A stretch of 64,000 nucleotides of DNA, from positions 7,999 to 71,998 of the forward strand of contig JAIORV010000162.1 of NCBI GenBank assembly GCA_021107945.1, in the 5' to 3' direction. The position numbers and the translations under genes were made by a program. Every line of letters starts with the position of its first letter. Position 1 is the first letter of the stretch. Origin of the DNA: Vulcanimicrobiota bacterium (lineage in GTDB: Bacteria; Vulcanimicrobiota; JAJTBE01). The notes under the pieces are model-generated. The model had not been told where the DNA came from. It did not search any database and saw only the letters and a list, made by a program, of their open reading frames with translations. This document shows, one piece after another, positions 1-64,000 of this stretch.

Positions 1-1027
1 AGAAGTTGGACATGAAGCTTTTGACCGCTGTTCTGACTCCCGTGGGTTGGTCGCTGAGGATTATGAGTTCAACATCCGAGGGGAGATCATTTTTTATCTG
101 ATCCAGTTTCGCCTGAACTTTGTTTCCCCATTCTGTAATATTGCCTCCCCTTTTCATTGATACGCCCAGGACAACGCATTTCATTCCATTAGCCCTGACC
201 AGTTCTGATCTCGGCTCCTCGTAACCATACTCAGTTTTACCTTGCAGATCCTTGAGGCGAATTACCCTGCCTTCCTTGTCCGTATATACAACGGTGTTTC
301 TTACTTGCTCGATAGATTTATACGGGCCTGATACTTCTATAAGAATCTTCTTTCCTGAAAGATGAAGGTAAGGTTGGGCAATCTGGACATTTTGCTGTTT
401 TACGGCATTAATAATATCATTGGGAGTGATTCCCGTTGCAGACAAGGATGTCAGGTCTCCGCTTATATATATTCTTTCGGGTTGTGCTCCGATAATATCC
501 GTATCCCCGACTCCGTCAACGGTTTTTATCCCGTCTTTCATCCGGTCCGCTATAGATTCCAATTCTCTGTATGTTCTGTGGTTCGAAGCTATACCAATAA
601 CGTATGCGGTTGTCTCGCCGAATCGGTCATTTACATCGGGACCAATCACGTCATTGGGAAGAGCGGCCCTTTTATCATTAACATAGTTTCTTATCTGTTG
701 GGTGGCGGTTCTTACATTGGCTATAGGGATCTTTTTTGATATTTCAACTGTAATTACCGAGACGCCGGACATGGATTGTGAGAAAATCTTGTGAATATCG
801 TCCTGTTTCGATATTGCGTTTTCAATCGGTTTTGTAATATAAAGCTCAACGTCCTCGGGAGTAGCCCCGGGCCAGTATGTAGTGATTTGAACCGCGCGAA
901 CCTCAATCTTTGGATCTTCATTCTGGGGCATTGTCAGATAAGAGTATATCCCCATTATGGCAACAAGAAGAACTACAAAGAATGTGAGAGTCCTATTTTT
1001 TATTGCAAGTCTTATAAGTCTGGACAT
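1..1027 (-). CDS. RND efflux transporter permease (AcrB/HAE1 family). N-terminal part only; the 3' end runs off the window start.
   Basis: Reverse translation from the ATG at 1027..1025 gives MSRLIRLAIKNRTLTFFVVLLVAIMGIYSYLTMPQNEDPKIEVRAVQITTYWPGATPEDVE..., the typical AcrB N-terminal TM1 plus porter domain. The frame stays open to position 1. It is absent from the ORF track because there is no stop inside the window. Confidence 0.75.
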   Translation of the reverse strand, partial: MSRLIRLAIKNRTLTFFVVLLVAIMGIYSYLTMPQNEDPKIEVRAVQITTYWPGATPEDVELYITKPIENAISKQDDIHKIFSQSMSGVSVITVEISKKIPIANVRTATQQIRNYVNDKRAALPNDVIGPDVNDRFGETTAYVIGIASNHRTYRELESIADRMKDGIKTVDGVGDTDIIGAQPERIYISGDLTSLSATGITPNDIINAVKQQNVQIAQPYLHLSGKKILIEVSGPYKSIEQVRNTVVYTDKEGRVIRLKDLQGKTEYGYEEPRSELVRANGMKCVVLGVSMKRGGNITEWGNKVQAKLDQIKNDLPSDVELIILSDQPTGVRTAVKSFMSNF

Positions 1028-1043
1028 TAGCTTTTTCTATTTT

Positions 1044-2195
1044 CTATTGTGAGGCGAAACAGATCTTATTCCTTCCTTTTCGCTTGGCTTCATACATAGA
1101 GGTGTCTGCTTTGTCAACAAGCTCTTTCTTGGTCGCGGCATCATCAGGGAAGCTTGCCACTCCACCGGAAATGGTTATGTGAACAATGTTGCTTCCCAGG
1201 ACATATTCATATTCCTCAACCGCCTGCCTTATTCGTTCGGCAACCAGAACCGCCTGAATTCTGTCGGTTCCGATCATGATGATTGTGAATTCATCTCCTC
1301 CATATCTGCATATCACATCACCGGGTCTCGTATGGAGTCTGATGACGCCGCCCAATTGCTTCAGGAGGGCGTCACCCTGGGGGTGTCCATAATTATCATT
1401 AACTTTCTTGAAGAAATCTACATCCAGAATCATAAGGGATACGGGGTGGGGTGGATCCGCATATTTTGCCTCGTTAATCTTCTTGGAAAGATGCTCCTGG
1501 AAATAACCGTGAGTGAACATCCCCGATAGAGAGTCCGTGATGGCAAGTTGGGCGGTCTCTTTCTGGAGTTGGACATTCCTGATTGCCAGCGCCGCCTGGT
1601 TTGCCAGAAGAAGGAAAAGTCCGAATTGCTCCTGACTGAAAAATCCGGGAGCATTATCGGCCATAACAAGGGTTCCCAGAGATTTATCCTCAAAAATCAG
1701 CGGGGCCAACGCCATTGCTCTTAGACCCTTTGCATGCTGAATAAGTTCGTCTTTTCCCTCGTTGAAAAAGTCATTATATAATTTACCCTTTTTATCCTGG
1801 GACACGTTGCTTATTACAGATTTCGTGACATCCGGGTTGAAATCCTGAAATGCTTCCTCGTGCGGAGTTATATAGGCTTTCTTGCGCATGACAATTTCCT
1901 CGGGCTTTTCATCATCCTTCAGATATATAACTACAGTGCCGCAGTTAAAGAGGTTCTTTACCATCTGTACAACTATTTTAAGTACGCTTTCCAGACTTTC
2001 TGTTGTCCCCAATTCCTGGCTTGCTTGAATAATCGAGATAAGCGCGCCTGTTCTCTTTTCTGCTTTTCCTTTTAACATGAAAAACACAATGAAAAGAATG
2101 AAGAAGATCAGGGCAAGCGCGCCTGCCACAATCATTCCCACTGGAAGCTGAGTTGTCTGTGCCTGTAGGATCGGAAGAATCGTGGGATCAAACAT
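1044..2195 (-). CDS. Membrane-anchored GAF-GGDEF diguanylate cyclase
   Basis: N-terminal TM helix (LPVGMIVAGALALIFFILFIVFFML). The middle region is GAF-like. The C-terminus carries an intact RYGGDEFTIIM active-site motif and the upstream LMILDVDFFKKVND metal site. Confidence 0.85.
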   Translation of the reverse strand: MFDPTILPILQAQTTQLPVGMIVAGALALIFFILFIVFFMLKGKAEKRTGALISIIQASQELGTTESLESVLKIVVQMVKNLFNCGTVVIYLKDDEKPEEIVMRKKAYITPHEEAFQDFNPDVTKSVISNVSQDKKGKLYNDFFNEGKDELIQHAKGLRAMALAPLIFEDKSLGTLVMADNAPGFFSQEQFGLFLLLANQAALAIRNVQLQKETAQLAITDSLSGMFTHGYFQEHLSKKINEAKYADPPHPVSLMILDVDFFKKVNDNYGHPQGDALLKQLGGVIRLHTRPGDVICRYGGDEFTIIMIGTDRIQAVLVAERIRQAVEEYEYVLGSNIVHITISGGVASFPDDAATKKELVDKADTSMYEAKRKGRNKICFASQ

Positions 2196-2426
2196 ATTAT
2201 CCTCCTGTCTTTTTCTTCTTGGACAACGATTCCATCATTATTTAAGCTTCATCTGCCAAATGAAAGTTTTTTCATTCTTAAATTACCGGCTTAAATTACC
2301 GGACGTTTAAATCCAATATTTGCTCTCTCTAAAAGTAAAAATTCCTTAATAGTATTTTGTGAAAACAGAGCATATCCTGCCGGATTGACTGAACAAGAGA
2401 AAATATTTTATTATAATAAAATAACC

Positions 2427-5054
2427 CTATTTCAATTTTTTCTTCCATTCGTATATTTTATCCAGCGCCTCGCGTGGTGACATATCGTCCGGATCTATGG
2501 TATTCAACTCACCGGCCAGCGGATCTTGCATCATATCAAAAAATGTCAATTGATACGAAGGCTTTTTCTTTTCCTTGATAAGACCGGACCTGAAAGCGGC
2601 AAGATCCTCCTCGAATTCGTCAAGTATCTCCTTTGCCCTTCTCAGGACATCGCCGGGAAGACCTGCAAGTTTTGCAACATATATGCCGTAACTCTTGTCG
2701 GTGCCACCCGGTACTATGTGATGTAAAAAAATGATCTCCCTGTTCGTTTCTTTCACATCGACCCTGAAATTTGCCATTCCCTCCAAATTTCCGGCAAGCT
2801 CCGTCAATTCATGGAAATGTGTCGCAAAAAGCGTCCTTGCCTTTATATGTTTGTGAATATATTCAGATACCGACCATGCAATGCTCATGCCGTCATAAGT
2901 GCTCGTTCCCCTGCCTATCTCATCCAACAGAATCAAGCTTGTGCAGGATGCATTGTTTATTATGTTTGCAGTCTCGCTCATCTCAACAAGAAAAGTGGAT
3001 TTGCCCAGGTGAAGGTTGTCAGATGCACCCACTCTTGTGAAAACCCTGTCAATAATACCGATTTTTGCACTGTCCGCCGGCACAAAGGAACCCATTTGCG
3101 CCATTATTGCAATTAGTCCAATCTGGCGCAGGTATGTTGACTTTCCCGACATGTTGGGACCGGTAATGATGTGGAACCTTGATTTGCGATAATCCAGACC
3201 GCAGTCATTCGGCACAAAGCTTCCATCGAGCATCTTTTCCACAACGGCATGTCTTCCACCCACGATTTCAAGAATATTCTCCTTTACAACATCAGGCCTG
3301 CAATAATTCCCCTCACGCGCCACCATGGCAAGACTTCCCAGGCAGTCAAGATGTGCCACTATCCTGGATGCGACCTGTATGCGTCCGGCCTGTTGCAATA
3401 TATTATCCCTGATTTTCAGGAAGATATTGTATTCAAGATCGTTTATCTTCTCCTCCGCCCCCAGTACCTTTGATTCATATTCCTTCAACTCCGGGCTTAT
3501 AAAACGCTCTCCATTTGATACTGTCTGTTTCCGGATATAACCGTCAGGCACAAGGTGGAGATTGGGTCTTGTAACTTCGATGAAATAGCCGAATACATTG
3601 TTGAACTTGACTTTTAGAGATTTTATGCCGGTTTTTTCCTTCTCTCTCTTCTCAAGCCCGGCAATCCAACTTTTTGCATTGCTTCGAATTCCCCTCAATT
3701 CGTCCAACTCGGAATTGTACCCGGCTTTAATTATATTTCCCTCTTTTAACGAGGCAGGCGGATCCTCAGATATGGACAACTCCACAAGGTCATGAATATC
3801 ATCAAGTGTGTCCAGGGAATCAATCAACATTTTCATTAGTGAAGATTTTACTTCCCTGCCATAACTTTTCAAAGTGGGAAGGTGGGAGAGAGAATTTCTC
3901 AAGGCGAGAAGATCGCGTGCGTTGGCGCTTGCATAAACTACTCTGGATGTGATTCTCTCCAGGTCATATATGAGTTTGAGGGCGTCAGTGATACCTGTAT
4001 GAAGCGTATAATCGTTGATAAGCTCTTCCACGGCATCAAGCCTGGCGTTGATTTTCGCCCGGTTGAGAAGAGGCCTTTCGAGCCATGAGCGAATCAGTCT
4101 GGCCCCCATAGCTGTTTTTGTATTATCAAGAACCCACAGGAGCGAACCTTTTTTCTTAAGCTCTATCAATGTGCGGGATAACTCCAGGTTTCGCCAGGTT
4201 GTGGAATCAAGAATCATAAATTCCGATACGTCATAGTATTCAATCTTGTGAAGCGAATGATGTTCCGTCTTCTGTGTGTCATTCAGGTAATTGATAAGTG
4301 CGGCGGCCGCCATTCCCGGTTCGGGGTGTTTTTCCCAATTAATTTCAAATTTATCAGTTTTAAAGGCGGATTTAAGAATCTCCCTGAATATCATCCCCTG
4401 TAAAGGCTCTTTGTTTGTATTCCAGGGCGTATTTGACTCGTTTAAATGCATCTTCAACTGATCAAGCCTGTGCAAGTTCTCATCAAGAATAACCTCGGAA
4501 GGCTTGACCCGGATTATTTCGTCAACAAGGCGGGAGTATTCCGATAAGGGGATTTTCGTTACCCTGAATTCCCCGGTTGATACATCCGTAATTGCAAGAC
4601 CGTAGTTGTTATCAGACGATACCAGCGACATCAGGTAATTATTCTCATCGGACTCCAATAGCTTGGGATCTGTCACAGTCCCTGATGTGATAACCCTTGT
4701 GACATCCCTGTGAACCAGTCCTTTTGCCTTTTTTGGATCCTCGAGCTGTTCACATACGGCCACCCTGACCCTATGTTTTATAAGTCCCCTGATGTAACCG
4801 CCGGCGCTGTGATGAGGCACGCCCGCCATCGCTATTCTCTCGCCGCCTCCTGCATCGCGTGAAGTCAGGGATATTTTGAGTAACTTCGCTCCCTTCTCGG
4901 CATCATCGCCATACATCTCGTAAAAATCACCACACCTGAAAAAAAGAATGCAATCAGGATGTTTGTCCTTGATTTTAAAGAACTGACGAAACATGGGAGT
5001 CGGCTTTTGGGGGCGACTTACTGTTTTGGGTTTTTCCTTTTGATTGCTCATCAT
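2427..5054 (-). CDS. mutS: DNA mismatch repair protein MutS
   Basis: 875 aa. N-terminal mismatch-binding start TPMFRQFF, Walker A GPNMSGKSTYLRQ, Walker B LILLDEIGRGTSTYDG, and a helix-turn-helix C-terminus. Confidence 0.95.
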   Translation of the reverse strand: MMSNQKEKPKTVSRPQKPTPMFRQFFKIKDKHPDCILFFRCGDFYEMYGDDAEKGAKLLKISLTSRDAGGGERIAMAGVPHHSAGGYIRGLIKHRVRVAVCEQLEDPKKAKGLVHRDVTRVITSGTVTDPKLLESDENNYLMSLVSSDNNYGLAITDVSTGEFRVTKIPLSEYSRLVDEIIRVKPSEVILDENLHRLDQLKMHLNESNTPWNTNKEPLQGMIFREILKSAFKTDKFEINWEKHPEPGMAAAALINYLNDTQKTEHHSLHKIEYYDVSEFMILDSTTWRNLELSRTLIELKKKGSLLWVLDNTKTAMGARLIRSWLERPLLNRAKINARLDAVEELINDYTLHTGITDALKLIYDLERITSRVVYASANARDLLALRNSLSHLPTLKSYGREVKSSLMKMLIDSLDTLDDIHDLVELSISEDPPASLKEGNIIKAGYNSELDELRGIRSNAKSWIAGLEKREKEKTGIKSLKVKFNNVFGYFIEVTRPNLHLVPDGYIRKQTVSNGERFISPELKEYESKVLGAEEKINDLEYNIFLKIRDNILQQAGRIQVASRIVAHLDCLGSLAMVAREGNYCRPDVVKENILEIVGGRHAVVEKMLDGSFVPNDCGLDYRKSRFHIITGPNMSGKSTYLRQIGLIAIMAQMGSFVPADSAKIGIIDRVFTRVGASDNLHLGKSTFLVEMSETANIINNASCTSLILLDEIGRGTSTYDGMSIAWSVSEYIHKHIKARTLFATHFHELTELAGNLEGMANFRVDVKETNREIIFLHHIVPGGTDKSYGIYVAKLAGLPGDVLRRAKEILDEFEEDLAAFRSGLIKEKKKPSYQLTFFDMMQDPLAGELNTIDPDDMSPREALDKIYEWKKKLK

Positions 5055-5133
5055 AATTAAATGTTATATCTATTCAGAACTGCCACTGTAAGAAAGGCTT
5101 CCAACCTCTATTGTCGCGGCTCCTCGATTTTTT

Positions 5134-5568
5134 TTAAATGTCAAGGAGTTCTTTGATCCTCTCCGTCAGATCTTTCGGGTTGAAAGGCTTCGTAATGTAA
5201 TCATCCACACCCATGAGCCTGGCAAATTTTATATCTTCATATTCCACTTTCCCGGTTATAATAATTACCGGGATGTCACTGGTGCTTTCTTTCTCTTTAA
5301 GAGTAAGAAAAAACTCCAGCCCGTTGATTTCGGGCATCAAGATATCTGCAATCACAAGGTCGGGTTTTTCTCTGCTGATCATCTCAAGGGCTTCTTTTCC
5401 GTCTCCGGCGGTCATTACATCGAAATCATCCATTTCAAGGTTTAAACGAATAATCTTTCTGATGTGATATTCATCATCAATAACAAGAATTTTCTTTTTC
5501 AGGACTGCATCATTGCCTGTTTTTCGGGAATTTCCGGTCCCAAGTCCCGGTTTCAAATTGTCTTCCAT
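5134..5568 (-). CDS. Single-domain response regulator receiver (CheY-like)
   Basis: KKILVIDDEYHIRKII ... DLVIADILMPEINGLEF ... TGK. 144 aa with no output domain. Confidence 0.85.
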   Translation of the reverse strand: MEDNLKPGLGTGNSRKTGNDAVLKKKILVIDDEYHIRKIIRLNLEMDDFDVMTAGDGKEALEMISREKPDLVIADILMPEINGLEFFLTLKEKESTSDIPVIIITGKVEYEDIKFARLMGVDDYITKPFNPKDLTERIKELLDI

Positions 5569-5689
5569 TCAAACATTTCTCCTGAATATATTTACCAAAA
5601 AGCATACCGTATTTTTCTTCCTGAATTATTTATTACCTTCAATCAGTTTTACAACAATTTTACAAAACGGTTTTTTATGTATAATTATT

Positions 5690-6775
5690 ATGATGAATAA
5701 AGTTAATGATAATAAATGCGATAAATCATCGGAGAAGACCGGGAAGAAAAAAGAATTAAAACAAAAGGCGATAAAGATATTGCTCATATTATCAATCGCT
5801 TATTTTATTTTTCTTCTTTTTGTTCTTCTTATCGAATATGTGGTCGGCGAAACACATTGGGTGTTTATCTTGATTATATATTCACCCCAGGCTCTTTATG
5901 TTATTTTGCCCCTTATTTTTATATGCGTATCCTGCTTTTTTCGCAGCAAGGTAAATCTTCTTATTAATGTTTTCTCATTCTTGATAGTTATCTTTTTTTT
6001 GATGGGATTGAACATTCATATTAATCCTGATAATTCAAAAGACGGCAAGGTAAATAATCAATTAAAAGTCCTCACATACAACATACATTCCGGTACATAC
6101 GGCGCAAAAAAAGTGGCGGCATTTTTGAAGAAATCGGAAGCGGACCTGATTTTCCTCCAGGAAGCTCATCAGACCGCGAAAAAGACCAGGCCGGATCCGA
6201 TACCGGATATCCTGAATACTTTTCCTGGATGGTACCATATCAGGGGTGGAGAGAGAAAAGAGCTTATGATAATTTCCCGGTATCCCCTTGTGGATTTTGA
6301 GGAGAGAAAACTGGGGACATTCAGGAAATGCCTTATGGGATATATGATATGGAAAAACAAGAAAATCAGGGTCATTAATGTGCATTTTAATATCGCTCAT
6401 CCAGGCAAGAGCCTGATTCGAAGCGGCACGAATTTCAGGGAGTATCTCTATTATTCATCTATTGTCAGAATAAAGCAAGCTGAAGCACTGCGCGAAATAA
6501 TTAAAGATGAAAAAAATCCCATTCTACTCGTGGGTGATTTTAACGCGATTCCCAATACAAAAACACACAGGATTATAAACAGGAAGTTGACCGATTGCTT
6601 CGAAAAAGCCGGGAATGGAATTGGATATACATATAATTCAAGATTACCCATGTGGAGAATTGATTTTATTTTCGTGAGTGATGATTTCAGGGCGTTGAAT
6701 TGTAATAAGCTCCCGGTTCGCATATCGGATCATTTCCCGCTTGAGGCCTTGCTTGAGTTAGCAGGGAAGAAGTAG
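5690..6775 (+). CDS. Endonuclease/exonuclease/phosphatase (EEP) family protein with N-terminal multi-TM region
   Basis: EEP motifs LKVLTYNIHSG, LIFLQEAH, LLVGDFNA and SDHFPL. Several hydrophobic helices precede the domain. The track ORF begins at 5513 and overlaps the response regulator gene. An ATG pair at 5690 (MMNKVNDNK) is the more likely start. Confidence 0.7.
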   Translation: MMNKVNDNKCDKSSEKTGKKKELKQKAIKILLILSIAYFIFLLFVLLIEYVVGETHWVFILIIYSPQALYVILPLIFICVSCFFRSKVNLLINVFSFLIVIFFLMGLNIHINPDNSKDGKVNNQLKVLTYNIHSGTYGAKKVAAFLKKSEADLIFLQEAHQTAKKTRPDPIPDILNTFPGWYHIRGGERKELMIISRYPLVDFEERKLGTFRKCLMGYMIWKNKKIRVINVHFNIAHPGKSLIRSGTNFREYLYYSSIVRIKQAEALREIIKDEKNPILLVGDFNAIPNTKTHRIINRKLTDCFEKAGNGIGYTYNSRLPMWRIDFIFVSDDFRALNCNKLPVRISDHFPLEALLELAGKK

Positions 6776-6833
6776 GCGCATAAAGAAAATATCTTACCGG
6801 ACAAGACCGGAAGAGGCAGGCAAGGAAATTCAT

Positions 6834-8330
6834 ATGTCCTCTAAAGTAAATAAAACAATAATTATCACAATAATCCTGGCATTAACAGCACTTGCTTTTG
6901 CTGTCTTTTTTATTGTTAAGTCCCGGAAAAATGTGAATGGGGATTTACCTCCTGAAAATAAGGTCTCAATAATTGCCGACCTGGAATCTTCCGACATACA
7001 AAAAAAGTGTGTCGCCACTGTAAATGTCGGCCGGGAGAAGGAGCAAAAAGCTTTGCCCTGTCTTATAAAGAATATAAATGATGAAAACTCAAATGTCGCA
7101 ATACTATCTGTATGGGCAACAGGGAAAATTCGGGACAGGAGAGCCGTCGATCCATTAATAGAACTTCTGGAAAACCAACTGGACGATAATGCGGATATTA
7201 TTCCGTTCATAGCCTGGGCATTGGGCGAGATCGGAGATGTAAGAGCATTTGAATCCCTCATGGATCTCATTGAGGATAGTCCCGACCCCGGCCACAGGGA
7301 GACTGCATTGAAAGCGCTTGTTAATATCGGCGGATCAGATTTAACGGAAGTTTTGATTAAACTTCTCAAGGACAGGGATGAAAATGTCCGGGCGGCCTCT
7401 GCACAGGCGTTTTGCTTGAAACCGGATAAGCTAGCTGTGGATCCGTTAATTAATACTCTGTCAGATACTCACAGAATGGTAAGAATAAATGCTATAATGG
7501 CATTAAGCGGGATTGGATCTACCCGGGCTTTAAAGTACCTCAAGAAAATTGCCAGGAACTCAACGGATTCCGATGAAAGGGAAAAAGCAAGGACAGCCGT
7601 CAGGAATATTGAAATTTATGGGAGAAGATCAATGTATCGTCCCCCGGTGAATGAGTCGGAATATGCTTTCATAGAGTCGCTTGATATAAAAAAACTGGAG
7701 GATTATAATATAGAGGATTGCATGGAATTTGGCGAGATGCCAATGTATGTTGTCCGTGAAAAGGATATAGATAAATTACTGGAACAACTGGAAAGCGAGG
7801 ATTCCGATGTTCAAGGCAGAGCCGCCTGGATGTTGGGAAATGCAAAAAAAAAGGATCGCAGGATTGTGCCTGCCCTGATAAAGTCACTCAAAGACAAAAG
7901 CTCTTTTGTAAGACATAGCGCGGCGACATCGCTGGGAAAATTGAACGATAGAAGCGCTGTCCCACATCTCATCGAGGCTCTCGATGACGATGTTACCTCG
8001 GTGAGGGATGATTCAACCACGGCGCTGGGAAATCTTGGAGGCAAAGAAGTGGTCAAGCCGGTCATAAAGATGCTTGATGATGATTTTGTTTCAATCAGGA
8101 TATCGGCGGTTGTGGCCTTAAAAAGATTGAATACTCCCCGGAGTAATAAGGCAATAATAAGAATGCTTGAGGACCCCGAGCCGTCAGTGAGAAGAACTGC
8201 CGCCAGATCTCTGGGTGAGATTGGAGAGACATCCAATATCGCCGTTCTGGAAAAACTACTGACAGATCACGACAAAAAGGTTCGAATAGTCGCTGAAAAT
8301 GCCATAAAGAAGTTGAAAGAGAAAAAATGA
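6834..8330 (+). CDS. HEAT/PBS-lyase repeat protein with N-terminal TM helix
   Basis: Many repeats of the form xxVRxxAxxALGxIGDxRAVxPLIxLLxD, as in PBS-lyase HEAT-like repeats. An N-terminal hydrophobic helix is present. Confidence 0.75.
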   Translation: MSSKVNKTIIITIILALTALAFAVFFIVKSRKNVNGDLPPENKVSIIADLESSDIQKKCVATVNVGREKEQKALPCLIKNINDENSNVAILSVWATGKIRDRRAVDPLIELLENQLDDNADIIPFIAWALGEIGDVRAFESLMDLIEDSPDPGHRETALKALVNIGGSDLTEVLIKLLKDRDENVRAASAQAFCLKPDKLAVDPLINTLSDTHRMVRINAIMALSGIGSTRALKYLKKIARNSTDSDEREKARTAVRNIEIYGRRSMYRPPVNESEYAFIESLDIKKLEDYNIEDCMEFGEMPMYVVREKDIDKLLEQLESEDSDVQGRAAWMLGNAKKKDRRIVPALIKSLKDKSSFVRHSAATSLGKLNDRSAVPHLIEALDDDVTSVRDDSTTALGNLGGKEVVKPVIKMLDDDFVSIRISAVVALKRLNTPRSNKAIIRMLEDPEPSVRRTAARSLGEIGETSNIAVLEKLLTDHDKKVRIVAENAIKKLKEKK

Positions 8331-8362
8331 TCTGATATATTAGATCCGAGGGAGGATAATAT

Positions 8363-9916
8363 ATGAAAAAAAATTACATAATACTTATCTTCTTTATCAT
8401 ATCACTGCTGTTATTTTCAAATTGCACGAATAAACTGAAAAAACCAGATTACTCGTCACAACCGACACTCTCAAAAGATCTGCTGAAGTTATCTCCTGAT
8501 GAAGTAAGAGAACTTGATAAAATAAAGAAAGAAGTAAGAGAACTTATGGAGCGGGATCGATATAAAACCGCTCTTAATATCTTGAATAAAGCTATAAAAA
8601 AGTTCCCCAGGCAACCGGATTTATATCTCATGCGGGCAAAATGTCTCATCGAAACGGTGGAATCAATTGCCGACAATCATAACAAAATAGAGGATAATTA
8701 CAATAAGGCTGTCAAATTGGGCGGCGGTGAAAAAGCCTACATTGCCAGGGCGGATTTCTTCTATATGTCCAGGCAATATAACAGAGCTATAATCGACTGC
8801 AAGAAAGCCATGAAGATGAACCCGAAAAATCCTGAGCCTTACATTATTCTTGCAACGATATATAAGGATGAAGATAACTCTGCAAGAGTTTTAGAAAACC
8901 TTACAAAAGCAATTAAGATAGCACCCGACGAAGCGTTGGGATATAGCCTGAGAGGCGCATGGTATTATAAACTACCGGGACATTTCAAGGAGTCGAGAAA
9001 AGACCTGGAGAAGGCGTTATCAAAGGATGACACCGATTTTTTTGCGCTATATTACCTGGGCAGTCTTTACAACAAGCAAATAGATTATAAAAATGCTCTG
9101 AAGATTTACAAGAAGGCATTGAAGCTTTCCGGGAATAATCAATGGAAAAAATTGAATAAGAAACATGACCTTTACTCCTTGAGAGGGTGGGGCATTCCTG
9201 CGGATATAAATATTGTTATGGCTGATGTATATGACCAGATGAATGATGTAAAAAGCGCATTGGAAGTAATTGAGAAGATGAAAGGCGTAAAAGGGATGAC
9301 CGGCCTTCTGATGCACCCCGAGAAAGGCTACCTCCTGCAAAAACTGGGACGAAACAAGGACGCCCTGAAGGAATACAAGCAATTCTTCGCCAAAAAGCCC
9401 GGCAAGAGCATGAGAATGGATAACGCAGGAAAGCGATTCTATTACGAGATGGAAGGTCGCTCTTATGAGGCACTGGGGCAGTATAAGGATGCACTCGATT
9501 CATATATTCGTTTGCAGGAAATTCACCCCGATGAAGATTTTAATTCGATGTACTTGCAGGGGAAAGTGTTGTACAAGATGAGTAAAGAAGAGCAAGCGCG
9601 GGCGTTTTACAGGAAAATTGATAATATTGGGGAGAACAGGTTTGGAGCAGCCTATAAAAAGGATCCTTTTATACGATCATTAAGGGGAGTCATTGGCACT
9701 GTGCTGGGAAAATATGATAAGGCACTTCCCCTTTTGAATGAAACCCTTAAAAGCCAGCCCCATAATGCGGAATTGCTTTATTTCCGGGCGGTATGCAACT
9801 TTAACCTGGGCAATAAAGAGCAAGCGAAAAAAGACCTTGATAAAGTGATACAAAAGGAGACGGAAAAGCCTTCCTTGAAAAAAGCAAAAGCCCTGAGGGA
9901 AAAGATCGAAAAATAG
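8363..9916 (+). CDS. TPR-repeat lipoprotein
   Basis: Lipoprotein signal MKKNYIILIFFIISLLLFSNC. Repeated 34-residue TPR-like units (AxxxYxxAL..P.....Y..R). A strong RBS GAGGGAGG lies upstream. Confidence 0.75.
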   Translation: MKKNYIILIFFIISLLLFSNCTNKLKKPDYSSQPTLSKDLLKLSPDEVRELDKIKKEVRELMERDRYKTALNILNKAIKKFPRQPDLYLMRAKCLIETVESIADNHNKIEDNYNKAVKLGGGEKAYIARADFFYMSRQYNRAIIDCKKAMKMNPKNPEPYIILATIYKDEDNSARVLENLTKAIKIAPDEALGYSLRGAWYYKLPGHFKESRKDLEKALSKDDTDFFALYYLGSLYNKQIDYKNALKIYKKALKLSGNNQWKKLNKKHDLYSLRGWGIPADINIVMADVYDQMNDVKSALEVIEKMKGVKGMTGLLMHPEKGYLLQKLGRNKDALKEYKQFFAKKPGKSMRMDNAGKRFYYEMEGRSYEALGQYKDALDSYIRLQEIHPDEDFNSMYLQGKVLYKMSKEEQARAFYRKIDNIGENRFGAAYKKDPFIRSLRGVIGTVLGKYDKALPLLNETLKSQPHNAELLYFRAVCNFNLGNKEQAKKDLDKVIQKETEKPSLKKAKALREKIEK

Positions 9917-10133
9917 CTGCTATTTCCAATTTTAACAAACAATGAAAAAACCACTTGTTCGATAGTTTGTTTAATATGGGAATAAGAAAAACAGGAATCA
10001 TTACATGATATTACTCCCCCGGATTTATCCGGGGGATATAAGGAATCCCACTCCCCGTGTATCTCACAAAAACTTTTAGACGCTTCAGCGTCTTCCCGAT
10101 AAGGAATTCCTAACTATAGAGAAAAGAGAAAAT

Positions 10134-11291
10134 ATGATCCATAAATCAACTAAACCTGAAACTAATCAAAACGATATAGCCAGGGTATCCGCCGGAACGG
10201 AGCGTGTCCTGGGATTGAGCAATATAAGAATGGAAGATCCTCCAACTTGCGCATATTTTATGATTGGTGAGAACTGCAAGGGCACATGTTTTTTCTGCGC
10301 CAGAAGAAGTGAAAGAGAAAATGAAAACATTGAAACATCACCCAATAATTCAACTTCAAAAAAGCGGGGATTCCTGTCCAGAGTGACCTGGAAACCATAC
10401 AATATTCATACGGTTCTGGAGAAAAACGCAGAGCAATTTGAAAATGGATCGATCAGGAGAACTTGCTTCCAGGTTGTCCGGGACACCGAAGCTTACAGAC
10501 AGACCCTTGAGGCGGTTAAGATGCTCAAGAAAAAATGTGATATTCCCGTATGTGTATCAATAAACGGAATATCCCCGGAGCAGTATGGCGAATTGTATGA
10601 GGCCGGGGTTGAGAGGATAGCGTTTTCGTTTGACGCCGCAACACCGGAATTATATGAGAAAATAAAAGGGAAGTCGTGGGATGAGGAATGGGAAATCTAC
10701 CTTGAAATAAACAGGCGCTTCCCCGGCAGGACGGTAATTCACCTGATAGTGGGACTAGGCGAGACCGAGAAGCAGATGGTAGGGGCGATTGAAACATTCT
10801 ATAGGCACAACTCGGAAGTCTCCCTGTTTGCATTCACGCCGATTCCCGGAACGCCGCTGTCAGGAAGAAAACAGCCTTCTCTTTCGACATACAGAAAGAT
10901 ACAAACCGCTCTTTATATGATAAGAACCGGCATGTGGCAATGTAGGAGGGACGTCCCCGTCCCGATAAACGGAGAATGGAAAACGGATGCCGGATGCCAG
11001 AGCTCACTTCCCGTTTCCCACTTCCCATTTCCCGCCTCCAGCATGTGGGACGTCCCCGTCCCGATGAAATGTAAAAATGAACTATATAAATTCGAAAACG
11101 ATAAAATTATATTTAATCGTGATAAAAGAGACTTCTTCATACAAAATATTCCACAGACCGCATTCCGCACATACGGATGCCCCGACTGTAACAGGCCTCT
11201 ATATAACGAAAGACCGGGGCAGGTTCCATATAATTTCCCCCGGGAGCTTACGGAGGAGGAGCGTATTTCTGCGATTGAGTTGATTTTTTGA
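10134..11291 (+). CDS. Radical SAM protein. The C-terminal third contains two in-frame copies of a dispersed palindromic repeat.
   Basis: CxxxCxxC cluster ENCKGTCFFCARR and a TIM-barrel-like core with GLGET. The translation reads through repeat copies at 10941-10970 and 11044-11069 (CRRDVPVPIN / MWDVPVPMKC). Confidence 0.65.
   Translation: MIHKSTKPETNQNDIARVSAGTERVLGLSNIRMEDPPTCAYFMIGENCKGTCFFCARRSERENENIETSPNNSTSKKRGFLSRVTWKPYNIHTVLEKNAEQFENGSIRRTCFQVVRDTEAYRQTLEAVKMLKKKCDIPVCVSINGISPEQYGELYEAGVERIAFSFDAATPELYEKIKGKSWDEEWEIYLEINRRFPGRTVIHLIVGLGETEKQMVGAIETFYRHNSEVSLFAFTPIPGTPLSGRKQPSLSTYRKIQTALYMIRTGMWQCRRDVPVPINGEWKTDAGCQSSLPVSHFPFPASSMWDVPVPMKCKNELYKFENDKIIFNRDKRDFFIQNIPQTAFRTYGCPDCNRPLYNERPGQVPYNFPRELTEEERISAIELIF
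10941..10970. repeat. REP-like palindromic element TGTAGGAGGGACGTCCCCGTCCCGATAAA, copy 1 (inside a CDS)
   Basis: The same 29-mer occurs at 33942-33970. The GGGACGTCCC core is a perfect palindrome. Confidence 0.8.
11044..11069. repeat. REP-like palindromic element, copy 2 (TGTGGGACGTCCCCGTCCCGATGAAA), inside a CDS
   Basis: Near-identical to copy 1, lying 99 bp (33 codons) downstream in the same frame. Confidence 0.75.
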
Positions 11292-11558
11292 TTATTCAAT
11301 GCAGAGGACGCAGAGAACGCGAAGGTTTTATATGATTTTCATATTATTTACCACAGAGTTCACAGAGGGCATATAGGTTAGAAGGAATCTATTTTATGAA
11401 TGCCACAAAATCCTCATCTTTGGCATCATAAAAGACCTTGATTTTATATTCAAATAGATTTCTAAATGTTGTACCTCCTGAGTATTGCAAGGAATTCTCC
11501 AATACTATAAGCTTTTTCTATAAAACATTGGTTCCTTTTTCATCAGATGATATCTACT

Positions 11559-11671
11559 CCGGGGCTGACTAAAAAGTTGTAATAGTCATCCTGAACTCGT
11601 TTCAGGATCTAATATTCAAACCGTTTGTCAGATCCCGAAACAAGTTCGGGATGACTTATCGAACAGCCCCG
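11559..11671. other. Nested double-palindrome structure in a convergent intergenic region (candidate bidirectional terminator, structured RNA or operator pair)
   Basis: Outer stem CCGGGGCTG / CAGCCCCG. Two inner 8-5-8 palindromes, ATCCTGAA-ctcgt-TTCAGGAT and ATCCCGAA-acaag-TTCGGGAT, are flanked by GTCAT / ATGAC. Confidence 0.4.
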
Positions 11672-11777
11672 AATTAAAGGGGGGGCGAATCCGGACAAAA
11701 CTTAACGAAAATAACCAATAAAACTTTGCCTTTCCTTCCCGTTTGGGTTGAATTACAGTCGATTCCCGGACAAAAAA

Positions 11778-14576
11778 TCACCTTGCCCCGTGCTTGCGGA
11801 GAAGGTTAACGATGTTGGTATTGCCATATTTTGCTGAATATTTCAGAGGCGTCATACCGTATTTGTCCTTCGCATTTACATCTGCGCCTTTGGATATAAG
11901 TAATTTGGCAGTTTCGGTTTTACCTTCAATTGCCGCCCAGTGCATAGGTGTCCATCCACGATTACTCTTTGCATTTATATCTGCGCCATTGGATATGAGG
12001 AGTTTGGCAGTGTCGGTTTTACCTTCAATTGCCGCCGTGTGCAGGGGTGTCAGTTCATAATTGTCCTTCGCATTTATATCTGCGCCCATGAATATAAGTA
12101 ATTTGGCAGTTTCGGTTTTACCTTCAATTGCCGCATGGTGCAAGGGTGTTCTACCATGTGAATCCTTCACTTTTATATTTGCTCTTTTTAGAAACAAAAA
12201 AGAAGCGAATATGACTGTTATCAATATAATAAAAGATAATGCCAGCAGACCCCAAGGGGACCTCTTACTACTCACCTTTTTGTCTAAATTTGTTCCCCCA
12301 AGAAGATTGACGATGTCGGCATAGCCCCCGGATTTTGCAAATTGTAGGGGCGTCTTTCCTGAATTATCCTTCGAGTCTATATCCGCTCCTTTAGATATTA
12401 AAAATCTGGCAGTGTCGGTTTTACCTTCAATTGCCGCCGTGTGCAGGGGTGTCAGTTCATAATTGTCCTTCGCATTTATATCTGCGCCCATGAATATAAG
12501 TAATTTGGCAGTTTCGGTTTTACCTTCAATTGCCGCATGGTGCAAGGGTGTTCTACCATGTGAATCCTTCACTTTTATATTTGCTCTTTTTAGAAACAAA
12601 AAAGAAGCGAATATGACTGTTATCAATATAATAAAAGATAATGCCAGCAGACCCCAAGGGGACCTCTTACTACTCACCTTTTTGTCTAAATTTGTTCCCC
12701 CAAGAAGATTGACGATGTCGGCATAGCCCCCGGATTTTGCAAATTGTAGGGGCGTCTTTCCTGAATTATCCTTCGAGTCTATATCCGCTCCTTTAGATAT
12801 TAAAAATCTGGCAGTGTCTGTTTTACCTTCTATTGCCGCTCGGTGCAGGGGTGTCCCGCCGTCATTGTCCTTCTCATTTATATTTGCGCCTTTTGATATG
12901 AGGAGCTTTGCGGTGTCGGTTTCACCATTCCTTGCCGCTTGGTGCAGGGATGTCCATCCGCTATTGTCCTTCTCATTAACATTCGCGCCCTTGGATATAA
13001 GGAGCTTGGTAATGTCGGTATTACCTTCTATCGCCGCACAGTACAGGGGTGTCTCATCGTTATTGTTCTTTGTATTCATATTTGCGCCTTTGGATATAAG
13101 GAGCTTGGCAGTGTCGGTTTTACCATAAAATGCCGCCTTATGCAGGGGTGTCTGGCCATAATTGTCCTTCGCATTTACATTTGCGCCATTCCCTATCAGG
13201 AATCTGGTGGTGAAGATTTTACCTTCAATTGCCGCATTGTGCAAGGATGTCCAACCCTTATTATCCTTCGCATTTACATCCGCCCCCTTGAATACTAAAA
13301 GACTGACTATCCTGAAGGCATCGGAATAGCACGACCCTGCTGCAATATGAAGAGGTGGCACGCCGTAATCGTCCTTCGCATTTACATCCGCGCCCTGGTT
13401 GATATGTTCCTTGACTTTTGCCATATTACCATACTTCACCGCCTTAAAAAAATCATTATATCTACCAAATGGTTTCTTAGGAAAATGTGAGGGAGATTGG
13501 GGAGCAGGAACATGGGCATGGGCAGGAGCAGGAACAGATGTATGTGTAAGCGTAGGCGTAGGTGTAGGTGTAGGTGCAGGATACCTCACGCCACTTGTCG
13601 GGTAGCCTGAGGCAACAGCCCCAGGTGGTTTTGAAATATGAGTGGGTGCAGGTGTAGATACAGTTCCAGGATACCGCCCACCACCTCCATCAAGTATCTC
13701 AATGATCATATCAATCGAACCGGGACGGTTGACGCTGGATATATCCACCATGGACATGATGAGATCGTCAAGAAATTCGGGAACATTATTATTTAAATTT
13801 CTCACCGATTCGAATGTAAAAAGAGGACGGGACGGGTCTTCGGGATTGAGACCGGTAAGGAGATAGTGAATCAGAACCCCCAGGGAAAAAATATCGTTCA
13901 GCGGGGAATCATTGCCACGGTACTGGTCAGGAGAAGCATAGCCCTGCGTTCCCAACATCGTGCCTTTTTGCAGGGGCTTCAATATCTTGGCAATTCCAAA
14001 ATCAATAAGATAGAGCTTACTGTCTTTTATCATTGTATTTGAAGGCTTCAGATCACGGTAAATAACAGGGGGATTCTGAGAATGCAGGTAAGAGAATATG
14101 TCGAGGATTTGCCGGAAATATCCCATAACCTCGTCAAGGGGAAGCGGTGGAATGTTCTGCCTCAGATAGCATTCCAGATCCATGCCTTCGATGAATGTCA
14201 TCACAAGGTAATGTGATGTTTTTCCGCCGGAATCTTTTTTGGTGAAATAATCCGTTACCTTGGGAAGTCCTCCGTGATGGAGCTTCGCCAGCAGTTTTGC
14301 TTCTCTCAGGAACATCTCCTGAAATTTCTTCCCATCTGCATCCAGGTTATAGGTCGCCTGCATTTTTTTAACGGCTACGGTCTCTCCCAGGCGTGTGTCA
14401 ACGGCTCGATAGATACAACCCATGTTCCCTGACTTTAACATGCTTTCCACCTGATATCTGTCGTCCAGAAGCTCAACTTTCCGGGTGGCTGACGGCGACA
14501 TATTCGCCCCGCATTCGTTGCAATACTTCGCTGATGATTTTTGTTTTTTTCCGCAGACAGGGCAGAAACGATCCAT
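11778..14576 (-). CDS. Zinc-ribbon / Ser-Thr protein kinase / ankyrin-repeat protein, paralog A (two TM helices from an internal duplication)
   Basis: N-terminal CPVCGKK...YCNECG zinc ribbon. Kinase motifs VAVKKM, YRDLKPSN, DFGIAK and GYASPDQ. PTPTPT linker, then about 17 ANK repeats (TPLHxAAxxGxxDxxKLLIxxGADVNAKD). A TM helix WGLLALSFIILITVIFASFLFL occurs twice. An ATG at 14576 matches the paralog starts (MDRFC); the track start at 14591 is a TTG. Confidence 0.85.
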   Translation of the reverse strand: MDRFCPVCGKKQKSSAKYCNECGANMSPSATRKVELLDDRYQVESMLKSGNMGCIYRAVDTRLGETVAVKKMQATYNLDADGKKFQEMFLREAKLLAKLHHGGLPKVTDYFTKKDSGGKTSHYLVMTFIEGMDLECYLRQNIPPLPLDEVMGYFRQILDIFSYLHSQNPPVIYRDLKPSNTMIKDSKLYLIDFGIAKILKPLQKGTMLGTQGYASPDQYRGNDSPLNDIFSLGVLIHYLLTGLNPEDPSRPLFTFESVRNLNNNVPEFLDDLIMSMVDISSVNRPGSIDMIIEILDGGGGRYPGTVSTPAPTHISKPPGAVASGYPTSGVRYPAPTPTPTPTLTHTSVPAPAHAHVPAPQSPSHFPKKPFGRYNDFFKAVKYGNMAKVKEHINQGADVNAKDDYGVPPLHIAAGSCYSDAFRIVSLLVFKGADVNAKDNKGWTSLHNAAIEGKIFTTRFLIGNGANVNAKDNYGQTPLHKAAFYGKTDTAKLLISKGANMNTKNNNDETPLYCAAIEGNTDITKLLISKGANVNEKDNSGWTSLHQAARNGETDTAKLLISKGANINEKDNDGGTPLHRAAIEGKTDTARFLISKGADIDSKDNSGKTPLQFAKSGGYADIVNLLGGTNLDKKVSSKRSPWGLLALSFIILITVIFASFLFLKRANIKVKDSHGRTPLHHAAIEGKTETAKLLIFMGADINAKDNYELTPLHTAAIEGKTDTARFLISKGADIDSKDNSGKTPLQFAKSGGYADIVNLLGGTNLDKKVSSKRSPWGLLALSFIILITVIFASFLFLKRANIKVKDSHGRTPLHHAAIEGKTETAKLLIFMGADINAKDNYELTPLHTAAIEGKTDTAKLLISNGADINAKSNRGWTPMHWAAIEGKTETAKLLISKGADVNAKDKYGMTPLKYSAKYGNTNIVNLLRKHGAR
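12035..12838. repeat. Perfect 402-bp direct tandem duplication inside kinase paralog A
   Basis: Plus-strand track ORFs 12061-12324 and 12463-12726 have identical translations. The minus-strand protein repeats a 134-aa block (ANK, TM helix, 2 ANK) twice without any change. Confidence 0.85.
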
Positions 14577-14652
14577 TAAGTGTTCCCCCAAAAGAAAATT
14601 ATGGTACTATTCGGACATCTCTTGTAGTAAAAAACTATTCAATCCCGATTTC
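14577..14652 (-). promoter_or_regulatory. Conserved about 80-bp leader/promoter block shared by the three kinase paralogs (copy A)
   Basis: CCAAAAGAAAATTATGGTACTATTCGGACATCTCTTGTAGTAAAAAACTATTCAATCCCGATTTCAT aligns with 18168-18250 and 20716-20800. On the coding strand it contains TTGAATAG and CATAAT boxes and a GGGGGA RBS. Confidence 0.45.
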
Positions 14653-14712
14653 ATGCCGTTTCCCGGCGGGTCGGGAGACCCGCCGCTACCCAAATAGGGG
14701 ACGGGTCTGAAT
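14653..14712. ncRNA. About 60-nt conserved hairpin element (candidate small RNA or MITE), copy 1
   Basis: ATGCCGTTTCC-CGGCGGGTC-GGGA-GACCCGCCG-CTACCCAAATAGGGG. The reverse complement of 26281-26340 carries the same element with two compensatory base-pair changes in the 9-bp stem. Confidence 0.4.
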
Positions 14713-15194
14713 GATTATCCTTTTTATGCCCATTTTTATGACATTAATTATACTTCTGTCACTATAACATTACAGTCTTGATTATATCGTTCTATTCCAA
14801 CGGAATATGCCCTTCCTTATTAAAAAGATCCCTTGCAATCTGTAATTCTGAGTGGACTACGAAAGAATTGCTCTAATCCGATGACTTGCTCAAAGACGTG
14901 ATTATATTGATGCTTGTGATTTACAAAGCGAAGAATCCCTCGAATGTTGGCTTGAGATATCACGCAACATGTGTGATGACAGCGTGGACGACTCTCTTGC
15001 GGGAGATCATTCGCTGTGAAAGACATCGGAGGTAAGTAATACCATTTTGGATTCAAATTTGCCGCATGGGCAGAAAGCCGGTAGCTTCGGCGTCCCCGCC
15101 GGAGAAAGTATTGCGCCGAGGGCGGTTGTCCTCGGTTACACGGACTGAATGTATGCAAAATCTTTCAACGATCAGATTTTCAGGATCTGTTTTA

Positions 15195-18167
15195 TTATTC
15201 TCTCGCCCCTTGTTTGCGGAGAAGATTGACTGTGTCGGTATGTCCATTTAGTAAAGCTTCGCGCAGGGGTGTCCTGTCGTTATTGTTTTTCATGTTTACT
15301 TTTGCTCCTTTGGATATAAGGAGCAAAACGATCTCTGTATGATCATCCTGTGCCGCAAAGTGCAGGGGTGTATCTCCGTTTTTGTCCTTTGCTCTTACAT
15401 CTCCTCTCTTGGATATAAGGAGTTTGGCGGTGTCTGTATGGCCAAAAAATGCCGTGTTATGCAGGGGTGTATCTCCGTTATTGTCCTTTGCGCTTACATC
15501 TCCCCCATTGGATATAATGAGCCTGGCAGTGTCGGTATGACCAAAAAATGCCGTTTTGTGCAGGGGCGTATTTCCGTTGTTGTCCTTTGCGCTGACATCT
15601 CCTCCGCTGGATATAATGAGCTTGGCAGTGTCGGTATGTCCATCCGATGCCGCACTGTGCAGGGGTGTCTTTCCATCATTGTCCTTCGCATTCACATTTG
15701 TGCCTTTGGAGATGAGAAGCTCAACGAAGCCGGTGTGCCCTTTTGATGAAGCGTAATGAAGGGTTGTTCTTCCGTCATTATCCTTTGCATTCACATCTGC
15801 ACCTTTGGATATAAGGAGTTTAGCAGTGTCGGTTTTACCTCCAATTGCTGCTTGGTGTAAGGGTGTTCTACCAAGTGAATCCCTGGCATTTATATTTGTT
15901 TTTTTCAATTTAAGATATGGCAAAAGGGCAAAAGCAGTGAATATTAATGCTATAACGGCAAAACAAATTATCACACCCCGGAAAACCCCCTTTTTTCTTA
16001 TTGTCCCACCTTCAGCTGCCCCCTCGGATATGAGGAGTTTGGCGGTGTTGCTATATCCATTATTCATTGCGTAGTATATGGGTGTCTTGCCTAAATTATC
16101 CTTTACATTTACATCTGCACCTTTGGATAAAAGGAGTTTGACAGTGTCGCTTTTATCTTCACTTGCTGCAAAGTGCAGAGGAGTCCGTCCATCGTTGTCT
16201 TTAGCGCCTATATCCGCTTCCTTGGATAAAAGGAGTTTGGCAGTATCGGTATGGCCAAGAAATACCGTTTTATGCAGGGGCGTATCTCCGTTATTGTCCC
16301 TTGCATTTGTATCTGATCCCTTGGCTATAAGGAGCCTGGCGGTATAGACGTGACCATAAAGTGCCGCATAATGCAGAGGTGTTCGTTCATTATTATCTTG
16401 CACATTTACTCTTGCTCCTTTGGACATAAGGAGCCTGGAGGCGTGTGTGTGACCATAAAGTGCAGCAAAGTGCAGAGGTGTCCGTTCACTATTGTCTTTC
16501 ACATCTATTATTGCTTCTTTGGATATAAGGAGCTGGGCAGTGTCGGTCCTGCCTTCAATTGCCGCTCTGTGCAGGGGTGTCTTTCCATCATGGTCCTCCA
16601 TATTCACATCTGCGCCTTTGGATATAAGGAATCTGGAAATGTCGATGCGGTCTTCTATTGCCACTTTGTGCAGGGGAGTACGTCCCAAATTATCTTTAGT
16701 ATTTACATTTGCGCCACTTTGCACAAGGAGTTCAACGATGTCTATATCGCCGTTGAATGCGGCATAGTGCAGGGGTGCTAAATGGTCATTATTCTTCGTA
16801 TTCACTTTTGCCCCCATGGATATAAGGAGTTTGGCAATGCTGAGATGGCTTTCTATTGCCGCTTTGTGTAAGGGTGTACGTCCAAAATTGTCCTTAACAT
16901 TTACATTTGCACCATTGGAAATAAGGAGTTTGGCGGTGTCGGTATGGCCTTCATACATCGCCCAGTGCAAGGGTGTACATCCGTCATTATCCCGCGCATT
17001 TACATTGGCCCCCTGTTTTATATATTCTTTGACCTGGGCAGTCTTGTGAACCATCGCCGCTGAAAAAAAATCATCATACTTATCAAATTTCTTCCTGGGA
17101 TAACCGGGAGGAGGCGAGGGATCCGGAACAGGTGGTGTGGGTTCAGGTTCAGGTGCAGGTGCAGGCTCAGGAGTGGACGTTGGTGTAGCTTCAGGTGTTG
17201 GCGCAGGCTCTTGGGCGGGAGTTGGTGTAGGTTCAGATATTGGCACGGAATCATTTGTTGGGTCCTGCTGTTTGCTTCCATTCAGTATCTCAATGATTTT
17301 ATCAACCGACTCGGGACGGTTGGCGCAGGTTAAATCCACCATGGACATAATAAGATTATCGAGAAATTCGGGAACATTTTCATTGAAGTCTCTCACCTGT
17401 TCGAATGTAAAAAGAGGGCGGGATGGGTCTTCCGGATCAAGCCCGGTAAGGAGAAAATGTATCAAACCTCCCAGGGAGAAAATGTCGTTTTGGGTGCTAT
17501 CATTGCCCCGCAACTGATCGGGAGAAGCATAACCCGGAGTACCTAACATCGTACCTTTTTCTTGGGGTTTAAATATTTTGGCAATTCCAAAATCGACAAA
17601 ATAGAGCTTGCCGTCATTGATTATGATATTTGAAGGCTTTAGATCACGGTAAATAACAGGAGGGTTTTGAGAATGCAGGTAAGATAATATTTCGAGAACT
17701 TGTCGGAAATACCCCATAACTTCATCAATAGGAAGCGGTGGAAGATTTTGTTCCAGATAGCACCCCAGATTCATTCCTTCGATGAATGTCATAACAAGGT
17801 AATGTGATGTTTTTCCGTCGGGATCCTTTTGGGAGAAAAAATTCGTTACTTTGGGAAGGCCTTCATGATGGAGTTTTATCAAAAGTTTTGCTTCCCTCAG
17901 GAACATCTCTTGAAATTTCATCCCGCCTGTGCCCCGACTAAAAGTCACCTGCATTTTCTTGACGGCTACAGTCTCTCCCAGGCGTGTATCAACAGCTCGA
18001 TAGACACAACCCATATTGCCCGACTTTACAATGCATTCAACCTTATATCGGTTGTCCAGAAGCTCAACTTCCCCGGCAGCTTCCGGTGATATATTCGCTC
18101 CGCATTCGTTGCAATATTTCGCCGATGCTTCTTGCTTTTTTCCGCAGACAGTGCAGAAACGATGCAT
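15195..18167 (-). CDS. Zinc-ribbon / Ser-Thr protein kinase / ankyrin-repeat protein, paralog B (one TM helix inside the ankyrin array)
   Basis: MHRFCTVCGKK...YCNECG. Same kinase motifs as paralog A. PEPTPAP linker. About 10 ANK repeats, the TM helix GVIICFAVIALIFTAFALLPYL, then about 7 more ANK repeats. Confidence 0.85.
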   Translation of the reverse strand: MHRFCTVCGKKQEASAKYCNECGANISPEAAGEVELLDNRYKVECIVKSGNMGCVYRAVDTRLGETVAVKKMQVTFSRGTGGMKFQEMFLREAKLLIKLHHEGLPKVTNFFSQKDPDGKTSHYLVMTFIEGMNLGCYLEQNLPPLPIDEVMGYFRQVLEILSYLHSQNPPVIYRDLKPSNIIINDGKLYFVDFGIAKIFKPQEKGTMLGTPGYASPDQLRGNDSTQNDIFSLGGLIHFLLTGLDPEDPSRPLFTFEQVRDFNENVPEFLDNLIMSMVDLTCANRPESVDKIIEILNGSKQQDPTNDSVPISEPTPTPAQEPAPTPEATPTSTPEPAPAPEPEPTPPVPDPSPPPGYPRKKFDKYDDFFSAAMVHKTAQVKEYIKQGANVNARDNDGCTPLHWAMYEGHTDTAKLLISNGANVNVKDNFGRTPLHKAAIESHLSIAKLLISMGAKVNTKNNDHLAPLHYAAFNGDIDIVELLVQSGANVNTKDNLGRTPLHKVAIEDRIDISRFLISKGADVNMEDHDGKTPLHRAAIEGRTDTAQLLISKEAIIDVKDNSERTPLHFAALYGHTHASRLLMSKGARVNVQDNNERTPLHYAALYGHVYTARLLIAKGSDTNARDNNGDTPLHKTVFLGHTDTAKLLLSKEADIGAKDNDGRTPLHFAASEDKSDTVKLLLSKGADVNVKDNLGKTPIYYAMNNGYSNTAKLLISEGAAEGGTIRKKGVFRGVIICFAVIALIFTAFALLPYLKLKKTNINARDSLGRTPLHQAAIGGKTDTAKLLISKGADVNAKDNDGRTTLHYASSKGHTGFVELLISKGTNVNAKDNDGKTPLHSAASDGHTDTAKLIISSGGDVSAKDNNGNTPLHKTAFFGHTDTARLIISNGGDVSAKDNNGDTPLHNTAFFGHTDTAKLLISKRGDVRAKDKNGDTPLHFAAQDDHTEIVLLLISKGAKVNMKNNNDRTPLREALLNGHTDTVNLLRKQGARE

Positions 18168-18250
18168 TAAGACTCCTCCAAAAAATTTGATACTATTCGG
18201 ATATCTCTTTTGATAAAAAACTATTCAATCTCGATTTCATGCCGTTTACG
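18168..18250 (-). promoter_or_regulatory. Conserved leader/promoter block, copy B
   Basis: Aligns with 14577-14652 and 20716-20800. A GGAGGA RBS lies 8 nt upstream of the ATG. Confidence 0.45.
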
Positions 18251-18417
18251 GGTCAATCAGAAGACCGGCATTCATGTTCGGTTAAGGTGTTTTCTGATAG
18301 TATTTACCTGGTAGAGGTTGGCTCCTGAGCAACTTGACAGGGTCATGAAACTGTCAAAACGCCTTAAACACGACGGGCCTCCCGATCCGTCATTGCCCAA
18401 TAAAAGTTCTATTTTAT

Positions 18418-20715
18418 TCAATTTAACGATCCAGGACTTGGCTGAAATTTTTTCTCAGACACCAATCGCTTTACTCCGTTCTTATGAAGAAAGGAAGCTA
18501 TATGGGTATGCCCATTCGATGTAGCATATTGCCGGGGTGTCCAGCCCCTGACGTCTTCCGCATTTACATTTGCGCCTTTGGATACAAGGAGTTTGGCCGT
18601 GTCTTTATGTCCATCCGATGCCGCACCGTGCAGAGGTGTCCATCCATCATTGTCCTTCGCATTCACATTTGCCCCCCTGGATATCAGGAGCTCGATGATG
18701 TCTGTGTGTTCTTTGGATTCCGCCAGGTGCAGAGATACCCAGCCGTTATTTTCCTTCGCATTCACATTTGCTCCCCTGGATATAAGGAGCTTGATGACGT
18801 CGATATGTCCATATCTTGCGGCATAGTGCAGAGGTGTCCAGCCTCTGTTCTCCTTCGCATTCACATTTACACCCTTGGATATAAGGAGCCTGACGACGTC
18901 GATATGTCCATATCTTACCGCATAGTGTAGAAGTGTCCAGCCTTTATTATCCTTAACATTTATATCTGCTCCATTTGACATGAGAAATCTGACGATCTCG
19001 GTATTACCTTGATTTGACGCAAAATGAAGGGGTGTCCATCCGTCATTGTCCTTCGCATTTATATTTGCCCCCCTGGATATAAGGAGCTCGACGATATCGC
19101 TGTGTCCTTTGGATTCCGCCAGATGCAGAGGTGTCCAGTTGCTATTTTCCCTCGCATTCACATTTGCCCCCCTGGATATAAGGGACTTGACGACTTCGAT
19201 ATGTCCATATCTTGCCGCATAGTGCAGAGGTGTCCAGTTGCTGTTTTCCTTCGTATTCACATTTGCACTCTTGGATACAAGGAGCTTGACGATGTCGGCA
19301 TGTCCATATCTTGCGGCATAGTGCAGGGGTGTCCATCCGCTATTTTCCTTTGCGTTTACAAGTGCGTTTTTGGATGTGAGGAGTTTGACGATGTCGGTAT
19401 GGCCTTCTTTAGCCGCTCTATGCAGAAGTGTTCTTCCGTTATTATCCTTTGTGTTTACATACGCGCCCTCGGAGATGAGGAGCCTGACGATGTTTGTATG
19501 TCCATTGAATGTAGCATATTGCAGGGGTGTTACGTTTTTGCTGTCCTTTGCATTTACATCTGCCCCCTGGTTGATATATTCTTCAACTGTCATAATTCTA
19601 TCATTCTTAACCGCCTTGAAAAAATCATCATATCTATCGAACTGCCTTTTAATCAACTGATTCTTGGGAAAATATGAAGGGCCTGATGGGGCGGGATCAT
19701 ATGAAGAAGACAAAGCAGGTTTAGTTGCATTTGCAGGAGATTGCCTGTCACTTGTCAGGTGGCTTGGAGTATTAATCACCGGCGGTTTTGAAACAAGAGA
19801 AGATGCAGAATGCCGTCCTTCACTTCCATCGAGTATCTTAATGATCTGATCAATCGAACCGGGACGGTTGACATTGGACATTTCCACCATGGATAGGATG
19901 AGATTGTCGAGAAATTCGGGAATGTCCTTGTTGGAATTTCTTACCGGTTCGAATGTAAAAAGAGGACGGGATGAGTCTTCGGGATTGAGTCCGGAAAGAA
20001 GGTAATGAATCAGAACTCCAAGCGAATAAATATCGTTTTGCGGGGAATCATTGCCCCGGCATTGGTCAGGAGAAGCATAGCCCCGCGTTCCCCACATTGT
20101 GCCTTTTTGCAGGGGTTTCAATATTTTGGCAATTCCAAAATCAACAAGAAGGAGCCTGCCGTTATTAAACATGATATTTGAAGGCTTCAGATCGCGATAG
20201 ACAACGGGAGGGTTCTGAGAATGCAGGTAAGAAAATATGTCGAGAATCTGCCGGAAAAATCCTATAACTTCATCAAGAGGAAGCGGTGGAATGTTCTTCC
20301 TTAGATAGCATTCCAGATCCACGCCTTCGATGAATGTCATCACAAGGTAATGTGATGTTCTTCCGACGGGATCCTCTTTGGTGAAAAAATCTGTTACCTT
20401 GGGAAGTCCTCCGTGATGGAGCTTCGCCAATAGTTTTGCCTCTCTCAGAAACATTTCCTGAAATTTATTCCCGTCTGTGTCGAAATTATAAGTCGCCTGC
20501 ATTTTTTTGACGGCCACGGTCTCTCCTAGGCGTGTGTCAACGGCCCGATAGACACAGCCCATGTTCCCCGACTTTAATATTCTTTCCACCCTATATCGGT
20601 TGTCCAGAAGTTCAACTTGCCGGGTAATTCCCGGCGACATTTTCGCTCCGCATTGGTTGCAATATTTAGTTTTTGATTTTTGATTTCTTCCGCAGATAGT
20701 GCAGTAATGATCCAT
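18418..20715 (-). CDS. Zinc-ribbon / Ser-Thr protein kinase / ankyrin-repeat protein, paralog C (soluble, no TM helix)
   Basis: MDHYCTICGRN...YCNQCG. Kinase motifs conserved. S/P-rich linker followed by about 11 ANK repeats. Confidence 0.85.
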   Translation of the reverse strand: MDHYCTICGRNQKSKTKYCNQCGAKMSPGITRQVELLDNRYRVERILKSGNMGCVYRAVDTRLGETVAVKKMQATYNFDTDGNKFQEMFLREAKLLAKLHHGGLPKVTDFFTKEDPVGRTSHYLVMTFIEGVDLECYLRKNIPPLPLDEVIGFFRQILDIFSYLHSQNPPVVYRDLKPSNIMFNNGRLLLVDFGIAKILKPLQKGTMWGTRGYASPDQCRGNDSPQNDIYSLGVLIHYLLSGLNPEDSSRPLFTFEPVRNSNKDIPEFLDNLILSMVEMSNVNRPGSIDQIIKILDGSEGRHSASSLVSKPPVINTPSHLTSDRQSPANATKPALSSSYDPAPSGPSYFPKNQLIKRQFDRYDDFFKAVKNDRIMTVEEYINQGADVNAKDSKNVTPLQYATFNGHTNIVRLLISEGAYVNTKDNNGRTLLHRAAKEGHTDIVKLLTSKNALVNAKENSGWTPLHYAARYGHADIVKLLVSKSANVNTKENSNWTPLHYAARYGHIEVVKSLISRGANVNARENSNWTPLHLAESKGHSDIVELLISRGANINAKDNDGWTPLHFASNQGNTEIVRFLMSNGADINVKDNKGWTLLHYAVRYGHIDVVRLLISKGVNVNAKENRGWTPLHYAARYGHIDVIKLLISRGANVNAKENNGWVSLHLAESKEHTDIIELLISRGANVNAKDNDGWTPLHGAASDGHKDTAKLLVSKGANVNAEDVRGWTPRQYATSNGHTHIASFLHKNGVKRLVSEKKFQPSPGSLN

Positions 20716-20800
20716 TAAGATAAGACTCCCCCAAAAATTATGATGTTATTCGGACATCTCTTGTGGTGAAAACTATTCAATCACGATTCCATAACTATTC
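20716..20800 (-). promoter_or_regulatory. Conserved leader/promoter block, copy C
   Basis: Aligns with copies A and B. Confidence 0.45.
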
Positions 20801-20918
20801 GGACCGGCCAAAAGACCGGTCTGGAATTAAATCTCGGTGTGGTTGGAATGATTATCCTTTTTTTCAAACTCTGCGTCCTCCGCATCCTCTGCGGTGAATA
20901 CTCAAAGTCATCAAAAAA

Positions 20919-22247
20919 CTATATCTTCAACACCCTCGTCTTGAACTTCGCCAATTTTATCCACTGGACAATGGGGATTCTTGCCGGGCACACGTATGTA
21001 CAGCATCCACATTCCATGCAATCCATAAGGTTATATTCATATTTCGCTTCGGACCATCTCTCAGCTTTTGCCAGTTTTGCAAGCACCTGGGGCATGAGCT
21101 TTTGAGGGCAATGTTTTATGCAGAAGCTGCATCTTATGCAGTTCTCAGGCTCATAAAGCTTCGCCTTTTCTTTAGAGAGAATCAGGATACCCGATGTTCC
21201 CTTGATTACGGGTGTGTCGAGGGTATATTGGGCGATACCCATCATCGGTCCGCCGGATATTACCTTTACAGGCTCTTTTGTCAGACCTCCCGCCGCCTCG
21301 ACAAGGGTTTTGAATGGCGTACCGACGCGAACCTGGAAATTGCCCGGCTCCGCCACACAATCTCCGGTGATGGTAACAATCCTCTCATACAACGGCTTTC
21401 CCTTGACAACGGCTTCATAGACAGCATACGATGTACTCACATTTTGTACCACTGCTCCCACATCGACGGGAAGCCCGCCTGACGGAACCTCTCTGCCCGT
21501 GATGGCGTAAATAAGCTGTTTCTCCGATCCCTGCGGATACCTTGTCTTCATAACCTGAAGCTTCATCGGAGAATGACTGCTCTCGGTTTTCTCAAGCTCT
21601 TTTTCTATGGAGCTTATCGCCAGATGTTTGTTGTCCTCGACAGCTATTATAACTTCCGTCGCTGCTGTGGCGCGTTTTAATATCCTGACACCCTCGAGCA
21701 TCTCTGCGGTTTTTTCGCGCATAAGCCTGTCATCGCTTGTGAGAAAAGGCTCACATTCCGCACCGTTAATGATGAGAACATCCACCTTTTTCCCTTTCGG
21801 CGGAGATATTTTGACATGGGTCGGGAAGGCCGCGCCTCCCATGCCCACGACTCCAGCTTCCTTGACAAGGGCTACAATGTCGGCGGGTTTCATATCATGC
21901 CACCGGCGGTTTGCGGGTTTGCATTCAAGCATATCAACGCCGGAACCCTGGATAACAATTGCCTTGGATTCTCCGAACACCGGATGTGGTCTGTTCTCTA
22001 TTGCCTTGACCGCGCCGGTGATGGACGAATGAACCACGGCGGTAATGAATGATTCCGCCTGGGCAATTTTCTGTCCCGTTCTTACCTCGTCTTTTACTTT
22101 AACAAGGGGAGTCGCCGGGGCTCCAAGATGTTGTGAGACAGGAATTACAACTTCTTTTGGCGCATCGAGCACCTGTATAAGTTCAGTCTCGGTTAATTCT
22201 TTGTTTCCGGCAGGATGGATTCCTCCGGGAAATACAATTGTACTCAT
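20919..22247 (-). CDS. RnfC-like electron-transport subunit (SLBB NADH-binding domain plus two 4Fe-4S ferredoxin motifs), with no other Rnf subunits nearby
   Basis: N-terminal GGIHPAGNKELTE, GGAAFPTHVK, and clusters CIRCSFCIKHCP and CMECGCCTYVCP. Confidence 0.7.
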   Translation of the reverse strand: MSTIVFPGGIHPAGNKELTETELIQVLDAPKEVVIPVSQHLGAPATPLVKVKDEVRTGQKIAQAESFITAVVHSSITGAVKAIENRPHPVFGESKAIVIQGSGVDMLECKPANRRWHDMKPADIVALVKEAGVVGMGGAAFPTHVKISPPKGKKVDVLIINGAECEPFLTSDDRLMREKTAEMLEGVRILKRATAATEVIIAVEDNKHLAISSIEKELEKTESSHSPMKLQVMKTRYPQGSEKQLIYAITGREVPSGGLPVDVGAVVQNVSTSYAVYEAVVKGKPLYERIVTITGDCVAEPGNFQVRVGTPFKTLVEAAGGLTKEPVKVISGGPMMGIAQYTLDTPVIKGTSGILILSKEKAKLYEPENCIRCSFCIKHCPQKLMPQVLAKLAKAERWSEAKYEYNLMDCMECGCCTYVCPARIPIVQWIKLAKFKTRVLKI

Positions 22248-22251
22248 TTTA

Positions 22252-23118
22252 TCACCTTATGTTTATTTCGGTTTTCATTTCTTTATTGATTTTTTCTGAG
22301 AATTTTGCCAGGAAATGTGCCGTCCATGTAAGTAATCCGGGATTAAACTGGAAACTATCCTCAACAATAACATCTTCAAGGAGATGTCTCTTCATTTCAT
22401 AACATAGTCCATACTGGATATCTACCAGGATCGACAGGAGGGTCGAGATGTCACCATCGGGGAAGTTGGATAACCTATACACTTCCTTTGCAAGTTGTAC
22501 GCACTCCTGATAGACATCTGCTATTTCATTTGCCAATTCCCGATAGACTTTCTCCGGGACATCCGCCTGCCGTAATTTCACCCGTAATGCTTCCTTGAGA
22601 GCTTCATAGTCCGAGGACATTTCCTCACGGCTTATGGATATTTCTTCCACTTCTTCGCCTGTGTCTTTATTCTCTTCCAATATGTCTTCTAAATCAACAT
22701 TCTCCGGTTCTTCCAGTGCCTCGGGCTCCGGCTCCTCCTCATATTCATCTTCGCCCAGGAACTTTTCACCTTCCAGTACCTCCTCGAGTGTCCTGATAAG
22801 GGTGTCGAGCGGACCATGGAGGTTCTGCGTGTTGAATAATAGGCGTTTTGAACTTTCCCTGATATATAGAATAAACTTGAGATATTCACCCCAGTCTCCA
22901 TCGTCGGCGGAAAGGAATTTCTCAACATATCCCATATAATCCATGGTGAGTATGGACATTTGCCCTATGTAAAAGGAGGGCTTGATCAGAGCCAGCATAT
23001 TGACCCGGGATGAGGCAAGCTTCTTATAGACATCATTGGTAATATCACTGGCAGTGGTTTTTTGCTTCAGTTTTATAATTACATCATTCCAGAAAGACAT
23101 TTTTTCTCTTCCTTTCAA
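22252..23118 (-). CDS. Hypothetical protein with a strongly acidic central region (EDEYEEEPEPEALEEPENVD)
   Basis: Long ORF abutting the downstream gene. The stop of the 950-aa gene (23119) is adjacent to this start (23118). No recognisable motifs. Confidence 0.5.
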   Translation of the reverse strand: MKGREKMSFWNDVIIKLKQKTTASDITNDVYKKLASSRVNMLALIKPSFYIGQMSILTMDYMGYVEKFLSADDGDWGEYLKFILYIRESSKRLLFNTQNLHGPLDTLIRTLEEVLEGEKFLGEDEYEEEPEPEALEEPENVDLEDILEENKDTGEEVEEISISREEMSSDYEALKEALRVKLRQADVPEKVYRELANEIADVYQECVQLAKEVYRLSNFPDGDISTLLSILVDIQYGLCYEMKRHLLEDVIVEDSFQFNPGLLTWTAHFLAKFSEKINKEMKTEINIR

Positions 23119-25971
23119 TTAGAATAACAATTCGACGAGTCTTGATCGCAATTCCTCGCCCTTGAGTCCATCGTTTCTTATAGTGCGAATCTTCTCGGCA
23201 AGTTTCGGGCGATCAAGCTCATATTCCAACCAGTTGGCAAAATCTCCCTTGGACAAATGGAACGCCAAGGACGCGGGATCTATAAAGTGAATGGAGTCAA
23301 CAAACTCCTTGTAACTCCTTGCCCTTATGCCCAGGTATTTACCGGGAATCCAGAAATGGAAAGCACGATCTACGGCAAGATATATTTGCTTCTTGGGATC
23401 CTTCACCTTTTCTTTGACTTTTTCAAGCCTCTCATGCTCCCCAACTATTTTTACATCAACTGTTTCAGGTTTGTCTTCTTTCAATCGCTCGATTGTCTGA
23501 CTGAATTTTTTCAGTAGTTCCCAGGCCTCTTCTTTCGAAGCGGCTTCGGTGTAAACATGAAAGAGAGGCGCAGAAGGATCCGGGAGCATGAGAACCCACG
23601 CCTGGTCAAAGAATATCTTCAAACCTTCTATCACTTCCATAGGCTTATCCTCATGCACTTCAATCATACGGCGCATTATCTTGCCCTTTTCCTGCCAGGT
23701 GCAGCCAACAGTATCATGTGCCATATAAAAAGCGGGAACCTCGCTGAAAATCTCGGATAACTTCCTTTTTTCCCTTGCCATAAATTCAAGCATTTTGGCG
23801 AATGCAAACATCGCATCAAATGAGGGATGAAAACGAGGGAATATGAAGGAACCGTTAGAGTGGGCGGCAAAGACGATCTTCTGCTCGCCGAGATTTGACG
23901 TGTGCATCAGAGACCTGCCATCACTCTTTGTTGTGATAACCTTGCCTCCGTGTCTGTGCGCTATCTCTTCTATGACAGAAGGAGCGGTGACGGGCACGAC
24001 GACCATTCCCTGATCAGAGTGCTTCAGGACAAGATGAGTGAACAGGGCGAGAAGCCTGTTGTCCGAAATTATATCACCCTTGTCATCGACTATTACAATC
24101 TTCTCACAATCCATATCTATCCGTACACCAAGATCAGCATTTAAAGTGAGGACAATATTCTTGAGGCTTGTTAGTTCTTCTTCAACTCTTGATATTGATT
24201 CCGAGGCTTTCTCCGCGTCCAGATATGCGTTAATTGAAATAGTCTCACATCCCATTTTTCCCAGGATATGTGGCAGAACAAGTGATGCGATTCCATAACT
24301 ATAATTCAGAACAACCTTGAGCCTTGCTTTTTTGATGAGATCCTGATCCAGATTTTTAAAGAATCCCTCGTTATACTGATCAATAATTCTCCCGGGAAAT
24401 TCAATCGTGCCGACTTCGTCCATCGAAGTTCTTCGAAAGTCTTCCCTGAAGAAAATATTTTCCAATTTCCTCTCGACCGATTTGTTTATATTAATTCCAT
24501 TATCATCAAAGAACTCGATAAGAACATTCCGCGGATCCCAAGGATCTATTCTGGCATGAATTCCGCCCTTTGCACCGGTGTTTTTAACGACATACCTACT
24601 CACGGGAGCAGGATTGACACGGAGATCATAGCAATTAACACCCACTGAAATTAACCCGCATATAATCGAGCGGTTGAGCATGCGTGCAGCAGGGTGGGAA
24701 TCACGGCTGGTTATTGCGGCTGAGCCTTTTGCAAGGTAAGCTCCATATGCCGCCCCGAGCTTCATGGCAAATTCCGGTGTTATCTCGATATTGGCTAATC
24801 CTGATATCCCGTCAACGCCAAATAGTGAACCGGGCCATCTGCCTCCCCAGATAAGGCTCATATTTACAGTTGCGCCGGCTTCGATGTTCTTGTTCGGCCA
24901 TACCTTGACCTGTGGTTGTACAACCGCCCCGGAATCTATGAACACCTTGTCTCCAAGAACTACACCTTCGTTGATTACAACATTATTCTTTATCGTACTC
25001 TGGCGGCATACTATTCCTCCGGACATCCTGCTGTTCTTTCCAAGATAAACATTATTCCAGAGAGTTGACATGTGAACAACTGCTCCCTCCTCGACTATGC
25101 AGTTGTCGCCGATTATGGTGTATTCATCCACATGAGCGTTTGCCTTGATCCGGCAGTTTCTGCCTATTATGGCAGGGCCGCCGATGTTGGCGGAAGGATG
25201 AATCTCACTACCTTCTCCGAGCCAGACATTCCTTCTGATTTTTTCACCGGGAATCTTTACATCCACTTTACTCTGCATTATATCAGACTGGGCGTTTCTG
25301 TATTGCTGAAGGTTGCCGATATCGCACCAGTAACCGGTTGTAATACAGCCGTATATGGATTTTTCTTCCTCCAGGAGTTTGGGAAATATATCCTTGCTCC
25401 AATCATAATTTTTGCCTCTTACCATATAATCTAAAACTTCAGGCTCGAGGATATATATCCCGGTATTGATTGTATCGCTGAAAACCTCTCCCCAGGAAGG
25501 CTTTTCAAGAAACCTGCGTATCGCTCCATTTTCTTCCGTTATAACAACGCCAAATTCCAGCGGATTATCAACTCTTGTAAGTGTAAGAGTGGCAAGAGAT
25601 TTCTTCTCATTATGGAAGTCAATAATTCCCTTGAGATTGAAATCAGTGAGAGCATCTCCGCTGACGATAACAAAAGTTTCATCAAGGAAATCGTCCAGGA
25701 GTTTAACCGCTCCCGCCGTTCCAAGTGGCTCTTCTTCAACGGAATAGTGAAGTTGAACTCCCCAATCGGAGCCGTCTCCGAAATAGCTCACAATTTCATC
25801 GGCCAGATAGTGAAGTGTCGCTGCAATCTGGGTAATACCATTCTTCTTAAGAAGCTCGATGATATATTCCATTACAGGCTTGTTGCATAAAGGTACCAAA
25901 GGCTTAGGCTTGTTACAGGTAAGTGGTCTCAGCCTGGAACCTTCTCCTCCCGCCATTACTACTGCCTTCAT
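23119..25971 (-). CDS. Fusion enzyme: sugar-1-phosphate nucleotidyltransferase, left-handed beta-helix and phosphomannomutase/phosphoglucomutase-like domains
   Basis: N-terminal [22 protein letters not shown] (NTP-transferase G-loop). Hexapeptide repeats at aa 250-400. PGM/PMM-like region TSRDSHPA ... [11 protein letters not shown]. 950 aa. Confidence 0.8.
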
Positions 25972-26280
25972 TTTTCATTAACCCCCTTGATAAAATAAAT
26001 TATTAAAGGCTCCTCAAAACAAGACCAGGGATAGGAGCCAGCAAAGTAAATAAAATTAAAATCATTGAAATATCACCTTGTATATTTCAATTTCTGCTTC
26101 CAAAATCCTCCGGATCATGGTTCGTGATAAAAAAAAGATTGTACCCATTAAGACTAACCGCAGCAAGAGAGGCTCCCAGCCTCGATTCTAATGGCAGTCC
26201 GCCTCGATATTCGTGGTAAGATGCTACTCCCATAAAGGAGGTTTTAATGTTTTAAAGATTGATATTTAAAGTGTAATTAT

Positions 26281-26340
26281 TCAGACCGCCCCACTATTTG
26301 GGTAGAGGCTGGTCTCCCGACCAGCCTGGAAACGGCATAA
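26281..26340. ncRNA. About 60-nt conserved hairpin element, copy 2 (reverse orientation relative to copy 1)
   Basis: rc = TTATGCCGTTTCC-AGGCTGGTC-GGGA-GACCAGCCT-CTACCCAAATAGTGGGG. The stem is preserved by compensatory changes relative to 14653-14712. Confidence 0.4.
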
Positions 26341-26366
26341 AATAGGGGTTGGGAAACCCCTACAGA
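26340..26366. repeat. REP-like element in reverse orientation (rc = TCTGTAGGGGTTTCCCAACCCCTATTT)
   Basis: Matches TGTAGGAGGGGTTTCCTAACCCCGATAAA at 37618-37649. Confidence 0.6.
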
Positions 26367-26385
26367 ATGGGTCTGAATACATACT

Positions 26386-26811
26386 TTAAATTGTGTCCCT
26401 TATTGATGAAAGCCTTAGTGCGAATTTCTCTGCCGATTCCTCGTTGCCGATTATTTCAAAGTCAAAAAGAAATCCCCCATTTTCTTCGACAATTTTCATG
26501 AGATGTTTTAGAGAAGTTGATGCTCTATTAACTTTCTTTGTAACGAAGACTGCAATTTGCTTTCCTCCGATAAAGGGGCTGTTATTGATAAATTCTTCAA
26601 ATTCCATCGGAATTCCACCGCTCCGGGATGTTTGCCCAAGTCCAATAATTATCAGTTTTGAGGAGGAGAACAGTCCGGAATGAAATGTGTCAGTTTTTTC
26701 CGCCTCTTTGATTTCGAAAAGATCAACATCAAATCCCTCGTCCCTGAGGGCTTTTCCCATTGTTTTTACGATGTTGGTGATTTCCTTATTATAGGCAATT
26801 GCAAGTTTCAC
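26386..26811 (-). CDS. Flavodoxin-like fold protein
   Basis: MKLAIAYN start, then IIIGLGQTSRSGG and IAVFVTKK, giving an alpha/beta flavodoxin-like pattern. 141 aa. Confidence 0.45.
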   Translation of the reverse strand: MKLAIAYNKEITNIVKTMGKALRDEGFDVDLFEIKEAEKTDTFHSGLFSSSKLIIIGLGQTSRSGGIPMEFEEFINNSPFIGGKQIAVFVTKKVNRASTSLKHLMKIVEENGGFLFDFEIIGNEESAEKFALRLSSIRDTI

Positions 26812-26915
26812 AAACTTGTTATTTGTTGATTTTGATTTAATTCCTTTGAGGAAGGAGATTAAATATGTTAGTTTAACTTTTATGATATGGTTAAGTTATT
26901 TGTAAGAAAGGGGAC

Positions 26916-27227
26916 ATGATAATGGTAGCATTAGTAGTAACAGGTAAATTTAAGAATCCTGAAATGATGGAAAAGGCAATAGGAATGGAAGGTCATTTTG
27001 TCTCACATGGCAAAAAACTCCTGGAGAAGTTCCATTGCAAGGGTGGGGTTCTATTGACTCACCCCGACGGAAAGTTCAGTGATATCAGCTTCTGGGACAA
27101 TGAAGAAGATGCAAAGAAAATAATGGAAAATTCCATTGTCAAGGAAATGATGAAAATGAGTAAGGTATTACTTGACGGGGAAATGAAAGTTGATTATGCA
27201 GATGTAAGCATTAGTCTGGGTATATAA
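26916..27227 (+). CDS. Small hypothetical protein (possibly ABM/Dabb-like)
   Basis: 103-aa ORF followed by an intrinsic terminator. Weak resemblance to ABM monooxygenase-fold proteins. Confidence 0.4.
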   Translation: MIMVALVVTGKFKNPEMMEKAIGMEGHFVSHGKKLLEKFHCKGGVLLTHPDGKFSDISFWDNEEDAKKIMENSIVKEMMKMSKVLLDGEMKVDYADVSISLGI

Positions 27228-27265
27228 CCGGCAAGTGGTACCTATAGATATTCCCGGATTGTTAT

Positions 27266-27306
27266 AAAATTAATCGGGAGCTTTAAAAAAATAAGGCTCC
27301 TTTTTT
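27266..27306 (+). terminator. Rho-independent terminator
   Basis: GGGAGCTTTAAAAAAATAAGGCTCC followed by TTTTTTATT. Confidence 0.5.
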
Positions 27307-27371
27307 ATTGACTGTATCAATTCATTTGATTCCGCTTTGTGGGCTTCGAATACTCTATGGCCAATGGATAT

Positions 27372-28172
27372 CTATAATTCAACTTTTTTTACGGTTGGGA
27401 TCTTTCCTCCGAAGAACCTGCTCCCCATTTTCTGAAATTCCTCAGGATCTCCGCTCACAAAAAATTCATGAAGAGAGTTTTCGTTATTCGACAGCATTTC
27501 TCTTTCTTCAAGACTTTTCTTTAAATGTTCCGCCACCGCTTTGGCGGGATCGATTATTTTTATCCCGTGATTCATAATTTTATTTATAGTGGGTATTAAG
27601 TAGGGATAATGGGTACAACCTAATATGAGCGTATCAATTTTGGAATCAATAAGAGGCTTCAGATCCTGTCTTACAATCTCCTCAACTTCCTCTCCGGAGA
27701 CATTTCCTGCCTCTATAAGTGGAACCCATCGTTTGCATGGGCTTTGAAATACCATTGTACCGTTCAGGGATATGTTTTTAATAGTTCTTTTATACGCTCC
27801 GTTTTTCACGGTCAATGGGTTTGCGACTACACCTATTCTTTCATTTTTGGAAGTTTCAAGCGCCATCCTTGATGCGAACTCAATCACTCCCAGCGTCGGA
27901 ATATTTAATCTCCCGTTCAGTCGGGGAAGCACTATTGCCGACGATGTATTACATGCCATAACAAGGGCTTTTATTCCCTTGGTACAAAAAAAATCTATTA
28001 TATTGTGAACATATTTAATTATTTGTGTCTCGGTCTTGTCCCCATAAGGAACGTGTGCCGTGTCGCCAAAATATATGATTTTCTCTTCCGGTAAAGTTTT
28101 TGATATGGCGTTAGCTACGGTGAGCCCGCCTACACCGGAATCGAAAACTCCGATTCCCTTGTTTCTATTCAT
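27372..28172 (-). CDS. murI: Glutamate racemase
   Basis: VFDSGVGGLTV, MACNTSS and LGCTHYP motifs. 266 aa. Confidence 0.9.
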   Translation of the reverse strand: MNRNKGIGVFDSGVGGLTVANAISKTLPEEKIIYFGDTAHVPYGDKTETQIIKYVHNIIDFFCTKGIKALVMACNTSSAIVLPRLNGRLNIPTLGVIEFASRMALETSKNERIGVVANPLTVKNGAYKRTIKNISLNGTMVFQSPCKRWVPLIEAGNVSGEEVEEIVRQDLKPLIDSKIDTLILGCTHYPYLIPTINKIMNHGIKIIDPAKAVAEHLKKSLEEREMLSNNENSLHEFFVSGDPEEFQKMGSRFFGGKIPTVKKVEL

Positions 28173-28475
28173 TATGAAACCGCCTTGAAAAATAATCTCT
28201 CCAATCCTCTGCGACGGATAGTAGTAATTTAATCACATTTTAACGGAATCCTTCGCGTGAATCAATCGAACTAAGGACATATATGATTACAATTTAGTAA
28301 CAATTTGGCAACAAATTCATTGGAGGTTTATTGTGGATTTTGAAGAATAAAAGATAGGTTACATTTTATCATGGTTTTTTTGAATGGTTGTTATTAAATA
28401 TTCAGAGGAATCCTTGCAGGTAAAATAGAAATATGTATAAAATTTGAAAAACCACTGAAAGAGGGTTGCGGATAT

Positions 28476-30095
28476 ATGAAGAAACCAAAAAATCCACTGG
28501 AAATGATAAAGTTTCCGGAAATTATATCAAAGATTGGTTCTCCGTTCGGACTTGGTATGGCTGGCGTAGAAAAGGATTTTTTTGACTCCGGTTTTGAGAT
28601 CAGGATAATAAGCGGAATGGATCAGGGCAATACTTACCCGTTGAATTCAAAGGAAATTACACTGGGAAGGAAAGAATCTCCTGACGAGGTGTTGAAAAAT
28701 CATATCTTGTTTGTTGATTCTTCAGTTTCAAGAGTTCATGCAGTTCTCCGGTGGGATTTGGATCTCGAGAAATATGTAATTTATCATCTTTCCAAGGAAA
28801 ACCCCACACTTGTAAACGGCCGTGCCGTAAAGAAATCTCTTTTAAATCCCAATTACAGGGTGCAGGTGGGGGAATTATCTTTTGAAGTTGTTTCAATCAA
28901 GGAAAAACGAAGAAGAGAATCTACTGTACTCTGGCAAAAATTCAAGGCAGGCGATGAGAGGGGAGAAAAGGAAGTTGACTCGGGTTATAAGCTCATAGTT
29001 GTGGAAGGACCCGACAAAGGAGAATCCTTTGATCTTGACAAGAACCTCATGATCATCGGCAGGCGAAAGGGAGCCGGTGATATAAGAGATACTTACGGGA
29101 TTCTTCTGTCGGATTCTGATTTACCCGACGAACTTGCGCTTCTTGTCTGGAATGAGAATGAGGGAAAATATAATATATTCCAGTCGGAGGATTCGCAGGT
29201 TGCCATAAAACTGTTCAGGGTTATGGAAACGGCCGAGGGTTCCCGGATTGTTGGCAGAGAATTCCAGAATATATTGGAAGATAAGGACTCAATAATGGCC
29301 GGTCAGACGGTGATGGTGGTTCATAAAGCAACGGAAGCTGAGACGCCTGATGCTAAGGTTGATATTGAAAAGGAGCTCAAGATCGAATCTCTTGCCGGCA
29401 TGGGAGGAATGGGACTTACCGCCCCGGGATCTTTCAGAATTGATTTTGTATTTGAGGTTCTCGACGGTCCCGGCAAGGGCCAGAAAATATCGCTTCTATC
29501 CGATGAGATGAACGAGGGGAAAATCATAACTTTTGGAAAAAGTGGAGATACGAGGCAAAATGATATTGAACTTGAGGATGAAACCATCGACAACACACAG
29601 GGTTATCTTGAATTCTCTGAAGGAAACCTATATCTTATCAATGAGATAGGGCAGTCCCAGGTGAAGGTAAACAAATATGTAATAAATGAGAATGAGAAGA
29701 TTGTCTTAAACAGTGGAGACCATATCCGGATAGGAGACACAATCCTTGGGTTTACCGACAACAGGGTACTTGCGGCGTTAAGAAATTATTCACTGGTGGT
29801 TATTGCCGGCGAGGAAGATGATAAATCAAAACGATTTACCCTTACCAGAACCGCCGCATTCATAGGCAGAGGATCAGCCTGTGATGTGAGGGTCCTGGAC
29901 CCAGAGATCTCAAGATTACATGCAGTTTTCACATTTAAATCGGGACGCTTTCACCTTGAGCATAAATCAAATATTAATCCCACATTTGTAAACGGTGTTT
30001 CACTTAAAAAAGGACAGGATAGGATTGTATTTCCCGGTGATAAAATATATCTTTCAGGGAAGACCATCCTTCAACTGATCAGGGCCAACGGTTAG
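28476..30095 (+). CDS. Protein with four FHA (forkhead-associated, phospho-Thr binding) domains
   Basis: Four separate units of the type ITLGR/IIGRR/ITFGK/AFIGRG ... SR.HA with conserved G-R...S.H..N spacing (e.g. ITLGRKESPDEV...VSRVHAVL and FIGRGSACDVRVLDPEISRLHAVF). Confidence 0.8.
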   Translation: MKKPKNPLEMIKFPEIISKIGSPFGLGMAGVEKDFFDSGFEIRIISGMDQGNTYPLNSKEITLGRKESPDEVLKNHILFVDSSVSRVHAVLRWDLDLEKYVIYHLSKENPTLVNGRAVKKSLLNPNYRVQVGELSFEVVSIKEKRRRESTVLWQKFKAGDERGEKEVDSGYKLIVVEGPDKGESFDLDKNLMIIGRRKGAGDIRDTYGILLSDSDLPDELALLVWNENEGKYNIFQSEDSQVAIKLFRVMETAEGSRIVGREFQNILEDKDSIMAGQTVMVVHKATEAETPDAKVDIEKELKIESLAGMGGMGLTAPGSFRIDFVFEVLDGPGKGQKISLLSDEMNEGKIITFGKSGDTRQNDIELEDETIDNTQGYLEFSEGNLYLINEIGQSQVKVNKYVINENEKIVLNSGDHIRIGDTILGFTDNRVLAALRNYSLVVIAGEEDDKSKRFTLTRTAAFIGRGSACDVRVLDPEISRLHAVFTFKSGRFHLEHKSNINPTFVNGVSLKKGQDRIVFPGDKIYLSGKTILQLIRANG

Positions 30096-30312
30096 GCTAT
30101 ATTGCTTTTTTCAGGAAGAGTGATAATAATGAAATGTCGAAAAAAATCGCGGGCTATTGTTCGTCAAGCTATCAAAGTAAGAAACAGGGATGAACAAAAG
30201 AGAAAGTTCAATAGAAAACTTCATGAGAAAATGAAAAGTGAAGATGAAAAAGCCCGCAAGTCGGAATTGGTTACAGTATTGTTATAATCCGGCTTGAATA
30301 TTTATAAATTGT

Positions 30313-31062
30313 GTGTTTGAACAGCCCAATAAAATGGGTGAGGATTTGATTTTGAAAAATTTAATATTTGAAAACAAGCAAATAGAGGAGACACTAATAA
30401 GGGATATTCCGTTTCTAAATGATATCCCGGTGGAAGCAAAGGATCTCCTTGTGTCAAGATCCCAATCTGTAAAATTTTCACCTAAACAAATTATTTATTA
30501 TCAGGAAGATCCAAATAACAACTTCTACATTATACTCAAGGGACAGGCGAAAATCAGTAAATACAACGCCGAAGGAAAGGAAATAACCGTTGAAATTCTT
30601 GGAAAGGGAGACATGTTCGGATATGCTTCCCTTATAGAGAATAAATGCTCGGAATCTACAGTTACAACATTAACAAGTTCTATAATGTTGATTTTAAATG
30701 GGAGGGACTTTTTATCACTGCTAAGTGATTTTCCTACAGTAATTCATTTTATACTTAAAAATGCATGCCTTCGATTGAGAAATGCTTACCAGCATATAGA
30801 AAATATTTCATCTACAAATGTTCAAAAAAGAGTTATCAGGATCCTGCTGGAGTTGGGCAGGCAAGAAGGAGAATATGAAGGCAGGAAACTTGTCTATAAT
30901 ACAAAACTGACTCACCAGGAACTTGCAAACCTTGCGGGAACATCAAGAGAGACCGTTACCAGAATACTCACTTTTCTCAAGAAAAACGGCTATATAACTG
31001 TAGCTAGATCGAGGATTACAATACTGGCGGAAGATAAGATGGAAGACATACTGAGTAAATAG
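30313..31062 (+). CDS. Crp/Fnr family transcriptional regulator
   Basis: cNMP-binding beta-roll (ILKGQAKISKYNAEGKEITVEILGKGDMFGY) and a C-terminal HTH (THQELANLAGTSRETVTRIL). Confidence 0.85.
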   Translation: MFEQPNKMGEDLILKNLIFENKQIEETLIRDIPFLNDIPVEAKDLLVSRSQSVKFSPKQIIYYQEDPNNNFYIILKGQAKISKYNAEGKEITVEILGKGDMFGYASLIENKCSESTVTTLTSSIMLILNGRDFLSLLSDFPTVIHFILKNACLRLRNAYQHIENISSTNVQKRVIRILLELGRQEGEYEGRKLVYNTKLTHQELANLAGTSRETVTRILTFLKKNGYITVARSRITILAEDKMEDILSK

Positions 31063-31224
31063 TAAATAGAAATATAAATGTTATTTATGTGATTGTAGAA
31101 AATATATCATTTATGGGTAGATGTCGTTAAACTTTTATCTTATGATATTTTTGACTTATGAGTAATGTTAATAATATAAATAAAATGTTATAATAAATGG
31201 AAGATATATAAACAAAGGTCTGTT

Positions 31225-31842
31225 TTGGATGTCTGCCAAAATATGCATTTCTTACAAAAAGTAAAAGGAAGTGAGTTGATGGAAAACTGTCTGATGACCT
31301 TAATGGTCGGTGGTGAAGGTGAAGGTGAAGATGGCAGAGGAATTAGACCAAATCTCTTCTTGTTCTTTTGCGGTGGCAAAGAACCGCGCTGGATCAGGAA
31401 AGACCTGGGATTACAAGAAAAAGACAAAGACGAGAGCGACAAAACTATAATTGCAGATGTGATTCATTATCCGCATAACGACCAGATGCCTTACGTTTTA
31501 ACTGACTTATTACTGAGATTTTGCCCGCAGATAAGTGCTTCATATGACAAAATAAGAGAGCTTTTCGACAAAATTGAGTCCTCAACTTCGATGTCGATTG
31601 ACGATTATTTTCAGAATTACAAGGGAATGAAACATCACAAAGAATCCAGAAGAATTTTGGCACTTTGCAGAGAAACATTTGAAGACTCAAAAATACTTTC
31701 CAAGATTGTAATGCATGTACTTATTGGTGGGCCTAAAATTCAGATTGTTGATAACCTGAAAAGAATGAATGCTCCCTTCGAATTGGGAATAACTGAAAAA
31801 TATAGATTAAAAGGAAAAGGTGGCATAGAAGAAGTATTATAA
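31225..31842 (+). CDS. Hypothetical protein
   Basis: 205-aa ORF, followed by a strong intrinsic terminator. The start may be the internal ATG at 31279. Confidence 0.45.
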   Translation: MDVCQNMHFLQKVKGSELMENCLMTLMVGGEGEGEDGRGIRPNLFLFFCGGKEPRWIRKDLGLQEKDKDESDKTIIADVIHYPHNDQMPYVLTDLLLRFCPQISASYDKIRELFDKIESSTSMSIDDYFQNYKGMKHHKESRRILALCRETFEDSKILSKIVMHVLIGGPKIQIVDNLKRMNAPFELGITEKYRLKGKGGIEEVL

Positions 31843-31907
31843 TTAACAATAACAAGAATGGTGGAAAATTTTTGTTGTAATGTTATTATAAAGAGAGTGA
31901 TGAGATA

Positions 31908-31950
31908 GAAAAACCCGATAATTTATCCGTAAATTTAATCGGGTTTTTTT
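31908..31950 (+). terminator. Rho-independent terminator
   Basis: AAAAACCCGATAATTTATCCGTAAATTTAATCGGGTTTTTTTT. Confidence 0.6.
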
Positions 31951-31959
31951 TATAAATTA

Positions 31960-33939
31960 ATGAGTAAGTTAAAAAAAGAATTCAAATTGATTGACGTCTT
32001 TGCCATTTCAACCGGGGCGATGATCAGCTCAGGCTTATTTGTGCTTCCCGGCATGGCGTATTCCGTAGCAGGGCCTGCAATGATATTGGCATATCTTGTA
32101 GCGGGATTAATGTATATCCCTGCAATGCTCAGTTATGCCGAGCTTTCAACGGCAATGCCGCGCTCCGGAGGCAGCTACTTTTTCGTGGATAGAAGCATGG
32201 GACCGATCCCCGGAACAATTGGCGGGATGTCTGAGTGGTTATCCCTTATTTTGAAAAGCTCATTTGCACTAATTGGAATTGGCGCATTTGCCACAATATT
32301 CTTTCCCGGAATGGCGGAGATACACATTAAGCTTATTGCAACAGCTTTTTGTGTGTTTTTTGTGATACTCAATATCCATGGCGTAAAAGAGGCAGGCAAG
32401 TTACAAGTTGCCCTTGTTATAGGACTTATCGTTATTCTTGTCCTGTATGTAGTTGAGGGATTCTCTAAGCTGGACCCAATGAATTTCTCTCCGTTCATGC
32501 CCCAGGGCAAACTCTCAATCCTTTCAGCCGCAGGACTGGTGTATATTTCATTTGCAGGACTTACCAAAGTTGTGAATATGGGTGAGGAGATAAAAAACCC
32601 GGGACGAAATATTCCTCTGGGCATGGCATTGGCATTTATAACGGTTATTATAATATATGTATTAGTTACCATTGTAACTGTGGGAATTGTGCCCGGCAGC
32701 GAGTTGTCAGGTAATCTTGCCCCCCTTGCTCTGGGAGGCAAAAAAATGATGGGAACTTTCGGAGAGATCCTCATCACGGTTGCCGCCCTGTTTGCATTTG
32801 CAACAACAGCAAACGCAGGCATTATGGCCGCTTCAAGGACGCCGGTCTCTATGAGCAGGGACGGCCATTTACCCACGTTTTTACACAAAATCCATCCAAA
32901 ATATCACACTCCCCGTAATGCAATACTTCTTACCGGGACAATCATGATAGCATTTATACTTCTACTGGATATCCGGACATTTGTAAAAACAGCTTCAGTC
33001 GTCATGCTCATTCTTCTTACAATGATATGTATTGCTGTTATCGTGATGAGAGAGAGTAAACTCTATAATTATAAGCCCATATTTCGCTCACCCTTTTATC
33101 CGTATGTTCAGATAATAGGAATCCTCGCGTATTCTTACCTTCTTCTCACAATCGGTGTGAAGCCGCTGGTAATGACGGCAATTCTTTTATTCGCAGGCTT
33201 TATCTGGTACTGGATTTATGCCAGGATCCGGATAAACAGGGAATCCGCCCTTGTACACGTGATAGAAAGGTTCATGGATACAAAGTATGACAGAGACCTG
33301 GCTCAGGAAAAGCTCGCCACGGAATTGAAAGAAATCGTCAAGGAGCGAGACGAGGTGGTAGAAGATCTGCTTGACAGGCTTGTGACAAATGCAACGGCCA
33401 TTGAGCTTGAAGATGGTATTACGAGAGATGAATTCTTCAAACTTGTATCGGAGCAATTCGCCGATAGATACCAGATTGAAGCTCGGGAGTTATTTGAACA
33501 TCTGCAAAAAAGAGAAGCGGAGTCAACATCCGAGATTTTACCGGGACTTGCCATTCCTCATATTATTATCGACGGGAAATGTGAATTTTCATTGCTAATG
33601 GCTCGAAGTAAGGAAGGAATTGATTTCTCACCGGGAATGAAACCCGCACATGCCATATTTGTCTTTATCGGGACAAAGGAAATGAGGTCCCTGTATCTCA
33701 GATCCCTTGTTGCGATAACTGAAATTGCTCAGCAAAAGGATTTCGAAGAATTCTGGAGGAACGCAAGAGATGAGGAGGAGCTTCGTAATATTATATTAAT
33801 GGGAGAGAGAAAGAGGGTCCACATGATAAACTGCCTGCATTGCCCCGAGGACGCTCTTTTTGAAGAAAAGAAATACTGCCCCATATACTATGATGAAGAA
33901 GGAAAGGTCAATAGAGGGAAAGGGGAAACGGGAAGTTGA
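31960..33939 (+). CDS. APC-superfamily amino acid permease with a roughly 220-aa cytoplasmic C-terminal domain
   Basis: 12 predicted TM helices (GAMISSGLFVLPG...). The soluble C-terminal region is acidic. Confidence 0.8.
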   Translation: MSKLKKEFKLIDVFAISTGAMISSGLFVLPGMAYSVAGPAMILAYLVAGLMYIPAMLSYAELSTAMPRSGGSYFFVDRSMGPIPGTIGGMSEWLSLILKSSFALIGIGAFATIFFPGMAEIHIKLIATAFCVFFVILNIHGVKEAGKLQVALVIGLIVILVLYVVEGFSKLDPMNFSPFMPQGKLSILSAAGLVYISFAGLTKVVNMGEEIKNPGRNIPLGMALAFITVIIIYVLVTIVTVGIVPGSELSGNLAPLALGGKKMMGTFGEILITVAALFAFATTANAGIMAASRTPVSMSRDGHLPTFLHKIHPKYHTPRNAILLTGTIMIAFILLLDIRTFVKTASVVMLILLTMICIAVIVMRESKLYNYKPIFRSPFYPYVQIIGILAYSYLLLTIGVKPLVMTAILLFAGFIWYWIYARIRINRESALVHVIERFMDTKYDRDLAQEKLATELKEIVKERDEVVEDLLDRLVTNATAIELEDGITRDEFFKLVSEQFADRYQIEARELFEHLQKREAESTSEILPGLAIPHIIIDGKCEFSLLMARSKEGIDFSPGMKPAHAIFVFIGTKEMRSLYLRSLVAITEIAQQKDFEEFWRNARDEEELRNIILMGERKRVHMINCLHCPEDALFEEKKYCPIYYDEEGKVNRGKGETGS

Positions 33940-33941
33940 TT

Positions 33942-34040
33942 TGTAGGAGGGACGTCCCCGTCCCGATAAATGGAAAATGGAAAATGGATGTTGGAAAATG
34001 GATGACGGATAACGGCTCTCGTTTCCCACGTCCCGGCTAA
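33942..34040. repeat. REP-like element, copy 3, plus an adjacent GGAAAATGGA microsatellite, in a convergent intergenic region
   Basis: TGTAGGAGGGACGTCCCCGTCCCGATAAA is identical to 10941-10969. It is followed by TGGAAAATGGAAAATGGATG... and GTTTCCCACGTCCCGG, which resembles 10996-11030. Confidence 0.8.
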
Positions 34041-36034
34041 CCGCACTTGGAATAGCCACAGTGTTGGCATACGGAGCATGCTCCCACGAGAATCGTGCCC
34101 TGACCGCATTCATGACATACTATTTCTTTAACTTCAGTCATCATGGGTATATCGAGGGTCTCACCTTCATCGTCCGTCCCGGTATTCCCATTTTCAACAT
34201 CTGTTTTTACACAGACAGACTTTGTTGCCTCATCCGACTCAATATCATCATCCTGCCCGGAGGTCGAATCTCCCATGACTATTACCTGTCCCTCTCTGCT
34301 TCCGTCCCTATAGACGGTAATTCCCTTGAGGTTGTTTCTATGGGCCATCATGTAGATATGACCAACATCTTCTTTTGTAGCGTTCGCGGGTAGGTTTATT
34401 GTCTTTGATACACTCATATCAACATGCTTTTGAAATGACGCCTGGATTAGGACATGCCTTTCCCCGGCAATATCATGCGACGTTACAAACAACTTTCTTA
34501 TATGTTCCGGTATTTCATCAAAATTTTGTATAGTCCCGGTTCTTGCAAGTTTAATCACTAGGTCTTTCGAATAAAACCCTTCTTTTTTTGCCATCTCTTC
34601 AAAGGTGGGGTGAATCTGTAAAAGCTTTTTGTCTCCAAGAACATTTCTCTCGAAGCATACACCGAAAAGAGGCTCAATACCCGGGGAGCACCCTGCAATT
34701 ATCGAGAGAGTGCCTGTGGGAGCGATACTTGTGATTGTTGCATTCCTTATGGTTGTAGCAGGGAAGAAGGTGGATTTTCCCCAGTTCGGGAAGCAACCCC
34801 TCTCTTTTGCCAATTCATTTGAAGCTTTTCTGCCCTCTTTCGAAATAAATTCCATTACCCTGTCCGCTATTTTGAGGGCAAATTCATCTTTATATGAGAT
34901 TCCCAGGAGTATAAGCATGTCGGCAAATCCCATAATCCCGAGACCAATTTTACGGTTCCCTCTGGTTTTTTGCTTTATTTTCGGGATTTGCGGTACATAT
35001 TCATTGACATCAATGACGTTATCAAGGAAACGCACGGCGAGCTTTACTGTTTGAGCGAGATGAGCGTAATCAATTGAACGGTTCTTTACAAATCTGCTGA
35101 GATTTATGGACCCCAGGTTGCAGGCCTCGAAAGGCAGAAGGCAAGCTTCGCCGCATGGATTTGTTGATTCAATCCTCCCCAGCTTTGGTGTCGGATTGTC
35201 AGAGTTTATCCTGTCAAGAAACAGTATGCCGGGCTCTGCATTCTTCCAGGCATTGGTTACTATTTTATCCCAGACGGTGCTGGCTTTGAGAGAGTCTGAT
35301 TTCTTTCCTGAGCGGGGATTGTAAAGATCATAATCGGAATTGTTTTTCAGGGCGTCCATAAACTCGTCGGTAATTGCCACTGATATGTTGAAATTATAGA
35401 AATCTCCCTCCGAGAGCTTGGCATCGATAAAATCCAATATATCCGGGTGATCAATTCGCAATACCCCCATATTTGCTCCCCTGCGGCGACCTCCCTGTTT
35501 CACGGTTTCTGTTGCCTGGTTGAAGACCCTCATAAATGAAATGGGACCGCTCGATACGCCGTTTGTGGTCCTGACGCGATCACCTGCGGGACGTAACCTT
35601 GAAAAGCTATATCCCACACCTCCACCGCTTTTTTGTATGAGAGCCGCTTGTTTTACAGCATCGAATATCTCGGGCATCGAGTCCCCCACAGGTAAAACAA
35701 AGCAGGCGGAAAGTTGACCCTCATCTCTTCCGGCATTCATCAGGGTGGGAGAATTGGGGAGAAAGACCAGGTTGACCATCATATCATAAAACTTCTGGGC
35801 ATATTCTTCCATTTTATTACGATCTCCATATTGGAGCTCCGCAATTGAAACGGTGCTTGCCACCCGGTGGAACATCTCCCGGGGGGTTTCAACCACTTCA
35901 TTTTTGAGATTCTTTTTTAAATACCTTGCCCGAAGTACTGTTATGGCATTGTCCGTAAGCTCGGGTTCTTTATTCGACTTTATCGGATTAATTTCATCAA
36001 ATAAGAGGGGTAATTCCAAATCGTAACTTCCCAT
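34037..36034 (-). CDS. nrdJ: Adenosylcobalamin-dependent ribonucleoside-diphosphate/triphosphate reductase (class II) with a C-terminal zinc ribbon
   Basis: TNPCGEACLLPFEACNLGSINLSRF active-site loop and conserved class II blocks. C-terminal CHECG...CSVCQHCG. An ATG at 36034 has an AGGAGA RBS; the track start at 36046 is a TTG. Confidence 0.88.
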   Translation of the reverse strand: MGSYDLELPLLFDEINPIKSNKEPELTDNAITVLRARYLKKNLKNEVVETPREMFHRVASTVSIAELQYGDRNKMEEYAQKFYDMMVNLVFLPNSPTLMNAGRDEGQLSACFVLPVGDSMPEIFDAVKQAALIQKSGGGVGYSFSRLRPAGDRVRTTNGVSSGPISFMRVFNQATETVKQGGRRRGANMGVLRIDHPDILDFIDAKLSEGDFYNFNISVAITDEFMDALKNNSDYDLYNPRSGKKSDSLKASTVWDKIVTNAWKNAEPGILFLDRINSDNPTPKLGRIESTNPCGEACLLPFEACNLGSINLSRFVKNRSIDYAHLAQTVKLAVRFLDNVIDVNEYVPQIPKIKQKTRGNRKIGLGIMGFADMLILLGISYKDEFALKIADRVMEFISKEGRKASNELAKERGCFPNWGKSTFFPATTIRNATITSIAPTGTLSIIAGCSPGIEPLFGVCFERNVLGDKKLLQIHPTFEEMAKKEGFYSKDLVIKLARTGTIQNFDEIPEHIRKLFVTSHDIAGERHVLIQASFQKHVDMSVSKTINLPANATKEDVGHIYMMAHRNNLKGITVYRDGSREGQVIVMGDSTSGQDDDIESDEATKSVCVKTDVENGNTGTDDEGETLDIPMMTEVKEIVCHECGQGTILVGACSVCQHCGYSKCG

Positions 36035-36257
36035 GGCTTGAATCAATTCTCCTTTTTATATCTATTTATATCTATTTGTAGCAAAGACCACAGAGCCCCC
36101 ATTTTATTCACATTCTTTGCGTTAAAACCAACCCTTATTCATCCTCCGGGCTCCGATTCCACTGCAGATCGTAAAGAATACAGGTTGTTGAGTTGGTCCG
36201 ACATCTAAACCCGGGGCGAGGGATCTTATATAATTTCCATTCTCTATATATAATTTC

Positions 36258-37577
36258 CTACCTTGAGTTTGAAGCTTTTTTGTCCTGAATCCATCGAACC
36301 CTCTCTATCTCTATCAATAATTCATTTGAAATTTTTTCATGACCATAGACGGTCGGATGCATATCATCTAAAAATAGTGGATCCGCCGGTAAATCATGCC
36401 ACTTTCGAAGGAGATCCAGGAATATCCCGCCTTTTTCCTCCGTGACTTCCTTCATTATCTTTCTGTATTGATATAACTCAGTATCTTCTTCTTCAATGAG
36501 AATATCTTTGTTATCATCGACAATGTCATTCTCTGAATCCTCAAATTCTTCCGCTTTCCTGGGCATTGATATCACCAGGATTTTCATACCCCTGTCGTTT
36601 GCAATATCCATTATCGAATTGAGATTCTCCCTGAAATCCACGGCGCTAACCCTGTGAACTCCGCGGTCTTCGGGAACCGACTCGTAAAGATGTGGTTTCT
36701 TCCTGTATTTCGCATTCAGGATCTCCCTGCGAAGGCACATATATATATTGCTTCTATAGAATAATCTCAATAATGGCTGGATGTATCCCTGCGATGCCCT
36801 GTTTTTATCCTCGTCCCAGTCGAAGTCAGGATCGTTGTTGTGAGATATTATTATTGCATCCGGGTCGAATCCGACTCCCTTCCCGCGAAAAAAAATCAGC
36901 GTGGAAAACGTTGTGTAACCGGGAACAGCGGCATTTATTACCTCGATTTTTCTTTCCCTGTATTTCCTGCCGAGCTTTTCCCCCAGAACATTTGCAAAAA
37001 CCTCGTTCTGGTTGACGCCGTATCCGAATGCCGACGAGTCACCAAGAATCATAATCCTGAATGTGTCGGCGGGTTTCTTTTTACTTACCTCGTCCCCTCT
37101 GAACCCATGTCCGTTGACTTTCAACTTGCAAGTAAATCCTCCCACATCAGTCGTCCCCTCATGACCCGGAAAAAGCTCCCATAAATACGCGGGGTGAGGG
37201 CGATGTAAAGGGGGATGCTTGCGGACATGCGCTCCCATAGCATATTCCATTGAGCCGACAATAAGTAAAATCCAAATAACAACATAAACCGACTTCTTCC
37301 ATCCCCTCCATCTGAATGCAAAAAGAGAATCAGTAAGCAAGTAAACAAACACCGCAATAAGAAGTACAATCAATCCCACTTTTTCAGTACCCCTGGGGGG
37401 GTAATTTACATTCTCGGAATAATACGGGTTTACCGACGGAGCGGCTCTTTGGGGAGCGATTCCCGACCCGATTATGAGGATAATAACAACAGCGGCCAAA
37501 ATACCGAATATTATTGCAAATATAAGGTATGGACGGGATATGGATCTATTATCTTTTTTTATTTCCTGATTTTTCAT
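36258..37577 (-). CDS. Membrane-anchored SGNH/GDSL hydrolase family protein
   Basis: N-terminal TM helices, then MILGDSSAFGYG (GDS block) and DMHP near the C-terminus. The track start at 37607 (a GTG) lies inside a repeat element, so the ATG at 37577 is preferred. Confidence 0.65.
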   Translation of the reverse strand: MKNQEIKKDNRSISRPYLIFAIIFGILAAVVIILIIGSGIAPQRAAPSVNPYYSENVNYPPRGTEKVGLIVLLIAVFVYLLTDSLFAFRWRGWKKSVYVVIWILLIVGSMEYAMGAHVRKHPPLHRPHPAYLWELFPGHEGTTDVGGFTCKLKVNGHGFRGDEVSKKKPADTFRIMILGDSSAFGYGVNQNEVFANVLGEKLGRKYRERKIEVINAAVPGYTTFSTLIFFRGKGVGFDPDAIIISHNNDPDFDWDEDKNRASQGYIQPLLRLFYRSNIYMCLRREILNAKYRKKPHLYESVPEDRGVHRVSAVDFRENLNSIMDIANDRGMKILVISMPRKAEEFEDSENDIVDDNKDILIEEEDTELYQYRKIMKEVTEEKGGIFLDLLRKWHDLPADPLFLDDMHPTVYGHEKISNELLIEIERVRWIQDKKASNSR

Positions 37578-37591
37578 TGATTTGTATTTAT

Positions 37592-37680
37592 TCACCGCAA
37601 AGACCACAAAGAATTTTTGTAGGAGGGGTTTCCTAACCCCGATAAACCCTTTGCGTCCTTTGCTTCTTTGCGGTTAATTT
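37592..37680. repeat. Composite hairpin element: triple-heptamer arms CCGCAAAG-ACCACAAAG / CTTTGCGTC-CTTTGCTTC-TTTGCGG around an internal REP-like core
   Basis: The arms are reverse complements of each other. The core TGTAGGAGGGGTTTCCTAACCCCGATAAA belongs to the same family as the 10941 and 33942 elements. Confidence 0.7.
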
Positions 37681-37763
37681 TAATCATCCAAATATTTACC
37701 CACATAATATAGAGAAGAGCTGAATAAATTCTCTGCGGACTCCGCGATCTCCGCGGTTAATAA

Positions 37764-39080
37764 TTACCCCGAATAAAACCCCAGCGCAGCTATCGTGACA
37801 TTTGAAAATCCCATTGGATCCACACACTGGCGATACTCGAGCAGTCTGCCGTAATCGGCATCCATACATTTCATCATTGTATAGAGAGGTGAAAGTCCGC
37901 ATACCCGCCTTTTCTCCTGGTCTTTTATCACATCGGCGAAGAAACCGTCGGCGTCCATTTTTTCTACAAGTCCAATGCTTTTAAGCTCATCTTCTTCCAA
38001 AGACTTCATCTGTGTCAGGGTGGGAGCTATGAGATCGCCGAATGCAAGCCCGACATGGGCAAAATCAATTCCTGAAATAAACGCAGGCTTATATCCGCCG
38101 GACTTGATTGTCTTTTTCATGGCAGATATAAATTCCCTCACCTTTGGCTCATCCATGGGATTTATACCTTTTATACCGAAATCGTCGAATGAATGAACAA
38201 GAACCGGCACTATCCTTATGTCCCTGTCAGGGAATATGTATTTCAACATAACTGCCTGGAACTCGATTGAATGCTCGGTTCTGTGGAGATATTCGTCCTG
38301 GTGATAGTCGGTTTTGCAGTAGCTTGTTAATTTGTCAATGAAGTCCTTGTCTGTTGGAATGTCACCCAATGGAGTCTTGAATGTCTTTTTTGTAAGTGCA
38401 ATCAGGTTGTCAGCGGAATGATGGGATGTTCCAAATATGATAAAAAGATTGGCGTCCGATTTTTTTAACTCCCTGTATGCAAACCCGTATGTTCTGTTGC
38501 CCCGTTGGAAGTCGATATGGGGCGCGGCAATCCCGACAGGAATATCGTCAGGGTGTTCATCTTCCGGGAGGTCAATAAAAAAATCGCTCAATTCTTCTCG
38601 AAGCTCTTCAGGATTGTCCGAGTACCCTTTTCCCGCAAGAGATGCTTCTCTGTAATCCTGCTTCCCAAACTCATCATTTAAAAATTCCATGTATTTGCGG
38701 TATCTGTCATTTTCAAGGAGCAGGGCGGCATCGAGCTCGGCCATGATAGACCTGATTTTATCGGAGAATATGAGTCTTCCGAATTTGCGGTTATATTCCA
38801 CCTGGATTTCAGAAGTTTTATGCTTGCCGTCAAATCGTGATATTATAAAGAAAACATCGGGCGGAACCATTAGCATCTTATCCGTGAGTGAGGCCGGATC
38901 CCTTATCAGGATCATGTCCATATTCTGGAAATTTATAGGAACAGCTTCAATATGCCTTATGAGGGGATATTCCTCCTCATGTTTAAGAGTTCTTTTTTCA
39001 ATATCGGGATCTTTCAAATCGATATCTCCTTCAAAAGGGAAATGGGATGATTTCTTACACCACGAAGCCACGGAGTTCAC
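37764..39080 (-). CDS. MEMO1-family (AmmeMemoRadiSam system protein B-like) protein with a roughly 160-aa N-terminal extension
   Basis: IAAPHIDFQRGNRTYGFAY and IIFGTSHH match the MEMO1 H-x-D and GPSHH blocks. The annotated start overlaps a hairpin repeat, so the true start is uncertain. Confidence 0.55.
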   Translation of the reverse strand: MNSVASWCKKSSHFPFEGDIDLKDPDIEKRTLKHEEEYPLIRHIEAVPINFQNMDMILIRDPASLTDKMLMVPPDVFFIISRFDGKHKTSEIQVEYNRKFGRLIFSDKIRSIMAELDAALLLENDRYRKYMEFLNDEFGKQDYREASLAGKGYSDNPEELREELSDFFIDLPEDEHPDDIPVGIAAPHIDFQRGNRTYGFAYRELKKSDANLFIIFGTSHHSADNLIALTKKTFKTPLGDIPTDKDFIDKLTSYCKTDYHQDEYLHRTEHSIEFQAVMLKYIFPDRDIRIVPVLVHSFDDFGIKGINPMDEPKVREFISAMKKTIKSGGYKPAFISGIDFAHVGLAFGDLIAPTLTQMKSLEEDELKSIGLVEKMDADGFFADVIKDQEKRRVCGLSPLYTMMKCMDADYGRLLEYRQCVDPMGFSNVTIAALGFYSG

Positions 39081-39140
39081 GAAGGAAATATCCAGTTTAT
39101 TATATTAAAAACTCCGTGTTCTCCGTGACTTCGTGGTAAA
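39043..39140. repeat. Composite hairpin element: CCACGAAG-CCACGGAG-TTCACGAAGG ... AT-rich loop ... CTCCGTG-TTCTCCGTG-ACTTCGTGG-TAA
   Basis: 26-nt imperfect inverted arms built from three heptamer units. Same architecture as 37592-37680 and 62395-62468. Confidence 0.7.
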
Positions 39141-39184
39141 TTCAAACCTGACTCATACCACTTCCAATCTTCATCTTCCATTTT

Positions 39185-39922
39185 CTACCCGGGTACATAT
39201 CTCGCTTTCATATCGGGTTGATTCCCGTTGTGATTTACTTTGCTCTGCTCCATTATGGAAAAGAAATCAGCGTCATAAAACAGGCTGTCGCCATGTGCGG
39301 AGAAAAGCATATGTATTTTATAATTCAGGTTCCTGACAATTTCAATCGTACGGTTTATTGACTTGATTTTATCCCGGGGATCTACGAGATCATTACAATC
39401 ACTAAGATCTCCCAGATACCAGTCCCCTGTTATTATCGCGCCCTTGAAGACAATCAGCAGGTCGCTATAGGAATGTTTGGGAGCATGAATGAGATAGACA
39501 GGCTCCCCGCCAATATCACCGGTAAAAAGCTCCCCGGAAAAAACCGTATCAAAAAACCTGTGTCCTCCCATAACCCAATTTTTGCCCCTGGCGCTTCGTA
39601 GGTTTCTAACGATGTAATAACTGAAAAACGGATCAGATAAGAATGACTCATGAGTCACAAATTTTGCCTGGGGAAAGGTTTCCCTGAATTTTGGCAGAGT
39701 GAAAGAGTGATCCCAGTGGGAATGACTGAGAAAACCGTATTTTGGGAACAGCCTGTTCTTATTGAGATACATCTTTGCTTTTTCATACGGCGGTTTTTCA
39801 TTTTTCCTGAACGGCGGCATCTCAACTATTGCCGCCTCCCCGTTGTTTTCGAGAATCCAGCAGGCGTTTTTCAAATGCCCGTATCTTTTTAATATAGTAA
39901 AACCCTGGGCCGGTTTATTCAT
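39185..39922 (-). CDS. MBL-fold metallo-hydrolase
   Basis: SHSHWDHS (HxHxDH) motif, and downstream His/Asp ligands (HAPKHSYSD, SAHGD). The start was taken as MNKPAQ, which leaves an 8-bp overlap with the upstream gene. Confidence 0.75.
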   Translation of the reverse strand: MNKPAQGFTILKRYGHLKNACWILENNGEAAIVEMPPFRKNEKPPYEKAKMYLNKNRLFPKYGFLSHSHWDHSFTLPKFRETFPQAKFVTHESFLSDPFFSYYIVRNLRSARGKNWVMGGHRFFDTVFSGELFTGDIGGEPVYLIHAPKHSYSDLLIVFKGAIITGDWYLGDLSDCNDLVDPRDKIKSINRTIEIVRNLNYKIHMLFSAHGDSLFYDADFFSIMEQSKVNHNGNQPDMKARYVPG

Positions 39923-40670
39923 ATTTTTTTCTCTCCAATCCCGCCGTGCGGGAAAATGTGAATACATGTATTTTTGCCACTCCCGCCTCAGACAGTGCCC
40001 TGGAGCACTCCGACACGGTGGCGCCGGTTGTTATTATATCATCGACAAGCAGGATTGTCCTGCCTTTAATCTCATCTGACCGCTCTACCTTGAAAGCTTT
40101 TTTCACATTCTCCCATCTCTGTTTCGAATTAAGCTTGTGCTGGGGTTCGATTTTTCTTGTATGGGACAGGCATTCAAGTACGGGGATTTCCGATGCTTGG
40201 GAAACAGCTTGAGCTAAAAGTTGTGAGGTGGAGTTATTTACTTTTGCATACGATTGCCTGTGAGATGGAACCGGTATAATATATTTTGCCGGAAAGAGGA
40301 ATTCGTTCTCCCTGAAATATTCACATGCCCCTTTGAAAATGGCGGGAAATAAATCAATCTTGTTTTTAAATTTCAGTAAAGCCAAGGCCTCTTTCAATTT
40401 TCCATTATAATAAAAAGGGGACCGACAAAGAATATATCGGGGCTTATTAAGAATACAATCCTGGCAGATTTCCATTCCGGAATCTCTTAACGGATTCCCG
40501 CAAATTTTGCAAAGAGGTGGAAATATGGGATTAAATTCATTCAGGCATTTTCGGCAGATAGGTTCGCCGGTTTCGCTATCACATAGTCGGCAATGATTAG
40601 GAAAAATTAGTTCAAGAAGGTTGTCGAACAATCCCACCACGGTTATCTCTTTTTTCCTCTTTCCTGCCAT
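39915..40670 (-). CDS. comF: ComF-family protein (phosphoribosyltransferase domain with N-terminal zinc finger)
   Basis: CRLCDSETGEPICRKC zinc finger. PRTase motif ILLVDDIITTGATVSE. Confidence 0.75.
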   Translation of the reverse strand: MAGKRKKEITVVGLFDNLLELIFPNHCRLCDSETGEPICRKCLNEFNPIFPPLCKICGNPLRDSGMEICQDCILNKPRYILCRSPFYYNGKLKEALALLKFKNKIDLFPAIFKGACEYFRENEFLFPAKYIIPVPSHRQSYAKVNNSTSQLLAQAVSQASEIPVLECLSHTRKIEPQHKLNSKQRWENVKKAFKVERSDEIKGRTILLVDDIITTGATVSECSRALSEAGVAKIHVFTFSRTAGLERKKYE

Positions 40671-41305
40671 TTCGCTCTGAATGTTATCAGAAAAGACATG
40701 AGAATAAGCTTCAGGTCAAGGAAAAGATTGTATTTTTTAACATAAAGCAGGTCATATTTCAACTTGTTTTTCGGAGGTGTATTGTACCTGCCATAAACCT
40801 GGGCAAGTCCTGTAAGACCCGGGCGAACGATATGACGACTGTGGTAATGGGGAATCCTGTCTGCATAGTCGGAATCCACCAGCACCACTCGCTGTGGGCG
40901 CGGTCCTACAAAGCTCATATCACCCGCTAATATGTTTATAAGCTGTGGAAGCTCGTCCATGGCAGTCTTGCGAAGGAACCATCCCACCCTGGTGATCCTA
41001 TTGTCTTTTTGGCTTGCAAGGATCGGACCTGAGTCCTTTTCCGCATTGTGAACCATAGAGCGGAATTTCCATTGCCTGAAGGTCCTGCCTTTTTTCGAAT
41101 AACATATTTTGTGAAAGAAAATGGGTCCCCCTGATTCCAGTTTGATCAGGATTGAAATAATAACCCACATCGGAGCGGATATTATTAGTCCGAAAAGAGC
41201 AAGGAAAACATCAATAACTCTCTTTAGATAATCATAGATTCCTGTTATCCTGCGTGACTTGAAGGGAATATCATAACTCCCCGCCTGCAGTCTGTAAATC
41301 GTCAT
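40643..41305 (-). CDS. Polyprenyl-phosphate sugar phosphotransferase (bacterial sugar transferase, WbaP/CpsE C-terminal domain type)
   Basis: [18 protein letters not shown] ... SGGPIFF ... [34 protein letters not shown]. Confidence 0.8.
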   Translation of the reverse strand: [220 protein letters not shown]

Positions 41306-41489
41306 ATTAAAGGTACCGCCATATCAGAATGGTATTTTTATATATTTGACACATATTATACAGAAAAGTTCCTGTTTATGCAAATTAATTTCCGGATATT
41401 TATTCATCGCAAAGACCACAAAGATTTTAATCTTACCACGAAGCCAAGAAGGACACGAAGAAATGTATGGGACTCCATTCTTTGTTCTC

Positions 41490-42395
41490 CTATTCCACTT
41501 TCTCCGGTTTCGAAATCATATCGAAGTCAAGGAGAATATCTTCAAGCATTCCACCGAGAACAAGCTTTTTATAGTCGGGAGATCCTCTTAGAGAAGACGC
41601 TCTTGGGTACAAATTTCCTTTAATCCATACTTTTGCAAGCTCAAGAACCTCGCCGTTTATTTCCTTATAAGACAGGATTGTTGTCAATTCCGCCGGGCAA
41701 ATCGGTGTTCTTGCAACCGCCGACAGGGCGACTCTCACCTTTCTTGAGACGACCTCGTCAGGATTCAGAACAAGAACCGATAGAGCACATGTTGCCAGAT
41801 CCTGTCCTTTCACCCTGCTAGCTCTCCTGTATGCCGATTTTGTACCCGCCGGGAATAGCGGAAAAATGATTGATGTGAGTATCTCCCCTTCTTTCAAGTC
41901 AGTCTTTCCGGGTCCCAACAGGAATTTCTCAACCGGTATTGTCCTGTAACCGCCGGTTCCGAATATCTTTACCTCTGCATCATATATAAGGCTCGGGCTT
42001 CCTCCCTCAGCTCCCGGCGCTCCGTTGGCAAGGTTTCCACCAAGAGTAGCCCTGTTTCGTATGTCATAGCAGCCGAATGATGATGAAGCCTGTATCAGTG
42101 CTGGAAAATGCTTCTTGATCCGCTCATTCTCATTAATTTGTGTCCATGTCGCGGTTGCGCCTATTGAAAGGCCTTCCTCATCCCATGTTATCTCATCCAG
42201 TCCCGGGATCCCCTTGATATCAACCACTTTTTTCGGGCGGATTCTACCCCCTCTTATTTTCACAAAAAGATCCGTTCCCCCGGCAAGTACCCGGGAGTTT
42301 TTGTCCTCAAGCAGGATTTTTACCGCCGACTCAAGTGATTCAGGTTTAATATAGTCAAAATCAGTCATAATAATATTTATCCGCTCCTTTTTCAA
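41490..42395 (-). CDS. FAD-binding subunit of a xanthine dehydrogenase/CO dehydrogenase-family molybdoenzyme (CoxM/CutM-like), with no partner subunits nearby
   Basis: FDYIKPESLESAVKILLEDKNSRVLAGGTDLFVKIRGG, a FAD-binding PCMH-type domain, plus the C-terminal CO-dehydrogenase flavoprotein domain. Confidence 0.7.
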   Translation of the reverse strand: MKKERINIIMTDFDYIKPESLESAVKILLEDKNSRVLAGGTDLFVKIRGGRIRPKKVVDIKGIPGLDEITWDEEGLSIGATATWTQINENERIKKHFPALIQASSSFGCYDIRNRATLGGNLANGAPGAEGGSPSLIYDAEVKIFGTGGYRTIPVEKFLLGPGKTDLKEGEILTSIIFPLFPAGTKSAYRRASRVKGQDLATCALSVLVLNPDEVVSRKVRVALSAVARTPICPAELTTILSYKEINGEVLELAKVWIKGNLYPRASSLRGSPDYKKLVLGGMLEDILLDFDMISKPEKVE

Positions 42396-42714
42396 GGTGA
42401 TGGATATAGCCGGGTTTCTTACGGTATATAGAATATTTTTCGTTTGATATCAAATTCCCTTTTTTTGTGGATTATGGAAACATCGAATTTGCGAGGAATT
42501 GTTGTTGTTACTTATTGCCATAATAAACTCTGCGAGATCTGCATGAGCTTGTTGTTCCGCTGCAGCTTCAATGCATAATAATCAGATATATGGTATAATA
42601 TTTCAGTCAAAATATTCTTTATGAGAATTGTTTTCTATAATTTGGGTGAAACGTGGATATTTGGCGCGTAGATAAAACAAAAACATGAAATTTTTAGAAT
42701 CTGGAGGTTATAAG

Positions 42715-43170
42715 ATGAAAAGATATGGATTTATCCTGCCGTTATTGCTTATGTTTATTGTGGGCGTTTTTTGTTCCTGCTCTGAACGACAGCCGCAAAC
42801 CGGAACGGTATCAAAGGAAGAAGTTCAGAAAAAGGGTGTGGAGGCGTTGGAAACAACTTCCGCATATTTGAAAGAACAAAAAGATATTTATTTGGATGAG
42901 CTTGGTAAAAAGCTAGACGAGTATGACAAACAGATTGACGAGATAAAAAAACAGACCGAGTCACAGATGACAGATGACGAGAAAGAAAAGTTCCAGAAGA
43001 AAATGGAGGACCTGCAAAACAAACGAAAAGAGTTAGAGGATAAAATAGAAAAGCTCAAGGTCGCAGGCAAGGAAGCCTGGCAGGATTTAAAGCCCGGGAT
43101 TGATGAGGCCGTTAAAGATCTTGATAAGTCCTACGATAAGGCGCTGAAGGAATTCCAGGATAATAATTAA
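42715..43170 (+). CDS. KE-rich coiled-coil lipoprotein
   Basis: Signal peptide MKRYGFILPLLLMFIVGVFCSC. The C-terminus ...DLDKSYDKALKEFQ is paralogous to the 45922-46497 product. RBS GGAGG. Confidence 0.5.
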   Translation: MKRYGFILPLLLMFIVGVFCSCSERQPQTGTVSKEEVQKKGVEALETTSAYLKEQKDIYLDELGKKLDEYDKQIDEIKKQTESQMTDDEKEKFQKKMEDLQNKRKELEDKIEKLKVAGKEAWQDLKPGIDEAVKDLDKSYDKALKEFQDNN

Positions 43171-43234
43171 TCACCGCATTTAAAGATGGGGTTTGGGGAA
43201 GAGACTTTTTTGAAAAGTTTCTTCCCCTAATAAG

Positions 43235-44530
43235 CTATTGGGTTTCATCCAAAAACGGTATTGTTACCGAGGTATATACCGGGTCGTCATTAAACTCGCC
43301 TGTCGCCGGATGAAGCCATAATTCAAGGCGGTTGTCAGAGAAAGAATATACCAGGCTCTGAACCGTATATTTCCAGAAAATATCACCGTCATCATTGCCT
43401 CCCGCTCCGGGTTTGCTGTAACTCATTATTGTTTTAATGCCATCAACATTGTTCGTATCACCTTGCTGAGTGAGCATGCTTTTGAAATTGGCCCAACGCT
43501 CGGAATTAGATGGGAAATCGGTAAAATTATCAAAGTTGCCTTTTAATACAAAGGCGTTAACACATGCCATGGCATCGGTAATTCCCCATGTGATTCCAGG
43601 ATTCAATTCCGAGTCCTCGACTCTCAAGGCTCGATTTCTATCAAAGTCGTTTTCCAGCACTTTTGCCACATTTTTATCGGCAATAAACATATTGTTATTA
43701 TAGGCATAAATTCTTGACGGGTTTCCCAGGAACGCAGCCACTTCGTCCACGGTACTGGAGGTTTCAATTGCTTCTCGAATGTCAAGCATAACGGATCTTC
43801 TACCCACCGCAGAATAAGTTCCTCCTGTTGCGCTATACAGGTTAGACACAAAAATCCCGTCGCTGTTGATAGCTACGAGGTTTCCAATAATTCCCAGGTA
43901 TCCAAATGATACTACCTGCTTGCTTCCTGTCTTTGAATAAATAACGGCATTTACGTATCCCACCTGTCCTCTTGTGCCGGGAAACCAATCGGTATTTCTT
44001 CCCACAATGGTTTGCCCGGTTACGGAGCGGTTCCCATAAACGGCAACATTGGAGCAGGAAGTAGTAGTGCATATATCGGGATTGAAATTAAGAATAAGGA
44101 ATTCGTCTCTTGAAATTTTTCCGTCATTCAATACATTATTCGTTCCACCGCTGAGAACTGAGGCAAATCCTTCAATTTCATTCATGTATTGTGATTGTGC
44201 GCTTTTGGAGATTTCCAGAGCCCTCTCTATCAGGACCTCATAAGTTAAGTTGGGATCTTGTAGATATAGTCCTGCCACCATCTCTACGAGAACTGACTCC
44301 ACTTCCTTTTCATAGTCCGGAAAGGCGGATAGAACTTTAGTTCCATATTCTTTGCCGATAGTATATCGATCACCGCTGGAATAATCAATATTAACTTCAA
44401 AATGTGTTGTTTTTGATGTTATGGTCACGTAATCATCTGAATCTTCCGAACCACCGGTACTGCAACTTATGGTAATAAGAAGAGTCAGGGAAAGAATAAT
44501 TGCAAGAAAAAGTTTGAAATATTTGCTCAT
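43235..44530 (-). CDS. Lipoprotein, Ntn-hydrolase-like (choloylglycine hydrolase/peptidase C45-type: Cys nucleophile, later R-N-x-D)
   Basis: Lipobox LLITISCS, then ...DICTTTSCSNVAVYGNRSVTGQTIVGRNTDW. The start at 44530 has a GGAGG RBS. Confidence 0.45.
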   Translation of the reverse strand: MSKYFKLFLAIILSLTLLITISCSTGGSEDSDDYVTITSKTTHFEVNIDYSSGDRYTIGKEYGTKVLSAFPDYEKEVESVLVEMVAGLYLQDPNLTYEVLIERALEISKSAQSQYMNEIEGFASVLSGGTNNVLNDGKISRDEFLILNFNPDICTTTSCSNVAVYGNRSVTGQTIVGRNTDWFPGTRGQVGYVNAVIYSKTGSKQVVSFGYLGIIGNLVAINSDGIFVSNLYSATGGTYSAVGRRSVMLDIREAIETSSTVDEVAAFLGNPSRIYAYNNNMFIADKNVAKVLENDFDRNRALRVEDSELNPGITWGITDAMACVNAFVLKGNFDNFTDFPSNSERWANFKSMLTQQGDTNNVDGIKTIMSYSKPGAGGNDDGDIFWKYTVQSLVYSFSDNRLELWLHPATGEFNDDPVYTSVTIPFLDETQ

Positions 44531-44656
44531 AAAAGCCTCCTCATCGTAAAATTTATATAATATATAGTGAAACAAATCACATAGAAATCCTTCTGTAAAA
44601 GAGTTTCTAAGAAACAGAGTTTACTAAAGTGGTCGGCATTGTGGGGACCATAAAAC

Positions 44657-45610
44657 TTAATGACTCATAAAGAAATTCCAGATAACCTCACTTCCCTCAA
44701 TATCCATATTCTGGGGATTATCAGGATTGGAGCTTGCAGGAAATAACGACGGCAAATTATGACCTCCGCCAACAACTTCATAAAGAATCACGTCATTTCC
44801 GTTATTGCTTCTGTAGGTTTTTGTAAGAATATGACTTTTGTCCTTTTTGTTGATATCGGGCAAATTTTTCACTTCTGCTTTTTTTGATGCGCCGTTTCGA
44901 TTAATCCAGTACAGAACATTCTCATCACAGGACAGAACAAGGGACAATACATCCCCATTTATATTTACCTCGCCGCCTTTCCAGGGAACTATGGGATCGG
45001 AGGTTCCATTCATAATGAGAATCGGTAAAGGTTTAGTTTTTTTGTATTCTTTAGCTGATTTAACTCCCATACTTGATATTACCGGAGCTACCGCTTTTAG
45101 TTTTTCAGGAATCTCACAACTCAGCCGGTAAGTCATCTCACCGCCATTGGATATTCCCATTACATATATTCTGTTTGGATCAATATTATATTTTTGCTTG
45201 CATTTATCGATCAATGCCGATAAGAATCCCACGTCATCAACATCATCGGTAGCTTTATAGACTCCTCCCATCTTATCATTCCAGTGATTAGCTACAGCAT
45301 TGGGATATACAACAACAACTCCGTCTCTCTCGGCAAGTTCATTCAGTTTTCCCCCGGTCATCTTAATTATTTCCTGGGCTGACTGACCAAAACCATGCAG
45401 ACATAAAACCATTGGGGGCTTCTTTTTGTTATTCAGCTTTGACGGCACATAAACCAAATAATTCCGTTCAATATTGTTCATTTTCATGGACCCGGAGGAA
45501 AGATTCGCGTCCTTTTTAATTTCGTCTGAATAGCAGATGTAAGATGTCGTAAGGATCAATAGGGTTGCGATGCAAAGTATTGTTTTTAACACATTTTTCT
45601 TCAATTTCAT
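44657..45610 (-). CDS. Secreted alpha/beta-hydrolase esterase (PHB-depolymerase/LpqC-like family)
   Basis: Signal peptide, then PMVLCLHGFGQSA and the nucleophile elbow YVMGISNGG. Confidence 0.7.
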   Translation of the reverse strand: MKLKKNVLKTILCIATLLILTTSYICYSDEIKKDANLSSGSMKMNNIERNYLVYVPSKLNNKKKPPMVLCLHGFGQSAQEIIKMTGGKLNELAERDGVVVVYPNAVANHWNDKMGGVYKATDDVDDVGFLSALIDKCKQKYNIDPNRIYVMGISNGGEMTYRLSCEIPEKLKAVAPVISSMGVKSAKEYKKTKPLPILIMNGTSDPIVPWKGGEVNINGDVLSLVLSCDENVLYWINRNGASKKAEVKNLPDINKKDKSHILTKTYRSNNGNDVILYEVVGGGHNLPSLFPASSNPDNPQNMDIEGSEVIWNFFMSH

Positions 45611-45921
45611 TCTCCTTTAATAATTGCTCCTGGACTGTAAAAAACTTAATGTTTTTTTGGCGTGCATTATATAAATTAAGCAGGTATGGAGTTCAGCTAT
45701 TAGAACTATTGGATAATGGATACTGTTACAGGAATTTCAAAATATATTGGTGTCCTGTAACTTGAAAAATCGATACAGTACATGATATATCGGCAAATAT
45801 CGGATATATTATACTGTGTGCTCATCACTGAAAATCCTGGTTGTGTAAAGACTATCGATACTTTTTGGTGAGCAGATTTCATAGAAATCTGAGTTTATAA
45901 TTTCATGAAGGTGATTAATAA

Positions 45922-46497
45922 ATGATTGAAGAGAAGCTGGCAAACCTGGGAAAGAAGCTTGATAATCTGGTGGCGCAGGGGAGTAAGCTCTCAGGTAAGG
46001 CAAAGATTGAATTTGATAAGAAAATGCATCATTTGCGGGAAAAACAAAATAATGCCATAAGAAAAATCGATAAATTGAAGAGCTCCGGTGGTGATAAACT
46101 CAGGAGTTTGAAAACGAAAATGGATTCTCTTGTGAATGATCTTGGAAAATCTTATAATGAAACTCTTTCTAATTTTACAGGTTCAACGAAAAAAGTTGAA
46201 AAGGAAGAGAAAAAAAGAAGAAAAGAGTATCAAGAACAGGTAAAGAGCCGGCTGAAAGAATTCGATAAAAAGCTTGATGAGCTGGAAAAAAAGAAAAAGA
46301 GTCTGGAAAAAGATTCGAGGATTCACTTGAATGAGGGAATTGTCTTTTTGAAAAAGAAGCGGGATGAGACAAGAAAAAAATTCAGGGAATTGAAATCCTC
46401 TTCCGGAAAAAAGTGGGATGATCAAAAATCAATCCTGGACATGCTGATAGATGACCTTGATAAATCGTATGATGAGGCGATAAGATTTTTTTCTTGA
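45922..46497 (+). CDS. KE-rich coiled-coil protein (paralog of the 42715-43170 product, no signal peptide)
   Basis: Heptad-rich sequence. C-terminal LIDDLDKSYDEAIRFF resembles AVKDLDKSYDKALKEF. Confidence 0.5.
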   Translation: MIEEKLANLGKKLDNLVAQGSKLSGKAKIEFDKKMHHLREKQNNAIRKIDKLKSSGGDKLRSLKTKMDSLVNDLGKSYNETLSNFTGSTKKVEKEEKKRRKEYQEQVKSRLKEFDKKLDELEKKKKSLEKDSRIHLNEGIVFLKKKRDETRKKFRELKSSSGKKWDDQKSILDMLIDDLDKSYDEAIRFFS

Positions 46498-46705
46498 GGG
46501 CAAAAGATAATGCGCTACATGATTCTTTTTGGTTACTACTCAGCAGTAGATCCCAAAGGTAGAGATCCTTCGAAGTGTAATACATCGGAGGTATGGAATT
46601 TCCGTTCTTTCACTTCGTTCGAGGACAGCTTCTCAAGGAAAGTAAAAGAATCGTATTCCGCTCAGGATGACAACTCCAATACTCCATTCATAATGACATC
46701 AAGAA

Positions 46706-48907
46706 TCAGGAAACAGGCAATTCGGGGATATTAATTTCCGGTAATTCTGGAATATCGGAATCTTCCGGGTGATTTTCATCTATTTCCTGTATCTCCGGAA
46801 TATCGGAATCATAGGAACTCTCCGGGTGACTTTCATCTATTTCCGGTAATTCCGGAATATCGGAATCGTCAGAATCATCGGAACCCTGCGGGTGACTTTC
46901 ATCACTATATTCTTCCATGTCCTCCGGCAATTCCAGTAATTCAATTTCATCCGATTCATCCGACTCATCAGGCGTAATCTCCTCATCAGAAATTGCGGGA
47001 GTGTCTTTTTCTTCCAACTCTACAAAATTCTCCGGTATTTCATATGACGGTGGAGATTCCATCTCTTCCGGCATATCTGGGACCTCAGGCACTATGGGCA
47101 TTTCTTCTTCTAATGTTTCCATCTCTTTACCAAATACATATCCGTCAATGAATTTCATCATTCTCTCAAAAAGTGCGACACGAGTCTCAAGTCTTGCCAT
47201 TGAATGACCTTCCGCTTCGAAAAGTTCTTCTTCAAAAACTTTTCCTTCCATGGAAAGCTTTTCTCGAAGCTGTTCCATTTCATCTACGGGAACTCTTGGG
47301 TCGTTTTTTCCATAGAGAATTAATAATGGACAATTGATATTTTCAACGAAGTTAATCGGTGACCTGTCCTGATAATAATCAGGATCTTCTTCTATAGGTT
47401 TGAATCCATACTTCTTATCCAATATCGGTTTTAACCAGGATGCTGAATTATTATAGAACGATTCCAGATTTACCGGTCCCATAAAGTTTATGGCCGCCGC
47501 CCAGAGTTCAGGTTTTTTTGTTGCGGCCATCATTGTCATATAGCCGCCATAGCTTCCCCCTGCGACAATTACTTTTTCAACATCCGCGTTTGGATCTTCT
47601 TTGAGGAATTCCACGGCATGCGAAATATCCTGGAGATCATCGCCGCCCCAATCGTGGAACACCTTGTTCTCAAACTCCGTTCCATATCCTGTTGACCCCC
47701 TGACGTTGGGAGCCAGGACGGCAATGTCGTTGAGGAGGAATAATTGAATGAAGGGATTCCAACTGTTGAAATGCTGATGTGTGGGTCCTCCATGAATCCA
47801 GATAAGAACCGGGTACTTTTCGACATTCTCCGGCTTATAATAAAGTGCTGGAATTTCGAGTTCATCGAAAGATTTATATCTAATTCTTTCGGGCTTTACG
47901 AAGTGATCGGGCTGTAGTCCGAAGATGGTGGAATCTGTAATTTTCCTGAATGATTTTTGTTCTTTTATAAAAATCTCGGCAGGCTTGTTTGGAGTTGAAA
48001 GTAGCGACGCAATTTTATCATCGTTGTTTGAATATCTTAAACAGGCACATAGGTAGCCCTCGGGTGTTATCCTTCTTGCTGATTTTGGAGGATAATCCCA
48101 TTCAAATGCGGTTAAATGTGCATCTTCATTTTCAATATATGCGAAACGGTCTCCCTTGTGATTCCATTTTGCAAAATGCCTTTCACATTTTTTCTCCGGC
48201 ATCCACATGGTCTTCCGGGTCTCAACCTCCATAAGCACCACATTCTTTGTTCCTTTTGAGTCCGATGTGAAAGCAATGGTCTTGGAATCGGGAGAGAAAT
48301 GCGGTCCAGTGTTCTCTCCGCCGAGGCCCGCTGTCATATTTGAAACTTTCAGTGTATCCAGGTTAACGATACAGATGTCGGCTTTCAACTTATCCTGGAA
48401 ACTGGTATATGCTATTTGTTTTCCGTTTTCTGCCCAGTTGAGTTCCATCTTGAGATTCTTGGTGTCTGTCAGCCAAAAAAGTGCTTCAGTATCTATGTCC
48501 AGGGCTACTATATTATATTCCCCGTCTTTTTCCGCAATAAACCCAATCCTTGAGCTATCCGGCGACCAGTCAAAAAATGGAAGTGAAATCTTGATATCTT
48601 CCGTAATACATCTGGGAGTTCCGCCACTGGTGGAAAGTAATAATATCTTGTAATTTTCCTTTCCGCAATAGTCAACACATATAGCCATAGTCTTGCCGTC
48701 GGGGGAAAGCTTGATAGCTTTGACATCTCCCTCGTCAAGAACAGCCATTAATCTTGGGTATCCTCCTTTTGCGGGGATCGCCCAGACTCTATAATACTTT
48801 CCCAGGTTTGTTACATAAAAAACGAAATCGTCTTCCTTGCTCCATTGAAGATCGAGAATCGTCTTGTTTGCCGCCAGGTGTTTTGCAGTTATTTCACTTT
48901 TCTCCAT
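46706..48907 (-). CDS. S9-family serine peptidase (beta-propeller plus alpha/beta hydrolase) with an acidic repetitive C-terminal tail
   Basis: Nucleophile elbow VIVAGGSYGGYM. A propeller-like N-terminal half. The tail is ...DSDIPELPEIDESHPE... encoded by about 57-bp tandem repeats. Confidence 0.85.
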   Translation of the reverse strand: MEKSEITAKHLAANKTILDLQWSKEDDFVFYVTNLGKYYRVWAIPAKGGYPRLMAVLDEGDVKAIKLSPDGKTMAICVDYCGKENYKILLLSTSGGTPRCITEDIKISLPFFDWSPDSSRIGFIAEKDGEYNIVALDIDTEALFWLTDTKNLKMELNWAENGKQIAYTSFQDKLKADICIVNLDTLKVSNMTAGLGGENTGPHFSPDSKTIAFTSDSKGTKNVVLMEVETRKTMWMPEKKCERHFAKWNHKGDRFAYIENEDAHLTAFEWDYPPKSARRITPEGYLCACLRYSNNDDKIASLLSTPNKPAEIFIKEQKSFRKITDSTIFGLQPDHFVKPERIRYKSFDELEIPALYYKPENVEKYPVLIWIHGGPTHQHFNSWNPFIQLFLLNDIAVLAPNVRGSTGYGTEFENKVFHDWGGDDLQDISHAVEFLKEDPNADVEKVIVAGGSYGGYMTMMAATKKPELWAAAINFMGPVNLESFYNNSASWLKPILDKKYGFKPIEEDPDYYQDRSPINFVENINCPLLILYGKNDPRVPVDEMEQLREKLSMEGKVFEEELFEAEGHSMARLETRVALFERMMKFIDGYVFGKEMETLEEEMPIVPEVPDMPEEMESPPSYEIPENFVELEEKDTPAISDEEITPDESDESDEIELLELPEDMEEYSDESHPQGSDDSDDSDIPELPEIDESHPESSYDSDIPEIQEIDENHPEDSDIPELPEINIPELPVS
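46720..46910. repeat. About 57-bp tandem DNA repeats encoding the acidic (E/D-S-D-I-P-E-L-P-E-I) C-terminal tail of the peptidase
   Basis: Repeated CCGGTAATTCCGGAATATCGGAATC...CCGGGTGACTTTCATCTATTTCC units. Confidence 0.7.
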
Positions 48908-49085
48908 TAATTTTCACTCCTCAGGGTCCATGTATATTCGATTGCTATAAAAAAATTAAGTTTGTATCTCGGGGGATACAGATTAATGCCAAATCAATTA
49001 TTAGAGGAACTGATTGCCTCTTGAGATTTTTTCTTCTCCTGTCCGGGATTTCCTGTTTTGATCAATCATTTTAATATTCATTATA

Positions 49086-51020
49086 TTATTTTTTTGTGTC
49101 CCCATTACCTCTGCTTGATTTCTTGCGCCTTTTTAACCTTTCCAGCTCATTTATATATATATTAATGTTTTTGAAACCGGGCGCCATTTTCTTTAGTTGT
49201 GTGAAGAGTACTTCAGCTTCCTGAAGTCTCCCCAGGTACATATAGACAATTGCCATATTTCCCATAATCTCCGGTTCCTGCGGCCTGTTCCTGAAAGCAT
49301 AACGGATATGTCCGAATGCCCTCTGAAAATCTTCCATACCCATATGGCATTTCCCGATTTCATGGTGTAACGAAATTTGATCTTCAAACAACTCATCTAC
49401 TTTTTCAAAAGCCGTCAATGCTTCTACATATTGTGCAAGTGTCCGGTGACCCACTCCTTTTAAAAACCATGCTCTCCAATAATAGGGCTCAACATGCAAT
49501 ACTCTGTCAAGTAGATTAATTGCACTTTTCATCTCTCTCTTTTTCATATTATTGATTGCTTCGAGAAAAGTATCACGATTCAGAATCTGCTTCTCTTCGG
49601 TAATTCCCGCCGCAATCCGGGAGTAAAAGTAACGGGCTTCCTCGGAAATGAAAGATGAGGGAGCAAGATCAATTGTTGTCCTGGCAAACCTCTCGGCGTT
49701 TTCCCTGTCCTTCATCCGGTAATACAGTCTTGCTGCGAAAAAATTAACCGAAGGATCCTCGGGACTGCTATCCAGCGCATCAATAATATTCTTACGGGTT
49801 TTTATTAAGTCACCCAGTTTAGCATAATATATGGCCTTTGACATTTTGATATGACTGGAATCAGAAAAAAGAAATTGAGCTTTATCATAAAGCTCTTTTG
49901 CCTTGTCGAACTCCTCCAACTCCGCATATGCCTGTGCAGTGTTCAAAAGAGTATATTCCCGGTGGGGAAATAACTCAAGTCCTTTTTTGAATATCTTCAA
50001 CGCAGGTTTTATTTTGTTGATTGAAGCCAGGAAGTAGCCGTATGAATCATAAATATCGGGATTCTCTTTGTTGTATTCAAGTGCTTTATCGAATAGCTTT
50101 ATGGTGTCTTCGTTCCTGTCTGTTTGCATTTGAATGAGTGCCATATTAAACGGGATGTCGCAAAGGGATTTATCATTTTTTATTGCATTTTCAATAAACT
50201 CCATGGCCTCATCCATCCCCCGATGTCTTAATATGATTTCTGCCATTAACTTTGATGAGTCAAGATCGGTAGGATGAGCCTTCAGAATTTTTTGAATAAT
50301 TTCCTCGGCCTTTCTTGTCTCGCCAATATTTTCGAGTTGACTTGCCTGATTAACAAGAAGGGCGGTGAGCGTTTCACTATCGGAATCCTTCTGAAAGGCT
50401 GTCAATAAGAATTTCAGGAAGTCATCCTTACTTTTTTCACCCACCGGACTGAGTGGATCATTCTCCAGGGCTTCCATCAACAATTCAATAGCCTTAATTT
50501 TGGTTGAGGGTTGCTTTTCGAGCCTTTCTTTTTCATCCGGGGTCAGTCCGACTTTAAGGAAACTGATAATATTTAAAAAGAAATCGTTGATAAACTCGAG
50601 AAAATTTTCTTTTTTTCCCAGGTATGTTTTATTACATAAGATTTTCCCCTCAATTCTTGAGTAAAGCTGGACGAATAACCTTCCCGGGTCAAGCGAAATC
50701 TCTCCGCCGATCAAATAATCGGATCTATCAAATTTCTCAATGAACTCAGGTGATAGCCAGAAAGAATCAGGCAATGCTGAAAGGTATTCCGGTTTTCCTT
50801 TGCTCCTGTCCAGTGGAACAATATAACTAGTATTAAACTTTGAAATTTGATCCATCTTGATTTTCATTACCTGTGGCAATCTTCTTGAATATATTGCCTG
50901 AAGCCTGGAATCCGGTTCGATTGGATTCCTGGCAAAAATAATAAAAGATAAAGAAGGAAGAAATTTTTCCGGGGTCTTTAATATTTTTTTGCTATCGGGA
51001 AGAAAGTACTTGAAGTTCAT
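49086..51020 (-). CDS. TPR-repeat protein
   Basis: At least 10 tandem TPR units (xxAxxxYxxALxxxPxxxxAxxxLGxxY). Confidence 0.7.
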   Translation of the reverse strand: MNFKYFLPDSKKILKTPEKFLPSLSFIIFARNPIEPDSRLQAIYSRRLPQVMKIKMDQISKFNTSYIVPLDRSKGKPEYLSALPDSFWLSPEFIEKFDRSDYLIGGEISLDPGRLFVQLYSRIEGKILCNKTYLGKKENFLEFINDFFLNIISFLKVGLTPDEKERLEKQPSTKIKAIELLMEALENDPLSPVGEKSKDDFLKFLLTAFQKDSDSETLTALLVNQASQLENIGETRKAEEIIQKILKAHPTDLDSSKLMAEIILRHRGMDEAMEFIENAIKNDKSLCDIPFNMALIQMQTDRNEDTIKLFDKALEYNKENPDIYDSYGYFLASINKIKPALKIFKKGLELFPHREYTLLNTAQAYAELEEFDKAKELYDKAQFLFSDSSHIKMSKAIYYAKLGDLIKTRKNIIDALDSSPEDPSVNFFAARLYYRMKDRENAERFARTTIDLAPSSFISEEARYFYSRIAAGITEEKQILNRDTFLEAINNMKKREMKSAINLLDRVLHVEPYYWRAWFLKGVGHRTLAQYVEALTAFEKVDELFEDQISLHHEIGKCHMGMEDFQRAFGHIRYAFRNRPQEPEIMGNMAIVYMYLGRLQEAEVLFTQLKKMAPGFKNINIYINELERLKRRKKSSRGNGDTKK

Positions 51021-51039
51021 CCTTATTCCTCATTTATAA

Positions 51040-51609
51040 TTAAAGCTTCATCAAGCCGTCTATATCATCAATTTGCGCTATTTCAGGTGTTTTCTTTTCT
51101 TGAGTCTTATTTTTGTTGAGTCCTGCGATCTGCCTAAATCCCTCGGGTGTCTTTTTCTCCAACGGTACTTTGAGATCTTGCTCCAGCGAGAGAATTATTG
51201 AGTCTTTTCCAATTCCATCTTCGGGAAATGAAGCGACTCCAACATTGCCGACAGGGATAATATCGGGAAAATCATGAAAACTCATCATGTCCATCTGATT
51301 TTTTATCTTCAGGGCTACCCTTAATCCACCTTCATAGTCAGTTTCGGGAAGGAGAATAAGAATCCTGTTCCTATATCTAACCTTGATATCCAGGTAACGG
51401 GTTGTGCCCCTGGCAATATTTGCAATCTTTTTCAATGCAAGATATCCAACCTGATGGAATCTGTCTTCCGGCACACCGGGATCAATAAGAAGAAATGTTA
51501 ACGGTCTTCTATATCTCTCAGCTCTTTTTATTTCTCTTTCAAGTCCTTCTTCCAGGAAAGAATCCTTTAAAAGTCTTGTAAGTTTGTCAATCTCATCCTT
51601 GTTGTACAT
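51040..51609 (-). CDS. Degenerate GGDEF-domain protein (active-site motif replaced by RYRNR)
   Basis: RYRRPLTFLLID and ...KVRYRNRILILLPETDYEGGLRVALKI... match a GGDEF fold without the GG(D/E)EF residues. The start at 51609 has an AGGAGG RBS. Confidence 0.55.
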   Translation of the reverse strand: MYNKDEIDKLTRLLKDSFLEEGLEREIKRAERYRRPLTFLLIDPGVPEDRFHQVGYLALKKIANIARGTTRYLDIKVRYRNRILILLPETDYEGGLRVALKIKNQMDMMSFHDFPDIIPVGNVGVASFPEDGIGKDSIILSLEQDLKVPLEKKTPEGFRQIAGLNKNKTQEKKTPEIAQIDDIDGLMKL

Positions 51610-51625
51610 GAAATACCTCCTGTAA

Positions 51626-52258
51626 TCAGGAATTGCTACCTTCAAAAGTTTCTTTTTCCAACTGTAGAATTTGCTTGACCAGTTTTGCAAAGTTTTTGAT
51701 TTCTTCCCATGACAGGAAGAAATTTTTCACCACTTCAGGATCAAACTGGTGTCCGGACTGTTGCAGGATCTCTTCTTTCGCCTGCTCAAATGACATTCCT
51801 TTCCTGTAGGGTCTGTTTGTTGTCATTGCGTCAAATGAGTCGGCTAACGCTATTATTCTTGCCACAAGGGGAATCTCCTCGCCATTTAAGCTGTCGGGAT
51901 ATCCCTTTCCGTCCCATCTTTCATGGTGAGATCTGACGGACCTGAGTGCCGGTGAAAGAAATTCAACTTCCTTGAGTATCTCAACTCCTTTTTCAGGATG
52001 ACCCCTCAGGATTTGCCACTCCTCGTCGGTTAATTTTTCTACCTTTCCCATTATCTGTTCGGCGACACCGGTTTTTCCTATATCATGAAGAAGAAGACTG
52101 TATTTAAAGTTCCTGTCTTGTAAAAGTTCAGGATTCAATCTCTTTGCAATAGTACGGGCATAGAAAGCCACCCTGTCGGTATGACCCCCTATATATGCAT
52201 CCTTTAAGTCCACGGTTCGGGAGAGTGCCGCTATTGTCTTGACATATGTCTTTTCCAT
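51626..52258 (-). CDS. HD-GYP domain c-di-GMP phosphodiesterase
   Basis: LLHDIGK, HHERWDGKGYP and the metal-binding His/Asp array. Confidence 0.85.
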   Translation of the reverse strand: MEKTYVKTIAALSRTVDLKDAYIGGHTDRVAFYARTIAKRLNPELLQDRNFKYSLLLHDIGKTGVAEQIMGKVEKLTDEEWQILRGHPEKGVEILKEVEFLSPALRSVRSHHERWDGKGYPDSLNGEEIPLVARIIALADSFDAMTTNRPYRKGMSFEQAKEEILQQSGHQFDPEVVKNFFLSWEEIKNFAKLVKQILQLEKETFEGSNS

Positions 52259-52263
52259 TGCGT

Positions 52264-53715
52264 TCAGGGATTTTTTCTCTCCCTTGCAAATACTTCACTA
52301 AGCTCATGAGCATATGACAGGAGTTGTTCCTGTGTGTCCTTGAGATTTCTGGAAAGCTCTTCAATTTGCCTGGGATAGGTTTTGTTTAATTCCGCCACAA
52401 TCTCTCTTGCATCCTGATAAGATCTCGGCAGTTTTATAGTGAATATACTTCCTTTACCCACCTGACTCTCCAGGGATACCGAACCTCCGTGATCCTCAAC
52501 TACATGTTTTGCAATTGAAAGTCCGAGTCCCATGCCTCCCACATGTCTTGTGAGAAAATCGGCAACCTGGTAAAATGGACTGAATACTTTATCCTTCTTG
52601 TCCTCGGGAATTCCTTTGCCTGTATCTTGAAATTCAATTATCACGAAGATTCCCTCGTCACGACAGCGAATATCAAAAGTCCCCCCGGAATCGGTGAAGT
52701 TCAAAGCGTTATGAACAAAATGAGACAGGGCTTCCTTGAGTCTTTCATAGTCAGCTTTGATAGGCCTGAAGTCACTTTCGAACTCAAGGTTTGTTTTAAT
52801 GCCCTTGGCGTCAAATTGTGACTGATAGTCCTCCATGATGAGATTCATCAGGCTTGGCAGATGGATTTCCCTTTTCTCGAATGTCATGAGTCCGGATTTC
52901 ATACAGGAGAAATCAAGCAGTTCACCCATCAGTTCTTCCAGACGATTCGTCGCCTTGAAAATAGGTGTAAGGAAACCGGAAATATCATCTTTTAGTGATG
53001 ACTTATTTAACACTTCCTGTAAAAGATATAGATAACCCTTGATGATGCTTAACGGTGTTCTGAGTTCATGCGATACGAGAGCGATGAAGATATCCTTCAT
53101 CTTCTCCATTTCTTTCAGCTTCTCATATGCCTTGTTAAGCTCCCTGGTTTTCGCGAACTCATTCTGGTATATCTTACTGAGATCCATTGCATAGAGCATT
53201 AATTGTTCATTTTTCAATTTACTCAGTTCTTCACGGGTGCGGATCCGGTGAACTTCCAATGTTGGAGTGACTTCGTAGGCCTGACTACTTTTAGGTATAG
53301 TCGAAATATCGGTTTCAATACATTCCTTGTAAAAATGTGAATGAACTTTATTCAACAACTGGATGGGGCTGAAAGGCTTGACAAAGAAATCATCGGCTCC
53401 GGCCTTTATACCTTTTTCTTTCACCCATTCCTCGGTATTACCCGTCAGCATAACGATATATGTGTTCATATGTGGATCTGCTTTTATTCTTCTGCAGACT
53501 TCATATCCTGAAATACCTGGCATTGTAACGTCAAGAAGTATAAGATCAGGTTGAATTTTTTGAGCCATTTCCAGTGCCTGTTTTCCATTTTCCGCTTCCT
53601 GAATTTCATAACTGGCGCTGGTCAGAGTGGCGCGTGTCAACTTCCTTATGAATTCTTCATCGTCAACTAGCAGTATTCTTTTTCGCTTGTTAAGCATTAA
53701 TAAATCCTCCAACAA
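52264..53715 (-). CDS. Hybrid sensor: N-terminal receiver domain fused to a histidine kinase (HisKA and HATPase_c)
   Basis: ILLVDDEEFIRKL...DLILLDVTMPGISG. H-box SHELRTPL. G-boxes DTGKGIP and GGMGLGLSIAK. Confidence 0.85.
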   Translation of the reverse strand: MLEDLLMLNKRKRILLVDDEEFIRKLTRATLTSASYEIQEAENGKQALEMAQKIQPDLILLDVTMPGISGYEVCRRIKADPHMNTYIVMLTGNTEEWVKEKGIKAGADDFFVKPFSPIQLLNKVHSHFYKECIETDISTIPKSSQAYEVTPTLEVHRIRTREELSKLKNEQLMLYAMDLSKIYQNEFAKTRELNKAYEKLKEMEKMKDIFIALVSHELRTPLSIIKGYLYLLQEVLNKSSLKDDISGFLTPIFKATNRLEELMGELLDFSCMKSGLMTFEKREIHLPSLMNLIMEDYQSQFDAKGIKTNLEFESDFRPIKADYERLKEALSHFVHNALNFTDSGGTFDIRCRDEGIFVIIEFQDTGKGIPEDKKDKVFSPFYQVADFLTRHVGGMGLGLSIAKHVVEDHGGSVSLESQVGKGSIFTIKLPRSYQDAREIVAELNKTYPRQIEELSRNLKDTQEQLLSYAHELSEVFARERKNP

Positions 53716-53752
53716 ACCGACTGTCCTTGTGTAGATATATTACTTAAAATAA

Positions 53753-54610
53753 TCATCGGGTCTTTGTTTTGGTCTTTGTTTTGGTCTCGGGTTCATCTGT
53801 GGGGGATTCCGTATAATTAGTCGATGGACCGGGAACTTCAACTGGCTTTATCTTCACTTCGATAAGAAGCTTATTGTCTTTTACTTTTAATTTTTTTAAC
53901 TTGACCGGAAGTTTCTCGTATTCCGGGTTACTTGAAATTTCCCGGGCAAAACTTTTGGAGAATTCCTCCATGAAATCTCCTTTTGGAAATTTCAACTTGC
54001 CCATCATGAAACTGTCAAGTTTAAGCTTGAATCTGTAATCATCAACTTCGATTTTGCCTTTTGTTGTGATATTCAGGTACTGCCTGGGCTCTGCGGGCTG
54101 GTATGGAATGGATAGCTTAACACTCATCTTATCGTCAGAGTGTATCTTAATAAACATTCTGGGTGATTTTTTCCCTTTGGTATTCTGAAATTGATAATTT
54201 AATTCATCAGGAGTTAATTCCAATGATACGACTTCTTCTTTCTCATTATCAATTGCTTTTTTAAGCAGATATAGCTTCTTTGTCAGCTTCTTTTCCTCTT
54301 TCTCGGAAAGATATACGGAAGGCATTTCCAGCGGTCTGTCTGATATAAATGTATTCTTGAACCAGTGTATTCCCGCAAATATTCCGACCAGGGAAAGAAT
54401 TATAAAACCAAGGCATCCGAACATTCCACAACCGACACAGCCCATGCCAAAAAGACAGCTTTTCTTCTTGGAGCTGTCGCCATCTTTTACCGTGCCACCG
54501 GCCGGGTATGCGGAAGGAGTTGGAACTCCGGCATAATCTTTATTCTCGGGTTGCCCCATACCTTGTTGATCGGGTAAATTTCCACGTTCTGGTGACATCT
54601 TCACTTCCAC
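53753..54610 (-). CDS. Hypothetical membrane protein with a Cys/Gly-rich TM segment and a C-terminal (KT)n tail
   Basis: CLFGMGCVGCGMFGCLGFIILSLVGIFAG. C-terminus ETKTKTKTKTR, encoded by (GGTCTTTGTTTT)n. Confidence 0.5.
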   Translation of the reverse strand: MEVKMSPERGNLPDQQGMGQPENKDYAGVPTPSAYPAGGTVKDGDSSKKKSCLFGMGCVGCGMFGCLGFIILSLVGIFAGIHWFKNTFISDRPLEMPSVYLSEKEEKKLTKKLYLLKKAIDNEKEEVVSLELTPDELNYQFQNTKGKKSPRMFIKIHSDDKMSVKLSIPYQPAEPRQYLNITTKGKIEVDDYRFKLKLDSFMMGKLKFPKGDFMEEFSKSFAREISSNPEYEKLPVKLKKLKVKDNKLLIEVKIKPVEVPGPSTNYTESPTDEPETKTKTKTKTR

Positions 54611-54669
54611 CTTTGCCCTTTTAATCTTGACTGTTACATTAGTTGTTAGTGCCTGTCAGTTACTATTTA

Positions 54670-55308
54670 TCACTTTATTAGTTTATCGTTTAATAAAGTT
54701 GTCATTCTAATTATATCCTGGTCCTCGGGATATTGAATATGTAATTTCCTGAAAAGATCGAGAGCTTCGTCAAATTTTCCCATTCGATATTGAATTATTG
54801 CAATATTGTATATCGCATCCTTATAATCGGGGAGTTTTTTGATGACCGATTGGAATTCAGCCTGTGCCATTTTTAACATGCTCTTATCTTTTTTTGTAGC
54901 ATATGTTACTCCCATAGAAAACTTATCAGCAAGATCCCTGGGAAGCTCAACTTTTTCCTCGTGACAATTCTTGCCCCGGAAAAATGATTTAATCCTATCA
55001 AATATGCCGGGCTTTGGGGTAGTAATATCTCTTGAGAAATGATCCAAATGCCCGGAGCGCCTTAACTGCAAAGGAATACGAATTCTATAGCAATGCTGGT
55101 TGTCATATTCGGATCTCTTTGCCGGATCCATGACAATATCATAGGCCTCTGTCAATTGTTTCATCTTTTTCTCGGCGAAGACCTTATTATCCGGGTTGAG
55201 ATCCGGGTGATATTCTTTTGTTTTGATCTTATAAGCTACCTTTATGACCTTCCGATCATCGGTAGGATTTACACCAAGGAGCTGATAATAATTATTTTTT
55301 TCTGACAT
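54670..55308 (-). CDS. DnaJ (J-domain) protein with a C-terminal TPR-like region
   Basis: YYQLLGVNPTDDRKVIKVAYKIKTKEYHPDLNPDNK, i.e. a J domain with an HPD tripeptide. Confidence 0.75.
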   Translation of the reverse strand: MSEKNNYYQLLGVNPTDDRKVIKVAYKIKTKEYHPDLNPDNKVFAEKKMKQLTEAYDIVMDPAKRSEYDNQHCYRIRIPLQLRRSGHLDHFSRDITTPKPGIFDRIKSFFRGKNCHEEKVELPRDLADKFSMGVTYATKKDKSMLKMAQAEFQSVIKKLPDYKDAIYNIAIIQYRMGKFDEALDLFRKLHIQYPEDQDIIRMTTLLNDKLIK

Positions 55309-55781
55309 TTCCTCATCCGTTATTATAAAATTTTGTTTGTGTGGAGGGAGGAAGCCGCATACTTCAAGCTTTGTAATTCTCTATTATTATTAATATTCCT
55401 TTTGAAAGGTATCTTAATAATAATTATTGAATAGCAAGAAAAACAGGAAAGACATAGTAAGGGAATGATATCTTTCCTGTCCCGCCGACGGGGGTAAGAC
55501 CGGGTAAGGCAGTCCGTATGATCCATCAATATTTGAAATAGAATTGACTTCTTGATTGTTACCGGAATTATAGAGTATTTTATGATTTGTTAGATCATCC
55601 AATAATCCGGGTATAGTCCGGTTTTCCCACCGTCCTGAAAATGGCATAAAATAAAGGCCGTCTGCAGGTGGTTTCAGGTGACTATTTCGATTTTCGTCTC
55701 CGGATTGCCTTGAAACAAGCTCTTTTTCTGCTAATAGGTTCAGGGAGGATGTTTGCCATATATTATCGGGGGGCGTTTAAA

Positions 55782-56711
55782 ATGTATTTCTGTGAATATC
55801 TCAAGAAAATAAAGTTTAACAGGGTGGCTTTATATGTTTTATTTATATTATTGGCAATGAATCTTGCATGTTCACAAAAAACAACCACCAGGCACGATTC
55901 AATAAAGAAGTCCCCGTCTTCACCGGATAAGACCCCGTCTTCCTCGCTATTCAAGCCTTTGAATAAGAAAAAGAAGCTCGGAACAGATTCGGAAAAATTC
56001 ATTGTCCTGGGGGATGAATTATTTTTAAAAGGAGATTTCGACTCGGCCTCCATAAAATATAATTTGGCTTTGAAGGCGAATCCCTCTTCCGTGGATGCCT
56101 GTATTCGTCTTGGCGATATTTACCTGCGAAAAGGGGAATATAAAAAGTCAGGCGAATTTTTTAAAAAAGCGATAGATATTGAGCCTGAAAATAAATTTGC
56201 CAGGTTTGGATATGCCGACATACTGTTGGAGATGGGTGAAAAAGAAGACTCGGAATGGCAATTAAGGCAAGTGATTTCTTTTGACCCGAAATTTGCGCAG
56301 GCTTATACAAGTCTGGGGGATATTTACCTTGACAGTGGTAAGCAAAATAAGGCCGGGGAAATGTTCAGGAAATCCCTTGAAATTATGCCGGATCAGAATT
56401 TTCCCGATACTTACATCGGCATGGGAGAGCTTAATCTTGCAAGGTTGAAGTATCAAGAGGCGCTTGAATCTTTTAACACAGCAAAGAAAAAGGATCCTTA
56501 TGACATTGACGGTTACCTGGGGGCGGCGAGAGCATTGACGGCATTGAAGAGATATGAAGATGCCAAGAGGAATTATAAAAAAGCTCTTGAAATTTTCCCG
56601 GATCACAGGGAAGCTTGTGAGATGTTAGTGGAGTTTTACAAGGATCGCGGAATGCATGATAAAGCAAAAAAACTCAGGGATAAGTTGCCTGTTCCTGATT
56701 TGCAGCCTTGA
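55782..56711 (+). CDS. TPR-repeat lipoprotein
   Basis: Signal peptide with lipobox (LAMNLACSQ) if started at the ATG at 55782. Six or more TPR units. Confidence 0.7.
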   Translation: MYFCEYLKKIKFNRVALYVLFILLAMNLACSQKTTTRHDSIKKSPSSPDKTPSSSLFKPLNKKKKLGTDSEKFIVLGDELFLKGDFDSASIKYNLALKANPSSVDACIRLGDIYLRKGEYKKSGEFFKKAIDIEPENKFARFGYADILLEMGEKEDSEWQLRQVISFDPKFAQAYTSLGDIYLDSGKQNKAGEMFRKSLEIMPDQNFPDTYIGMGELNLARLKYQEALESFNTAKKKDPYDIDGYLGAARALTALKRYEDAKRNYKKALEIFPDHREACEMLVEFYKDRGMHDKAKKLRDKLPVPDLQP

Positions 56712-56762
56712 TATGGGTGTTTTACTAATTACTACAAAGAGCGCTGAGGACGCAGAGTTTTC

Positions 56763-58562
56763 ATGAAAAAAAGACTTAACATTTTTCTAATAATGATTGG
56801 AGTAGCCAGCCTCCTGTTGATTGGCAGGCTTGCTTTTTTACAATTAATTATGGGGGATCGCTATGGAAAAATTGCCCGGTTTAATATCATAAGAACCACA
56901 CTTATTACCGCTCCAAGGGGTGAGATAAGGGACCGCAAGGGCAGAGTTCTGGCCTATGACGTGCCCCGCCTGAATGTATGTGCAATTCCCTTCGAGATTG
57001 ATGATGTTGAGAAATTTGCGAAAAAACTGGCCCCCTTAATCGGATATTCGCCGGAGAGAATTGTCAAGATCATCAAAAAGCATAAAGGGAATAAGTTTCA
57101 GGAAATAGTAATCAAGTCCAAGGTGAATACCGAAGTCATGATGAGGGTGGCCGAATATCAGGGCGATATCCCCGGGCTTTACCTGGAAGTTCTCCCCGTC
57201 AGGGAGTATCCGCATGGTGAGATTGCCTCTCATATTATCGGTTATGTGGGTGAAATTACAGGCGAAGAATTAGGTAAGCCCCGATATAGCGGGAGACGCC
57301 AGGGAGATGTTGTTGGGAAAGACGGGATTGAGAAGTATTATGATCAATACCTGCAGGGAAAAATGGGAGAAGTAGAGGAAGTGGTCGATGCCTCCGGTAA
57401 AATCATCAAGGTTCTGGGAAAAACACAGCCCAGACCGGGATATAACCTCTACCTTACCCTTGATTTTGAATTACAAAAAGAGTGTGAGGAGTTATTAAAA
57501 TATTATGTAAAATCTCTCTCAAAGATTAGCGGTGAGCCACTTGCGGGATCCGTAATAATTATGAACAGTAAAACCGGTGAAATATTTGCAATGGTCAGCT
57601 ATCCCGGTTTCGATCCGAATATATTTTCAAAAGGAGTCTCGCGGAAAGATTATCAAAAACTTATCAATCGAAAAGATTATCCCCTTCTGAATAGAAGTAT
57701 TGCAGGAGCATATCCGGCGGCTTCAACATTTAAAATCGTCACAGGTTCCGCGGCACTTCAGGAAGGGATTTGCACAAGATATTCGCCTTTCTATTGTTCC
57801 GGCAGGCATAAGGTGGGGAATCTATATTTTAATTGCTTTGTAAGGGCCGGGCACGGCCCTATTAATTTTCACAAGTCGATATCGGAGTCATGCGATGTCG
57901 TCTTCTATATCCTGGGTGAATCCCTTGGAATAGACAGACTTCTTAATTATTCCCGGCAATATGGTATAGGAAGTAAAACCGATATTGATCTTCCGGGAGA
58001 AATTTCCGGTCTTTTACCTAATCATATATGGAAAATGAAAACACTCAAGGAACCTTGGTACACGGGAGACACCGTTAACCTGTCAATAGGGCAGGGTTAT
58101 CTTGGGATCACACCTTTACAAATGGCGGTAGTTGTCGGGGTGGTGGCAAATAAGGGGTTCATGTACAGGCCTTTTCTTGTAAAGAAGGTGGAAAGACATG
58201 ACAACGTTGTTTTGAAAGTTATCAATCCTGTTATTTCAAAAAGAGTAAAAATAAAACCGGGTCATTTTAATGCAATAAGAGACGGTATGAGGGAGGCGGT
58301 TCTGACAGGAACCGCAAAAAGACTCAATTCGCCGAAGATGAGATTCGCAGGCAAGACAGGCACGGCCGAGAACTTTCCCACGAAGGAAAATCCACATGGC
58401 CGAAATCATACATGGTTTGTTGGGATGGGTCCCTTTGAGGATCCGGAGATTATCCTGGTTGTATTCCTGGAAAAATCGGGCGGTCTTGCGGGAAAGAGAG
58501 CGGTTCCTCTTTCCAGGAGTATATTAAATGAGTATAGGAAGTTGAAAAATGGAAAGAATTGA
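56763..58562 (+). CDS. mrdA: Penicillin-binding protein 2 (peptidoglycan D,D-transpeptidase)
   Basis: N-terminal TM helix, dimerisation domain, then transpeptidase motifs STFK (AASTFKIV), SGR-like, and KTGTA. Confidence 0.85.
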   Translation: MKKRLNIFLIMIGVASLLLIGRLAFLQLIMGDRYGKIARFNIIRTTLITAPRGEIRDRKGRVLAYDVPRLNVCAIPFEIDDVEKFAKKLAPLIGYSPERIVKIIKKHKGNKFQEIVIKSKVNTEVMMRVAEYQGDIPGLYLEVLPVREYPHGEIASHIIGYVGEITGEELGKPRYSGRRQGDVVGKDGIEKYYDQYLQGKMGEVEEVVDASGKIIKVLGKTQPRPGYNLYLTLDFELQKECEELLKYYVKSLSKISGEPLAGSVIIMNSKTGEIFAMVSYPGFDPNIFSKGVSRKDYQKLINRKDYPLLNRSIAGAYPAASTFKIVTGSAALQEGICTRYSPFYCSGRHKVGNLYFNCFVRAGHGPINFHKSISESCDVVFYILGESLGIDRLLNYSRQYGIGSKTDIDLPGEISGLLPNHIWKMKTLKEPWYTGDTVNLSIGQGYLGITPLQMAVVVGVVANKGFMYRPFLVKKVERHDNVVLKVINPVISKRVKIKPGHFNAIRDGMREAVLTGTAKRLNSPKMRFAGKTGTAENFPTKENPHGRNHTWFVGMGPFEDPEIILVVFLEKSGGLAGKRAVPLSRSILNEYRKLKNGKN

Positions 58563-59391
58563 AATTGTAAAGAATATTGTGAAAAAAGCCGGTAGGACAG
58601 CGCTGGATTACTTTGGCAGGACAACAGGCTCTATTAAATCGGACAGGACAATTGTTACATTGGCGGACATCGAAATCGGGAAATTCCTGACACAACAACT
58701 GCAGGGCGAATTTCCCGGCTATGGGATTATTAACGAGGAAATTGATGACGAGGATGTTAATAAAGAAACCCCGGACTTAACTTCATCCACCGGAATACCG
58801 ATCAAACAGGATAATGAATATACCTGGATTATAGATCCCATTGACGGCACATCAAGCTTCTATTGCCGATTACCGGTTTGGTGCATAGCTGTGGGACTGC
58901 TCAAGGGACTTGAGCCTGTTCTGGGTATGATTTATATGCCCGTGATGGATGAATTCTATTATACCGATGAAAATATCCCGGCCTATTTTGAATCCGGACG
59001 TTGGGGCAAGACGGTTATGGATATATCAGGACGCGACGATCATTTTATTGAAGAGTCTTTTCTTGGCATTATTTCAACTTTGCACAAAACTCTTAATGTA
59101 ACCTTCCCCGGCAAAGCCCGCGCTCTTGGAAGCAACTCGGCAAATTTCTGTTACGTTTCCAGAGGAGATGCGGTGGGCGCGTTTATCCGGGGACACCTCT
59201 GGGATCTTGTAATGGGAATGGCAATCCTGAAAAAAGCCGGTGGGAAGATATTTTCTTTAAACAGAAAGCCTGTCGATCTTGCTGAGTTGTTTGACAGAAG
59301 CAGATTAAGCGGGTTTAATATCATAGGCTCTCCTGCGAATGTGGAGAAAATATTGGGGATTACCAAACATAAGGATGACAATTCTATATAG
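58549..59391 (+). CDS. Inositol monophosphatase family protein
   Basis: WIIDPIDGTSSF motif and downstream metal-binding D residues. Overlaps the mrdA stop by 14 nt. Confidence 0.8.
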   Translation: MERIEIVKNIVKKAGRTALDYFGRTTGSIKSDRTIVTLADIEIGKFLTQQLQGEFPGYGIINEEIDDEDVNKETPDLTSSTGIPIKQDNEYTWIIDPIDGTSSFYCRLPVWCIAVGLLKGLEPVLGMIYMPVMDEFYYTDENIPAYFESGRWGKTVMDISGRDDHFIEESFLGIISTLHKTLNVTFPGKARALGSNSANFCYVSRGDAVGAFIRGHLWDLVMGMAILKKAGGKIFSLNRKPVDLAELFDRSRLSGFNIIGSPANVEKILGITKHKDDNSI

Positions 59392-59665
59392 TATCCATTC
59401 ACCGCCCAAATAACAAGAGATTGGTAGGGGTGGCGTCTCGCCGCCCAAGTAACTAAAATGTCTTCTTCGTGAAGGAGAAAAGAAAGTGAAAAGTGAAAAA
59501 TGAAGCTATAACCATTGCAGGAGTTACGTGTTTTATCATTGCGAGGAGCTAACTTTAATGTTCTTTGTCTATTCAGGAGATTGCTTCACTAACACCCGCA
59601 ATGACACCTTTTGCACGATTACTTTGCGTAGGTCCTGTCATTATTTAACTTAAAGGGGACGAATT

Positions 59666-60088
59666 ATGAAAAAATTGATAACATTAATCTTCTGTATTCT
59701 CTTATTGGTTGGATTCGTTTCATGTTCTCAACCCGGAGGTAAAATTAACACTGAAAAAAAGAATTCGGATGACGACCCCGTAAAAGCTTTTGAGAAATTC
59801 GTAAAAGCTATTAAAGATGATGATTTCAAGGCGATCTGGGGTCTCATGTCCAAAGAATCCAGGGAGCAATTCAAACAACAAGGCAAACCCTCTTTTGAAA
59901 AATTCAAGAAAGAGATAGAGAAAGAACTCAGCGACAAAAAGAAAAAAGAGGAGATATTAAGCGCTGTTCCCATAGAAGCCAGGATAACTGCTGAAATAAA
60001 AATCAAGTGCAAAAAAGGGGACACGGAGCGAACCGAGACAATAAAAATGGTAAAGGAAGACGATAAATGGAAAATTAACCTCCGTTAA
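59666..60088 (+). CDS. Hypothetical lipoprotein
   Basis: MKKLITLIFCILLLVGFVSCSQ lipobox. 140-aa K/E-rich protein. Confidence 0.5.
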   Translation: MKKLITLIFCILLLVGFVSCSQPGGKINTEKKNSDDDPVKAFEKFVKAIKDDDFKAIWGLMSKESREQFKQQGKPSFEKFKKEIEKELSDKKKKEEILSAVPIEARITAEIKIKCKKGDTERTETIKMVKEDDKWKINLR

Positions 60089-60172
60089 GGAATTGTCGGT
60101 GTTTACAAATTTTTTTCCGACTATTGCATTTGATTTTCAATTCTGCTATAATGTGAAAACAATAAATGCCCT

Positions 60173-60245
60173 GCGGAAATAGCTCAGATGGTAGAGCATT
60201 AGCTTCCCAAGCTGAGGGTCGCGGGTTCGAATCCCGTTTTCCGCT
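60173..60245 (+). tRNA. tRNA-Gly (anticodon CCC)
   Basis: Cloverleaf GCGGAAA/TTTCCGC acceptor stem, anticodon loop TTCCCAA, T-loop TTCGAAT. Confidence 0.85.
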
Positions 60246-60271
60246 TTTTATTCTGAGTGCAGAAATAGCAG

Positions 60272-60347
60272 GGCGACGTGGCCGAGTGGCTAAGGCAGCG
60301 GTCTGCAAAACCGTTTATCACCAGTTCGAATCTGGTCGTCGCCTCCA
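60272..60347 (+). tRNA. tRNA-Cys (anticodon GCA), with CCA encoded
   Basis: Acceptor GGCGACG/CGTCGCC, anticodon stem-loop GCGGT-CTGCAAA-ACCGT, T-arm ACCAG-TTCGAAT-CTGGT, 3' TCCA. Confidence 0.8.
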
Positions 60348-60353
60348 TACTAA

Positions 60354-60427
<74 letters not shown>

Positions 60428-60429
60428 TT

Positions 60430-60475
60430 AAAGAAGCCCGTGGTTTCAAGCGAATCACGGGCTTTTGGTTTTTAA
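60430..60475 (+). terminator. Rho-independent terminator after the tRNA cluster
   Basis: GAAGCCCGTGGTTTCAAGCGAATCACGGGCTTTTGGTTTTT. Confidence 0.6.
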
Positions 60476-60647
60476 TAAATTGTCTTGTAATGAAGATAAA
60501 ATGAAATAAAAAATTTCCTGAAAAACTCTAAGAAAATAGAAAACGGAAATCCCCTTGGCAATAATAACTTTCAATTTATTCTACTATAAAAGAAAAAAAA
60601 GAGAGTTCGAAAGAACGCCCTTCTTATAATCCAATATAAATTTCCAG

Positions 60648-61076
60648 TTAATTGGTAATAAGTCCACGTCTTGGATTATATTGTGGAAATCCTTCAGTTA
60701 CTGCCTTGATAATCAAGTGATGTATTCCACAGCAGTGGGTTGTAAAGTTATGATAGTCTATACTATCGACCTCATATCCATAAGTCTGGTTATTGCTTGG
60801 GCATCGGGGTTCCGGGTGCATATAAGGTGGGTTTCCCCCCTGCGATTGAAATATCTTTGATTGCCATTCGCCTTCCTTGGGATACTGCCCTGCATCGGTA
60901 TGGTAGATCTCAAGTGCTGAGGCCATATTTCGCAGGTTGGCCTGACAAGCTGTGTATTGGGCTTGATATCTGCCCTTTACCATATGAGGAAGAACAATAG
61001 AAGATAAAATACCAATAATTACAATTACAATCATCAACTCAATCAGAGTGTATCCTTTTTTCTTTTGGTTCTTCAC
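60648..61076 (-). CDS. Prepilin-type N-terminal cleavage/methylation domain protein (type IV pilin / T2SS pseudopilin-like)
   Basis: KKGYTLIELMIVIVIIGILSSIV, i.e. a class III signal peptide (G/FTLIE). Confidence 0.75.
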   Translation of the reverse strand: MKNQKKKGYTLIELMIVIVIIGILSSIVLPHMVKGRYQAQYTACQANLRNMASALEIYHTDAGQYPKEGEWQSKIFQSQGGNPPYMHPEPRCPSNNQTYGYEVDSIDYHNFTTHCCGIHHLIIKAVTEGFPQYNPRRGLITN

Positions 61077-61373
61077 GATTTTACCTCCTCCGGAGATCAG
61101 TTAAAAATAATGATAATAGATATTATTTCGAGCAATCGGGCGATTCCTCCTTTATATTTTACCGGTAAAATATAATTATTATAACAGTGAAGGGAGATAC
61201 CCCGATTTCTCCTTACATTATAATTATAGCATAATGTTTATAAATTGTTAGTTCTTAAATAGAAAAACTTCACTGTTTAACTAAATTATACCCAAAATAC
61301 ATGGAAAATCTCCCTTGCTTGTTAAAAACCGTTTTTTTATCAAATTTTATCGGAAATTTTCATGTTGAAAAAT

Positions 61374-62321
61374 TTATCTAGGCACTTCAACTCTTGACAG
61401 GATGTTCCGGATGATATCATCGGAAGTCATTCCCTCAATTTCAGCTTCCGGTCGGAGCAGGAGCCTGTGTCTTAACACCGGGTAGGCAGATTCCTTGACA
61501 TCATCGGGAATGATGTAATCTCTGCTTCTCACCGCAGCCCTTGCCTTGCTTGACAATAAAAGAGAAATTGCTCCTCTGGGACTTGCTCCCAGCACCACGT
61601 TCGAATCTTTCCTTGTCATATCGTTTATTTGAATAATATATTCGAATATCTCATCCCGGACAGTTACATTCTGGATTTCCTCAAGAATCCGGGGGAGAAA
61701 GTCAATGTAATTCATTTTTTCAAATGCAATTCCATCCAGTTTTCTGGGGTTAAATCCACCATGATATGCCTTGAGGATTTCCACTTCTCTGTCTCGCCCG
61801 GGGTAATCGATTGTTATTTTAAACATAAACCTATCCATCTGTGCTTCAGGCAGAGGGTAGGTTCCCTCGAACTCAATGGGATTCTGTGTGGCAAATACAA
61901 GGAAGAGATCGGAAAGCTTGTTTCTCTCACCTTCTATTGTTACCTGTCCCTCTTCCATCGCCTCAAGGAGCGCGGACTGTGTTTTGGGGGAAGTCCTGTT
62001 TATCTCATCGGCAAGCAGAAGATTTGTGAAAATGGGTCCTTTTTTTAGATAGAATTCACTGGTTTTCATATCAAACACATGAGTTCCAACGACATCGGAA
62101 GGCATCATGTCCGGTGTAAACTGAATTCTTTCAAACGTACATTCGATTATATGCGACAAAGTCTTTACCATCAGGGTCTTTGCAGTTCCCGGCACACCTT
62201 CGAGAAGAACATGTCCCTGTGAAAAAAATGCAATGAGGATATTTTCGATAATTTCCTCCTGCCCAATGATTACCTTGCCGATTTCTTTTCGAAGCTCCTC
62301 GAATATTTTATGAGTCAACAT
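61374..62321 (-). CDS. MoxR-family AAA+ ATPase
   Basis: VIIGQEEIIENILIAFFSQGHVLLEGVPGTAKT (Walker A) and LLADEINR (Walker B). A start at MLTHKIFEEL gives the usual length of about 315 aa. Confidence 0.85.
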   Translation of the reverse strand: MLTHKIFEELRKEIGKVIIGQEEIIENILIAFFSQGHVLLEGVPGTAKTLMVKTLSHIIECTFERIQFTPDMMPSDVVGTHVFDMKTSEFYLKKGPIFTNLLLADEINRTSPKTQSALLEAMEEGQVTIEGERNKLSDLFLVFATQNPIEFEGTYPLPEAQMDRFMFKITIDYPGRDREVEILKAYHGGFNPRKLDGIAFEKMNYIDFLPRILEEIQNVTVRDEIFEYIIQINDMTRKDSNVVLGASPRGAISLLLSSKARAAVRSRDYIIPDDVKESAYPVLRHRLLLRPEAEIEGMTSDDIIRNILSRVEVPR

Positions 62322-62394
62322 GCTTTCGCCAGTTGTCTTTAGTCCAACTGAATCCACAATCGCTCTCCTTTCGATTTTTTTAAACGCAGAGATC

Positions 62395-62468
62395 GCGGAG
62401 TTCGCAGAGGATAACCGGAGAAAAAACATTGATACCTCTGTGTTCTCTGTGTCCTCTGTGGTAAAAAA
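62395..62468. repeat. Composite hairpin element: CGCAGAG-ATCGCGGAG-TTCGCAGAGG ... CCTCTGTG-TTCTCTGTG-TCCTCTGTGG-TAA
   Basis: Same triple-heptamer inverted-arm architecture as 39043-39140 and 37592-37680. Confidence 0.7.
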
Positions 62469-62518
62469 ACACCTTCAATAACCGAGATTTTGAGGTTTTT
62501 CGATACCCTCGCCTCCGT

Positions 62519-63652
62519 CTATGCCAATTTGCTTGCTATTTTATCCAGCTCATTGCAGAGTTTTACCAATTCCGCATCGGGAAGGTCTTTCTCTTTCGCT
62601 GCTTTTCGGCATTTTTCAAGGACTGACTCTATAACTCCTCTATCCTCTCCGGGGATATATTTCAATAATTCTATAAACTTTTCATCGGGAGTGTCCGGTG
62701 GAATACGATAAACACCTGCAATTTTACGTTTGAAGCTTCGAATTGCATTGGACAGGGCGAAATCGTGAGTATGCGCCTTCATGAAAAGCCCGGCAAACGA
62801 GTGAATATACTCCGTGGATGTACGCAGTGTATCTTCCTTCAACCTTTTGGGTTTGCCAAAGCGTTTCATTGCTACAAGGTAAAACAAGAAGAGAGCTATC
62901 GACAACTGAATCAGGATCAGGTTCAAAATCGGAGGCATCTTGAAAGCGTTTGATTTTTTACTAAAATTATATCCATGAAGCGATTCATCTATGAGAACTT
63001 TTGTTTTTCCGATATATTTCAATATATTTGTTATTAGAATAGCATTTCCGTCGCTGTCAATACTGCTGTTCTTAAAAATTCCCGGGGCGGAGAAAACAAT
63101 AATTTCTCCTTTGCCAAGTTTAATACGGGCGCATATTATACCATTCTCATCTTCCAGAAGTGTCTCAAATTCATCTTTTTCAGGAATAAGGCGGGTTACT
63201 CCCACATCCTTTACAAACTTGACATTATCGGATACAGCGCCTTCGGGATTCTTCAAATCCGATTGAAGCACATAATCAAGTTTTATTTTTAAAGCTGAAT
63301 AGAGGCCGTTAAAATCATCGGCCGCAAGTAAAACTTTGTTTCCCTTCTTCACCCAGTTTATTAACTTACCGGTATTCTCTTTCCTGATAATGTCAGGATA
63401 AGGTTTGATTATTAAGAGAACGCTGGAGGGGTCATCTTTTAACTCGTCAAAGTCCCTTTCGAAGCGACTGATATTATAATTCATTTTTTTAAGAAGCAGG
63501 TAGAATGCCTTATACCCCCGCTTGCCGGTGTCGTATGTTGTGGGTTTGCTGATAATTGTGCGCCTTCGACCTGACATGACAATTTGAAATACAACCACCA
63601 GGATCAATATTCCCACAAATATTATGCCTGTTATCAGTTTCTTTCTTTTCAA
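62519..63652 (-). CDS. Membrane protein of the MoxR operon (resembles DUF4350-type partner proteins, two TM helices)
   Basis: N-terminal TM helix LITGIIFVGILILVVVF and a second TM helix ILNLILIQLSIALFLFYLVA. It lies immediately upstream of the MoxR gene in the same orientation. Confidence 0.45.
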   Translation of the reverse strand: MKRKKLITGIIFVGILILVVVFQIVMSGRRRTIISKPTTYDTGKRGYKAFYLLLKKMNYNISRFERDFDELKDDPSSVLLIIKPYPDIIRKENTGKLINWVKKGNKVLLAADDFNGLYSALKIKLDYVLQSDLKNPEGAVSDNVKFVKDVGVTRLIPEKDEFETLLEDENGIICARIKLGKGEIIVFSAPGIFKNSSIDSDGNAILITNILKYIGKTKVLIDESLHGYNFSKKSNAFKMPPILNLILIQLSIALFLFYLVAMKRFGKPKRLKEDTLRTSTEYIHSFAGLFMKAHTHDFALSNAIRSFKRKIAGVYRIPPDTPDEKFIELLKYIPGEDRGVIESVLEKCRKAAKEKDLPDAELVKLCNELDKIASKLA

Positions 63653-63987
63653 AGCTTTCTGATTCCCTTCTTACACGAGATGTAAGCGTCATGAAACGAA
63701 TCATAATCCAGTTTCTCGCATGGCTCAAGTGCATAGACTTTATCCTCGAAAATCCTGTTCATACAGGAGAAGCTTTTGCATAAGTCGTCAGTCCCGGCTT
63801 TTTCGATTTTCCTCTGTGTCTCCCTGTTTGTGCGTGTATTATCAAATTCGAGGATTCCCCTGGAATTGAACAATAGGAGAAGTGAGATATAAAGGTGTCG
63901 TATTGCCCTCAGGAATTCTCCCCTTTTTGCGGCGGTTAATCCCTGTTTCTCTCTGGTATTTGGATCGATGGATCCCGCCTCCCCCAT
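63649..63987 (-). CDS. Hypothetical protein (resembles the DUF4129-type first gene of MoxR operons). The 5' end may lie beyond the window.
   Basis: ORF overlapping the downstream gene by 4 nt, i.e. operon-coupled. Confidence 0.35.
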   Translation of the reverse strand: MGEAGSIDPNTREKQGLTAAKRGEFLRAIRHLYISLLLLFNSRGILEFDNTRTNRETQRKIEKAGTDDLCKSFSCMNRIFEDKVYALEPCEKLDYDSFHDAYISCKKGIRKL

Positions 63988-64000
63988 CTCAGAATCAATT

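Follow-up and report, generated by a model that had tools for sequence, protein, structure and literature searches.

A GTAG-headed REP cluster probably inserted in frame into the linker of a LipS2-type lipoyl synthase gene

Two copies of a dispersed palindromic repeat lie inside an open reading frame (10134-11291, forward strand) of the 64,000-nt stretch of bacterial DNA analysed here, hereafter called the window, and they raise the question of whether such repeats have become part of a protein, or whether the true gene ends before them and the frame downstream is open by accident. A preliminary description of the locus had favoured an in-frame insertion of palindromes into a real gene. The conserved C-terminus encoded beyond the repeats, the variable length of the linker in which they lie and the intergenic position of the other copies all agree with that reading.

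The repeat at 10941 had been described as identical to an intergenic copy at 33942. An exact 29-mer (TGTAGGAGGGACGTCCCCGTCCCGATAAA) is indeed found twice in the window, at 10941-10969 and at 33942-33970, with no matches in 100 shuffles, and the second of these copies is located between genes, in a gap of 97 nt that separates the stop codon of a permease/EIIA gene (33939, forward strand) from that of a ribonucleotide reductase gene (34037, reverse strand). The 19-nt core of the repeat (GGGACGTCCCCGTCCCGAT) is present at 10948, 11047 and 33949 of the window, against an expectation of 0.02. A second copy had also been claimed 99 bp downstream within the same ORF: the two genic cores are spaced by exactly 99 nt (33 codons) on the same strand, and hence head-to-tail, but the downstream copy lacks the full GTAGGA head.

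The layout of a repeat unit is T-GTAG-GA-(6-bp stem)-TCCC-(stem)-GAT-AAA. The first genic unit, REP-A (10941..10969, forward strand), reads T-GTAG-GA-GGGACG-TCCC-CGTCCC-GAT-AAA and is the one repeated at 33942; 25 nt of it (GTAGGAGGGACGTCCCCGTCCCGAT) are also found at 10047 and 5888 of L050, at 14499 of L051, and in L010 and L024. The second, REP-B (11043..11068, forward strand; core at 11047-11065), is head-shortened, with the structure ATGT-GGGACG-TCCC-CGTCCC-GAT-GAA; it reads ATGTGGGACG..., and its GTGG overlaps the stem. A variant of REP-B (YATGTGGGACGTCCCCGTCCCGAT), likewise preceded by a TCC-rich arm, is present in the intergenic sequence L024 at 3664-3697. Both genic units have the 6-bp stem GGGACG/CGTCCC and the loop TCCC, and their predicted folding energies are -10.4 and -12.4 kcal/mol. 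A further unit of the window, at 37618..37646 (forward strand; repeat family D11), is intergenic and carries a compensated stem (TGTAGGA-GGGGTT-TCCT-AACCCC-GATAAA).

The ORF that holds the genic pair (10134..11291, forward strand, 385 aa) is, by its similarity to the family, a LipS2-type lipoyl synthase with a predicted catalytic function. It matches the NCBIfam model NF053743 (LipS2) with 294.6 bits, above the cutoff of 270, in two stretches that the insert separates, of which the best covers residues 17-268, and the Pfam Radical_SAM match spans residues 44-220. A database search yielded 4003 homologues, and the best 120 of these mostly cover 93-100% of the query. The Cx3Cx2C motif expected of the family (C48, C52, C55) and three auxiliary-cluster cysteines (C111, C349, C352) are present, and all six are invariant in an alignment of 114 sequences; their equivalents in the Thermococcus kodakarensis enzyme are C39/C43/C46 and C85/C276/C279. 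The activity of that enzyme depends on each of C85, C276 and C279, which have been proposed as ligands of an auxiliary [4Fe-4S] cluster (PMC9585515), and by analogy the CxxC formed by C349 and C352 is the proposed counterpart here. The protein thus resembles LipS2 of the TK2248 type in its score above the NCBIfam cutoff, in Cx3Cx2C and in the three extra conserved cysteines, and differs from it in a 45-aa loop encoded by the REPs and in a second variable segment at residues 58-78.

As had been claimed, the ORF spans both copies (...CRRDVPVPINGEWK...MWDVPVPMKCK...) and then continues into a protein-like C-terminal segment (...YGCPDCNRPLYNERPG...). Downstream of the repeats lies the conserved GCPDCNRPLYNERPG motif (11175..11219, forward strand), which contains the CxxC and whose columns do not vary in alignments of 20 and 114 sequences. 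No part of the family is better conserved than this segment, which is the same in 113 homologues. Every homologue can be aligned over residues 315-385, where 13 positions are invariant (T346, G348, C349, C352, N353, R354, P355, Y357, N358, E359, P361, N367 and L372), and all 40 invariant residues of the family are kept in the insert-bearing protein, on both sides of the insert. The suggestion that the gene truly ends near 10930 and that the downstream frame is fortuitous has in its favour only the repetitive nature of 10941-11071, and it fails on the residues shared by all homologues, among them the required CxxC; we give it next to no credence. Nor do the homologues end at the equivalent of about residue 265, as that alternative would have it: the 113 that were aligned all extend into, and carry, the C-terminal segment. 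Since that segment and its CxxC are invariant, the alignments show that the LipS2 gene reads through both repeats and runs in frame into its conserved C-terminus, and because a predicted cluster-binding motif lies downstream of the insert, the reading frame must be kept for the enzyme to work.

The extent of the inserted DNA follows from the length of the linker between M262 and F320, which is 57 aa here against 10-14 aa in 101 of the 114 family members, an excess of about 45 aa. On this basis the inserted REP cluster measures 135 nt, or 45 codons, and occupies 10941..11075 (forward strand, boundaries approximate; CRRDVPVPINGEWKTDAGCQSSLPVSHFPFPASSMWDVPVPMKCK). Its G+C content is 57%, compared to 44% in the rest of the gene, and its GC3 is 67% compared to 47%. 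One of its three forward frames is open, and this is the gene's own. Read-through of the repeats predicts the peptides DVPVPINGEWK and TDAGCQSSLPVSHFPFPASSMWDVPVPMK, and the insert brings in three cysteines (C270, C288 and C313), which precede the CxxC by about 35 to 80 residues. In an AlphaFold2 model based on the 114-sequence alignment (mean pLDDT 86.7, pTM 0.86), residues 271-310 have a pLDDT of 47-68 and form a low-confidence loop, placed between helix 250-265 and the strands (318-327) that open the C-terminal subdomain; the nearest solved folds are the radical-SAM barrels of HydE and BioB, on which the rest of the model superposes.

The closest relatives (47-56% identical, among the best 120 of the 4003 homologues) also have expanded linkers there, of 38-65 aa and of unrelated sequence, and no REP was found in the linker DNA of the relatives P0007, P0015 and P0002. 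The peptides GELKGDAG of P0007 and CRNEVPG of P0015 were likened to the insert peptide, a likeness which is coincidental, as the DNA there contains no REP. No close orthologue free of the insert was found in the databases searched, the nearest among the best 120 of 4003 homologues being 55% identical. When the 50-aa insert peptide was compared to 5.8 billion proteins, a single match (P0121) and no other in-frame host protein was obtained; P0121, an 80-aa ORF considered as a second host protein, proved to be a spurious ORF laid over an intergenic copy of the same MAG. The alignments show that the LipS2 linker in which the extra sequence lies varies naturally in length.

The two hairpin units are separated by a spacer of 7-nt periodic arrays (10970..11040, forward strand), in which a GGA-rich arm (CGGAGAA TGGAAAA CGGATGC CGGATGC) is followed by an approximately complementary TCC-rich arm (CTTCCCG TTTCCCA CTTCCCA TTTCCCG CCTCCAG). 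TRF detected period-7 arrays at 10984-10998 and 11005-11033, and the arms pair with each other in the minimum-free-energy fold. Arms of the same types flank intergenic copies at 33916-34036 of the window and in L024, L010 and L050. The cluster of the window (33916..34036, forward strand) lies between convergent genes and consists of a GGGAAAG-type arm, REP-A at 33942-33970, a (TGGAAAA)n arm and the complement of the latter, its first 24 nt overlapping the end of the permease gene. The intergenic L024 (from the related metagenome Ga0255407) contains REP-A, a GGA arm, a TCC arm and then a REP-B headed by YATGTGGGACG. As the order of parts is the same there, the genic cluster is a copy of a recurring composite and not a peculiarity of this gene.

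An 8-nt direct repeat (GCATGTGG), with its left copy at 10930..10937 and its right copy at 11041-11048 (forward strand), 111 nt or 37 codons apart, may be a junction microhomology, a target duplication, a partial tandem duplication or a chance pair; part of it, ATGTGG, belongs to the element in L024. With regard to RNA structure, the whole 161-nt insert region folds no better than its shuffles (z = -1.0) and neither does the intergenic cluster (z = -0.8), so that a large conserved RNA structure was rejected and RNA folding support is limited to the small hairpins. A search of Rfam returned no match at the region, its sole matches being three tRNAs elsewhere in the window, and no terminator-like or promoter-like site is present within the insert region.

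The hairpins were traced in JGI metagenomes by a scan with TGTAGGAGGGNNNTCCNNNNCCCGATAAA, in which the flanks and part of the loop were fixed and the inner stem was left free. The scan yielded 37 loci, on contigs of 35-60% G+C, with 11 distinct variants. Among these variants pairing is kept in 98.5% of the stem cells, and compensatory double changes are found at all three of the unconstrained stem pairs (AU/GC, UA/CG and CG/GC/UA). The covariation score was reached by none of 500 shuffles, and the signal was gone when the 3' partner was shifted by one to three columns. These data show that the repeat family exists and, as judged from the covariation of the stem across metagenomic copies, that its hairpin is under selection. 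A scan of a genome collection with the 19-nt core gave at least 7 single chance matches, in unrelated and mostly G+C-rich genomes.

REPs are defined by a short (20-40 nt), imperfect, G+C-rich palindrome with an unpaired GT(A/G)G head on its 5' side (PMC3733652, PMC2817692), and the Pseudomonas/Xanthomonas class is recognised by a GA dinucleotide after the head together with a conserved tail of 3 nt (PMC2817692; GTAG-1 and GTAG-2 of PMC3733652). In the present family the stem of REP-A, like that of every copy from the metagenomes and from the same MAG, has TGTAGGA before it; the palindrome has a 6-bp stem and a 4-nt loop, and its pairing is kept by compensatory changes. The stem variants GGGGTC/GACCCC and GGGGTT/AACCCC contain no CGTC, which is confined to the stem of one variant. 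Judged by these features, the element belongs to the GTAG-tagged REP superfamily. For comparison, the RAYT-associated REPs reported by Nunvar et al. 2010 include TGTAGGAGCGGATTCATCCGCGAT of P. entomophila and GTGGGAGGGGGCTTGCCCCCGAT of P. fluorescens SBW25 (PMC2817692). The likeness to GTAG-1 and GTAG-2 REPs covers the GT(A/G)G head and its GTGG variant, the GA dinucleotide, a short G+C-rich stem with compensated variants, a loop of 2-4 nt, the conserved GAT tail, the occurrence in clusters, and the location of most of the copies found here between convergent or unidirectional genes. The differences are a host MAG labelled Candidatus Eremiobacteraeota and not a proteobacterium, units arranged head-to-tail and not head-to-head, array spacers of 7 nt, and no cognate RAYT seen.

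Two other classes of element were considered and rejected. A REPIN does not describe the cluster, the genic units being direct and head-to-tail, as are those of an array in L051. Neither does a MITE: the cluster ends (TGTAGGAGGG... and ...CCCGATGAAA) are direct and not inverted, and the only repeat seen there is the direct 8-nt GCATGTGG, part of which belongs to the element. A true MITE that contains the motif exists in Ga0067045 and is a different element.

The distribution of the family in the same organism was followed over approximately 88 kb of the MAG, made up of the window, the 4.3 kb adjoining its start (L051) and, from a second contig of the same sample, 20 kb (L050). Eleven units were found at seven loci: the LipS2 pair, 33943 and 37619 of the window, 10047, 5888 and 1442 of L050, and 14350-14510 of L051. 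Six of the seven are intergenic, typically between convergent gene ends, and the LipS2 pair is the exception. At the L051 locus four units follow one another head-to-tail with a period of 62 nt, and this array includes hybrid stems (e.g. GGGACG...CATCCC), which suggest exchange between copies. Head-to-tail REP dimers are rare in most genomes (PMC3733652); in this MAG, unlike those, they are common. Over all loci examined (approximately 60 copies), the LipS2 pair alone lies deep within a long ORF whose product was identified, after 287 and 321 codons of a 403-codon open frame; where other long open frames meet a copy, they do so at their very beginning, in the first few codons, a 223-codon case in L038 being left out of this comparison.

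A RAYT-type transposase has been proposed for the spread of GTAG REPs (PMC2817692, PMC3733652). Probes of IS200 TnpA and the E. coli RAYT (approximate query sequences) revealed no RAYT or other Y1 transposase in the window, in L050 or in L051, and Pfam scans of ten window ORFs, including the neighbours of the other GTAG hairpins, detected no transposase. The only Y1 transposase in 458 kb of sequence is located in L016 (PF01797, 52.9 bits); it was rejected as the cognate RAYT, since its organism is a different one and the REPs on either side of it are of another type. As the window, L050 and L051 hold no such gene, the mechanism of mobilisation is one that we infer: the family has presumably been spread by a HUH tyrosine transposase of the RAYT type, with single-stranded hairpins as its substrate, or else by recombination or slippage between copies.

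The explanation that we consider likely, with good though not full confidence, is that a GTAG-headed REP cluster has been inserted into the LipS2 linker and is read through as an extra loop. A cluster of two head-to-tail hairpin units and a self-complementary spacer of 7-nt repeats would have landed inside the gene, in the linker that leads from the last helix of the radical-SAM barrel to the small C-terminal subdomain with the auxiliary-cluster CxxC. Since its length (135 nt) is divisible by three and the frame of the gene is open across it, read-through would persist with about 45 residues added, and these would be carried as a disordered surface loop. The insert would thus be translated and tolerated as a neutral passenger, and it may have survived because frame-breaking insertions would destroy the enzyme.

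It could be argued instead that a recent insertion has inactivated LipS2 and that the frame is open by chance, as in an incipient pseudogene. For a forward insertion, a length that is a multiple of three together with one open frame would be expected by chance in about 1 of 9 cases, too many to be neglected; REP-A still matches other copies at 100% identity, as a recent event would allow; and no LipS1 gene adjoins LipS2 within the window, unlike in L047, where a radical-SAM gene follows the LipS2 homologue. LipS1 and LipS2 are not always neighbours, however, as stated in the T. kodakarensis paper (PMC9585515), and the retention of 40 of 40 invariant residues on both sides, as well as the placement of the insert by AlphaFold2 in a loop outside the barrel, speak against inactivation. 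We regard a pseudogene as unlikely, on the grounds that the relatives tolerate long linkers at this very site and that the invariant residues are intact. An assembly artefact, in which repeat-induced mis-assembly has put a REP cluster into the gene, might be suspected of any multi-copy element, at which short-read assemblies break, and one Logan contig (L052) does end approximately 30 nt upstream of the LipS2 start codon. Yet two contigs, the longest of 89,738 nt, carry the 385-aa protein in identical form, the source contig (85,996 nt; ENA ERZ26872897) is recorded in two samples, and both flanks form one gene in one frame, which a chimeric join would not restore; mis-assembly is therefore very improbable.

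Two further ideas give the insert a larger part than that of a passenger. The cluster may have been co-opted, either as an RNA pause or RNase site between barrel and tail or as a protein loop with three cysteines. A role as RNA elements has been attributed to REPs (PMC3733652), the hairpins of -10.4 and -12.4 kcal/mol inside a coding region are stable, and C270, C288 and C313 precede the CxxC at the distances given above. The case is a single instance without conservation across species, however, the linkers of the relatives hold unrelated sequence, and the insert has neither an Rfam match nor a terminator-like site, so that we find co-option improbable, though less so than mis-assembly. Slightly less doubtful, and still a long shot, is a broader conjecture in which the LipS2 linker is a recurrent landing site where REP DNA feeds the 38-65 aa expansions of the clade, or in which the hairpins have been co-opted as a translation pause; if the linker were such a landing site, the locus would represent a protein segment freshly born from a selfish hairpin repeat.

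The palindromic elements (RPEs) of Rickettsia are the classic case of in-frame intragenic palindromes, and the locus had been likened to them. The principle, palindromic repeats in frame within functional ORFs, is indeed the same; the sequence class is not. Intragenic RPE-4 and RPE-6 of R. conorii are CGTC-tagged and RPE-1 is a longer palindrome (PMC3733652), whereas the repeats described here have a GTAG tag, two direct-repeat units and an unrelated host; membership in the RPE families was rejected on their described tags, GTAG versus CGTC.

A closer precedent was provided by Di Nocera et al. 2013, who found REPs of the GTAG and CGTC types within genes whose protein products are known; dimers or groups account for over half of these intragenic inserts (PMC3733652). 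Such dimers and clusters, found in Opitutus terrae, Thauera sp. MZ1T and others, encode 20-30 aa and up to 43-82 aa, and they were proposed to be neutral because of their location in linkers or loops (PMC3733652). Intragenic in-frame REP clusters are thus already documented, and the present locus, likewise an in-frame cluster inside a gene for a known protein, is a further example. The earlier cases are enriched in replication and repair genes, whereas the host here is a radical-SAM sulfur-insertion enzyme; genes for radical SAM enzymes, lipoyl synthase and biotin synthase are absent from the text files among the supplementary material of that study (PMC3733652).

What we know of REPs or of LipS2 is left unchanged by this locus. 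Its new particulars are an uncultured, non-proteobacterial host, the radical-SAM LipS2 gene, the head-to-tail units and the heptamer-array spacers. The metagenomic copies place the Pseudomonas-style GTAG-GA...GAT architecture widely among metagenomes, on contigs of 35-60% G+C. For annotators the locus is a warning that repeats of this kind can be genuinely coding. It offers a clean, well-delimited REP cluster that is probably read as protein, with an essential motif downstream for which the frame must hold, and it would add an uncultured lineage outside the proteobacteria, and a radical-SAM enzyme, to the known settings of intragenic GTAG REPs.

Within the lipoyl-synthase gene LipS2, residues ~58-78 (window 10305-10370), directly after the Cx3Cx2C motif, form a second length-variable, low-confidence segment, with a mean pLDDT of 53-61 and a length that exceeds that seen in most homologues. 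Outside the coding sequence, the motif GCTTCAGCGTCTTCCCGATA precedes the LipS2 start codon by 35 nt (window 10080-10100), and on a different MAG contig it recurs 8 nt ahead of an FtsJ-like gene (L050 10222-10245). One possible explanation is that it is a 5' element common to both genes; alternatively, it may be another repeat.

Repetition was also observed in three tandem paralogous genes on the minus strand of the window. The Pfam matches of the first (11778-14591) and the third (18418-20715), taken jointly, are to families of Ser/Thr kinases and ankyrin repeats; no Pfam match is on record for the second (15195-18167), which has 99-nt repeats in common with the other two. An internal duplication in the first paralogue, 93% identical and 402 nt apart, repeats a transmembrane-like segment. 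Three adjacent tRNA genes are located at 60173-60427 of the window.

A second dispersed repeat family, which is intergenic and built from units with a 9-nt period (CACAGAGNN, CGCAGAGNN, CGCAAAGNN, plus the complement of each), was found in the window at 11300-11378, 20866-20906, 36054-36095, 37570-37611, 37640-37675, 37728-37763, 41382-41423, 56720-56760 and 62377-62468. Two inverted arrays of these units bracket the GTAG-headed hairpin repeat (REP) at 37619 (window 37570-37675).

The REP motif of the LipS2 cluster is also carried, there with the stem GGGGTC/GACCCC, by a MITE of ~125 nt with terminal inverted repeats TATACTACTCCTTAAAAG...CTTAAGTATGAGTATA in metagenome Ga0067045 (loci L011-L045). 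This MITE was present in more than 30 contigs; L011 and L035 hold tandem copies of it, and in L038 it is flanked by a 17-nt direct repeat. One copy lies ~330 nt downstream of a RAYT-like Y1 transposase (PF01797, 52.9 bits) encoded on the minus strand of L016 (522-1076), a locus from another organism; the REPs flanking this transposase are of a different type (GTAGATCAGACCTTTAGGTCTG).

The heptamer arrays beside REP clusters contain the ends of two genes: a permease/EIIA gene (31960-33939), which ends inside such an array at window 33916-33939, and an AcrB-like gene on L051, which ends inside another at L051 14310-14330. In both, the repeat appears to supply the last codons and the stop codon (…GGGAAGTTGA and …GATAACGGATAA, respectively).

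Further GTAG-headed hairpins, in which the stems are longer or different and the TCCC loop is unchanged (e.g., GGTAGCGGCGGGTCtcccGACCCGCCG), were identified in the window at 14689(-), 26302(+) and 26363(-). They are housed in a 108-nt inverted repeat (14640-14747 and 26244-26351), 80% complementary between the two loci. These observations suggest that several REP classes exist side by side in the MAG genome. On the contig from which the window comes, just outside the window start, four REP units form a head-to-tail array with a 62-nt period (L051 14350-14510). In some of these the stem is hybrid or mismatched (GGGACG..CATCCC, GGAACG..CGTCCC), suggesting exchange among stem variants of the REP.

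Follow-up and report, generated by a model that had tools for sequence, protein, structure and literature searches.

In receptor kinases of the PknB/PknA/StkP type, the kinase lies in the cytoplasm at the N-terminus and is followed by a disordered juxtamembrane linker, one transmembrane (TM) helix and extracytoplasmic sensor repeats at the C-terminus, a plan that resembles two of the three proteins described here (A and B). Mycobacterial PknG (2pzi, 4y0x) joins an N-terminal metal-binding module of CxxCG type, a rubredoxin-like Cys4 domain, to a Hanks kinase and C-terminal alpha-helical TPR repeats, and the soluble third protein, C, with its putative zinc ribbon, follows a similar plan. The serine/threonine kinases (STKs) of Planctomycetota mostly have a single TM, the kinase being cytoplasmic and the TPR or WD40 arrays periplasmic, and ankyrin is listed among their accessory domains, e.g. 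in BBM86261.1 (PMC11032199). Lineage-specific expansions and tandem duplicates characterize the STK repertoires of Planctomycetota and Myxobacteria (PMC11032199) as well as the family of A, B and C, and in both cases the proteins include mostly single-pass kinases with long solenoid repeats beyond the membrane. Among eukaryotic proteins, kinase and ankyrin repeats (ANK) are combined in RIPK4/ANKK1, ILK, TNNI3K and LRRK2. RIPK4 and ANKK1 have an N-terminal kinase and C-terminal repeats.

The locus analyzed here lies in a stretch of 64,000 nucleotides from a Vulcanimicrobiota bacterium (the window) and consists of three head-to-tail open reading frames on the minus strand, paralogs A, B and C, which were recovered where the first-pass annotation of the sequence had placed them (Table 1). 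NCBI records A and C as 'ankyrin repeat domain-containing protein'. The three proteins belong to a widespread, uncharacterised kinase family and are best read as ordinary bacterial receptor kinases of an unusual build, not as a new system.

Table 1. Features of the three kinase-ankyrin genes, by position in the window
Feature	Position	Strand	Description
Paralog A	11778..14576	-	932 aa from ATG; identical to NCBI MCD4785694.1; zinc ribbon, Hanks kinase, linker, 8 ANK, TM, 3 ANK, TM, 4 ANK
A zinc ribbon (putative)	14502..14567	-	aa 4-25, CxxCG-x10-CxxCG
A kinase catalytic domain	13686..14456	-	aa ~41-297; Pkinase 120.4 bits
A Pro/Thr/Ala-rich linker	13473..13685	-	aa 298-368
A proximal ankyrin block	12681..13472	-	N-cap + 7 repeats, last one cap-like
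A TM helix 1	12591..12662	-	aa 639-662; Kyte-Doolittle 19-aa mean 2.83
A TM helix 2	12189..12260	-	aa 773-796; identical to TM helix 1
A near-perfect tandem duplication	12005..12830	-	unit 402 nt (TM + 3 ANK), ~2.05 copies, 1 mismatch
A upstream leader	14577..14747	-	proximal ~100 nt conserved with B and C; distal part a GC hairpin element
Paralog B	15195..18167	-	990 aa; zinc ribbon, kinase, linker, 11 ANK, TM, 7 ANK
B kinase catalytic domain	17277..18047	-	aa ~41-297; pLDDT mostly 80-95
B Pro/Thr/Glu linker	17091..17276	-	aa 298-359; low-complexity; residues 299-363 predicted disordered
42-nt tandem repeat inside B linker	17148-17244		
B proximal ankyrin solenoid	16002..17090	-	aa 360-722 (364-718 in the AlphaFold2 model); pLDDT >90
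B TM helix	15912..15977	-	aa 731-752; Kyte-Doolittle mean 2.88
B distal ankyrin solenoid	15198..15902	-	aa 756-990, 7 repeats
B upstream conserved leader	18168..18269	-	
Paralog C	18418..20715	-	765 aa; identical to NCBI MCD4785696.1; zinc ribbon, kinase, Ser/Pro linker, 12 ANK, no TM
C kinase catalytic domain	19825..20595	-	closest solved structures PknA, StkP, PknB
C ankyrin array	18460..19641	-	includes older 396-nt internal duplication (18635-19350, 86% identity)
C upstream conserved leader	20716..20830	-	

The kinase is nearest to PknA, StkP and PknB by sequence (E values of 2e-32, 2e-29 and 1e-23, respectively) and to PknA, StkP/Stk1 and PknB by fold (TM-score 0.70-0.72). Unlike the PknB/Stk1 kinases, however, the three proteins are devoid of PASTA domains (NF033483 PknB_PASTA_kin, 153-161 bits against a cutoff of 450) and have an additional N-terminal zinc ribbon; C has no TM helix, whereas A and B place a long ankyrin solenoid between kinase and TM and have ankyrin repeats in the putative sensor as well. 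Compared with PknG, the repeats are ankyrin instead of TPR and the kinase is more distant (E 1e-21 for PknG, 2e-32 for PknA). Alignments by phmmer begin at query residue 16 for PknG versus 36-37 for PknA/PknB, and Foldseek alignments span 307-316 columns versus 268-286 for PknA and PknB; a query with only the zinc-ribbon segment did not bring up PknG, so any homology between the metal modules is conjectural. Compared with the STKs of Planctomycetota and Myxobacteria, the phylum is another one (Eremiobacterota/Vulcanimicrobiota), the kinase clade bears a zinc ribbon, the repeats in the three genes are ankyrin in place of TPR/WD40, and in A and B they lie on both sides of the TM. As for the eukaryotic ankyrin kinases, weak Pfam matches to ANK_LRRK2 were obtained, but the kinase is nearest to bacterial ones, and a zinc ribbon and a TM helix are present in addition; nothing indicates a common origin of the fusion with that of the eukaryotic proteins, and the two kinds of fusion therefore most likely arose by independent domain shuffling.

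Kinase halves, zinc ribbons and upstream leaders

The Pfam Pkinase model (PF00069; cutoff 31.7 bits) matches the three paralogs at 120.4, 121.6 and 126.7 bits, and the complete Hanks-type kinase that had been claimed is present with every catalytic motif intact: xxGxxGxV (SGNMGCVY), VAVKK (K70), the alphaC Glu (E92), YRDLKPSN (D175, K177, N180), DFG (D192), SPD and NRP (R284). In an alignment of nine family sequences G53, K70, E92, R174, D175, N180, D192-F193-G194 and R284 are invariant, and the same catalytic residues line up with PknA. Careful alignment shows none of them disrupted, and the kinases are predicted to be catalytically active. The YRD and SPD motifs, which the first-pass annotation had singled out, do not distinguish these proteins, as SPE/SPD variants occur all through the family. 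YRD is the catalytic-loop form of PKA.

The N-terminal CxxCG module proposed earlier is a putative Cys4 zinc ribbon, with C5, C8, C19 and C22 invariant across family members and short strands beside each Cys pair in the AlphaFold2 (AF2) models (pLDDT 55-70). The Pfam Zn_Ribbon_1 model (PF13240) scores 21.1 bits on A and 20.9 bits on B, under its cutoff of 25, and C is not listed.

Conserved kinases had been set against diverged ankyrin halves, and the figures agree: amino acid identity is 71-80% in the kinase halves and 38-49% in the linker plus first ankyrin repeat (N-cap). The linkers are of low complexity, also as described, and that of B is predicted to be disordered. The kinase halves are under purifying selection: dN/dS is 0.22-0.26, and dS (0.40-0.61) is short of saturation in each of the three pairwise comparisons. 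In the ankyrin halves dS is about 1 and the alignment is uncertain; positive selection, as the term 'diversifying' would imply, is not demonstrated there. The upstream leaders of the three genes, whose conservation had also been pointed out, share 84-90% identity across 60-73 nt, and in A the conserved leader of about 100 nt carries two GAATAG motifs and the Shine-Dalgarno sequence GGGGGA. Kinase synonymous sites differ at 31-42%, whereas the leaders retain the identity just given, which implies that they are a constrained regulatory region. All three genes are intact and under selection, and each is preceded by a conserved promoter/5'UTR region of its own.

Ankyrin blocks and membrane-spanning segments

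Using a custom HMM and manual layout, we counted 15 ankyrin repeats in A, 18 in B and 12 in C, and Pfam returns 10-17; the number thus differs among paralogs as anticipated, over a range close to the 11-17 first given. The Pfam Ank families (PF00023/PF12796) match with E values of 1e-117 to 5e-198 across the three proteins. Variation between repeats is concentrated at positions 4, 6, 11, 14 and 15 (in our own repeat numbering), which we take to be the canonical ligand-binding surface in designed ankyrin proteins. The arrays show 99-nt periodic repeats that are 60-80% identical in nucleotide sequence within an array, and they contain block duplications of 402 nt in A (about 100% identity) and 396 nt in C (86%). 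The block in A corresponds to 134 aa, comprising the TM and three ankyrin repeats with a single mismatch between copies, and TRF reports it at 12005-12890 with a period of 402 and 2.2 copies. Arrays of this kind would grow and diverge via unequal crossing-over of multi-repeat blocks; block duplication of this sort, conserved kinases and diverged ankyrin halves are what the earlier view of a paralogous signalling or recognition module leads one to expect.

Among NCBIfam models, those of Legionella T4SS Ank effectors have the highest raw scores (AnkY, 237-392 bits), and ankyrin-rich proteomes are typical of host-associated bacteria, a combination that would suit effectors translocated into a eukaryotic host or prey, as are the Legionella Ank and LegK effectors. 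These scores, however, lie far under the cutoffs (450-1400 bits; for AnkY, 392 at best versus 600, with every other model falling still further short) and reflect the repeats only, while the kinase is nearest to bacterial PknA/PknB and not to eukaryotic or LegK kinases. Internal TM helices are present, no secretion signal was found in the proteins and no secretion-system genes nearby, and sensor domains typical of bacteria occur in other members of this kinase clade. We regard a role as translocated effectors as exceedingly unlikely.

The single TM helix proposed for both A and B holds for B, which has one strong helix, but not for A, which has two identical ones; a hydropathy scan of C found no TM helix, in line with its description as soluble. 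The helix had further been described as embedded in the middle of the array. Ankyrin repeats do lie on both sides of it, but the array is not continuous: the repeat ahead of each TM resembles the capping repeat at the C-terminal end of an array, so each array is an ankyrin domain by itself. The AF2 model of B (mean pLDDT 84) comprises the kinase, a disordered linker and two separate solenoids, both with pLDDT above 90, and a TM segment (718-754) of low confidence. The TM block occupies about one repeat, with TPLH-to-TPLH spacings of 68 and 73 aa versus 66 for two repeats. Over the 40 aa that follow the TM, A and B share 72% identity, with a dS of 0.43; this homology indicates that their common ancestor already had the TM module.

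The TM flanks in A and B hold four K/R residues before and five after the helix, and with such near-equal flanks the positive-inside rule leaves their orientation unfixed. The relatives with a TM helix are richer in K/R on its N-terminal flank (6:3, 4:1, 4:0, 5:3 and 3:1), a bias that fits a kinase on the inside and ankyrin repeats on the outside. In B, the distal block of ankyrin repeats is probably exposed to the outside, where it would serve as a protein-binding sensor. To our knowledge, few ankyrin repeats have been documented outside the cytoplasm in bacteria. The two helices of A would return its last four repeats to the cytoplasm, which would put identical domains on different sides of the membrane in A and B.

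Family layouts and proposed signalling role

The search returned 703 homologues at E<=1e-3, many of them with zinc ribbon, Pkinase and Ank. Eight paralogs at 42-54% identity occur in the metagenome-assembled genome (MAG) JAJTBE01 (six of the eight with ankyrin repeats), Vulcanimicrobiota MAGs hold dozens of family copies per genome at 34-39% identity, and 31 family kinase ORFs at metagenome loci carry ankyrin repeats. The ankyrin-bearing matches are 41-54% identical over 88-100% of the 300-aa query of zinc ribbon plus kinase, and the ankyrin N-cap motif Y.D[IF]F.A[IV].. is present in A, B, C and relatives. We define the family by at least 40% identity over zinc ribbon plus kinase, the N-cap motif and one or more C-terminal ankyrin blocks, and A, B and C share all of these with their relatives. 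No experimental literature specific to this family was found. The fusion of zinc-ribbon kinase and ankyrin repeats, which the first-pass annotation had not recognized as a described architecture, is common in Vulcanimicrobiota/Eremiobacterota-type MAG proteins and auto-annotated.

Family layouts are soluble, kinase-TM-ANK (L004, L005, L083, P0276, P0028 and P0272), kinase-ANK-TM (P0002/L006) and kinase-ANK-TM-ANK (P0270, L093, L094/L095 and probably L085). The last layout is rare, and its occurrence in at least four other proteins indicates that it is not the assembly chimera for which a check had been proposed.

An assembly artefact could nevertheless account for the ANK-TM-ANK layout, and especially for the doubled TM of A, if the true genes encoded soluble kinase-ANK or one-TM proteins. 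The contig is a SPAdes node of about 8.9x coverage built from short reads, periodic repeats fill the arrays, and the duplication in A exceeds a typical short read and yields a topologically awkward protein. On the other hand, repeats at the within-array identities given above are easy to assemble, A and B have homologous modules of TM plus next repeat that have diverged about as far as their kinases, and the layout recurs in independent assemblies (P0270, L093, L094/95). Moreover, the exact 932-aa sequence of A is recorded on two contigs (85,996 and 89,738 bp), and a comparable but older block duplication is seen in C. We judge the artefact very improbable overall; for the layout of B it can practically be set aside, and for the duplication in A it is unlikely but has to be reckoned with.

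The reading we favour, and consider likely, is that the three genes are in-paralogs, specific to the lineage and arranged in tandem, which encode zinc-ribbon Hanks kinases of receptor type with outward distal ankyrins, C being soluble. The family plan consists of the N-terminal putative Cys4 zinc ribbon, the kinase and a variable C-terminal protein-interaction domain, which is ankyrin in A, B and C. B, together with A if its duplication is real, would be a membrane-anchored receptor-type kinase with zinc ribbon, kinase, disordered linker and proximal ankyrin solenoid on the cytoplasmic side, a TM helix crossing the cytoplasmic membrane, and a distal ankyrin solenoid on the opposite face that would bind a protein ligand. 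Ligand-driven clustering may then lead to trans-autophosphorylation of the activation loop (Thr in KGTMLGT), and the active kinase would then act on substrates for which the proximal ankyrin repeats serve as a recruiting scaffold. C would be the soluble form of the same kinase-ankyrin module. No PP2C phosphatase or specific partner adjoins the three genes, and in the neighbourhood of relatives only generic two-component genes recur.

A further-reaching proposal, which we find rather improbable, is that the ANK-TM-ANK kinases form an unrecognised class of transmembrane receptors whose outer solenoid reads surface or secreted proteins of other cells or invaders. If true, outer recognition would be coupled directly to a cytoplasmic kinase that has an ankyrin scaffold of its own for substrates, repeat-block duplication in a tandem gene array would let specificity diversify rapidly, and the system would be a bacterial analogue of the eukaryotic repeat-based receptor kinases in innate immunity and cell-cell recognition. 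The ANK-TM-ANK layout looks independently derived in A and B, where linker and second N-cap are absent, and in P0270 and L093/L094, where both are present; if so, the convergence would speak for a function under selection.

A defence module had also been suggested, and would be an anti-phage or non-self system in which variable ankyrins sense invader proteins and the kinase imposes growth arrest by mass phosphorylation, on the model of single-gene kinase systems such as PD-T4-6 or Stk2. The PADLOC PD-T4-6 kinase models match all three proteins at 163-171 bits (no curated cutoff), several of these alignments beginning at residue 4-9 and so including the zinc-ribbon region, and the PADLOC models PDC-M72A and 'Ankyrin' match the repeats; NCBIfam MzaA and MAD6 give sub-threshold matches, and tandem paralogs with fast-changing binding repeats are the pattern expected of recognition genes. 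The PD-T4-6 matches are generic, however, as PknB_PASTA_kin scores about equally, and no NCBIfam model reaches its cutoff on A, B or C. Genes nearby serve housekeeping or general signalling (RnfC, LipS2 lipoyl synthase, NTP-transferase/PMM, MutS, TPR and HEAT proteins), with no restriction, toxin, integrase or other defence genes among them, and no relatives turned up in the viral contigs searched. We therefore consider a defence role improbable. Members of the same kinase clade also carry TPR (P0017, P0019, P0067 and P0072), FHA, FGE-sulfatase and RDD partners, and dozens of family copies per genome with such partners form the pattern of a general expansion of STK signalling.

Kinase halves of the three paralogs

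Pfam assigns a protein kinase domain to each of the head-to-tail paralogs A, B and C (120-127 bits against a cutoff of 31.7) together with very strong ankyrin-repeat matches, and the N-terminal zinc-ribbon model falls just under its threshold (21 against 25 bits). Over the first 300 residues the aligned proteins are 71-80% identical in pairs. Careful alignment finds all Hanks motifs intact in the three proteins (SGNMGCVY, VAVKK, the alphaC Glu, YRDLKPSN, DFG, SPD and NRP), leaving no sign of disrupted catalytic residues, and a nine-member family alignment shows the motif positions and the four Cys of CxxCG-x10-CxxCG to be invariant. The YRD and SPD motifs, noted in place of HRD and APE in the first-pass annotation, do not strike us as peculiar, because the catalytic loop of PKA has the YRD form and the SPE, SPD and APE variants all occur among relatives. 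For all A/B/C pairs, the kinase-domain dN/dS is 0.22-0.26 (dS 0.40-0.61), so the three kinase domains are under purifying selection. By sequence and predicted fold, the closest kinases are the bacterial receptor kinases PknA, StkP/Stk1 and PknB. The linker C-terminal to the kinase is rich in Pro/Thr/Glu, Pro/Thr/Ala or Ser/Pro depending on the paralog, is only 38-49% identical between paralogs, and is predicted by AlphaFold2 to be disordered in B.

Coordinates of the paralogs, repeats, intergenic elements and neighbouring genes (TM, transmembrane helix; TRF, tandem repeat calls)
Feature	Position	Strand	Length	Description
Paralog A	ORF 11778-14591, ATG at 14576	-	932 aa	ORF scan; N-cap + 7 repeats, TM, 3 repeats, TM, 4 repeats (total 15)
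Paralog B	15195-18167	-	990 aa	ORF scan; N-cap + 10 repeats, TM, 7 repeats (total 18)
Paralog C	18418-20715	-	765 aa	ORF scan; N-cap + 11 repeats (total 12)
Duplication in A	12005-12890			TRF; period 402, 2.2 copies
Duplication in C	18635-19350			TRF; four-repeat block, period 396 nt, 1.8 copies, 86% matches
Repeat in B linker	17148-17244			42-nt tandem repeat, 2.3 copies, encoding the PTPEPA-type low-complexity linker
GC-hairpin element (GGCGGGTCTCCCGACCCGCC)	14640-14747	-	~108 nt	Intergenic; distal part upstream of A
GC-hairpin element, fourth copy	26244-26351	+		80% identical, opposite orientation
B-A spacer	14592-15194		603 nt	No gene annotated in the public record
Dubious ORF in B-A spacer	14820-15158		112 aa	Sole ORF in the spacer
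LipS2-family lipoyl synthase	10134-11291	+		Radical-SAM protein; NCBIfam, 294.6 vs cutoff 270 bits
RnfC-like protein	20919-22247			Stand-alone; adjoins the region of the 950-aa fusion
Acidic protein	22252-23118		288 aa	Beside the 950-aa fusion; no family match
NTP_transferase fusion	23119-25971	-	950 aa	NTP_transferase + left-handed beta-helix + phosphoglucomutase/phosphomannomutase domains I-III
ORF	26386-26811		141 aa	
FHA protein	28476-30095	+	539 aa	Three FHA / Yop-YscD-type phosphothreonine-binding domains
Amino-acid permease	31960-33939	+		Fused with a PTS EIIA-2 domain
Three clustered tRNA genes	60173-60427	+		

Ankyrin arrays and transmembrane segments

The array layouts were obtained from sequences set out in 33-residue lines, and a custom repeat HMM agrees with all three totals. 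The hydrophobic segments of A and B are strong, averaging 2.83-2.88 on the Kyte-Doolittle scale over 19 residues, with basic residues on either side. A single such helix had been reported for A; there are in fact two, created by a 402-nt tandem duplication comprising one TM and three repeats, whose copies differ by a single mismatch. The repeat preceding each TM looks like a terminal capping repeat, the TPLH-to-TPLH spacing across the TM is 68 and 73 aa as against 66 for two repeats, and AlphaFold2 models B (mean pLDDT 84) as two separate high-confidence solenoids, at residues 364-718 and 756-990, connected by a low-confidence helical segment. From the capping-like repeat and the modelled solenoids, B is best described as two ankyrin domains parted by a TM helix that occupies about one repeat's space.

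We considered whether the arrangement of ankyrin repeats on both sides of a TM (ANK-TM-ANK) could be an assembly chimera, and rejected this reading because the kinase domains are under purifying selection, A and C recur unchanged in an NCBI MAG that bears the label 'Candidatus Eremiobacteraeota bacterium' (as MCD4785694.1 and MCD4785696.1, both named 'ankyrin repeat domain-containing protein'), the sequence following the TM is homologous in A and B, and the same layout is present in unrelated assemblies. The post-TM segments of A and B share 72% identity over 40 aa with a dS of 0.43, similar to the kinases, which indicates that the TM predates the A/B split. The window belongs to SPAdes contig ENA ERZ26872897 NODE_12 (85,996 bp, ~8.9x coverage), and a protein-cluster record places A and C each on two contigs, the longest of 89,738 bp. 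The near-perfect duplication within A carries a moderate assembly risk, and we regard an artefact there as fairly unlikely. Array growth by block duplication is nevertheless genuine, because C holds an older block duplication of its own. In the 250-nt spacer past the C stop codon, read for a remnant of the TM, no hydrophobic frame was found.

Among 39 aligned repeats, variation clusters at repeat positions 4, 6, 11, 14 and 15, which we take to match the canonical binding surface of designed ankyrin proteins. This pattern fits divergent binding specificities and is not proof of positive selection; dN/dS of the ankyrin halves was discarded as evidence of such selection, since dS is ~1 and the repeat register is ambiguous.

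Relatives and a candidate receptor-kinase function

Using the zinc ribbon and kinase as query, we found 703 homologues, the best only 53% identical; this 300-aa, word-indexed search returned only matches of <=523 aa and so under-sampled long family members, and longer close relatives exist (family proteins P0264, P0270 and P0276). Many of the 703 combine Zn_Ribbon, Pkinase and Ank domains, coming from Vulcanimicrobiota/Eremiobacterota, 'Xenobiia', Anaerolineaceae and mislabelled 'Firmicutes' MAGs, and TPR, FGE-sulfatase, FHA or RDD domains are also carried within the same kinase clade. The nearest relatives among GTDB species representatives, a scanned set to which the source MAG does not belong, are eight paralogs in MAG JAJTBE01 (42-54% identity); several Vulcanimicrobiota-type MAGs each contain dozens of paralogs at greater distance, frequently arranged as tandem pairs or triples. 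On JGI metagenome contigs, 31 of the 88 family kinase ORFs contain ankyrin repeats. A search with full-length B against 1.84 billion representatives was dominated by giant eukaryote-type ankyrin proteins and yielded only ~8 useful family members. The architecture recurs in related bins, where the first-pass annotation had proposed to look for it. Its parts and the receptor-kinase logic are familiar, and databases contain many auto-annotated relatives.

Among these family proteins (P) and metagenome-locus ORFs (L), four layouts were distinguished: soluble proteins with one to five ankyrin blocks (P0230, P0186, P0264, P0265), kinase-TM-ANK (L004, L005, L083, P0276, P0028, P0272), kinase-ANK-TM (P0002/L006) and kinase-ANK-TM-ANK (P0270, L093, L094/L095 and probably L085). 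Proteins of the last layout have a linker before the second block, which also has its own N-cap, unlike in A and B; this difference points to independent origins of the layout. In relatives, Lys and Arg are concentrated on the N-terminal side of the TM, which fits a topology with the kinase inside and the ankyrin repeats outside; the flanks in A and B are balanced (4 vs 5).

The best-supported model, which goes beyond the architecture itself, is a receptor-type Ser/Thr kinase in which the zinc ribbon, kinase and proximal ankyrin scaffold would be cytoplasmic, the TM would serve as membrane anchor, and the distal ankyrin block would act as an extracytoplasmic, protein-binding sensor, with C as a soluble form of the module. 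The closest characterised architectural analogue is PknG (Cys4 rubredoxin-like domain, kinase and TPR repeats), to which alignments reach further N-terminally; we keep this link as analogy only, because the zinc-ribbon segment alone did not retrieve PknG from the PDB. Repeat-type sensors are known on bacterial Hanks kinases. To our knowledge, no study has addressed ankyrin repeats in that role or as a scaffold of such kinases, and ankyrin domains facing outward from a bacterial membrane are barely documented. If the topology holds, it would widen the repertoire of bacterial receptor kinases and offer a compact system for how solenoids on both sides of a membrane relay binding to a kinase. These proteins add Eremiobacterota/Vulcanimicrobiota-type bacteria to the lineages whose Ser/Thr kinome is very large and evolves fast. 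Planctomycetota STKs are organised along the same lines, with TPR/WD40 arrays in the periplasm, and carry ankyrin as a rare accessory domain (PMC11032199); this was the only ankyrin mention in a literature search that returned no description of a zinc-ribbon-kinase-ankyrin family or of an ANK-TM-ANK bacterial kinase.

A defence role, raised earlier as a possibility, would make A, B and C anti-phage kinases, and PADLOC PD-T4-6 kinase and ankyrin models do match them, but with scores equal to those that PknB-type models give, and all NCBIfam matches to the three proteins fall short of their cutoffs. The genes around them have housekeeping or signalling functions (RnfC-like, LipS2 lipoyl synthase, NTP-transferase/PMM fusion, MutS, TPR, HEAT, FHA, Crp, GGDEF), viral contigs yielded no relatives, and a conserved-neighbour census of 39 ANK-kinase loci found only generic histidine-kinase and response-regulator genes to recur, so that no specific partner emerges; we consider this role improbable. 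That the proteins are translocated effectors resembling Legionella Ank proteins, a reading whose sole basis is sub-threshold repeat matches to Legionella Ank models, is highly improbable.

Upstream leaders and surrounding genes

Approximately 100 nt upstream of each start codon are conserved among A, B and C (84-90% identity over 60-73 nt), exceeding the kinase synonymous sites (58-69% identity, pS 0.31-0.42), which argues that each paralog has its own constrained promoter/5'UTR. Rfam over the whole window returned three tRNAs only and no family in the leaders, and a sigma-70 promoter and terminator scan gave counts at shuffle expectation, with no match in the leaders. RNA folding of the three leaders found no shared significant structure (z = -0.9, -0.2 and -2.3); a riboswitch or attenuator reading was dropped because only a distal GC hairpin was consistent. 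Partial copies of this GC-hairpin element lie upstream of B and C, and the fourth copy sits downstream of the 141-aa ORF; it could be a small repeat or act as a terminator in both directions. The dubious ORF in the B-A spacer resembles neither kinases nor ankyrin proteins. The 539-aa FHA protein, some 8 kb away from the kinases, could be a reader of Ser/Thr phosphorylation.

What the first reader, a model, noticed from the sequence alone, without database searches (positions are those of the whole stretch)
12035..12838. Perfect 402-bp tandem duplication inside kinase paralog A, duplicating a TM helix and three ankyrin repeats
A 134-codon block (ANK, TM helix WGLLALSFIILITVIFASFLFL, two ANK) is repeated twice with 100% identity. 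The plus-strand ORFs 12061-12324 and 12463-12726 have identical translations. The result is a predicted protein with two TM helices. Zero divergence means one of three things: a very recent duplication, ongoing repeat expansion and contraction (a contingency locus), or an assembly collapse or expansion artefact.
Basis: seen in the sequence. Interest (0 to 1): 0.6.

Follow-up and report, generated by a model that had tools for sequence, protein, structure and literature searches.

The report
Fresh in-frame duplication in ankyrin kinase gene
A bacterial membrane kinase gene made largely of ankyrin repeats carries a perfect, in-frame, back-to-back copy of a 402-base block, which gives the protein a second membrane-spanning helix; this is the ordinary way repeat genes grow, seen just after it happened, and the copy number has not been checked against reads.

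Summary
Bases 12005-12406 and 12407-12808 are identical, and the match runs 10 bp further, to 12818.

The protein is: zinc ribbon, Hanks-type Ser/Thr kinase, proline-rich linker, ankyrin array, then two copies of a block (cap ankyrin, TM helix, two ankyrins), then four ankyrins. Paralog B and the closest homologue P0003 each carry this TM module once, so two copies is the derived state.

The junction lies in a 10-bp identical stretch (TGGCAGTGTC) shared by two ankyrin-coding units 402 bp apart. This is the signature of unequal recombination or replication slippage. The two parental sites share at most 13 identical bases, too few to create a false loop in a de Bruijn graph. Two non-identical assemblies both show two copies. 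A k-mer artefact is therefore unlikely.

Two copies is also the minimal path through such a loop. The true copy number and any mixture of alleles remain unknown at about 9x coverage. No sibling allele was found in any collection, and nothing supports a contingency locus.

Verdict: real, recent and mechanistically ordinary. It is a modestly interesting snapshot of a topology-changing internal duplication.

The parts
11778..14576 (-). Kinase paralog A, 932 aa (NCBI MCD4785694.1): zinc ribbon, Hanks-type Ser/Thr kinase, Pro-rich linker and ankyrin arrays interrupted by two TM helices
   Evidence: ORF. Pfam hits Pkinase, Ank and Zn_Ribbon_1. Motifs CxxC..CxxC, VAVK, YRDLKPSN, DFG and SPD. Exact protein on record on two contigs.
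12005..12406 (-). Repeat copy 1 (C-proximal in the protein, about residues 722-855)
   Evidence: Identical to 12407-12808.
12407..12808 (-). Repeat copy 2 (N-proximal in the protein, about residues 588-721)
   Evidence: Identical to 12005-12406.
12809..12818 (.). 10-bp microhomology TGGCAGTGTC, also at 12005-12014 and 12407-12416; the crossover lies somewhere within it
   Evidence: Three boundaries aligned in register. The surrounding 33 bp is 29/33 identical between the parental units, and the longest exact match between the parental sites is 13 bp.
12591..12656 (-). TM helix 1 (residues 641-662)
   Evidence: Kyte-Doolittle mean 2.83. AF2 models a single 28-residue helix at fragment residues 81-108. 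Coordinates.
12189..12254 (-). TM helix 2 (residues 775-796), identical to helix 1
12294..12590 (-). Three-ankyrin array between the two TM helices. Its middle repeat is an in-register hybrid formed at the junction.
   Evidence: AF2 models three helix pairs with pLDDT about 80-90. Protein sequence.
11781..12188 (-). C-terminal four-ankyrin array with a capping repeat
   Evidence: AF2 pLDDT 90-96. Pfam Ank.
13692..14456 (-). Protein kinase domain
   Evidence: Pfam PF00069, 120 bits against a cut-off of 31.7. Catalytic motifs present.
12061..12324 (+).
   Evidence: Listed mechanically. It lies opposite a strongly supported minus-strand ankyrin frame.
15780..16100 (-). The single homologous TM module of paralog B (cap ankyrin, basic cluster, TM, basic cluster, ankyrin), used as the outgroup state
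   Evidence: Colinear with A's module and 48-54% identical. B has one TM helix.

Best explanation
This is a genuine and very recent in-frame tandem duplication of a 402-bp (134-codon) block. It lies inside the ankyrin-repeat region of a membrane-anchored Hanks-type Ser/Thr kinase gene in an uncultured bacterium that NCBI labels Candidatus Eremiobacteraeota.

Origin (inferred from the junction). Two ankyrin-coding units lying 402 bp apart (three 99-bp units plus the 105-bp TM unit) misaligned during replication or sister-chromatid exchange. The strands crossed within a 10-bp identical stretch, TGGCAGTGTC, set in a 29/33-identical block. Ankyrin units are in codon register, so the product stays in frame and the hybrid repeat at the junction is intact.

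Consequence (inferred). The ancestral protein had a cytoplasmic kinase with about 7 ankyrins, one TM helix, and four ankyrins on the far side of the membrane. This is the same layout as PknB-type receptor kinases. The duplicated form has two TM helices. If both insert, a three-ankyrin loop is outside and the terminal four-ankyrin array returns to the cytoplasm.

Stability (established knowledge). Perfect direct repeats of 402 bp are recombination substrates. The locus should therefore shed or gain copies at an appreciable rate, and the population may be mixed. Nothing indicates that this variation is used by the cell.
For: The array is perfect: 412 consecutive period-402 matches against 66-82% identity for the other ankyrin units.

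The junction anatomy shows microhomology at all three boundaries.

The frame is preserved and the ORF is intact.

The parental sites share at most 13 identical bases, so junction k-mers for k>=21 cannot arise from repeat similarity and must come from reads (plus reasoning about de Bruijn graphs).

The same 932-aa product is on record on two contigs of different length, 85,996 and 89,738 bp. The ENA contig differs from the window by 5 substitutions elsewhere yet has the identical 412-bp run.

One TM module is the ancestral state. Paralog B has one, colinear and 48% identical. The closest homologue P0003 has one, with a nearly identical helix: LLALSFFILISLIFASFMF against LLALSFIILITVIFASFLF. Paralog C has none.

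AF2 models three well-formed ankyrin arrays separated by two isolated 28-residue helices.

Recent block duplications that include non-ankyrin linkers occur in other ankyrin proteins: P0059 (91/92 identical), P0046 and P0006. Tandem duplication of single or multiple ankyrin repeats is documented in Wolbachia WD0766 (PMC3287509).
Against: No reads could be inspected. Coverage is low (SPAdes cov 8.9).

Two copies is exactly the minimal traversal of a loop in an assembly graph, so the count is not measured.

I could not show that the two assemblies come from independent read sets.

No sibling genome with one copy, or with any other number, was found.

The topology cannot be called from charge bias. 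Both flanks of the helix are equally basic: 4 K/R and 1 D/E before it, 5 K/R and 1 D/E after it.

The TM call rests on hydropathy and an AF2 helix only.
Confidence: 0.65

Rival explanations
1. Assembly artefact or wrong copy number. The genome would really carry one copy, or some number other than two. The junction would come from chimeric reads (template switching between similar ankyrin units during library PCR). Alternatively it would come from mixing two strains, one of which has a gene-conversion tract that makes the unit at 12809 look like the unit at 12005. The assembler would then thread the resulting loop twice.
For: The source is a short-read metagenome assembly at about 9x (SPAdes-style name NODE_12_length_85996_cov_8.93). 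The unit (402 bp) is longer than any k and probably longer than the reads. The junction sits where template switching would also occur. Strain-level variants exist in the population (5 substitutions at 5477-5740). The k=31 Logan assemblies of two runs do not contain gene A whole.
Against: The parental sites share at most 13 identical bases, so there are no shared k-mers for k>=21. Two contigs that differ in length and sequence both give the identical structure. Low-coverage chimeric edges are normally removed by assemblers, and assemblers usually collapse rather than expand repeats (general knowledge). The failure of Logan to assemble gene A is expected anyway, because a 43-bp repeat at 11894-11936 recurs inside the unit.
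Confidence: 0.2
2. An old duplication kept identical by gene conversion (concerted evolution). The two-TM architecture would then be long-standing and functional, and its copies continually homogenised.
For: Zero divergence is also what frequent conversion between tandem copies would give. The ORF is intact. The TM helix sequence is conserved among paralogues, which suggests that it matters.
Against: Identity falls from 100% to about 68% at sharply defined boundaries. No other ankyrin units in the gene are homogenised (median 66%). B and P0003 carry one module and C none. No two-module relative appeared among 50 kinase-ankyrin homologues.
Confidence: 0.08
3. A contingency locus. Copy number of the TM-containing block would vary at high frequency and be selected. 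Odd and even copy numbers would place the terminal ankyrin array on opposite sides of the membrane.
For: Perfect 402-bp direct repeats are inherently unstable (general knowledge). Each unit carries exactly one TM helix, so the parity of copy number would flip the predicted location of the C-terminal array (inference). The gene sits in a cluster of three fast-diverging paralogues.
Against: There are only two copies. The two available assemblies agree on the number. No variant alleles turned up in any collection. Known contingency loci use short tracts that shift frame or promoter spacing, or many-copy arrays. No comparable perfect repeats occur in paralogues B or C or elsewhere in the window.
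Confidence: 0.05

Closest known systems
Ankyrin-repeat number variation in Wolbachia ANK genes (e.g. WD0766; Riegler et al. 2012, PMC3287509)
   Same: In both, ankyrin arrays in a bacterial gene change length by lineage-specific tandem duplication of single or multiple repeats. In both, the proteins also carry TM domains, and presence or absence of TM domains varies between strains.
   Different: In Wolbachia the TM domains lie at the C-terminus, outside the duplicated units, and the copies have diverged. Here the duplicated unit itself contains the TM helix, the copies are identical, and the protein is a Ser/Thr kinase.
PknB/Stk1-type bacterial receptor Ser/Thr kinases (Hanks kinase, one TM helix, extracellular repeats)
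   Same: Both have an N-terminal cytoplasmic Hanks-type kinase, one TM helix (in the inferred ancestral form here) and a C-terminal repeat array beyond it. The kinase domain is recognisably related: NCBIfam PknB_PASTA_kin gives 153 bits.
   Different: That score is far below the family cut-off of 450 bits. The repeats are ankyrin, not PASTA. About 7 ankyrins also precede the TM helix. An N-terminal zinc ribbon is present. The gene is not a member of that family.
Long identical in-frame tandem repeats in surface proteins (alpha C protein, Rib and Bap type; from my own knowledge, not tested here)
   Same: Both involve perfect repeats hundreds of bp long inside a coding region. These can expand or contract by recombination without breaking the frame.
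   Different: Those arrays have many copies, are extracellular, and vary demonstrably among isolates. Here there are two copies, no observed variation, and a TM helix inside the unit.
Internal duplication as a route of membrane-protein topology evolution (general literature on duplicated TM segments; from my own knowledge)
   Same: In both, duplication of a block containing an odd number of TM helices changes the number of spans and the side on which downstream domains lie.
   Different: Documented cases are ancient and diverged, and are inferred from sequence or structural symmetry. This one would be at zero divergence.
PD-T4-6 anti-phage Ser/Thr kinases (PADLOC models)
   Same: The kinase domains of A, B and C match PD-T4-6 profiles (E 1e-47 to 1e-51, nearly the full profile length for PDLC04042).
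   Different: The match covers only a generic Hanks kinase domain. PADLOC models have no curated cut-off. The ankyrin and TM architecture is not that of PD-T4-6. No defence role is shown.

Membership tests
Intragenic tandem (segmental) duplication | Two head-to-tail copies with no spacer, more alike than background repeats | tested here: met
   12005-12406 equals 12407-12808, with 0 differences. Other ankyrin units are at most 82% identical.
Intragenic tandem (segmental) duplication | Junction explained by homology or microhomology between the parental end points | tested here: met
   The 10-bp TGGCAGTGTC is present at all three boundaries, within a 29/33-identical block.
Intragenic tandem (segmental) duplication | Copy number verified in the DNA molecule (spanning reads or PCR) | not testable with these tools
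   There is no read access. The only support is two assembled contigs that agree.
Hanks-type Ser/Thr protein kinase (Pfam PF00069) | Domain score above the gathering threshold, with catalytic Lys, the HRD-type catalytic loop and DFG | tested here: met
   120.3 bits against a cut-off of 31.7. VAVK at residue 67, YRDLKPSN at 173, DFG at 192.
Ankyrin-repeat protein (Pfam PF00023/PF12796) | Multiple 33-residue helix-turn-helix repeats | tested here: met
   Ank scores 376 bits over 11 stretches. The DNA periodicity is 99 bp. AF2 models paired helices with pLDDT 80-96.
PknB/Stk1 PASTA receptor kinase (NCBIfam NF033483) | Whole-protein score above the curated cut-off, with PASTA repeats | tested here: not met
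   153 bits against a cut-off of 450, covering the kinase domain only, with no PASTA hit.
Contingency (phase-variable) locus | Different repeat numbers among siblings, samples or reads | tested here: inconclusive
   The two assemblies both show 2 copies. No other allele was found in any collection. Reads are unavailable.
Contingency (phase-variable) locus | A change in copy number switches expression or frame (short tracts), or the array has many copies | tested here: not met
   The unit is 402 bp (134 codons), always in frame, with two copies only.
De Bruijn-graph repeat artefact | The parental sites share an exact stretch of at least k-1 bases that could create a false loop | tested here: not met
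   The longest exact match between the two parental regions is 13 bp.
Bitopic or polytopic membrane protein | A hydrophobic helix of about 20 residues, and experimentally or algorithmically assigned topology | tested here: inconclusive
   The helix is clear: Kyte-Doolittle mean 2.83 and an AF2 28-residue helix. Orientation is unresolved because both flanks are equally basic. No dedicated topology predictor was available.

The most novel reading that the evidence does not exclude
The TM-containing 402-bp block would be a recombination-driven topology switch. Populations would cycle between odd and even copy numbers, moving the C-terminal four-ankyrin array between the outside and the cytoplasm and so changing what the kinase senses or binds. 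That would be a contingency mechanism acting on membrane topology rather than on expression.
Probability: 0.04. Interest if true: 0.7.

Novelty: new member of a known kind. Interest (0 to 1): 0.3.

Why it matters
If the reads confirm it, this is a rare zero-divergence snapshot of how repeat proteins and membrane topologies evolve. A single misaligned recombination between ankyrin units adds a TM helix. It probably also moves a whole domain across the membrane without breaking the reading frame.

It is also a practical warning for MAG users. The copy number of perfect repeats longer than the read length is a guess by the assembler. Here that guess decides whether the predicted protein has one or two TM helices.

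It does not change what is known about kinases, ankyrin repeats or repeat instability.

Tried and rejected
1. Sibling alleles among proteins. The full-length search gave no relative above 63% identity. A search with a reconstructed single-copy C-terminus was swamped by generic ankyrin proteins. A 65-aa TM-module query found no indexed words, not even the protein itself.

2. DNA and peptide scans. An exact TM-coding 36-mer was absent from genome contigs and metagenome contigs. Peptide-pattern scans of both collections returned only distant ankyrin genes, at most 52% identity on the best segment.

3. Logan contigs of runs SRR15668619 and SRR32473240. They carry the same strain, 100% identical over 4-7 kb. 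Gene A is not assembled whole there. Its internal fragments cannot be looked up because they lack a stop codon. The neighbouring radical-SAM gene is also absent from Logan as a whole product.

4. A profile search with the A+B TM module against 1.84 billion representatives. The listed best 150 hits were large multi-repeat ankyrin proteins, mostly over 1,000 aa, and it was uninformative.

5. A locus look-up for P0003 found nothing on record.

6. A literature search for the run and assembly accessions returned nothing.

7. Promoter and terminator scans of 11250-15250 were at chance level. I therefore found no case for a plus-strand function of the shadow ORFs.

8. PADLOC and NCBIfam gave only domain-level kinase and ankyrin matches, all NCBIfam scores below cut-off. 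I rejected filing the gene under a defence system or under Legionella Ank effectors.
Full report
**Observation.** Comparing the window with itself at an offset of 402 gives one unbroken run of matches for positions 12005-12416. So 12005-12406 and 12407-12808 are identical, and the identity continues for 10 more bases, to 12818, before the first difference (G at 12417 against T at 12819). Tandem Repeats Finder reports the same array: period 402, 2.2 copies. Its two halves differ at two positions.

The real gene runs on the minus strand, 11778-14576 (ATG start; a TTG five codons upstream is also open). It encodes 932 aa with strong Pfam hits: Ank (E 2e-117), Pkinase (E 1e-34, 120 bits against a 31.7 cut-off) and a sub-threshold zinc ribbon (21.1 bits against a cut-off of 25).

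The identity is far beyond chance. The other 99-bp ankyrin-coding units of this gene are a median 66% and at most 82% identical to one another. At 82% identity, 412 consecutive matches have a probability of about 1e-35. Nothing comparable exists elsewhere in the window. In 118 other ankyrin-containing loci (0.94 Mb) the longest perfect tandem run is 150 bp. Short-read assemblies tend to break at such repeats, however, so that comparison is biased.

**Anatomy.** The protein contains, in order:
- a CxxC..CxxC zinc ribbon;
- a Hanks-type kinase with VAVK, YRDLKPSN, DFG and SPD motifs;
- a proline-rich linker;
- about seven ankyrin repeats ending in a cap-like repeat;
- a basic stretch, the hydrophobic helix WGLLALSFIILITVIFASFLFL, and another basic stretch;
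- two ankyrins, then the whole 134-residue block again;
- four more ankyrins ending in a cap.

The unit occupies residues 588-721 and 722-855. The helices are at 641-662 and 775-796, with a Kyte-Doolittle 19-residue mean of 2.83.

An AlphaFold2 single-sequence model of residues 560-932 has a mean pLDDT of 82.5. It shows three well-formed ankyrin arrays (pLDDT 80-96). They are separated by two isolated 28-residue helices, each preceded by a low-confidence linker.

The TM unit sits in ankyrin register. It is a 35-codon unit, and its end, FLFLKRANIKVKD, aligns with the ankyrin consensus KLLISKGANINAKD. That is why the period is 3x99+105 = 402.

**Which state is ancestral.**
- The neighbouring paralogue B (15195-18167, 990 aa) has exactly one such module, colinear with A's and 48% identical.
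- The closest homologue in the databases is P0003, which carries the same NCBI taxon label. It is 63% identical overall and about 85% in the kinase region. It also has one module, with a nearly identical helix.
- Paralogue C (18418-20715) has none.
- Among 50 kinase-ankyrin homologues, most have no TM helix. Some have one directly after the kinase. None has a duplicated mid-array module.

One module is therefore ancestral, and the second copy in A is derived.

**How it arose.** I aligned the three boundaries in register. The left flank of copy 1 (...GATATGAGGAGTT) and the shared right end of the unit (...GATATTAAAAATC) both run into TGGCAGTGTC. After it, copies 1 and 2 continue GGTTTTACCTTCAATTGCC, while the sequence beyond copy 2 continues TGTTTTACCTTCTATTGCC. 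The exchange point therefore lies inside a 10-bp identical stretch, within a 33-bp window that is 29/33 identical between two ankyrin units 402 bp apart.

This is the classic signature of misaligned recombination or replication slippage between homeologous repeats. That reading is an inference from the anatomy. Because the units are in codon register, the product is automatically in frame, so the intact ORF says nothing about selection.

**Real or artefact.** The exact 932-aa product is recorded as NCBI MCD4785694.1, from a MAG labelled Candidatus Eremiobacteraeota bacterium. It is on two contigs of different length, 85,996 bp (ENA ERZ26872897, NODE_12, cov 8.9) and 89,738 bp. The ENA contig differs from the window at five positions, all at 5477-5740, and contains the identical 412-bp run. 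So two non-identical assemblies agree.

The two parental sites share at most 13 identical bases. For any k of 21 or more, the k-mers spanning the unit-to-unit junction cannot have been generated by repeat similarity. They must have been present in reads.

Three cautions remain. First, a graph with such a loop is traversed minimally as exactly two copies, whatever the true number, and a mixture with one-copy genomes would give the same graph. Second, at about 9x coverage with short reads, the count can only come from depth, which I cannot see. Third, I could not establish that the two assemblies use independent reads. Chimeric junction reads, or a strain mixture with a conversion tract, remain possible but contrived.

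**Search for siblings.** All of these searches were negative:
- three protein searches;
- exact-DNA scans of species-representative genomes and JGI metagenomes;
- peptide-pattern scans of the same two collections;
- a profile search against 1.84 billion representatives.

The same strain is present at 100% identity in Logan assemblies of two runs, SRR15668619 and SRR32473240. Gene A is fragmented there, as expected at k=31. A 43-bp repeat (11894-11936, recurring inside the unit) breaks it regardless of the duplication. The fragments cannot be retrieved by exact-product look-up.

**Consequences (inferred).** There is no signal peptide and the kinase needs ATP, so the N-terminal part is cytoplasmic. 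In the one-module ancestor the last four ankyrins would lie beyond the membrane, as in PknB-type receptor kinases. With two helices, a three-ankyrin loop would be outside and the terminal array would return to the cytoplasm.

Charge bias does not help. Both flanks are equally basic, with 4 K/R and 1 D/E before the helix and 5 K/R and 1 D/E after it, in A and in B. Whether the two-helix protein works is unknown.

From general knowledge of recombination between direct repeats, perfect 402-bp repeats are unstable, so some heterogeneity in copy number is expected. That does not make the gene a contingency locus. There are only two copies, no observed variation, and no effect on frame or expression.

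**Comparison with what is known.**
- Growth of ankyrin arrays by tandem duplication of one or several repeats, and variation in TM domains between strains, is documented for Wolbachia ANK genes such as WD0766 (PMC3287509).
- Near-perfect block duplications that include non-ankyrin linkers occur in other proteins of my hit set: P0059 (91/92 identical), P0046 and P0006.
- The one less usual aspect is that the duplicated block carries a TM helix and is still at zero divergence.
- The gene is not a PknB/PASTA kinase (153 bits against a 450 cut-off) and not a Legionella Ank effector (all scores below cut-off).
- Its matches to PADLOC PD-T4-6 are generic kinase-domain matches.

**Verdict.** The most likely explanation is a genuine, very recent unequal-recombination duplication (confidence about 0.65). 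The rivals are an assembly or copy-number error (about 0.2), an old duplication homogenised by conversion (about 0.08) and a contingency locus (about 0.05). This is a new instance of a well-known process. Interest is modest (0.3), mainly as a zero-divergence example of a topology-changing internal duplication and as a caution about repeat copy numbers in MAGs.

Noticed in passing
window 11570-11672: A 25-nt inverted pair, GTCATCCYGAACTYGTTTCRGGATC (11585-11609 on +, 11631-11655 on -), forms a long hairpin with MFE -57.2 kcal/mol and z -8.9. It lies between the convergent radical-SAM gene and kinase A. It is probably a bidirectional terminator or a small palindromic element.
   Followed up: partly
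window 5477-5740: The only differences between the window and the ENA contig over 22.8 kb are five substitutions, all transversions, at 5477, 5599, 5670, 5725 and 5740. They cluster in the divergent region between a response-regulator gene and an Exo_endo_phos gene. Both Logan runs carry the window's variant.
   Followed up: partly
window 11778-20715: Three tandem paralogues (A, B, C) encode zinc ribbon, Ser/Thr kinase, Pro-rich linker and ankyrin arrays, with 2, 1 and 0 TM helices. The kinase parts are 76-86% identical at the DNA level while the ankyrin arrays differ in length. The architecture is common in hits labelled Xenobiia, Vulcanimicrobiota or Eremiobacteraeota. The kinase domains match PADLOC PD-T4-6 profiles at domain level only.
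   Followed up: partly
window 12591-12656 and 15780-16100; P0003 residues 388-409: The TM helix sits in ankyrin register, as a 35- or 40-codon unit in place of a 33-codon repeat. Its sequence is conserved between A and P0003 at 15 of 19 residues. This suggests a sequence-specific role beyond anchoring, and possibly an origin from an ankyrin unit.
   Followed up: partly
window 14595-14683 and 18181-18269: An 89-nt leader or promoter-proximal segment is conserved (81%) upstream of kinases A and B.
   Followed up: no
window 10924-10994 and 33925-33995: A 71-nt dispersed repeat (83% identical) contains GGGACGTCCCCGTCCC. The first copy lies inside the 3' part of the radical-SAM ORF, next to a 14-bp tandem repeat at 11005-11033.
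   Followed up: no
window 14979 (ends of L002 and L003): Logan contigs from two different runs both stop at exactly this position in the A-B intergenic region, although nothing in the window repeats there. It may mark a repeat located elsewhere in the genome or a population variant.
   Followed up: no
P0059, P0046, P0006, P0038 (database proteins): Other ankyrin proteins contain long perfect or near-perfect internal block duplications whose periods are not multiples of 33 (92, 187, 131 and 204 aa). These blocks include non-ankyrin linkers, so recent module-level duplication is recurrent in this protein class.
   Followed up: partly

Follow-up and report, generated by a model that had tools for sequence, protein, structure and literature searches.

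A GTAG-hairpin repeat upstream of a triplicated kinase gene, probably mobile and of the REP/REPIN-type MITE sort, in an uncultured Eremiobacterota lineage

What is the structured element that occupies the long spacer between two tandem paralogs, and why is its stem still paired in copies whose stem sequence has changed? We addressed this question in a 64,000-nucleotide stretch of contig JAIORV010000162.1 (hereafter the window), taken from a metagenome-assembled genome labelled Candidatus Eremiobacteraeota (locus tags K8T10_). A first-pass annotation of the window had proposed selection on a hairpin, with a small RNA family, a protein-binding stem-loop and a structured MITE as the candidates. 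The genes concerned, A, B and C, are tandem paralogs on the minus strand, each combining a zinc ribbon, a Ser/Thr kinase domain and ankyrin repeats. As had been remarked, the A-B spacer is the longer one (603 nt at 14592-15194 vs 250 nt at 18168-18417 for B-C) and holds no credible ORF: a 112-aa minus-strand ORF and several shorter ones are without a Pfam match, and the spacer DNA is homologous to another contig, L006, whose version is frame-shifted and contains a stop. The element copy in this spacer, w1, is crossed by a single ORF (14393-14710, plus strand) that corresponds to antisense read-through of gene A. Gene A itself contains an internal duplication with a 402-nt offset (copies 11947-12246 and 12349-12648, 93% identical over the 300 nt compared), by which ankyrin units and a predicted membrane segment are both repeated. 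The tandem array A to C expanded recently and has no counterpart in the syntenic region of a JGI relative (contig L005), and a kinase-domain search returned only relatives at 64% identity or less, with A, B and C themselves not among the matches listed.

The quoted element, ATGCCGTTTCC-CGGCGGGTC-GGGA-GACCCGCCG-CTACCCAAATAG, is indeed present at 14653-14697 on the plus strand, and its second copy, ATGCCGTTTCC-AGGCTGGTC-GGGA-GACCAGCCT-CTACCCAAATAG, at 26294-26338 on the minus strand, the two being opposite in orientation relative to their flanking genes, as reported. A pattern search of the window with the stem left free retrieves exactly these two sites (14653 and 26294), against 0.00 expected from 100 shuffles, and the homology extends past the 60 nt originally described, aligning 14604-14720 with 26384-26271. 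With an nhmmer profile built from the element copies, both of the partial copies suggested earlier proved real (18186-18281, E=3e-9; 55581-55689, E=2e-27), and a fifth window copy that had been missed was recovered at 20739-20856 (E=1e-6). The copies and their parts are as follows.

14604-14720, plus strand: w1, a full unit made of a left inverted repeat, a decayed GTAG hairpin module, a spacer, the hairpin H2 and a right inverted repeat.
14608-14616 and 14705-14713: left (TATTCGGAC) and right (GTCTGAATG) inverted repeats of w1.
14664-14689, minus strand: the hairpin of the first-pass annotation; its minus-strand reading, GTAG + CGGCGGGTC + TCCC + GACCCGCCG, makes it a GTAG-tagged REP-type unit.
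18186-18281, plus strand: degenerate copy ahead of kinase gene B; the tandem duplication of the genes makes it a paralog of w1.
20739-20856, plus strand: degenerate copy upstream of kinase gene C, in which the hairpin still forms in a partly shifted register.
26271-26384, minus strand: w2, the best-preserved unit, with 10-bp terminal inverted repeats TATTCAGACC/GGTCTGAATA and two outward-headed GTAG hairpins.
26343-26363: H1, the left hairpin of w2, GTAG-GGGTT-TCCC-AACCC.
26302-26327: H2 of w2.
26385-26390 and 26265-26270: TTTAAA flanks of w2.
55581-55689, minus strand: w3, an older, decayed copy in a divergent DnaJ/TPR intergenic region, with 6/9 stem positions still pairing.
16393-16475 of L006: w4, at a fourth independent locus about 4 kb beyond the window start, with the stem of w1 and without the left unit.

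The element thus delimited measures 114-117 nt and is non-coding, and the roughly 77 kb of this genome that was read contains 6 copies at 4 independent loci, in both orientations and various states of decay. The inverted repeats of w1 match at 8/10 positions, its flanks are ambiguous (TTATG...TTATG, offset by 3 nt), and 28 nt separate its edge from the likely ATG of gene A (14576). Because A, B and C each carry a version just upstream of the start codon, the unit must have been present before the kinase-ankyrin triplication.

The copy at 26.3 kb is an insertion into intergenic DNA. Its neighbors are a 141-aa gene and a 950-aa nucleotidyltransferase/phosphomannomutase gene; it begins 6 nt past the stop codon of the former and is on the same strand as both. 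The gap between these two genes measures 414 nt in the window, 108 nt in contigs L002-L004 of a sister organism (about 80% protein identity) and 173 nt in L005 (61%), and alignment reveals a 240-nt block that is found in the window only and is missing at the orthologous site of both relatives. This block consists of two adjacent insertions, with w2 followed by 17 nt of ancestral sequence and then by a second insert:

26141-26253, minus strand: insert of 113 nt with AATCTTT direct repeats on both sides, missing in both relatives.

Within the second insert are a GAGGC-TGGGA-GCCTC hairpin and an internal duplication of 22 nt, and segments related to it adjoin both element copies on a metagenomic contig discussed below (L018). 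The terminal inverted repeats of w2 are perfect (TATTCAGACC...GGTCTGAATA, 10/10), and its predicted fold, a closing stem bearing three local hairpins, scores z=-5.7 for one strand and z=-5.3 for the opposite one. The 6-bp TTTAAA duplication combined with an empty site in relatives makes w2 alone among the copies a clean case, although TTTAAA, being a palindrome and a single case, is weaker evidence for target duplication than a non-palindromic repeat; w4 and the L018 copies have no defined left end. As for w3, the copy is absent from the syntenic site of contig L026, which we rejected as a clean empty site because other repeats fill it. At this DnaJ/TPR site, L026 carries at 9189-9202 a terminal motif, TGTCATTGCGAGCG, related to the end of a second repeat, R2, described below. 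Upstream of the DnaJ gene, the window (55309-55800) and L026 (9700-9790) have in common a conserved hairpin with a T run behind it (AGGAAAGAT...ATCTTTCCTGTTTTT), unlike the repeats that surround it.

The element's hairpins follow a design that recurs well outside the element. The window contains 7 hairpins in which a perfect stem of 5 bp or more closes a TCCC loop, against 0.38 expected, and in six of the seven a GTAG stands 0-3 nt 5' of the stem on the loop strand, with GTGG in its place in the seventh. The enrichment is confined to this loop class, since a generic count of any 4-mer head joined to any hairpin gives 8 against 7.5. The GTAG/TCCC design is common to at least seven further hairpins of the window and the adjoining sequence of the same contig, with stems of 5-9 bp and a loop of 4 nt, and 11 perfect units occur in the ~77 kb read, or about one per 7 kb. 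Examples lying outside the element copies are listed here.

15081-15101, plus strand: solitary GTAG-tagged hairpin, GTAG ctt CGGCG TCCC CGCCG.
10942-10963, plus strand: related GTAG/TCCC hairpin, GTAG ga GGGACG TCCC CGTCCC.
11047-11062, 33943-33964 and 37619-37640: sister units of the hairpin at 10942-10963.

These last units belong to a family, GTAGGA-GGGACG-TCCC-CGTCCC-GATAAA, found at 10.9, 11.0 and 33.9 kb, with the stem variants GGGGTT/AACCCC (37619-37640, where GTAG is present and the loop is TCCT) and GGATG/CATCC, and with a member in the sister species (L002 4860-4875). The hairpins at 10942-10963 and 11047-11062 lie in frame and 99 nt apart inside a radical-SAM ORF (10134-11291), where both translate as DVPVP and look like in-frame repeat insertions. 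In w2 two such modules are arranged in the order GTAG-H1, 18-nt spacer, H2-CTAC, with their heads outward and the GGGA loops of H1 and H2 on opposite strands. We conclude that w2 is a head-to-head heterodimer of GTAG-tagged REPs enclosed in extra terminal inverted repeats.

This architecture can be placed against two known classes of bacterial repeats. GTAG-tagged REPs carry an unpaired GTAG tag and stems of 6-13 bp (mostly 6-9 bp), with alternative complementary stem residues and G-T pairs (Di Nocera et al. 2013, PMC3733652), and they form head-to-head dimers with conserved spacers as well as heterodimers, with occasional copies inside genes (PMC3733652). Like these, REPINs and enterobacterial BIMEs, the units described here have an unpaired GTAG end on a short G/C-rich stem-loop and complementary stem sub-families; as among GTAG REPs, they pair in an inverted, outward-headed arrangement across a short conserved spacer, with partner stems unlike each other, and occur as singletons, dimers, mosaics and copies in genes. 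They differ from GTAG REPs in their constant TCCC loop, in the 10-bp terminal inverted repeats around the dimer and in the 6-bp flanking duplication at w2, which is not expected of movement by a tyrosine (HUH) transposase, and no RAYT gene was seen in the window or the fetched loci. The second class comprises bacterial MITEs with a folded interior, such as Correia/NEMIS, RUP and ERIC. The element resembles these in being about 100-150 nt long, non-coding and intergenic in either orientation, in its terminal inverted repeats and, at w2, an apparent flanking duplication, in its presence or absence between relatives, in the one long fold that it can adopt and in its positions, since such MITEs often lie in leaders or between cistrons. 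It departs from them in an interior built of GTAG hairpin modules that are also found alone, in a left module swapped between copies, and in that no parent insertion sequence with matching ends was found in the ~150 kb searched. The host, moreover, is an uncultured Eremiobacterota/Vulcanimicrobiota MAG, and a literature search found no paper linking REPs or MITEs to this phylum.

Taken together, we consider with good confidence that the element is an interspersed mobile repeat of about 115 nt, non-coding, in which a REPIN/BIME-like dimer is packaged like a MITE. In the model that we propose, terminal inverted repeats enclose two facing hairpins (GTAG + stem + TCCC + stem) separated by a spacer of some 18 nt, and an enzyme encoded elsewhere in the genome would move this unit in trans. 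The copies themselves show insertion into intergenic DNA, both orientations and subsequent decay, and the one upstream of gene A was carried along in the kinase-ankyrin triplication. Stem pairing would persist through the propagation of intact-hairpin copies alone and through dispersed copies overwriting each other, and effects on neighboring genes, such as a structured 5' leader of the kinase genes or an intercistronic hairpin at 26.3 kb, would be by-products. The two sets of features point to different classes of enzyme. The inverted repeats and the duplication favor a classical transposase that works on the terminal repeats, to which we give somewhat less than an even chance, whereas the GTAG hairpins favor a REP-associated tyrosine (HUH) transposase reading GTAG and hairpin in single-stranded DNA, a possibility that we hold to be real and rather less probable. 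No transposase of any kind, including RAYT genes, was detected in the window or in the fetched flanks and loci.

How the pairing is kept bears directly on this model. As first noticed, the 9-bp stems of w1 and w2 (CGGCGGGTC/GACCCGCCG vs AGGCTGGTC/GACCAGCCT) differ at positions 1 and 5, with both changes compensated. Over eight copies, 90.3% of stem cells are paired, a figure that drops to 25-43% once the partners are slid; both-side changes affect 3/9 stem pairs, one of which occurs in three types (C-G, U-A and G-C), and none of 500 shuffles reached the observed covariation score. The five well-preserved copies carry two stem alleles, each in several copies: w1 and w4 have CGGCGGGTC, w2 and L018a have AGGCTGGTC, and L018b has a form of AGGCTGGTC altered at one base. 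Furthermore, the left half of w1 shares about 90% identity with the copies upstream of B and C, and its right, hairpin half matches w2, w4 and L018a at about 90% and resembles its own paralogs only weakly. This mosaic implies that dispersed copies exchange sequence, and it indicates gene conversion or re-insertion as the probable route. We therefore rejected selection in place, as it might be read from compensatory changes between the tandem paralog copies, on account of the w1 mosaic and of the shifted register in which the hairpin upstream of C pairs.

The same observations lend some weight to an account in which mutation itself keeps the pairing, either by template switching within a quasi-palindrome or by gene conversion that spreads stem alleles between dispersed copies. 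Both the sharing of two alleles among the five copies and the resemblance of the w1 hairpin half to distant copies are what it would predict; it leaves unexplained, however, the constancy of the GTAG head and TCCC loop across unrelated stems, which fits recognition by a protein. As the whole explanation we regard it as possible and on balance unlikely, and it supplements the mobile-repeat explanation rather than competing with it. What the covariation records is hairpin alleles being propagated and exchanged as wholes, rather than separate adaptive changes at the individual sites. The step from covariation to selection on the hairpin accordingly stands in one part, in that pairing is maintained, and in more copies than first described; it does not extend to an RNA gene, because compensatory stem variants are routine in such repeats (PMC3733652, PMC3116915) and common in REPINs in particular (Bertels & Rainey 2011, PMC3116915).

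A further reading would have the host domesticate the element as a structural site, kept at particular loci, for instance the leaders of the three kinase-ankyrin genes or the 26.3-kb intercistronic position, to bind a nucleoid or topology protein or to serve as an mRNA-stabilizing or insulating hairpin. The positions of the copies are suggestive here, with the left half maintained at about 90% identity in all three paralogs 28 nt upstream of their start codons, and w2 placed 6 nt after the stop of the 141-aa gene on the strand of its neighbors, and roles of this kind are hypothesized for REPs elsewhere (PMC3733652). Among the three paralog copies, however, conservation is lowest in the hairpin half, and the relatives are without the element at the 26.3-kb site. 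We find domestication improbable, and it would in any case add to a mobile origin for the repeat rather than replace it.

More improbable still is that the copies represent a small RNA gene family or a cis-regulatory RNA motif, with the GGGA (GNRA-type) loop acting in RNA and the covariation recording selection on RNA structure. The stem covariation, a folding energy well below that of shuffles and, on the strand originally given, the GNRA-type loop and a single T-G pair in L018b are all compatible with such a reading; yet both strands fold about equally well (z -5.7 vs -5.3), the GGGA loops of the two hairpins of one unit fall on opposite strands, orientation relative to neighboring genes is inconsistent, orthologous sites in relatives are empty or different, and decay is visible in several copies. 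Scans for promoter-like and terminator-like sites were negative at either copy, and Rfam searches at the gathering threshold and at E<=10 over the window and related loci returned only three distant tRNAs and chance-level matches, leaving the element without a match even at E<=10. Among the three candidates originally named, the structured MITE alone fits, because of the empty orthologous sites, terminal inverted repeats and 6-bp flanking duplication of w2, the occurrence in every orientation, the decay and the lack of a promoter, terminator or Rfam match; the small RNA family and the protein-binding stem-loop do not. Retrons, integron attC sites, CRISPR repeats and group II intron fragments were discarded for want of an Rfam match and of any reverse transcriptase, integrase or cas gene next to the element.

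Further copies, whose absence would have counted against the first-pass annotation, do exist, and the dispersed repeat also occurs outside the window. The contig L006 ends 8 nt after w4 (end 16483), and a Logan contig of the same strain, L001, ends (7654) in the loop of the 26.3-kb hairpin; such breaks at the copies are expected, because the element is repetitive. No further copy lies in the 8.4 kb past the window end. Among 185,579 reference genomes (GTDB species representatives), a pattern with exact flanks gave no matches and a relaxed pattern gave 7, all due to chance (0-3/9 stem pairs). In JGI metagenomes the exact-flank pattern likewise found no matches and the relaxed one 8 loci, of which L018 was the only true contig after a check of stem pairing. 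L018 carries two copies, L018a and L018b, in inverted orientation and bracketing AbiLi/AbiLii defense genes. The interval concerned (L018 1372-4630) comprises, between the inverted copies, the AbiLi/AbiLii abortive-infection pair, a 74-aa ORF and a copy of R2, and it may be a repeat-bounded mobile defense island. A covariance model of the element core (R1) found nothing further in the 152 kb searched, including 39 kb of the nearest JGI relative.

The rest of the A-B spacer, of which some 300 bp had been called unexplained, GC-richer and hairpin-rich, can now be largely accounted for. The rise in GC is real (up to 0.52-0.59 at 15000-15150), as is the quoted hairpin CCGAGGGCGGTTGTCCTCGG at 15116-15135, and most of the stretch consists of a truncated copy of the second repeat, R2, and the solitary GTAG hairpin already listed, which leaves the hairpin at 15116-15135 as a part for which no family was found. 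The AT-rich segment 14721-14836, likewise assigned to no repeat, separates w1 from these features:

14841-15041, plus strand: left part of R2, with a terminal repeat of the TGTCATYCTGAGCG type.
15116-15135, strand not assigned: the quoted hairpin, CCGAGG GCGGTTGT CCTCGG, for which no repeat family was found.
46562-46672 of the window: right-end fragment of R2.

The interval 14818-15041 matches L006 15630-15843 (67% over 215 nt), L018 1881-2000 (75%) and L005 16215-16316 (75%), and a full R2 unit of 272 nt with 14-bp inverted ends (TGTCATYCTGAGCG) is present at L006 15568-15839; R2 is common to this genome and its relatives. It is without covariation in RNAalifold. Other small repeats accompany these. 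Downstream of gene A, at 11584-11660, a pair of hairpins (GTCATCCTGAA...TTCAGGAT and GATCCCGAA-ACAAG-TTCGGGATGAC) is akin to the L018b left module, the two differing by a T-A to C-G change that is compensated, and represents another palindromic repeat family. Short 9-mer-like repeat runs of the CTCTGCGGA, CTCCGCGAT and CACAGAGGA types are found at gene ends in both orientations (11300-11378, 20866-20906, 37728-37763, 39112-39146, 41426-41460, 56720-56760 and 62377-62468), and L005 contains similar runs.

Overall, the hairpin in the A-B spacer is an ordinary one for the bacterial REP/MITE class, the small-RNA reading is not supported, and the element opens no new mechanism; what it represents is a new repeat family of the known REP/REPIN-type MITE sort in an uncultured and poorly studied phylum. 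One might go further and suppose that the GTAG/TCCC modules constitute a lineage-specific Eremiobacterota REP system with consequences beyond selfish spread, in which the unit upstream of the three kinase-ankyrin genes would have been co-opted as their common leader or promoter and inverted pairs would move cargo. The latter is hinted at by the AbiL genes between the two copies on L018, and we consider the proposal as a whole a long shot. In bacteria, small palindromic repeats leave their mark on intergenic DNA, cause breaks in metagenome assemblies and can change how neighboring genes are expressed, and this family is visible both in assembly breaks, at the ends of two contigs from other assemblies of this organism, and in the leader of a triplicated kinase gene. 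R1 provides a concrete model for masking or counting such repeats, and the GTAG-headed REP design, known mainly from Proteobacteria, is also present in an uncultured Eremiobacterota lineage.
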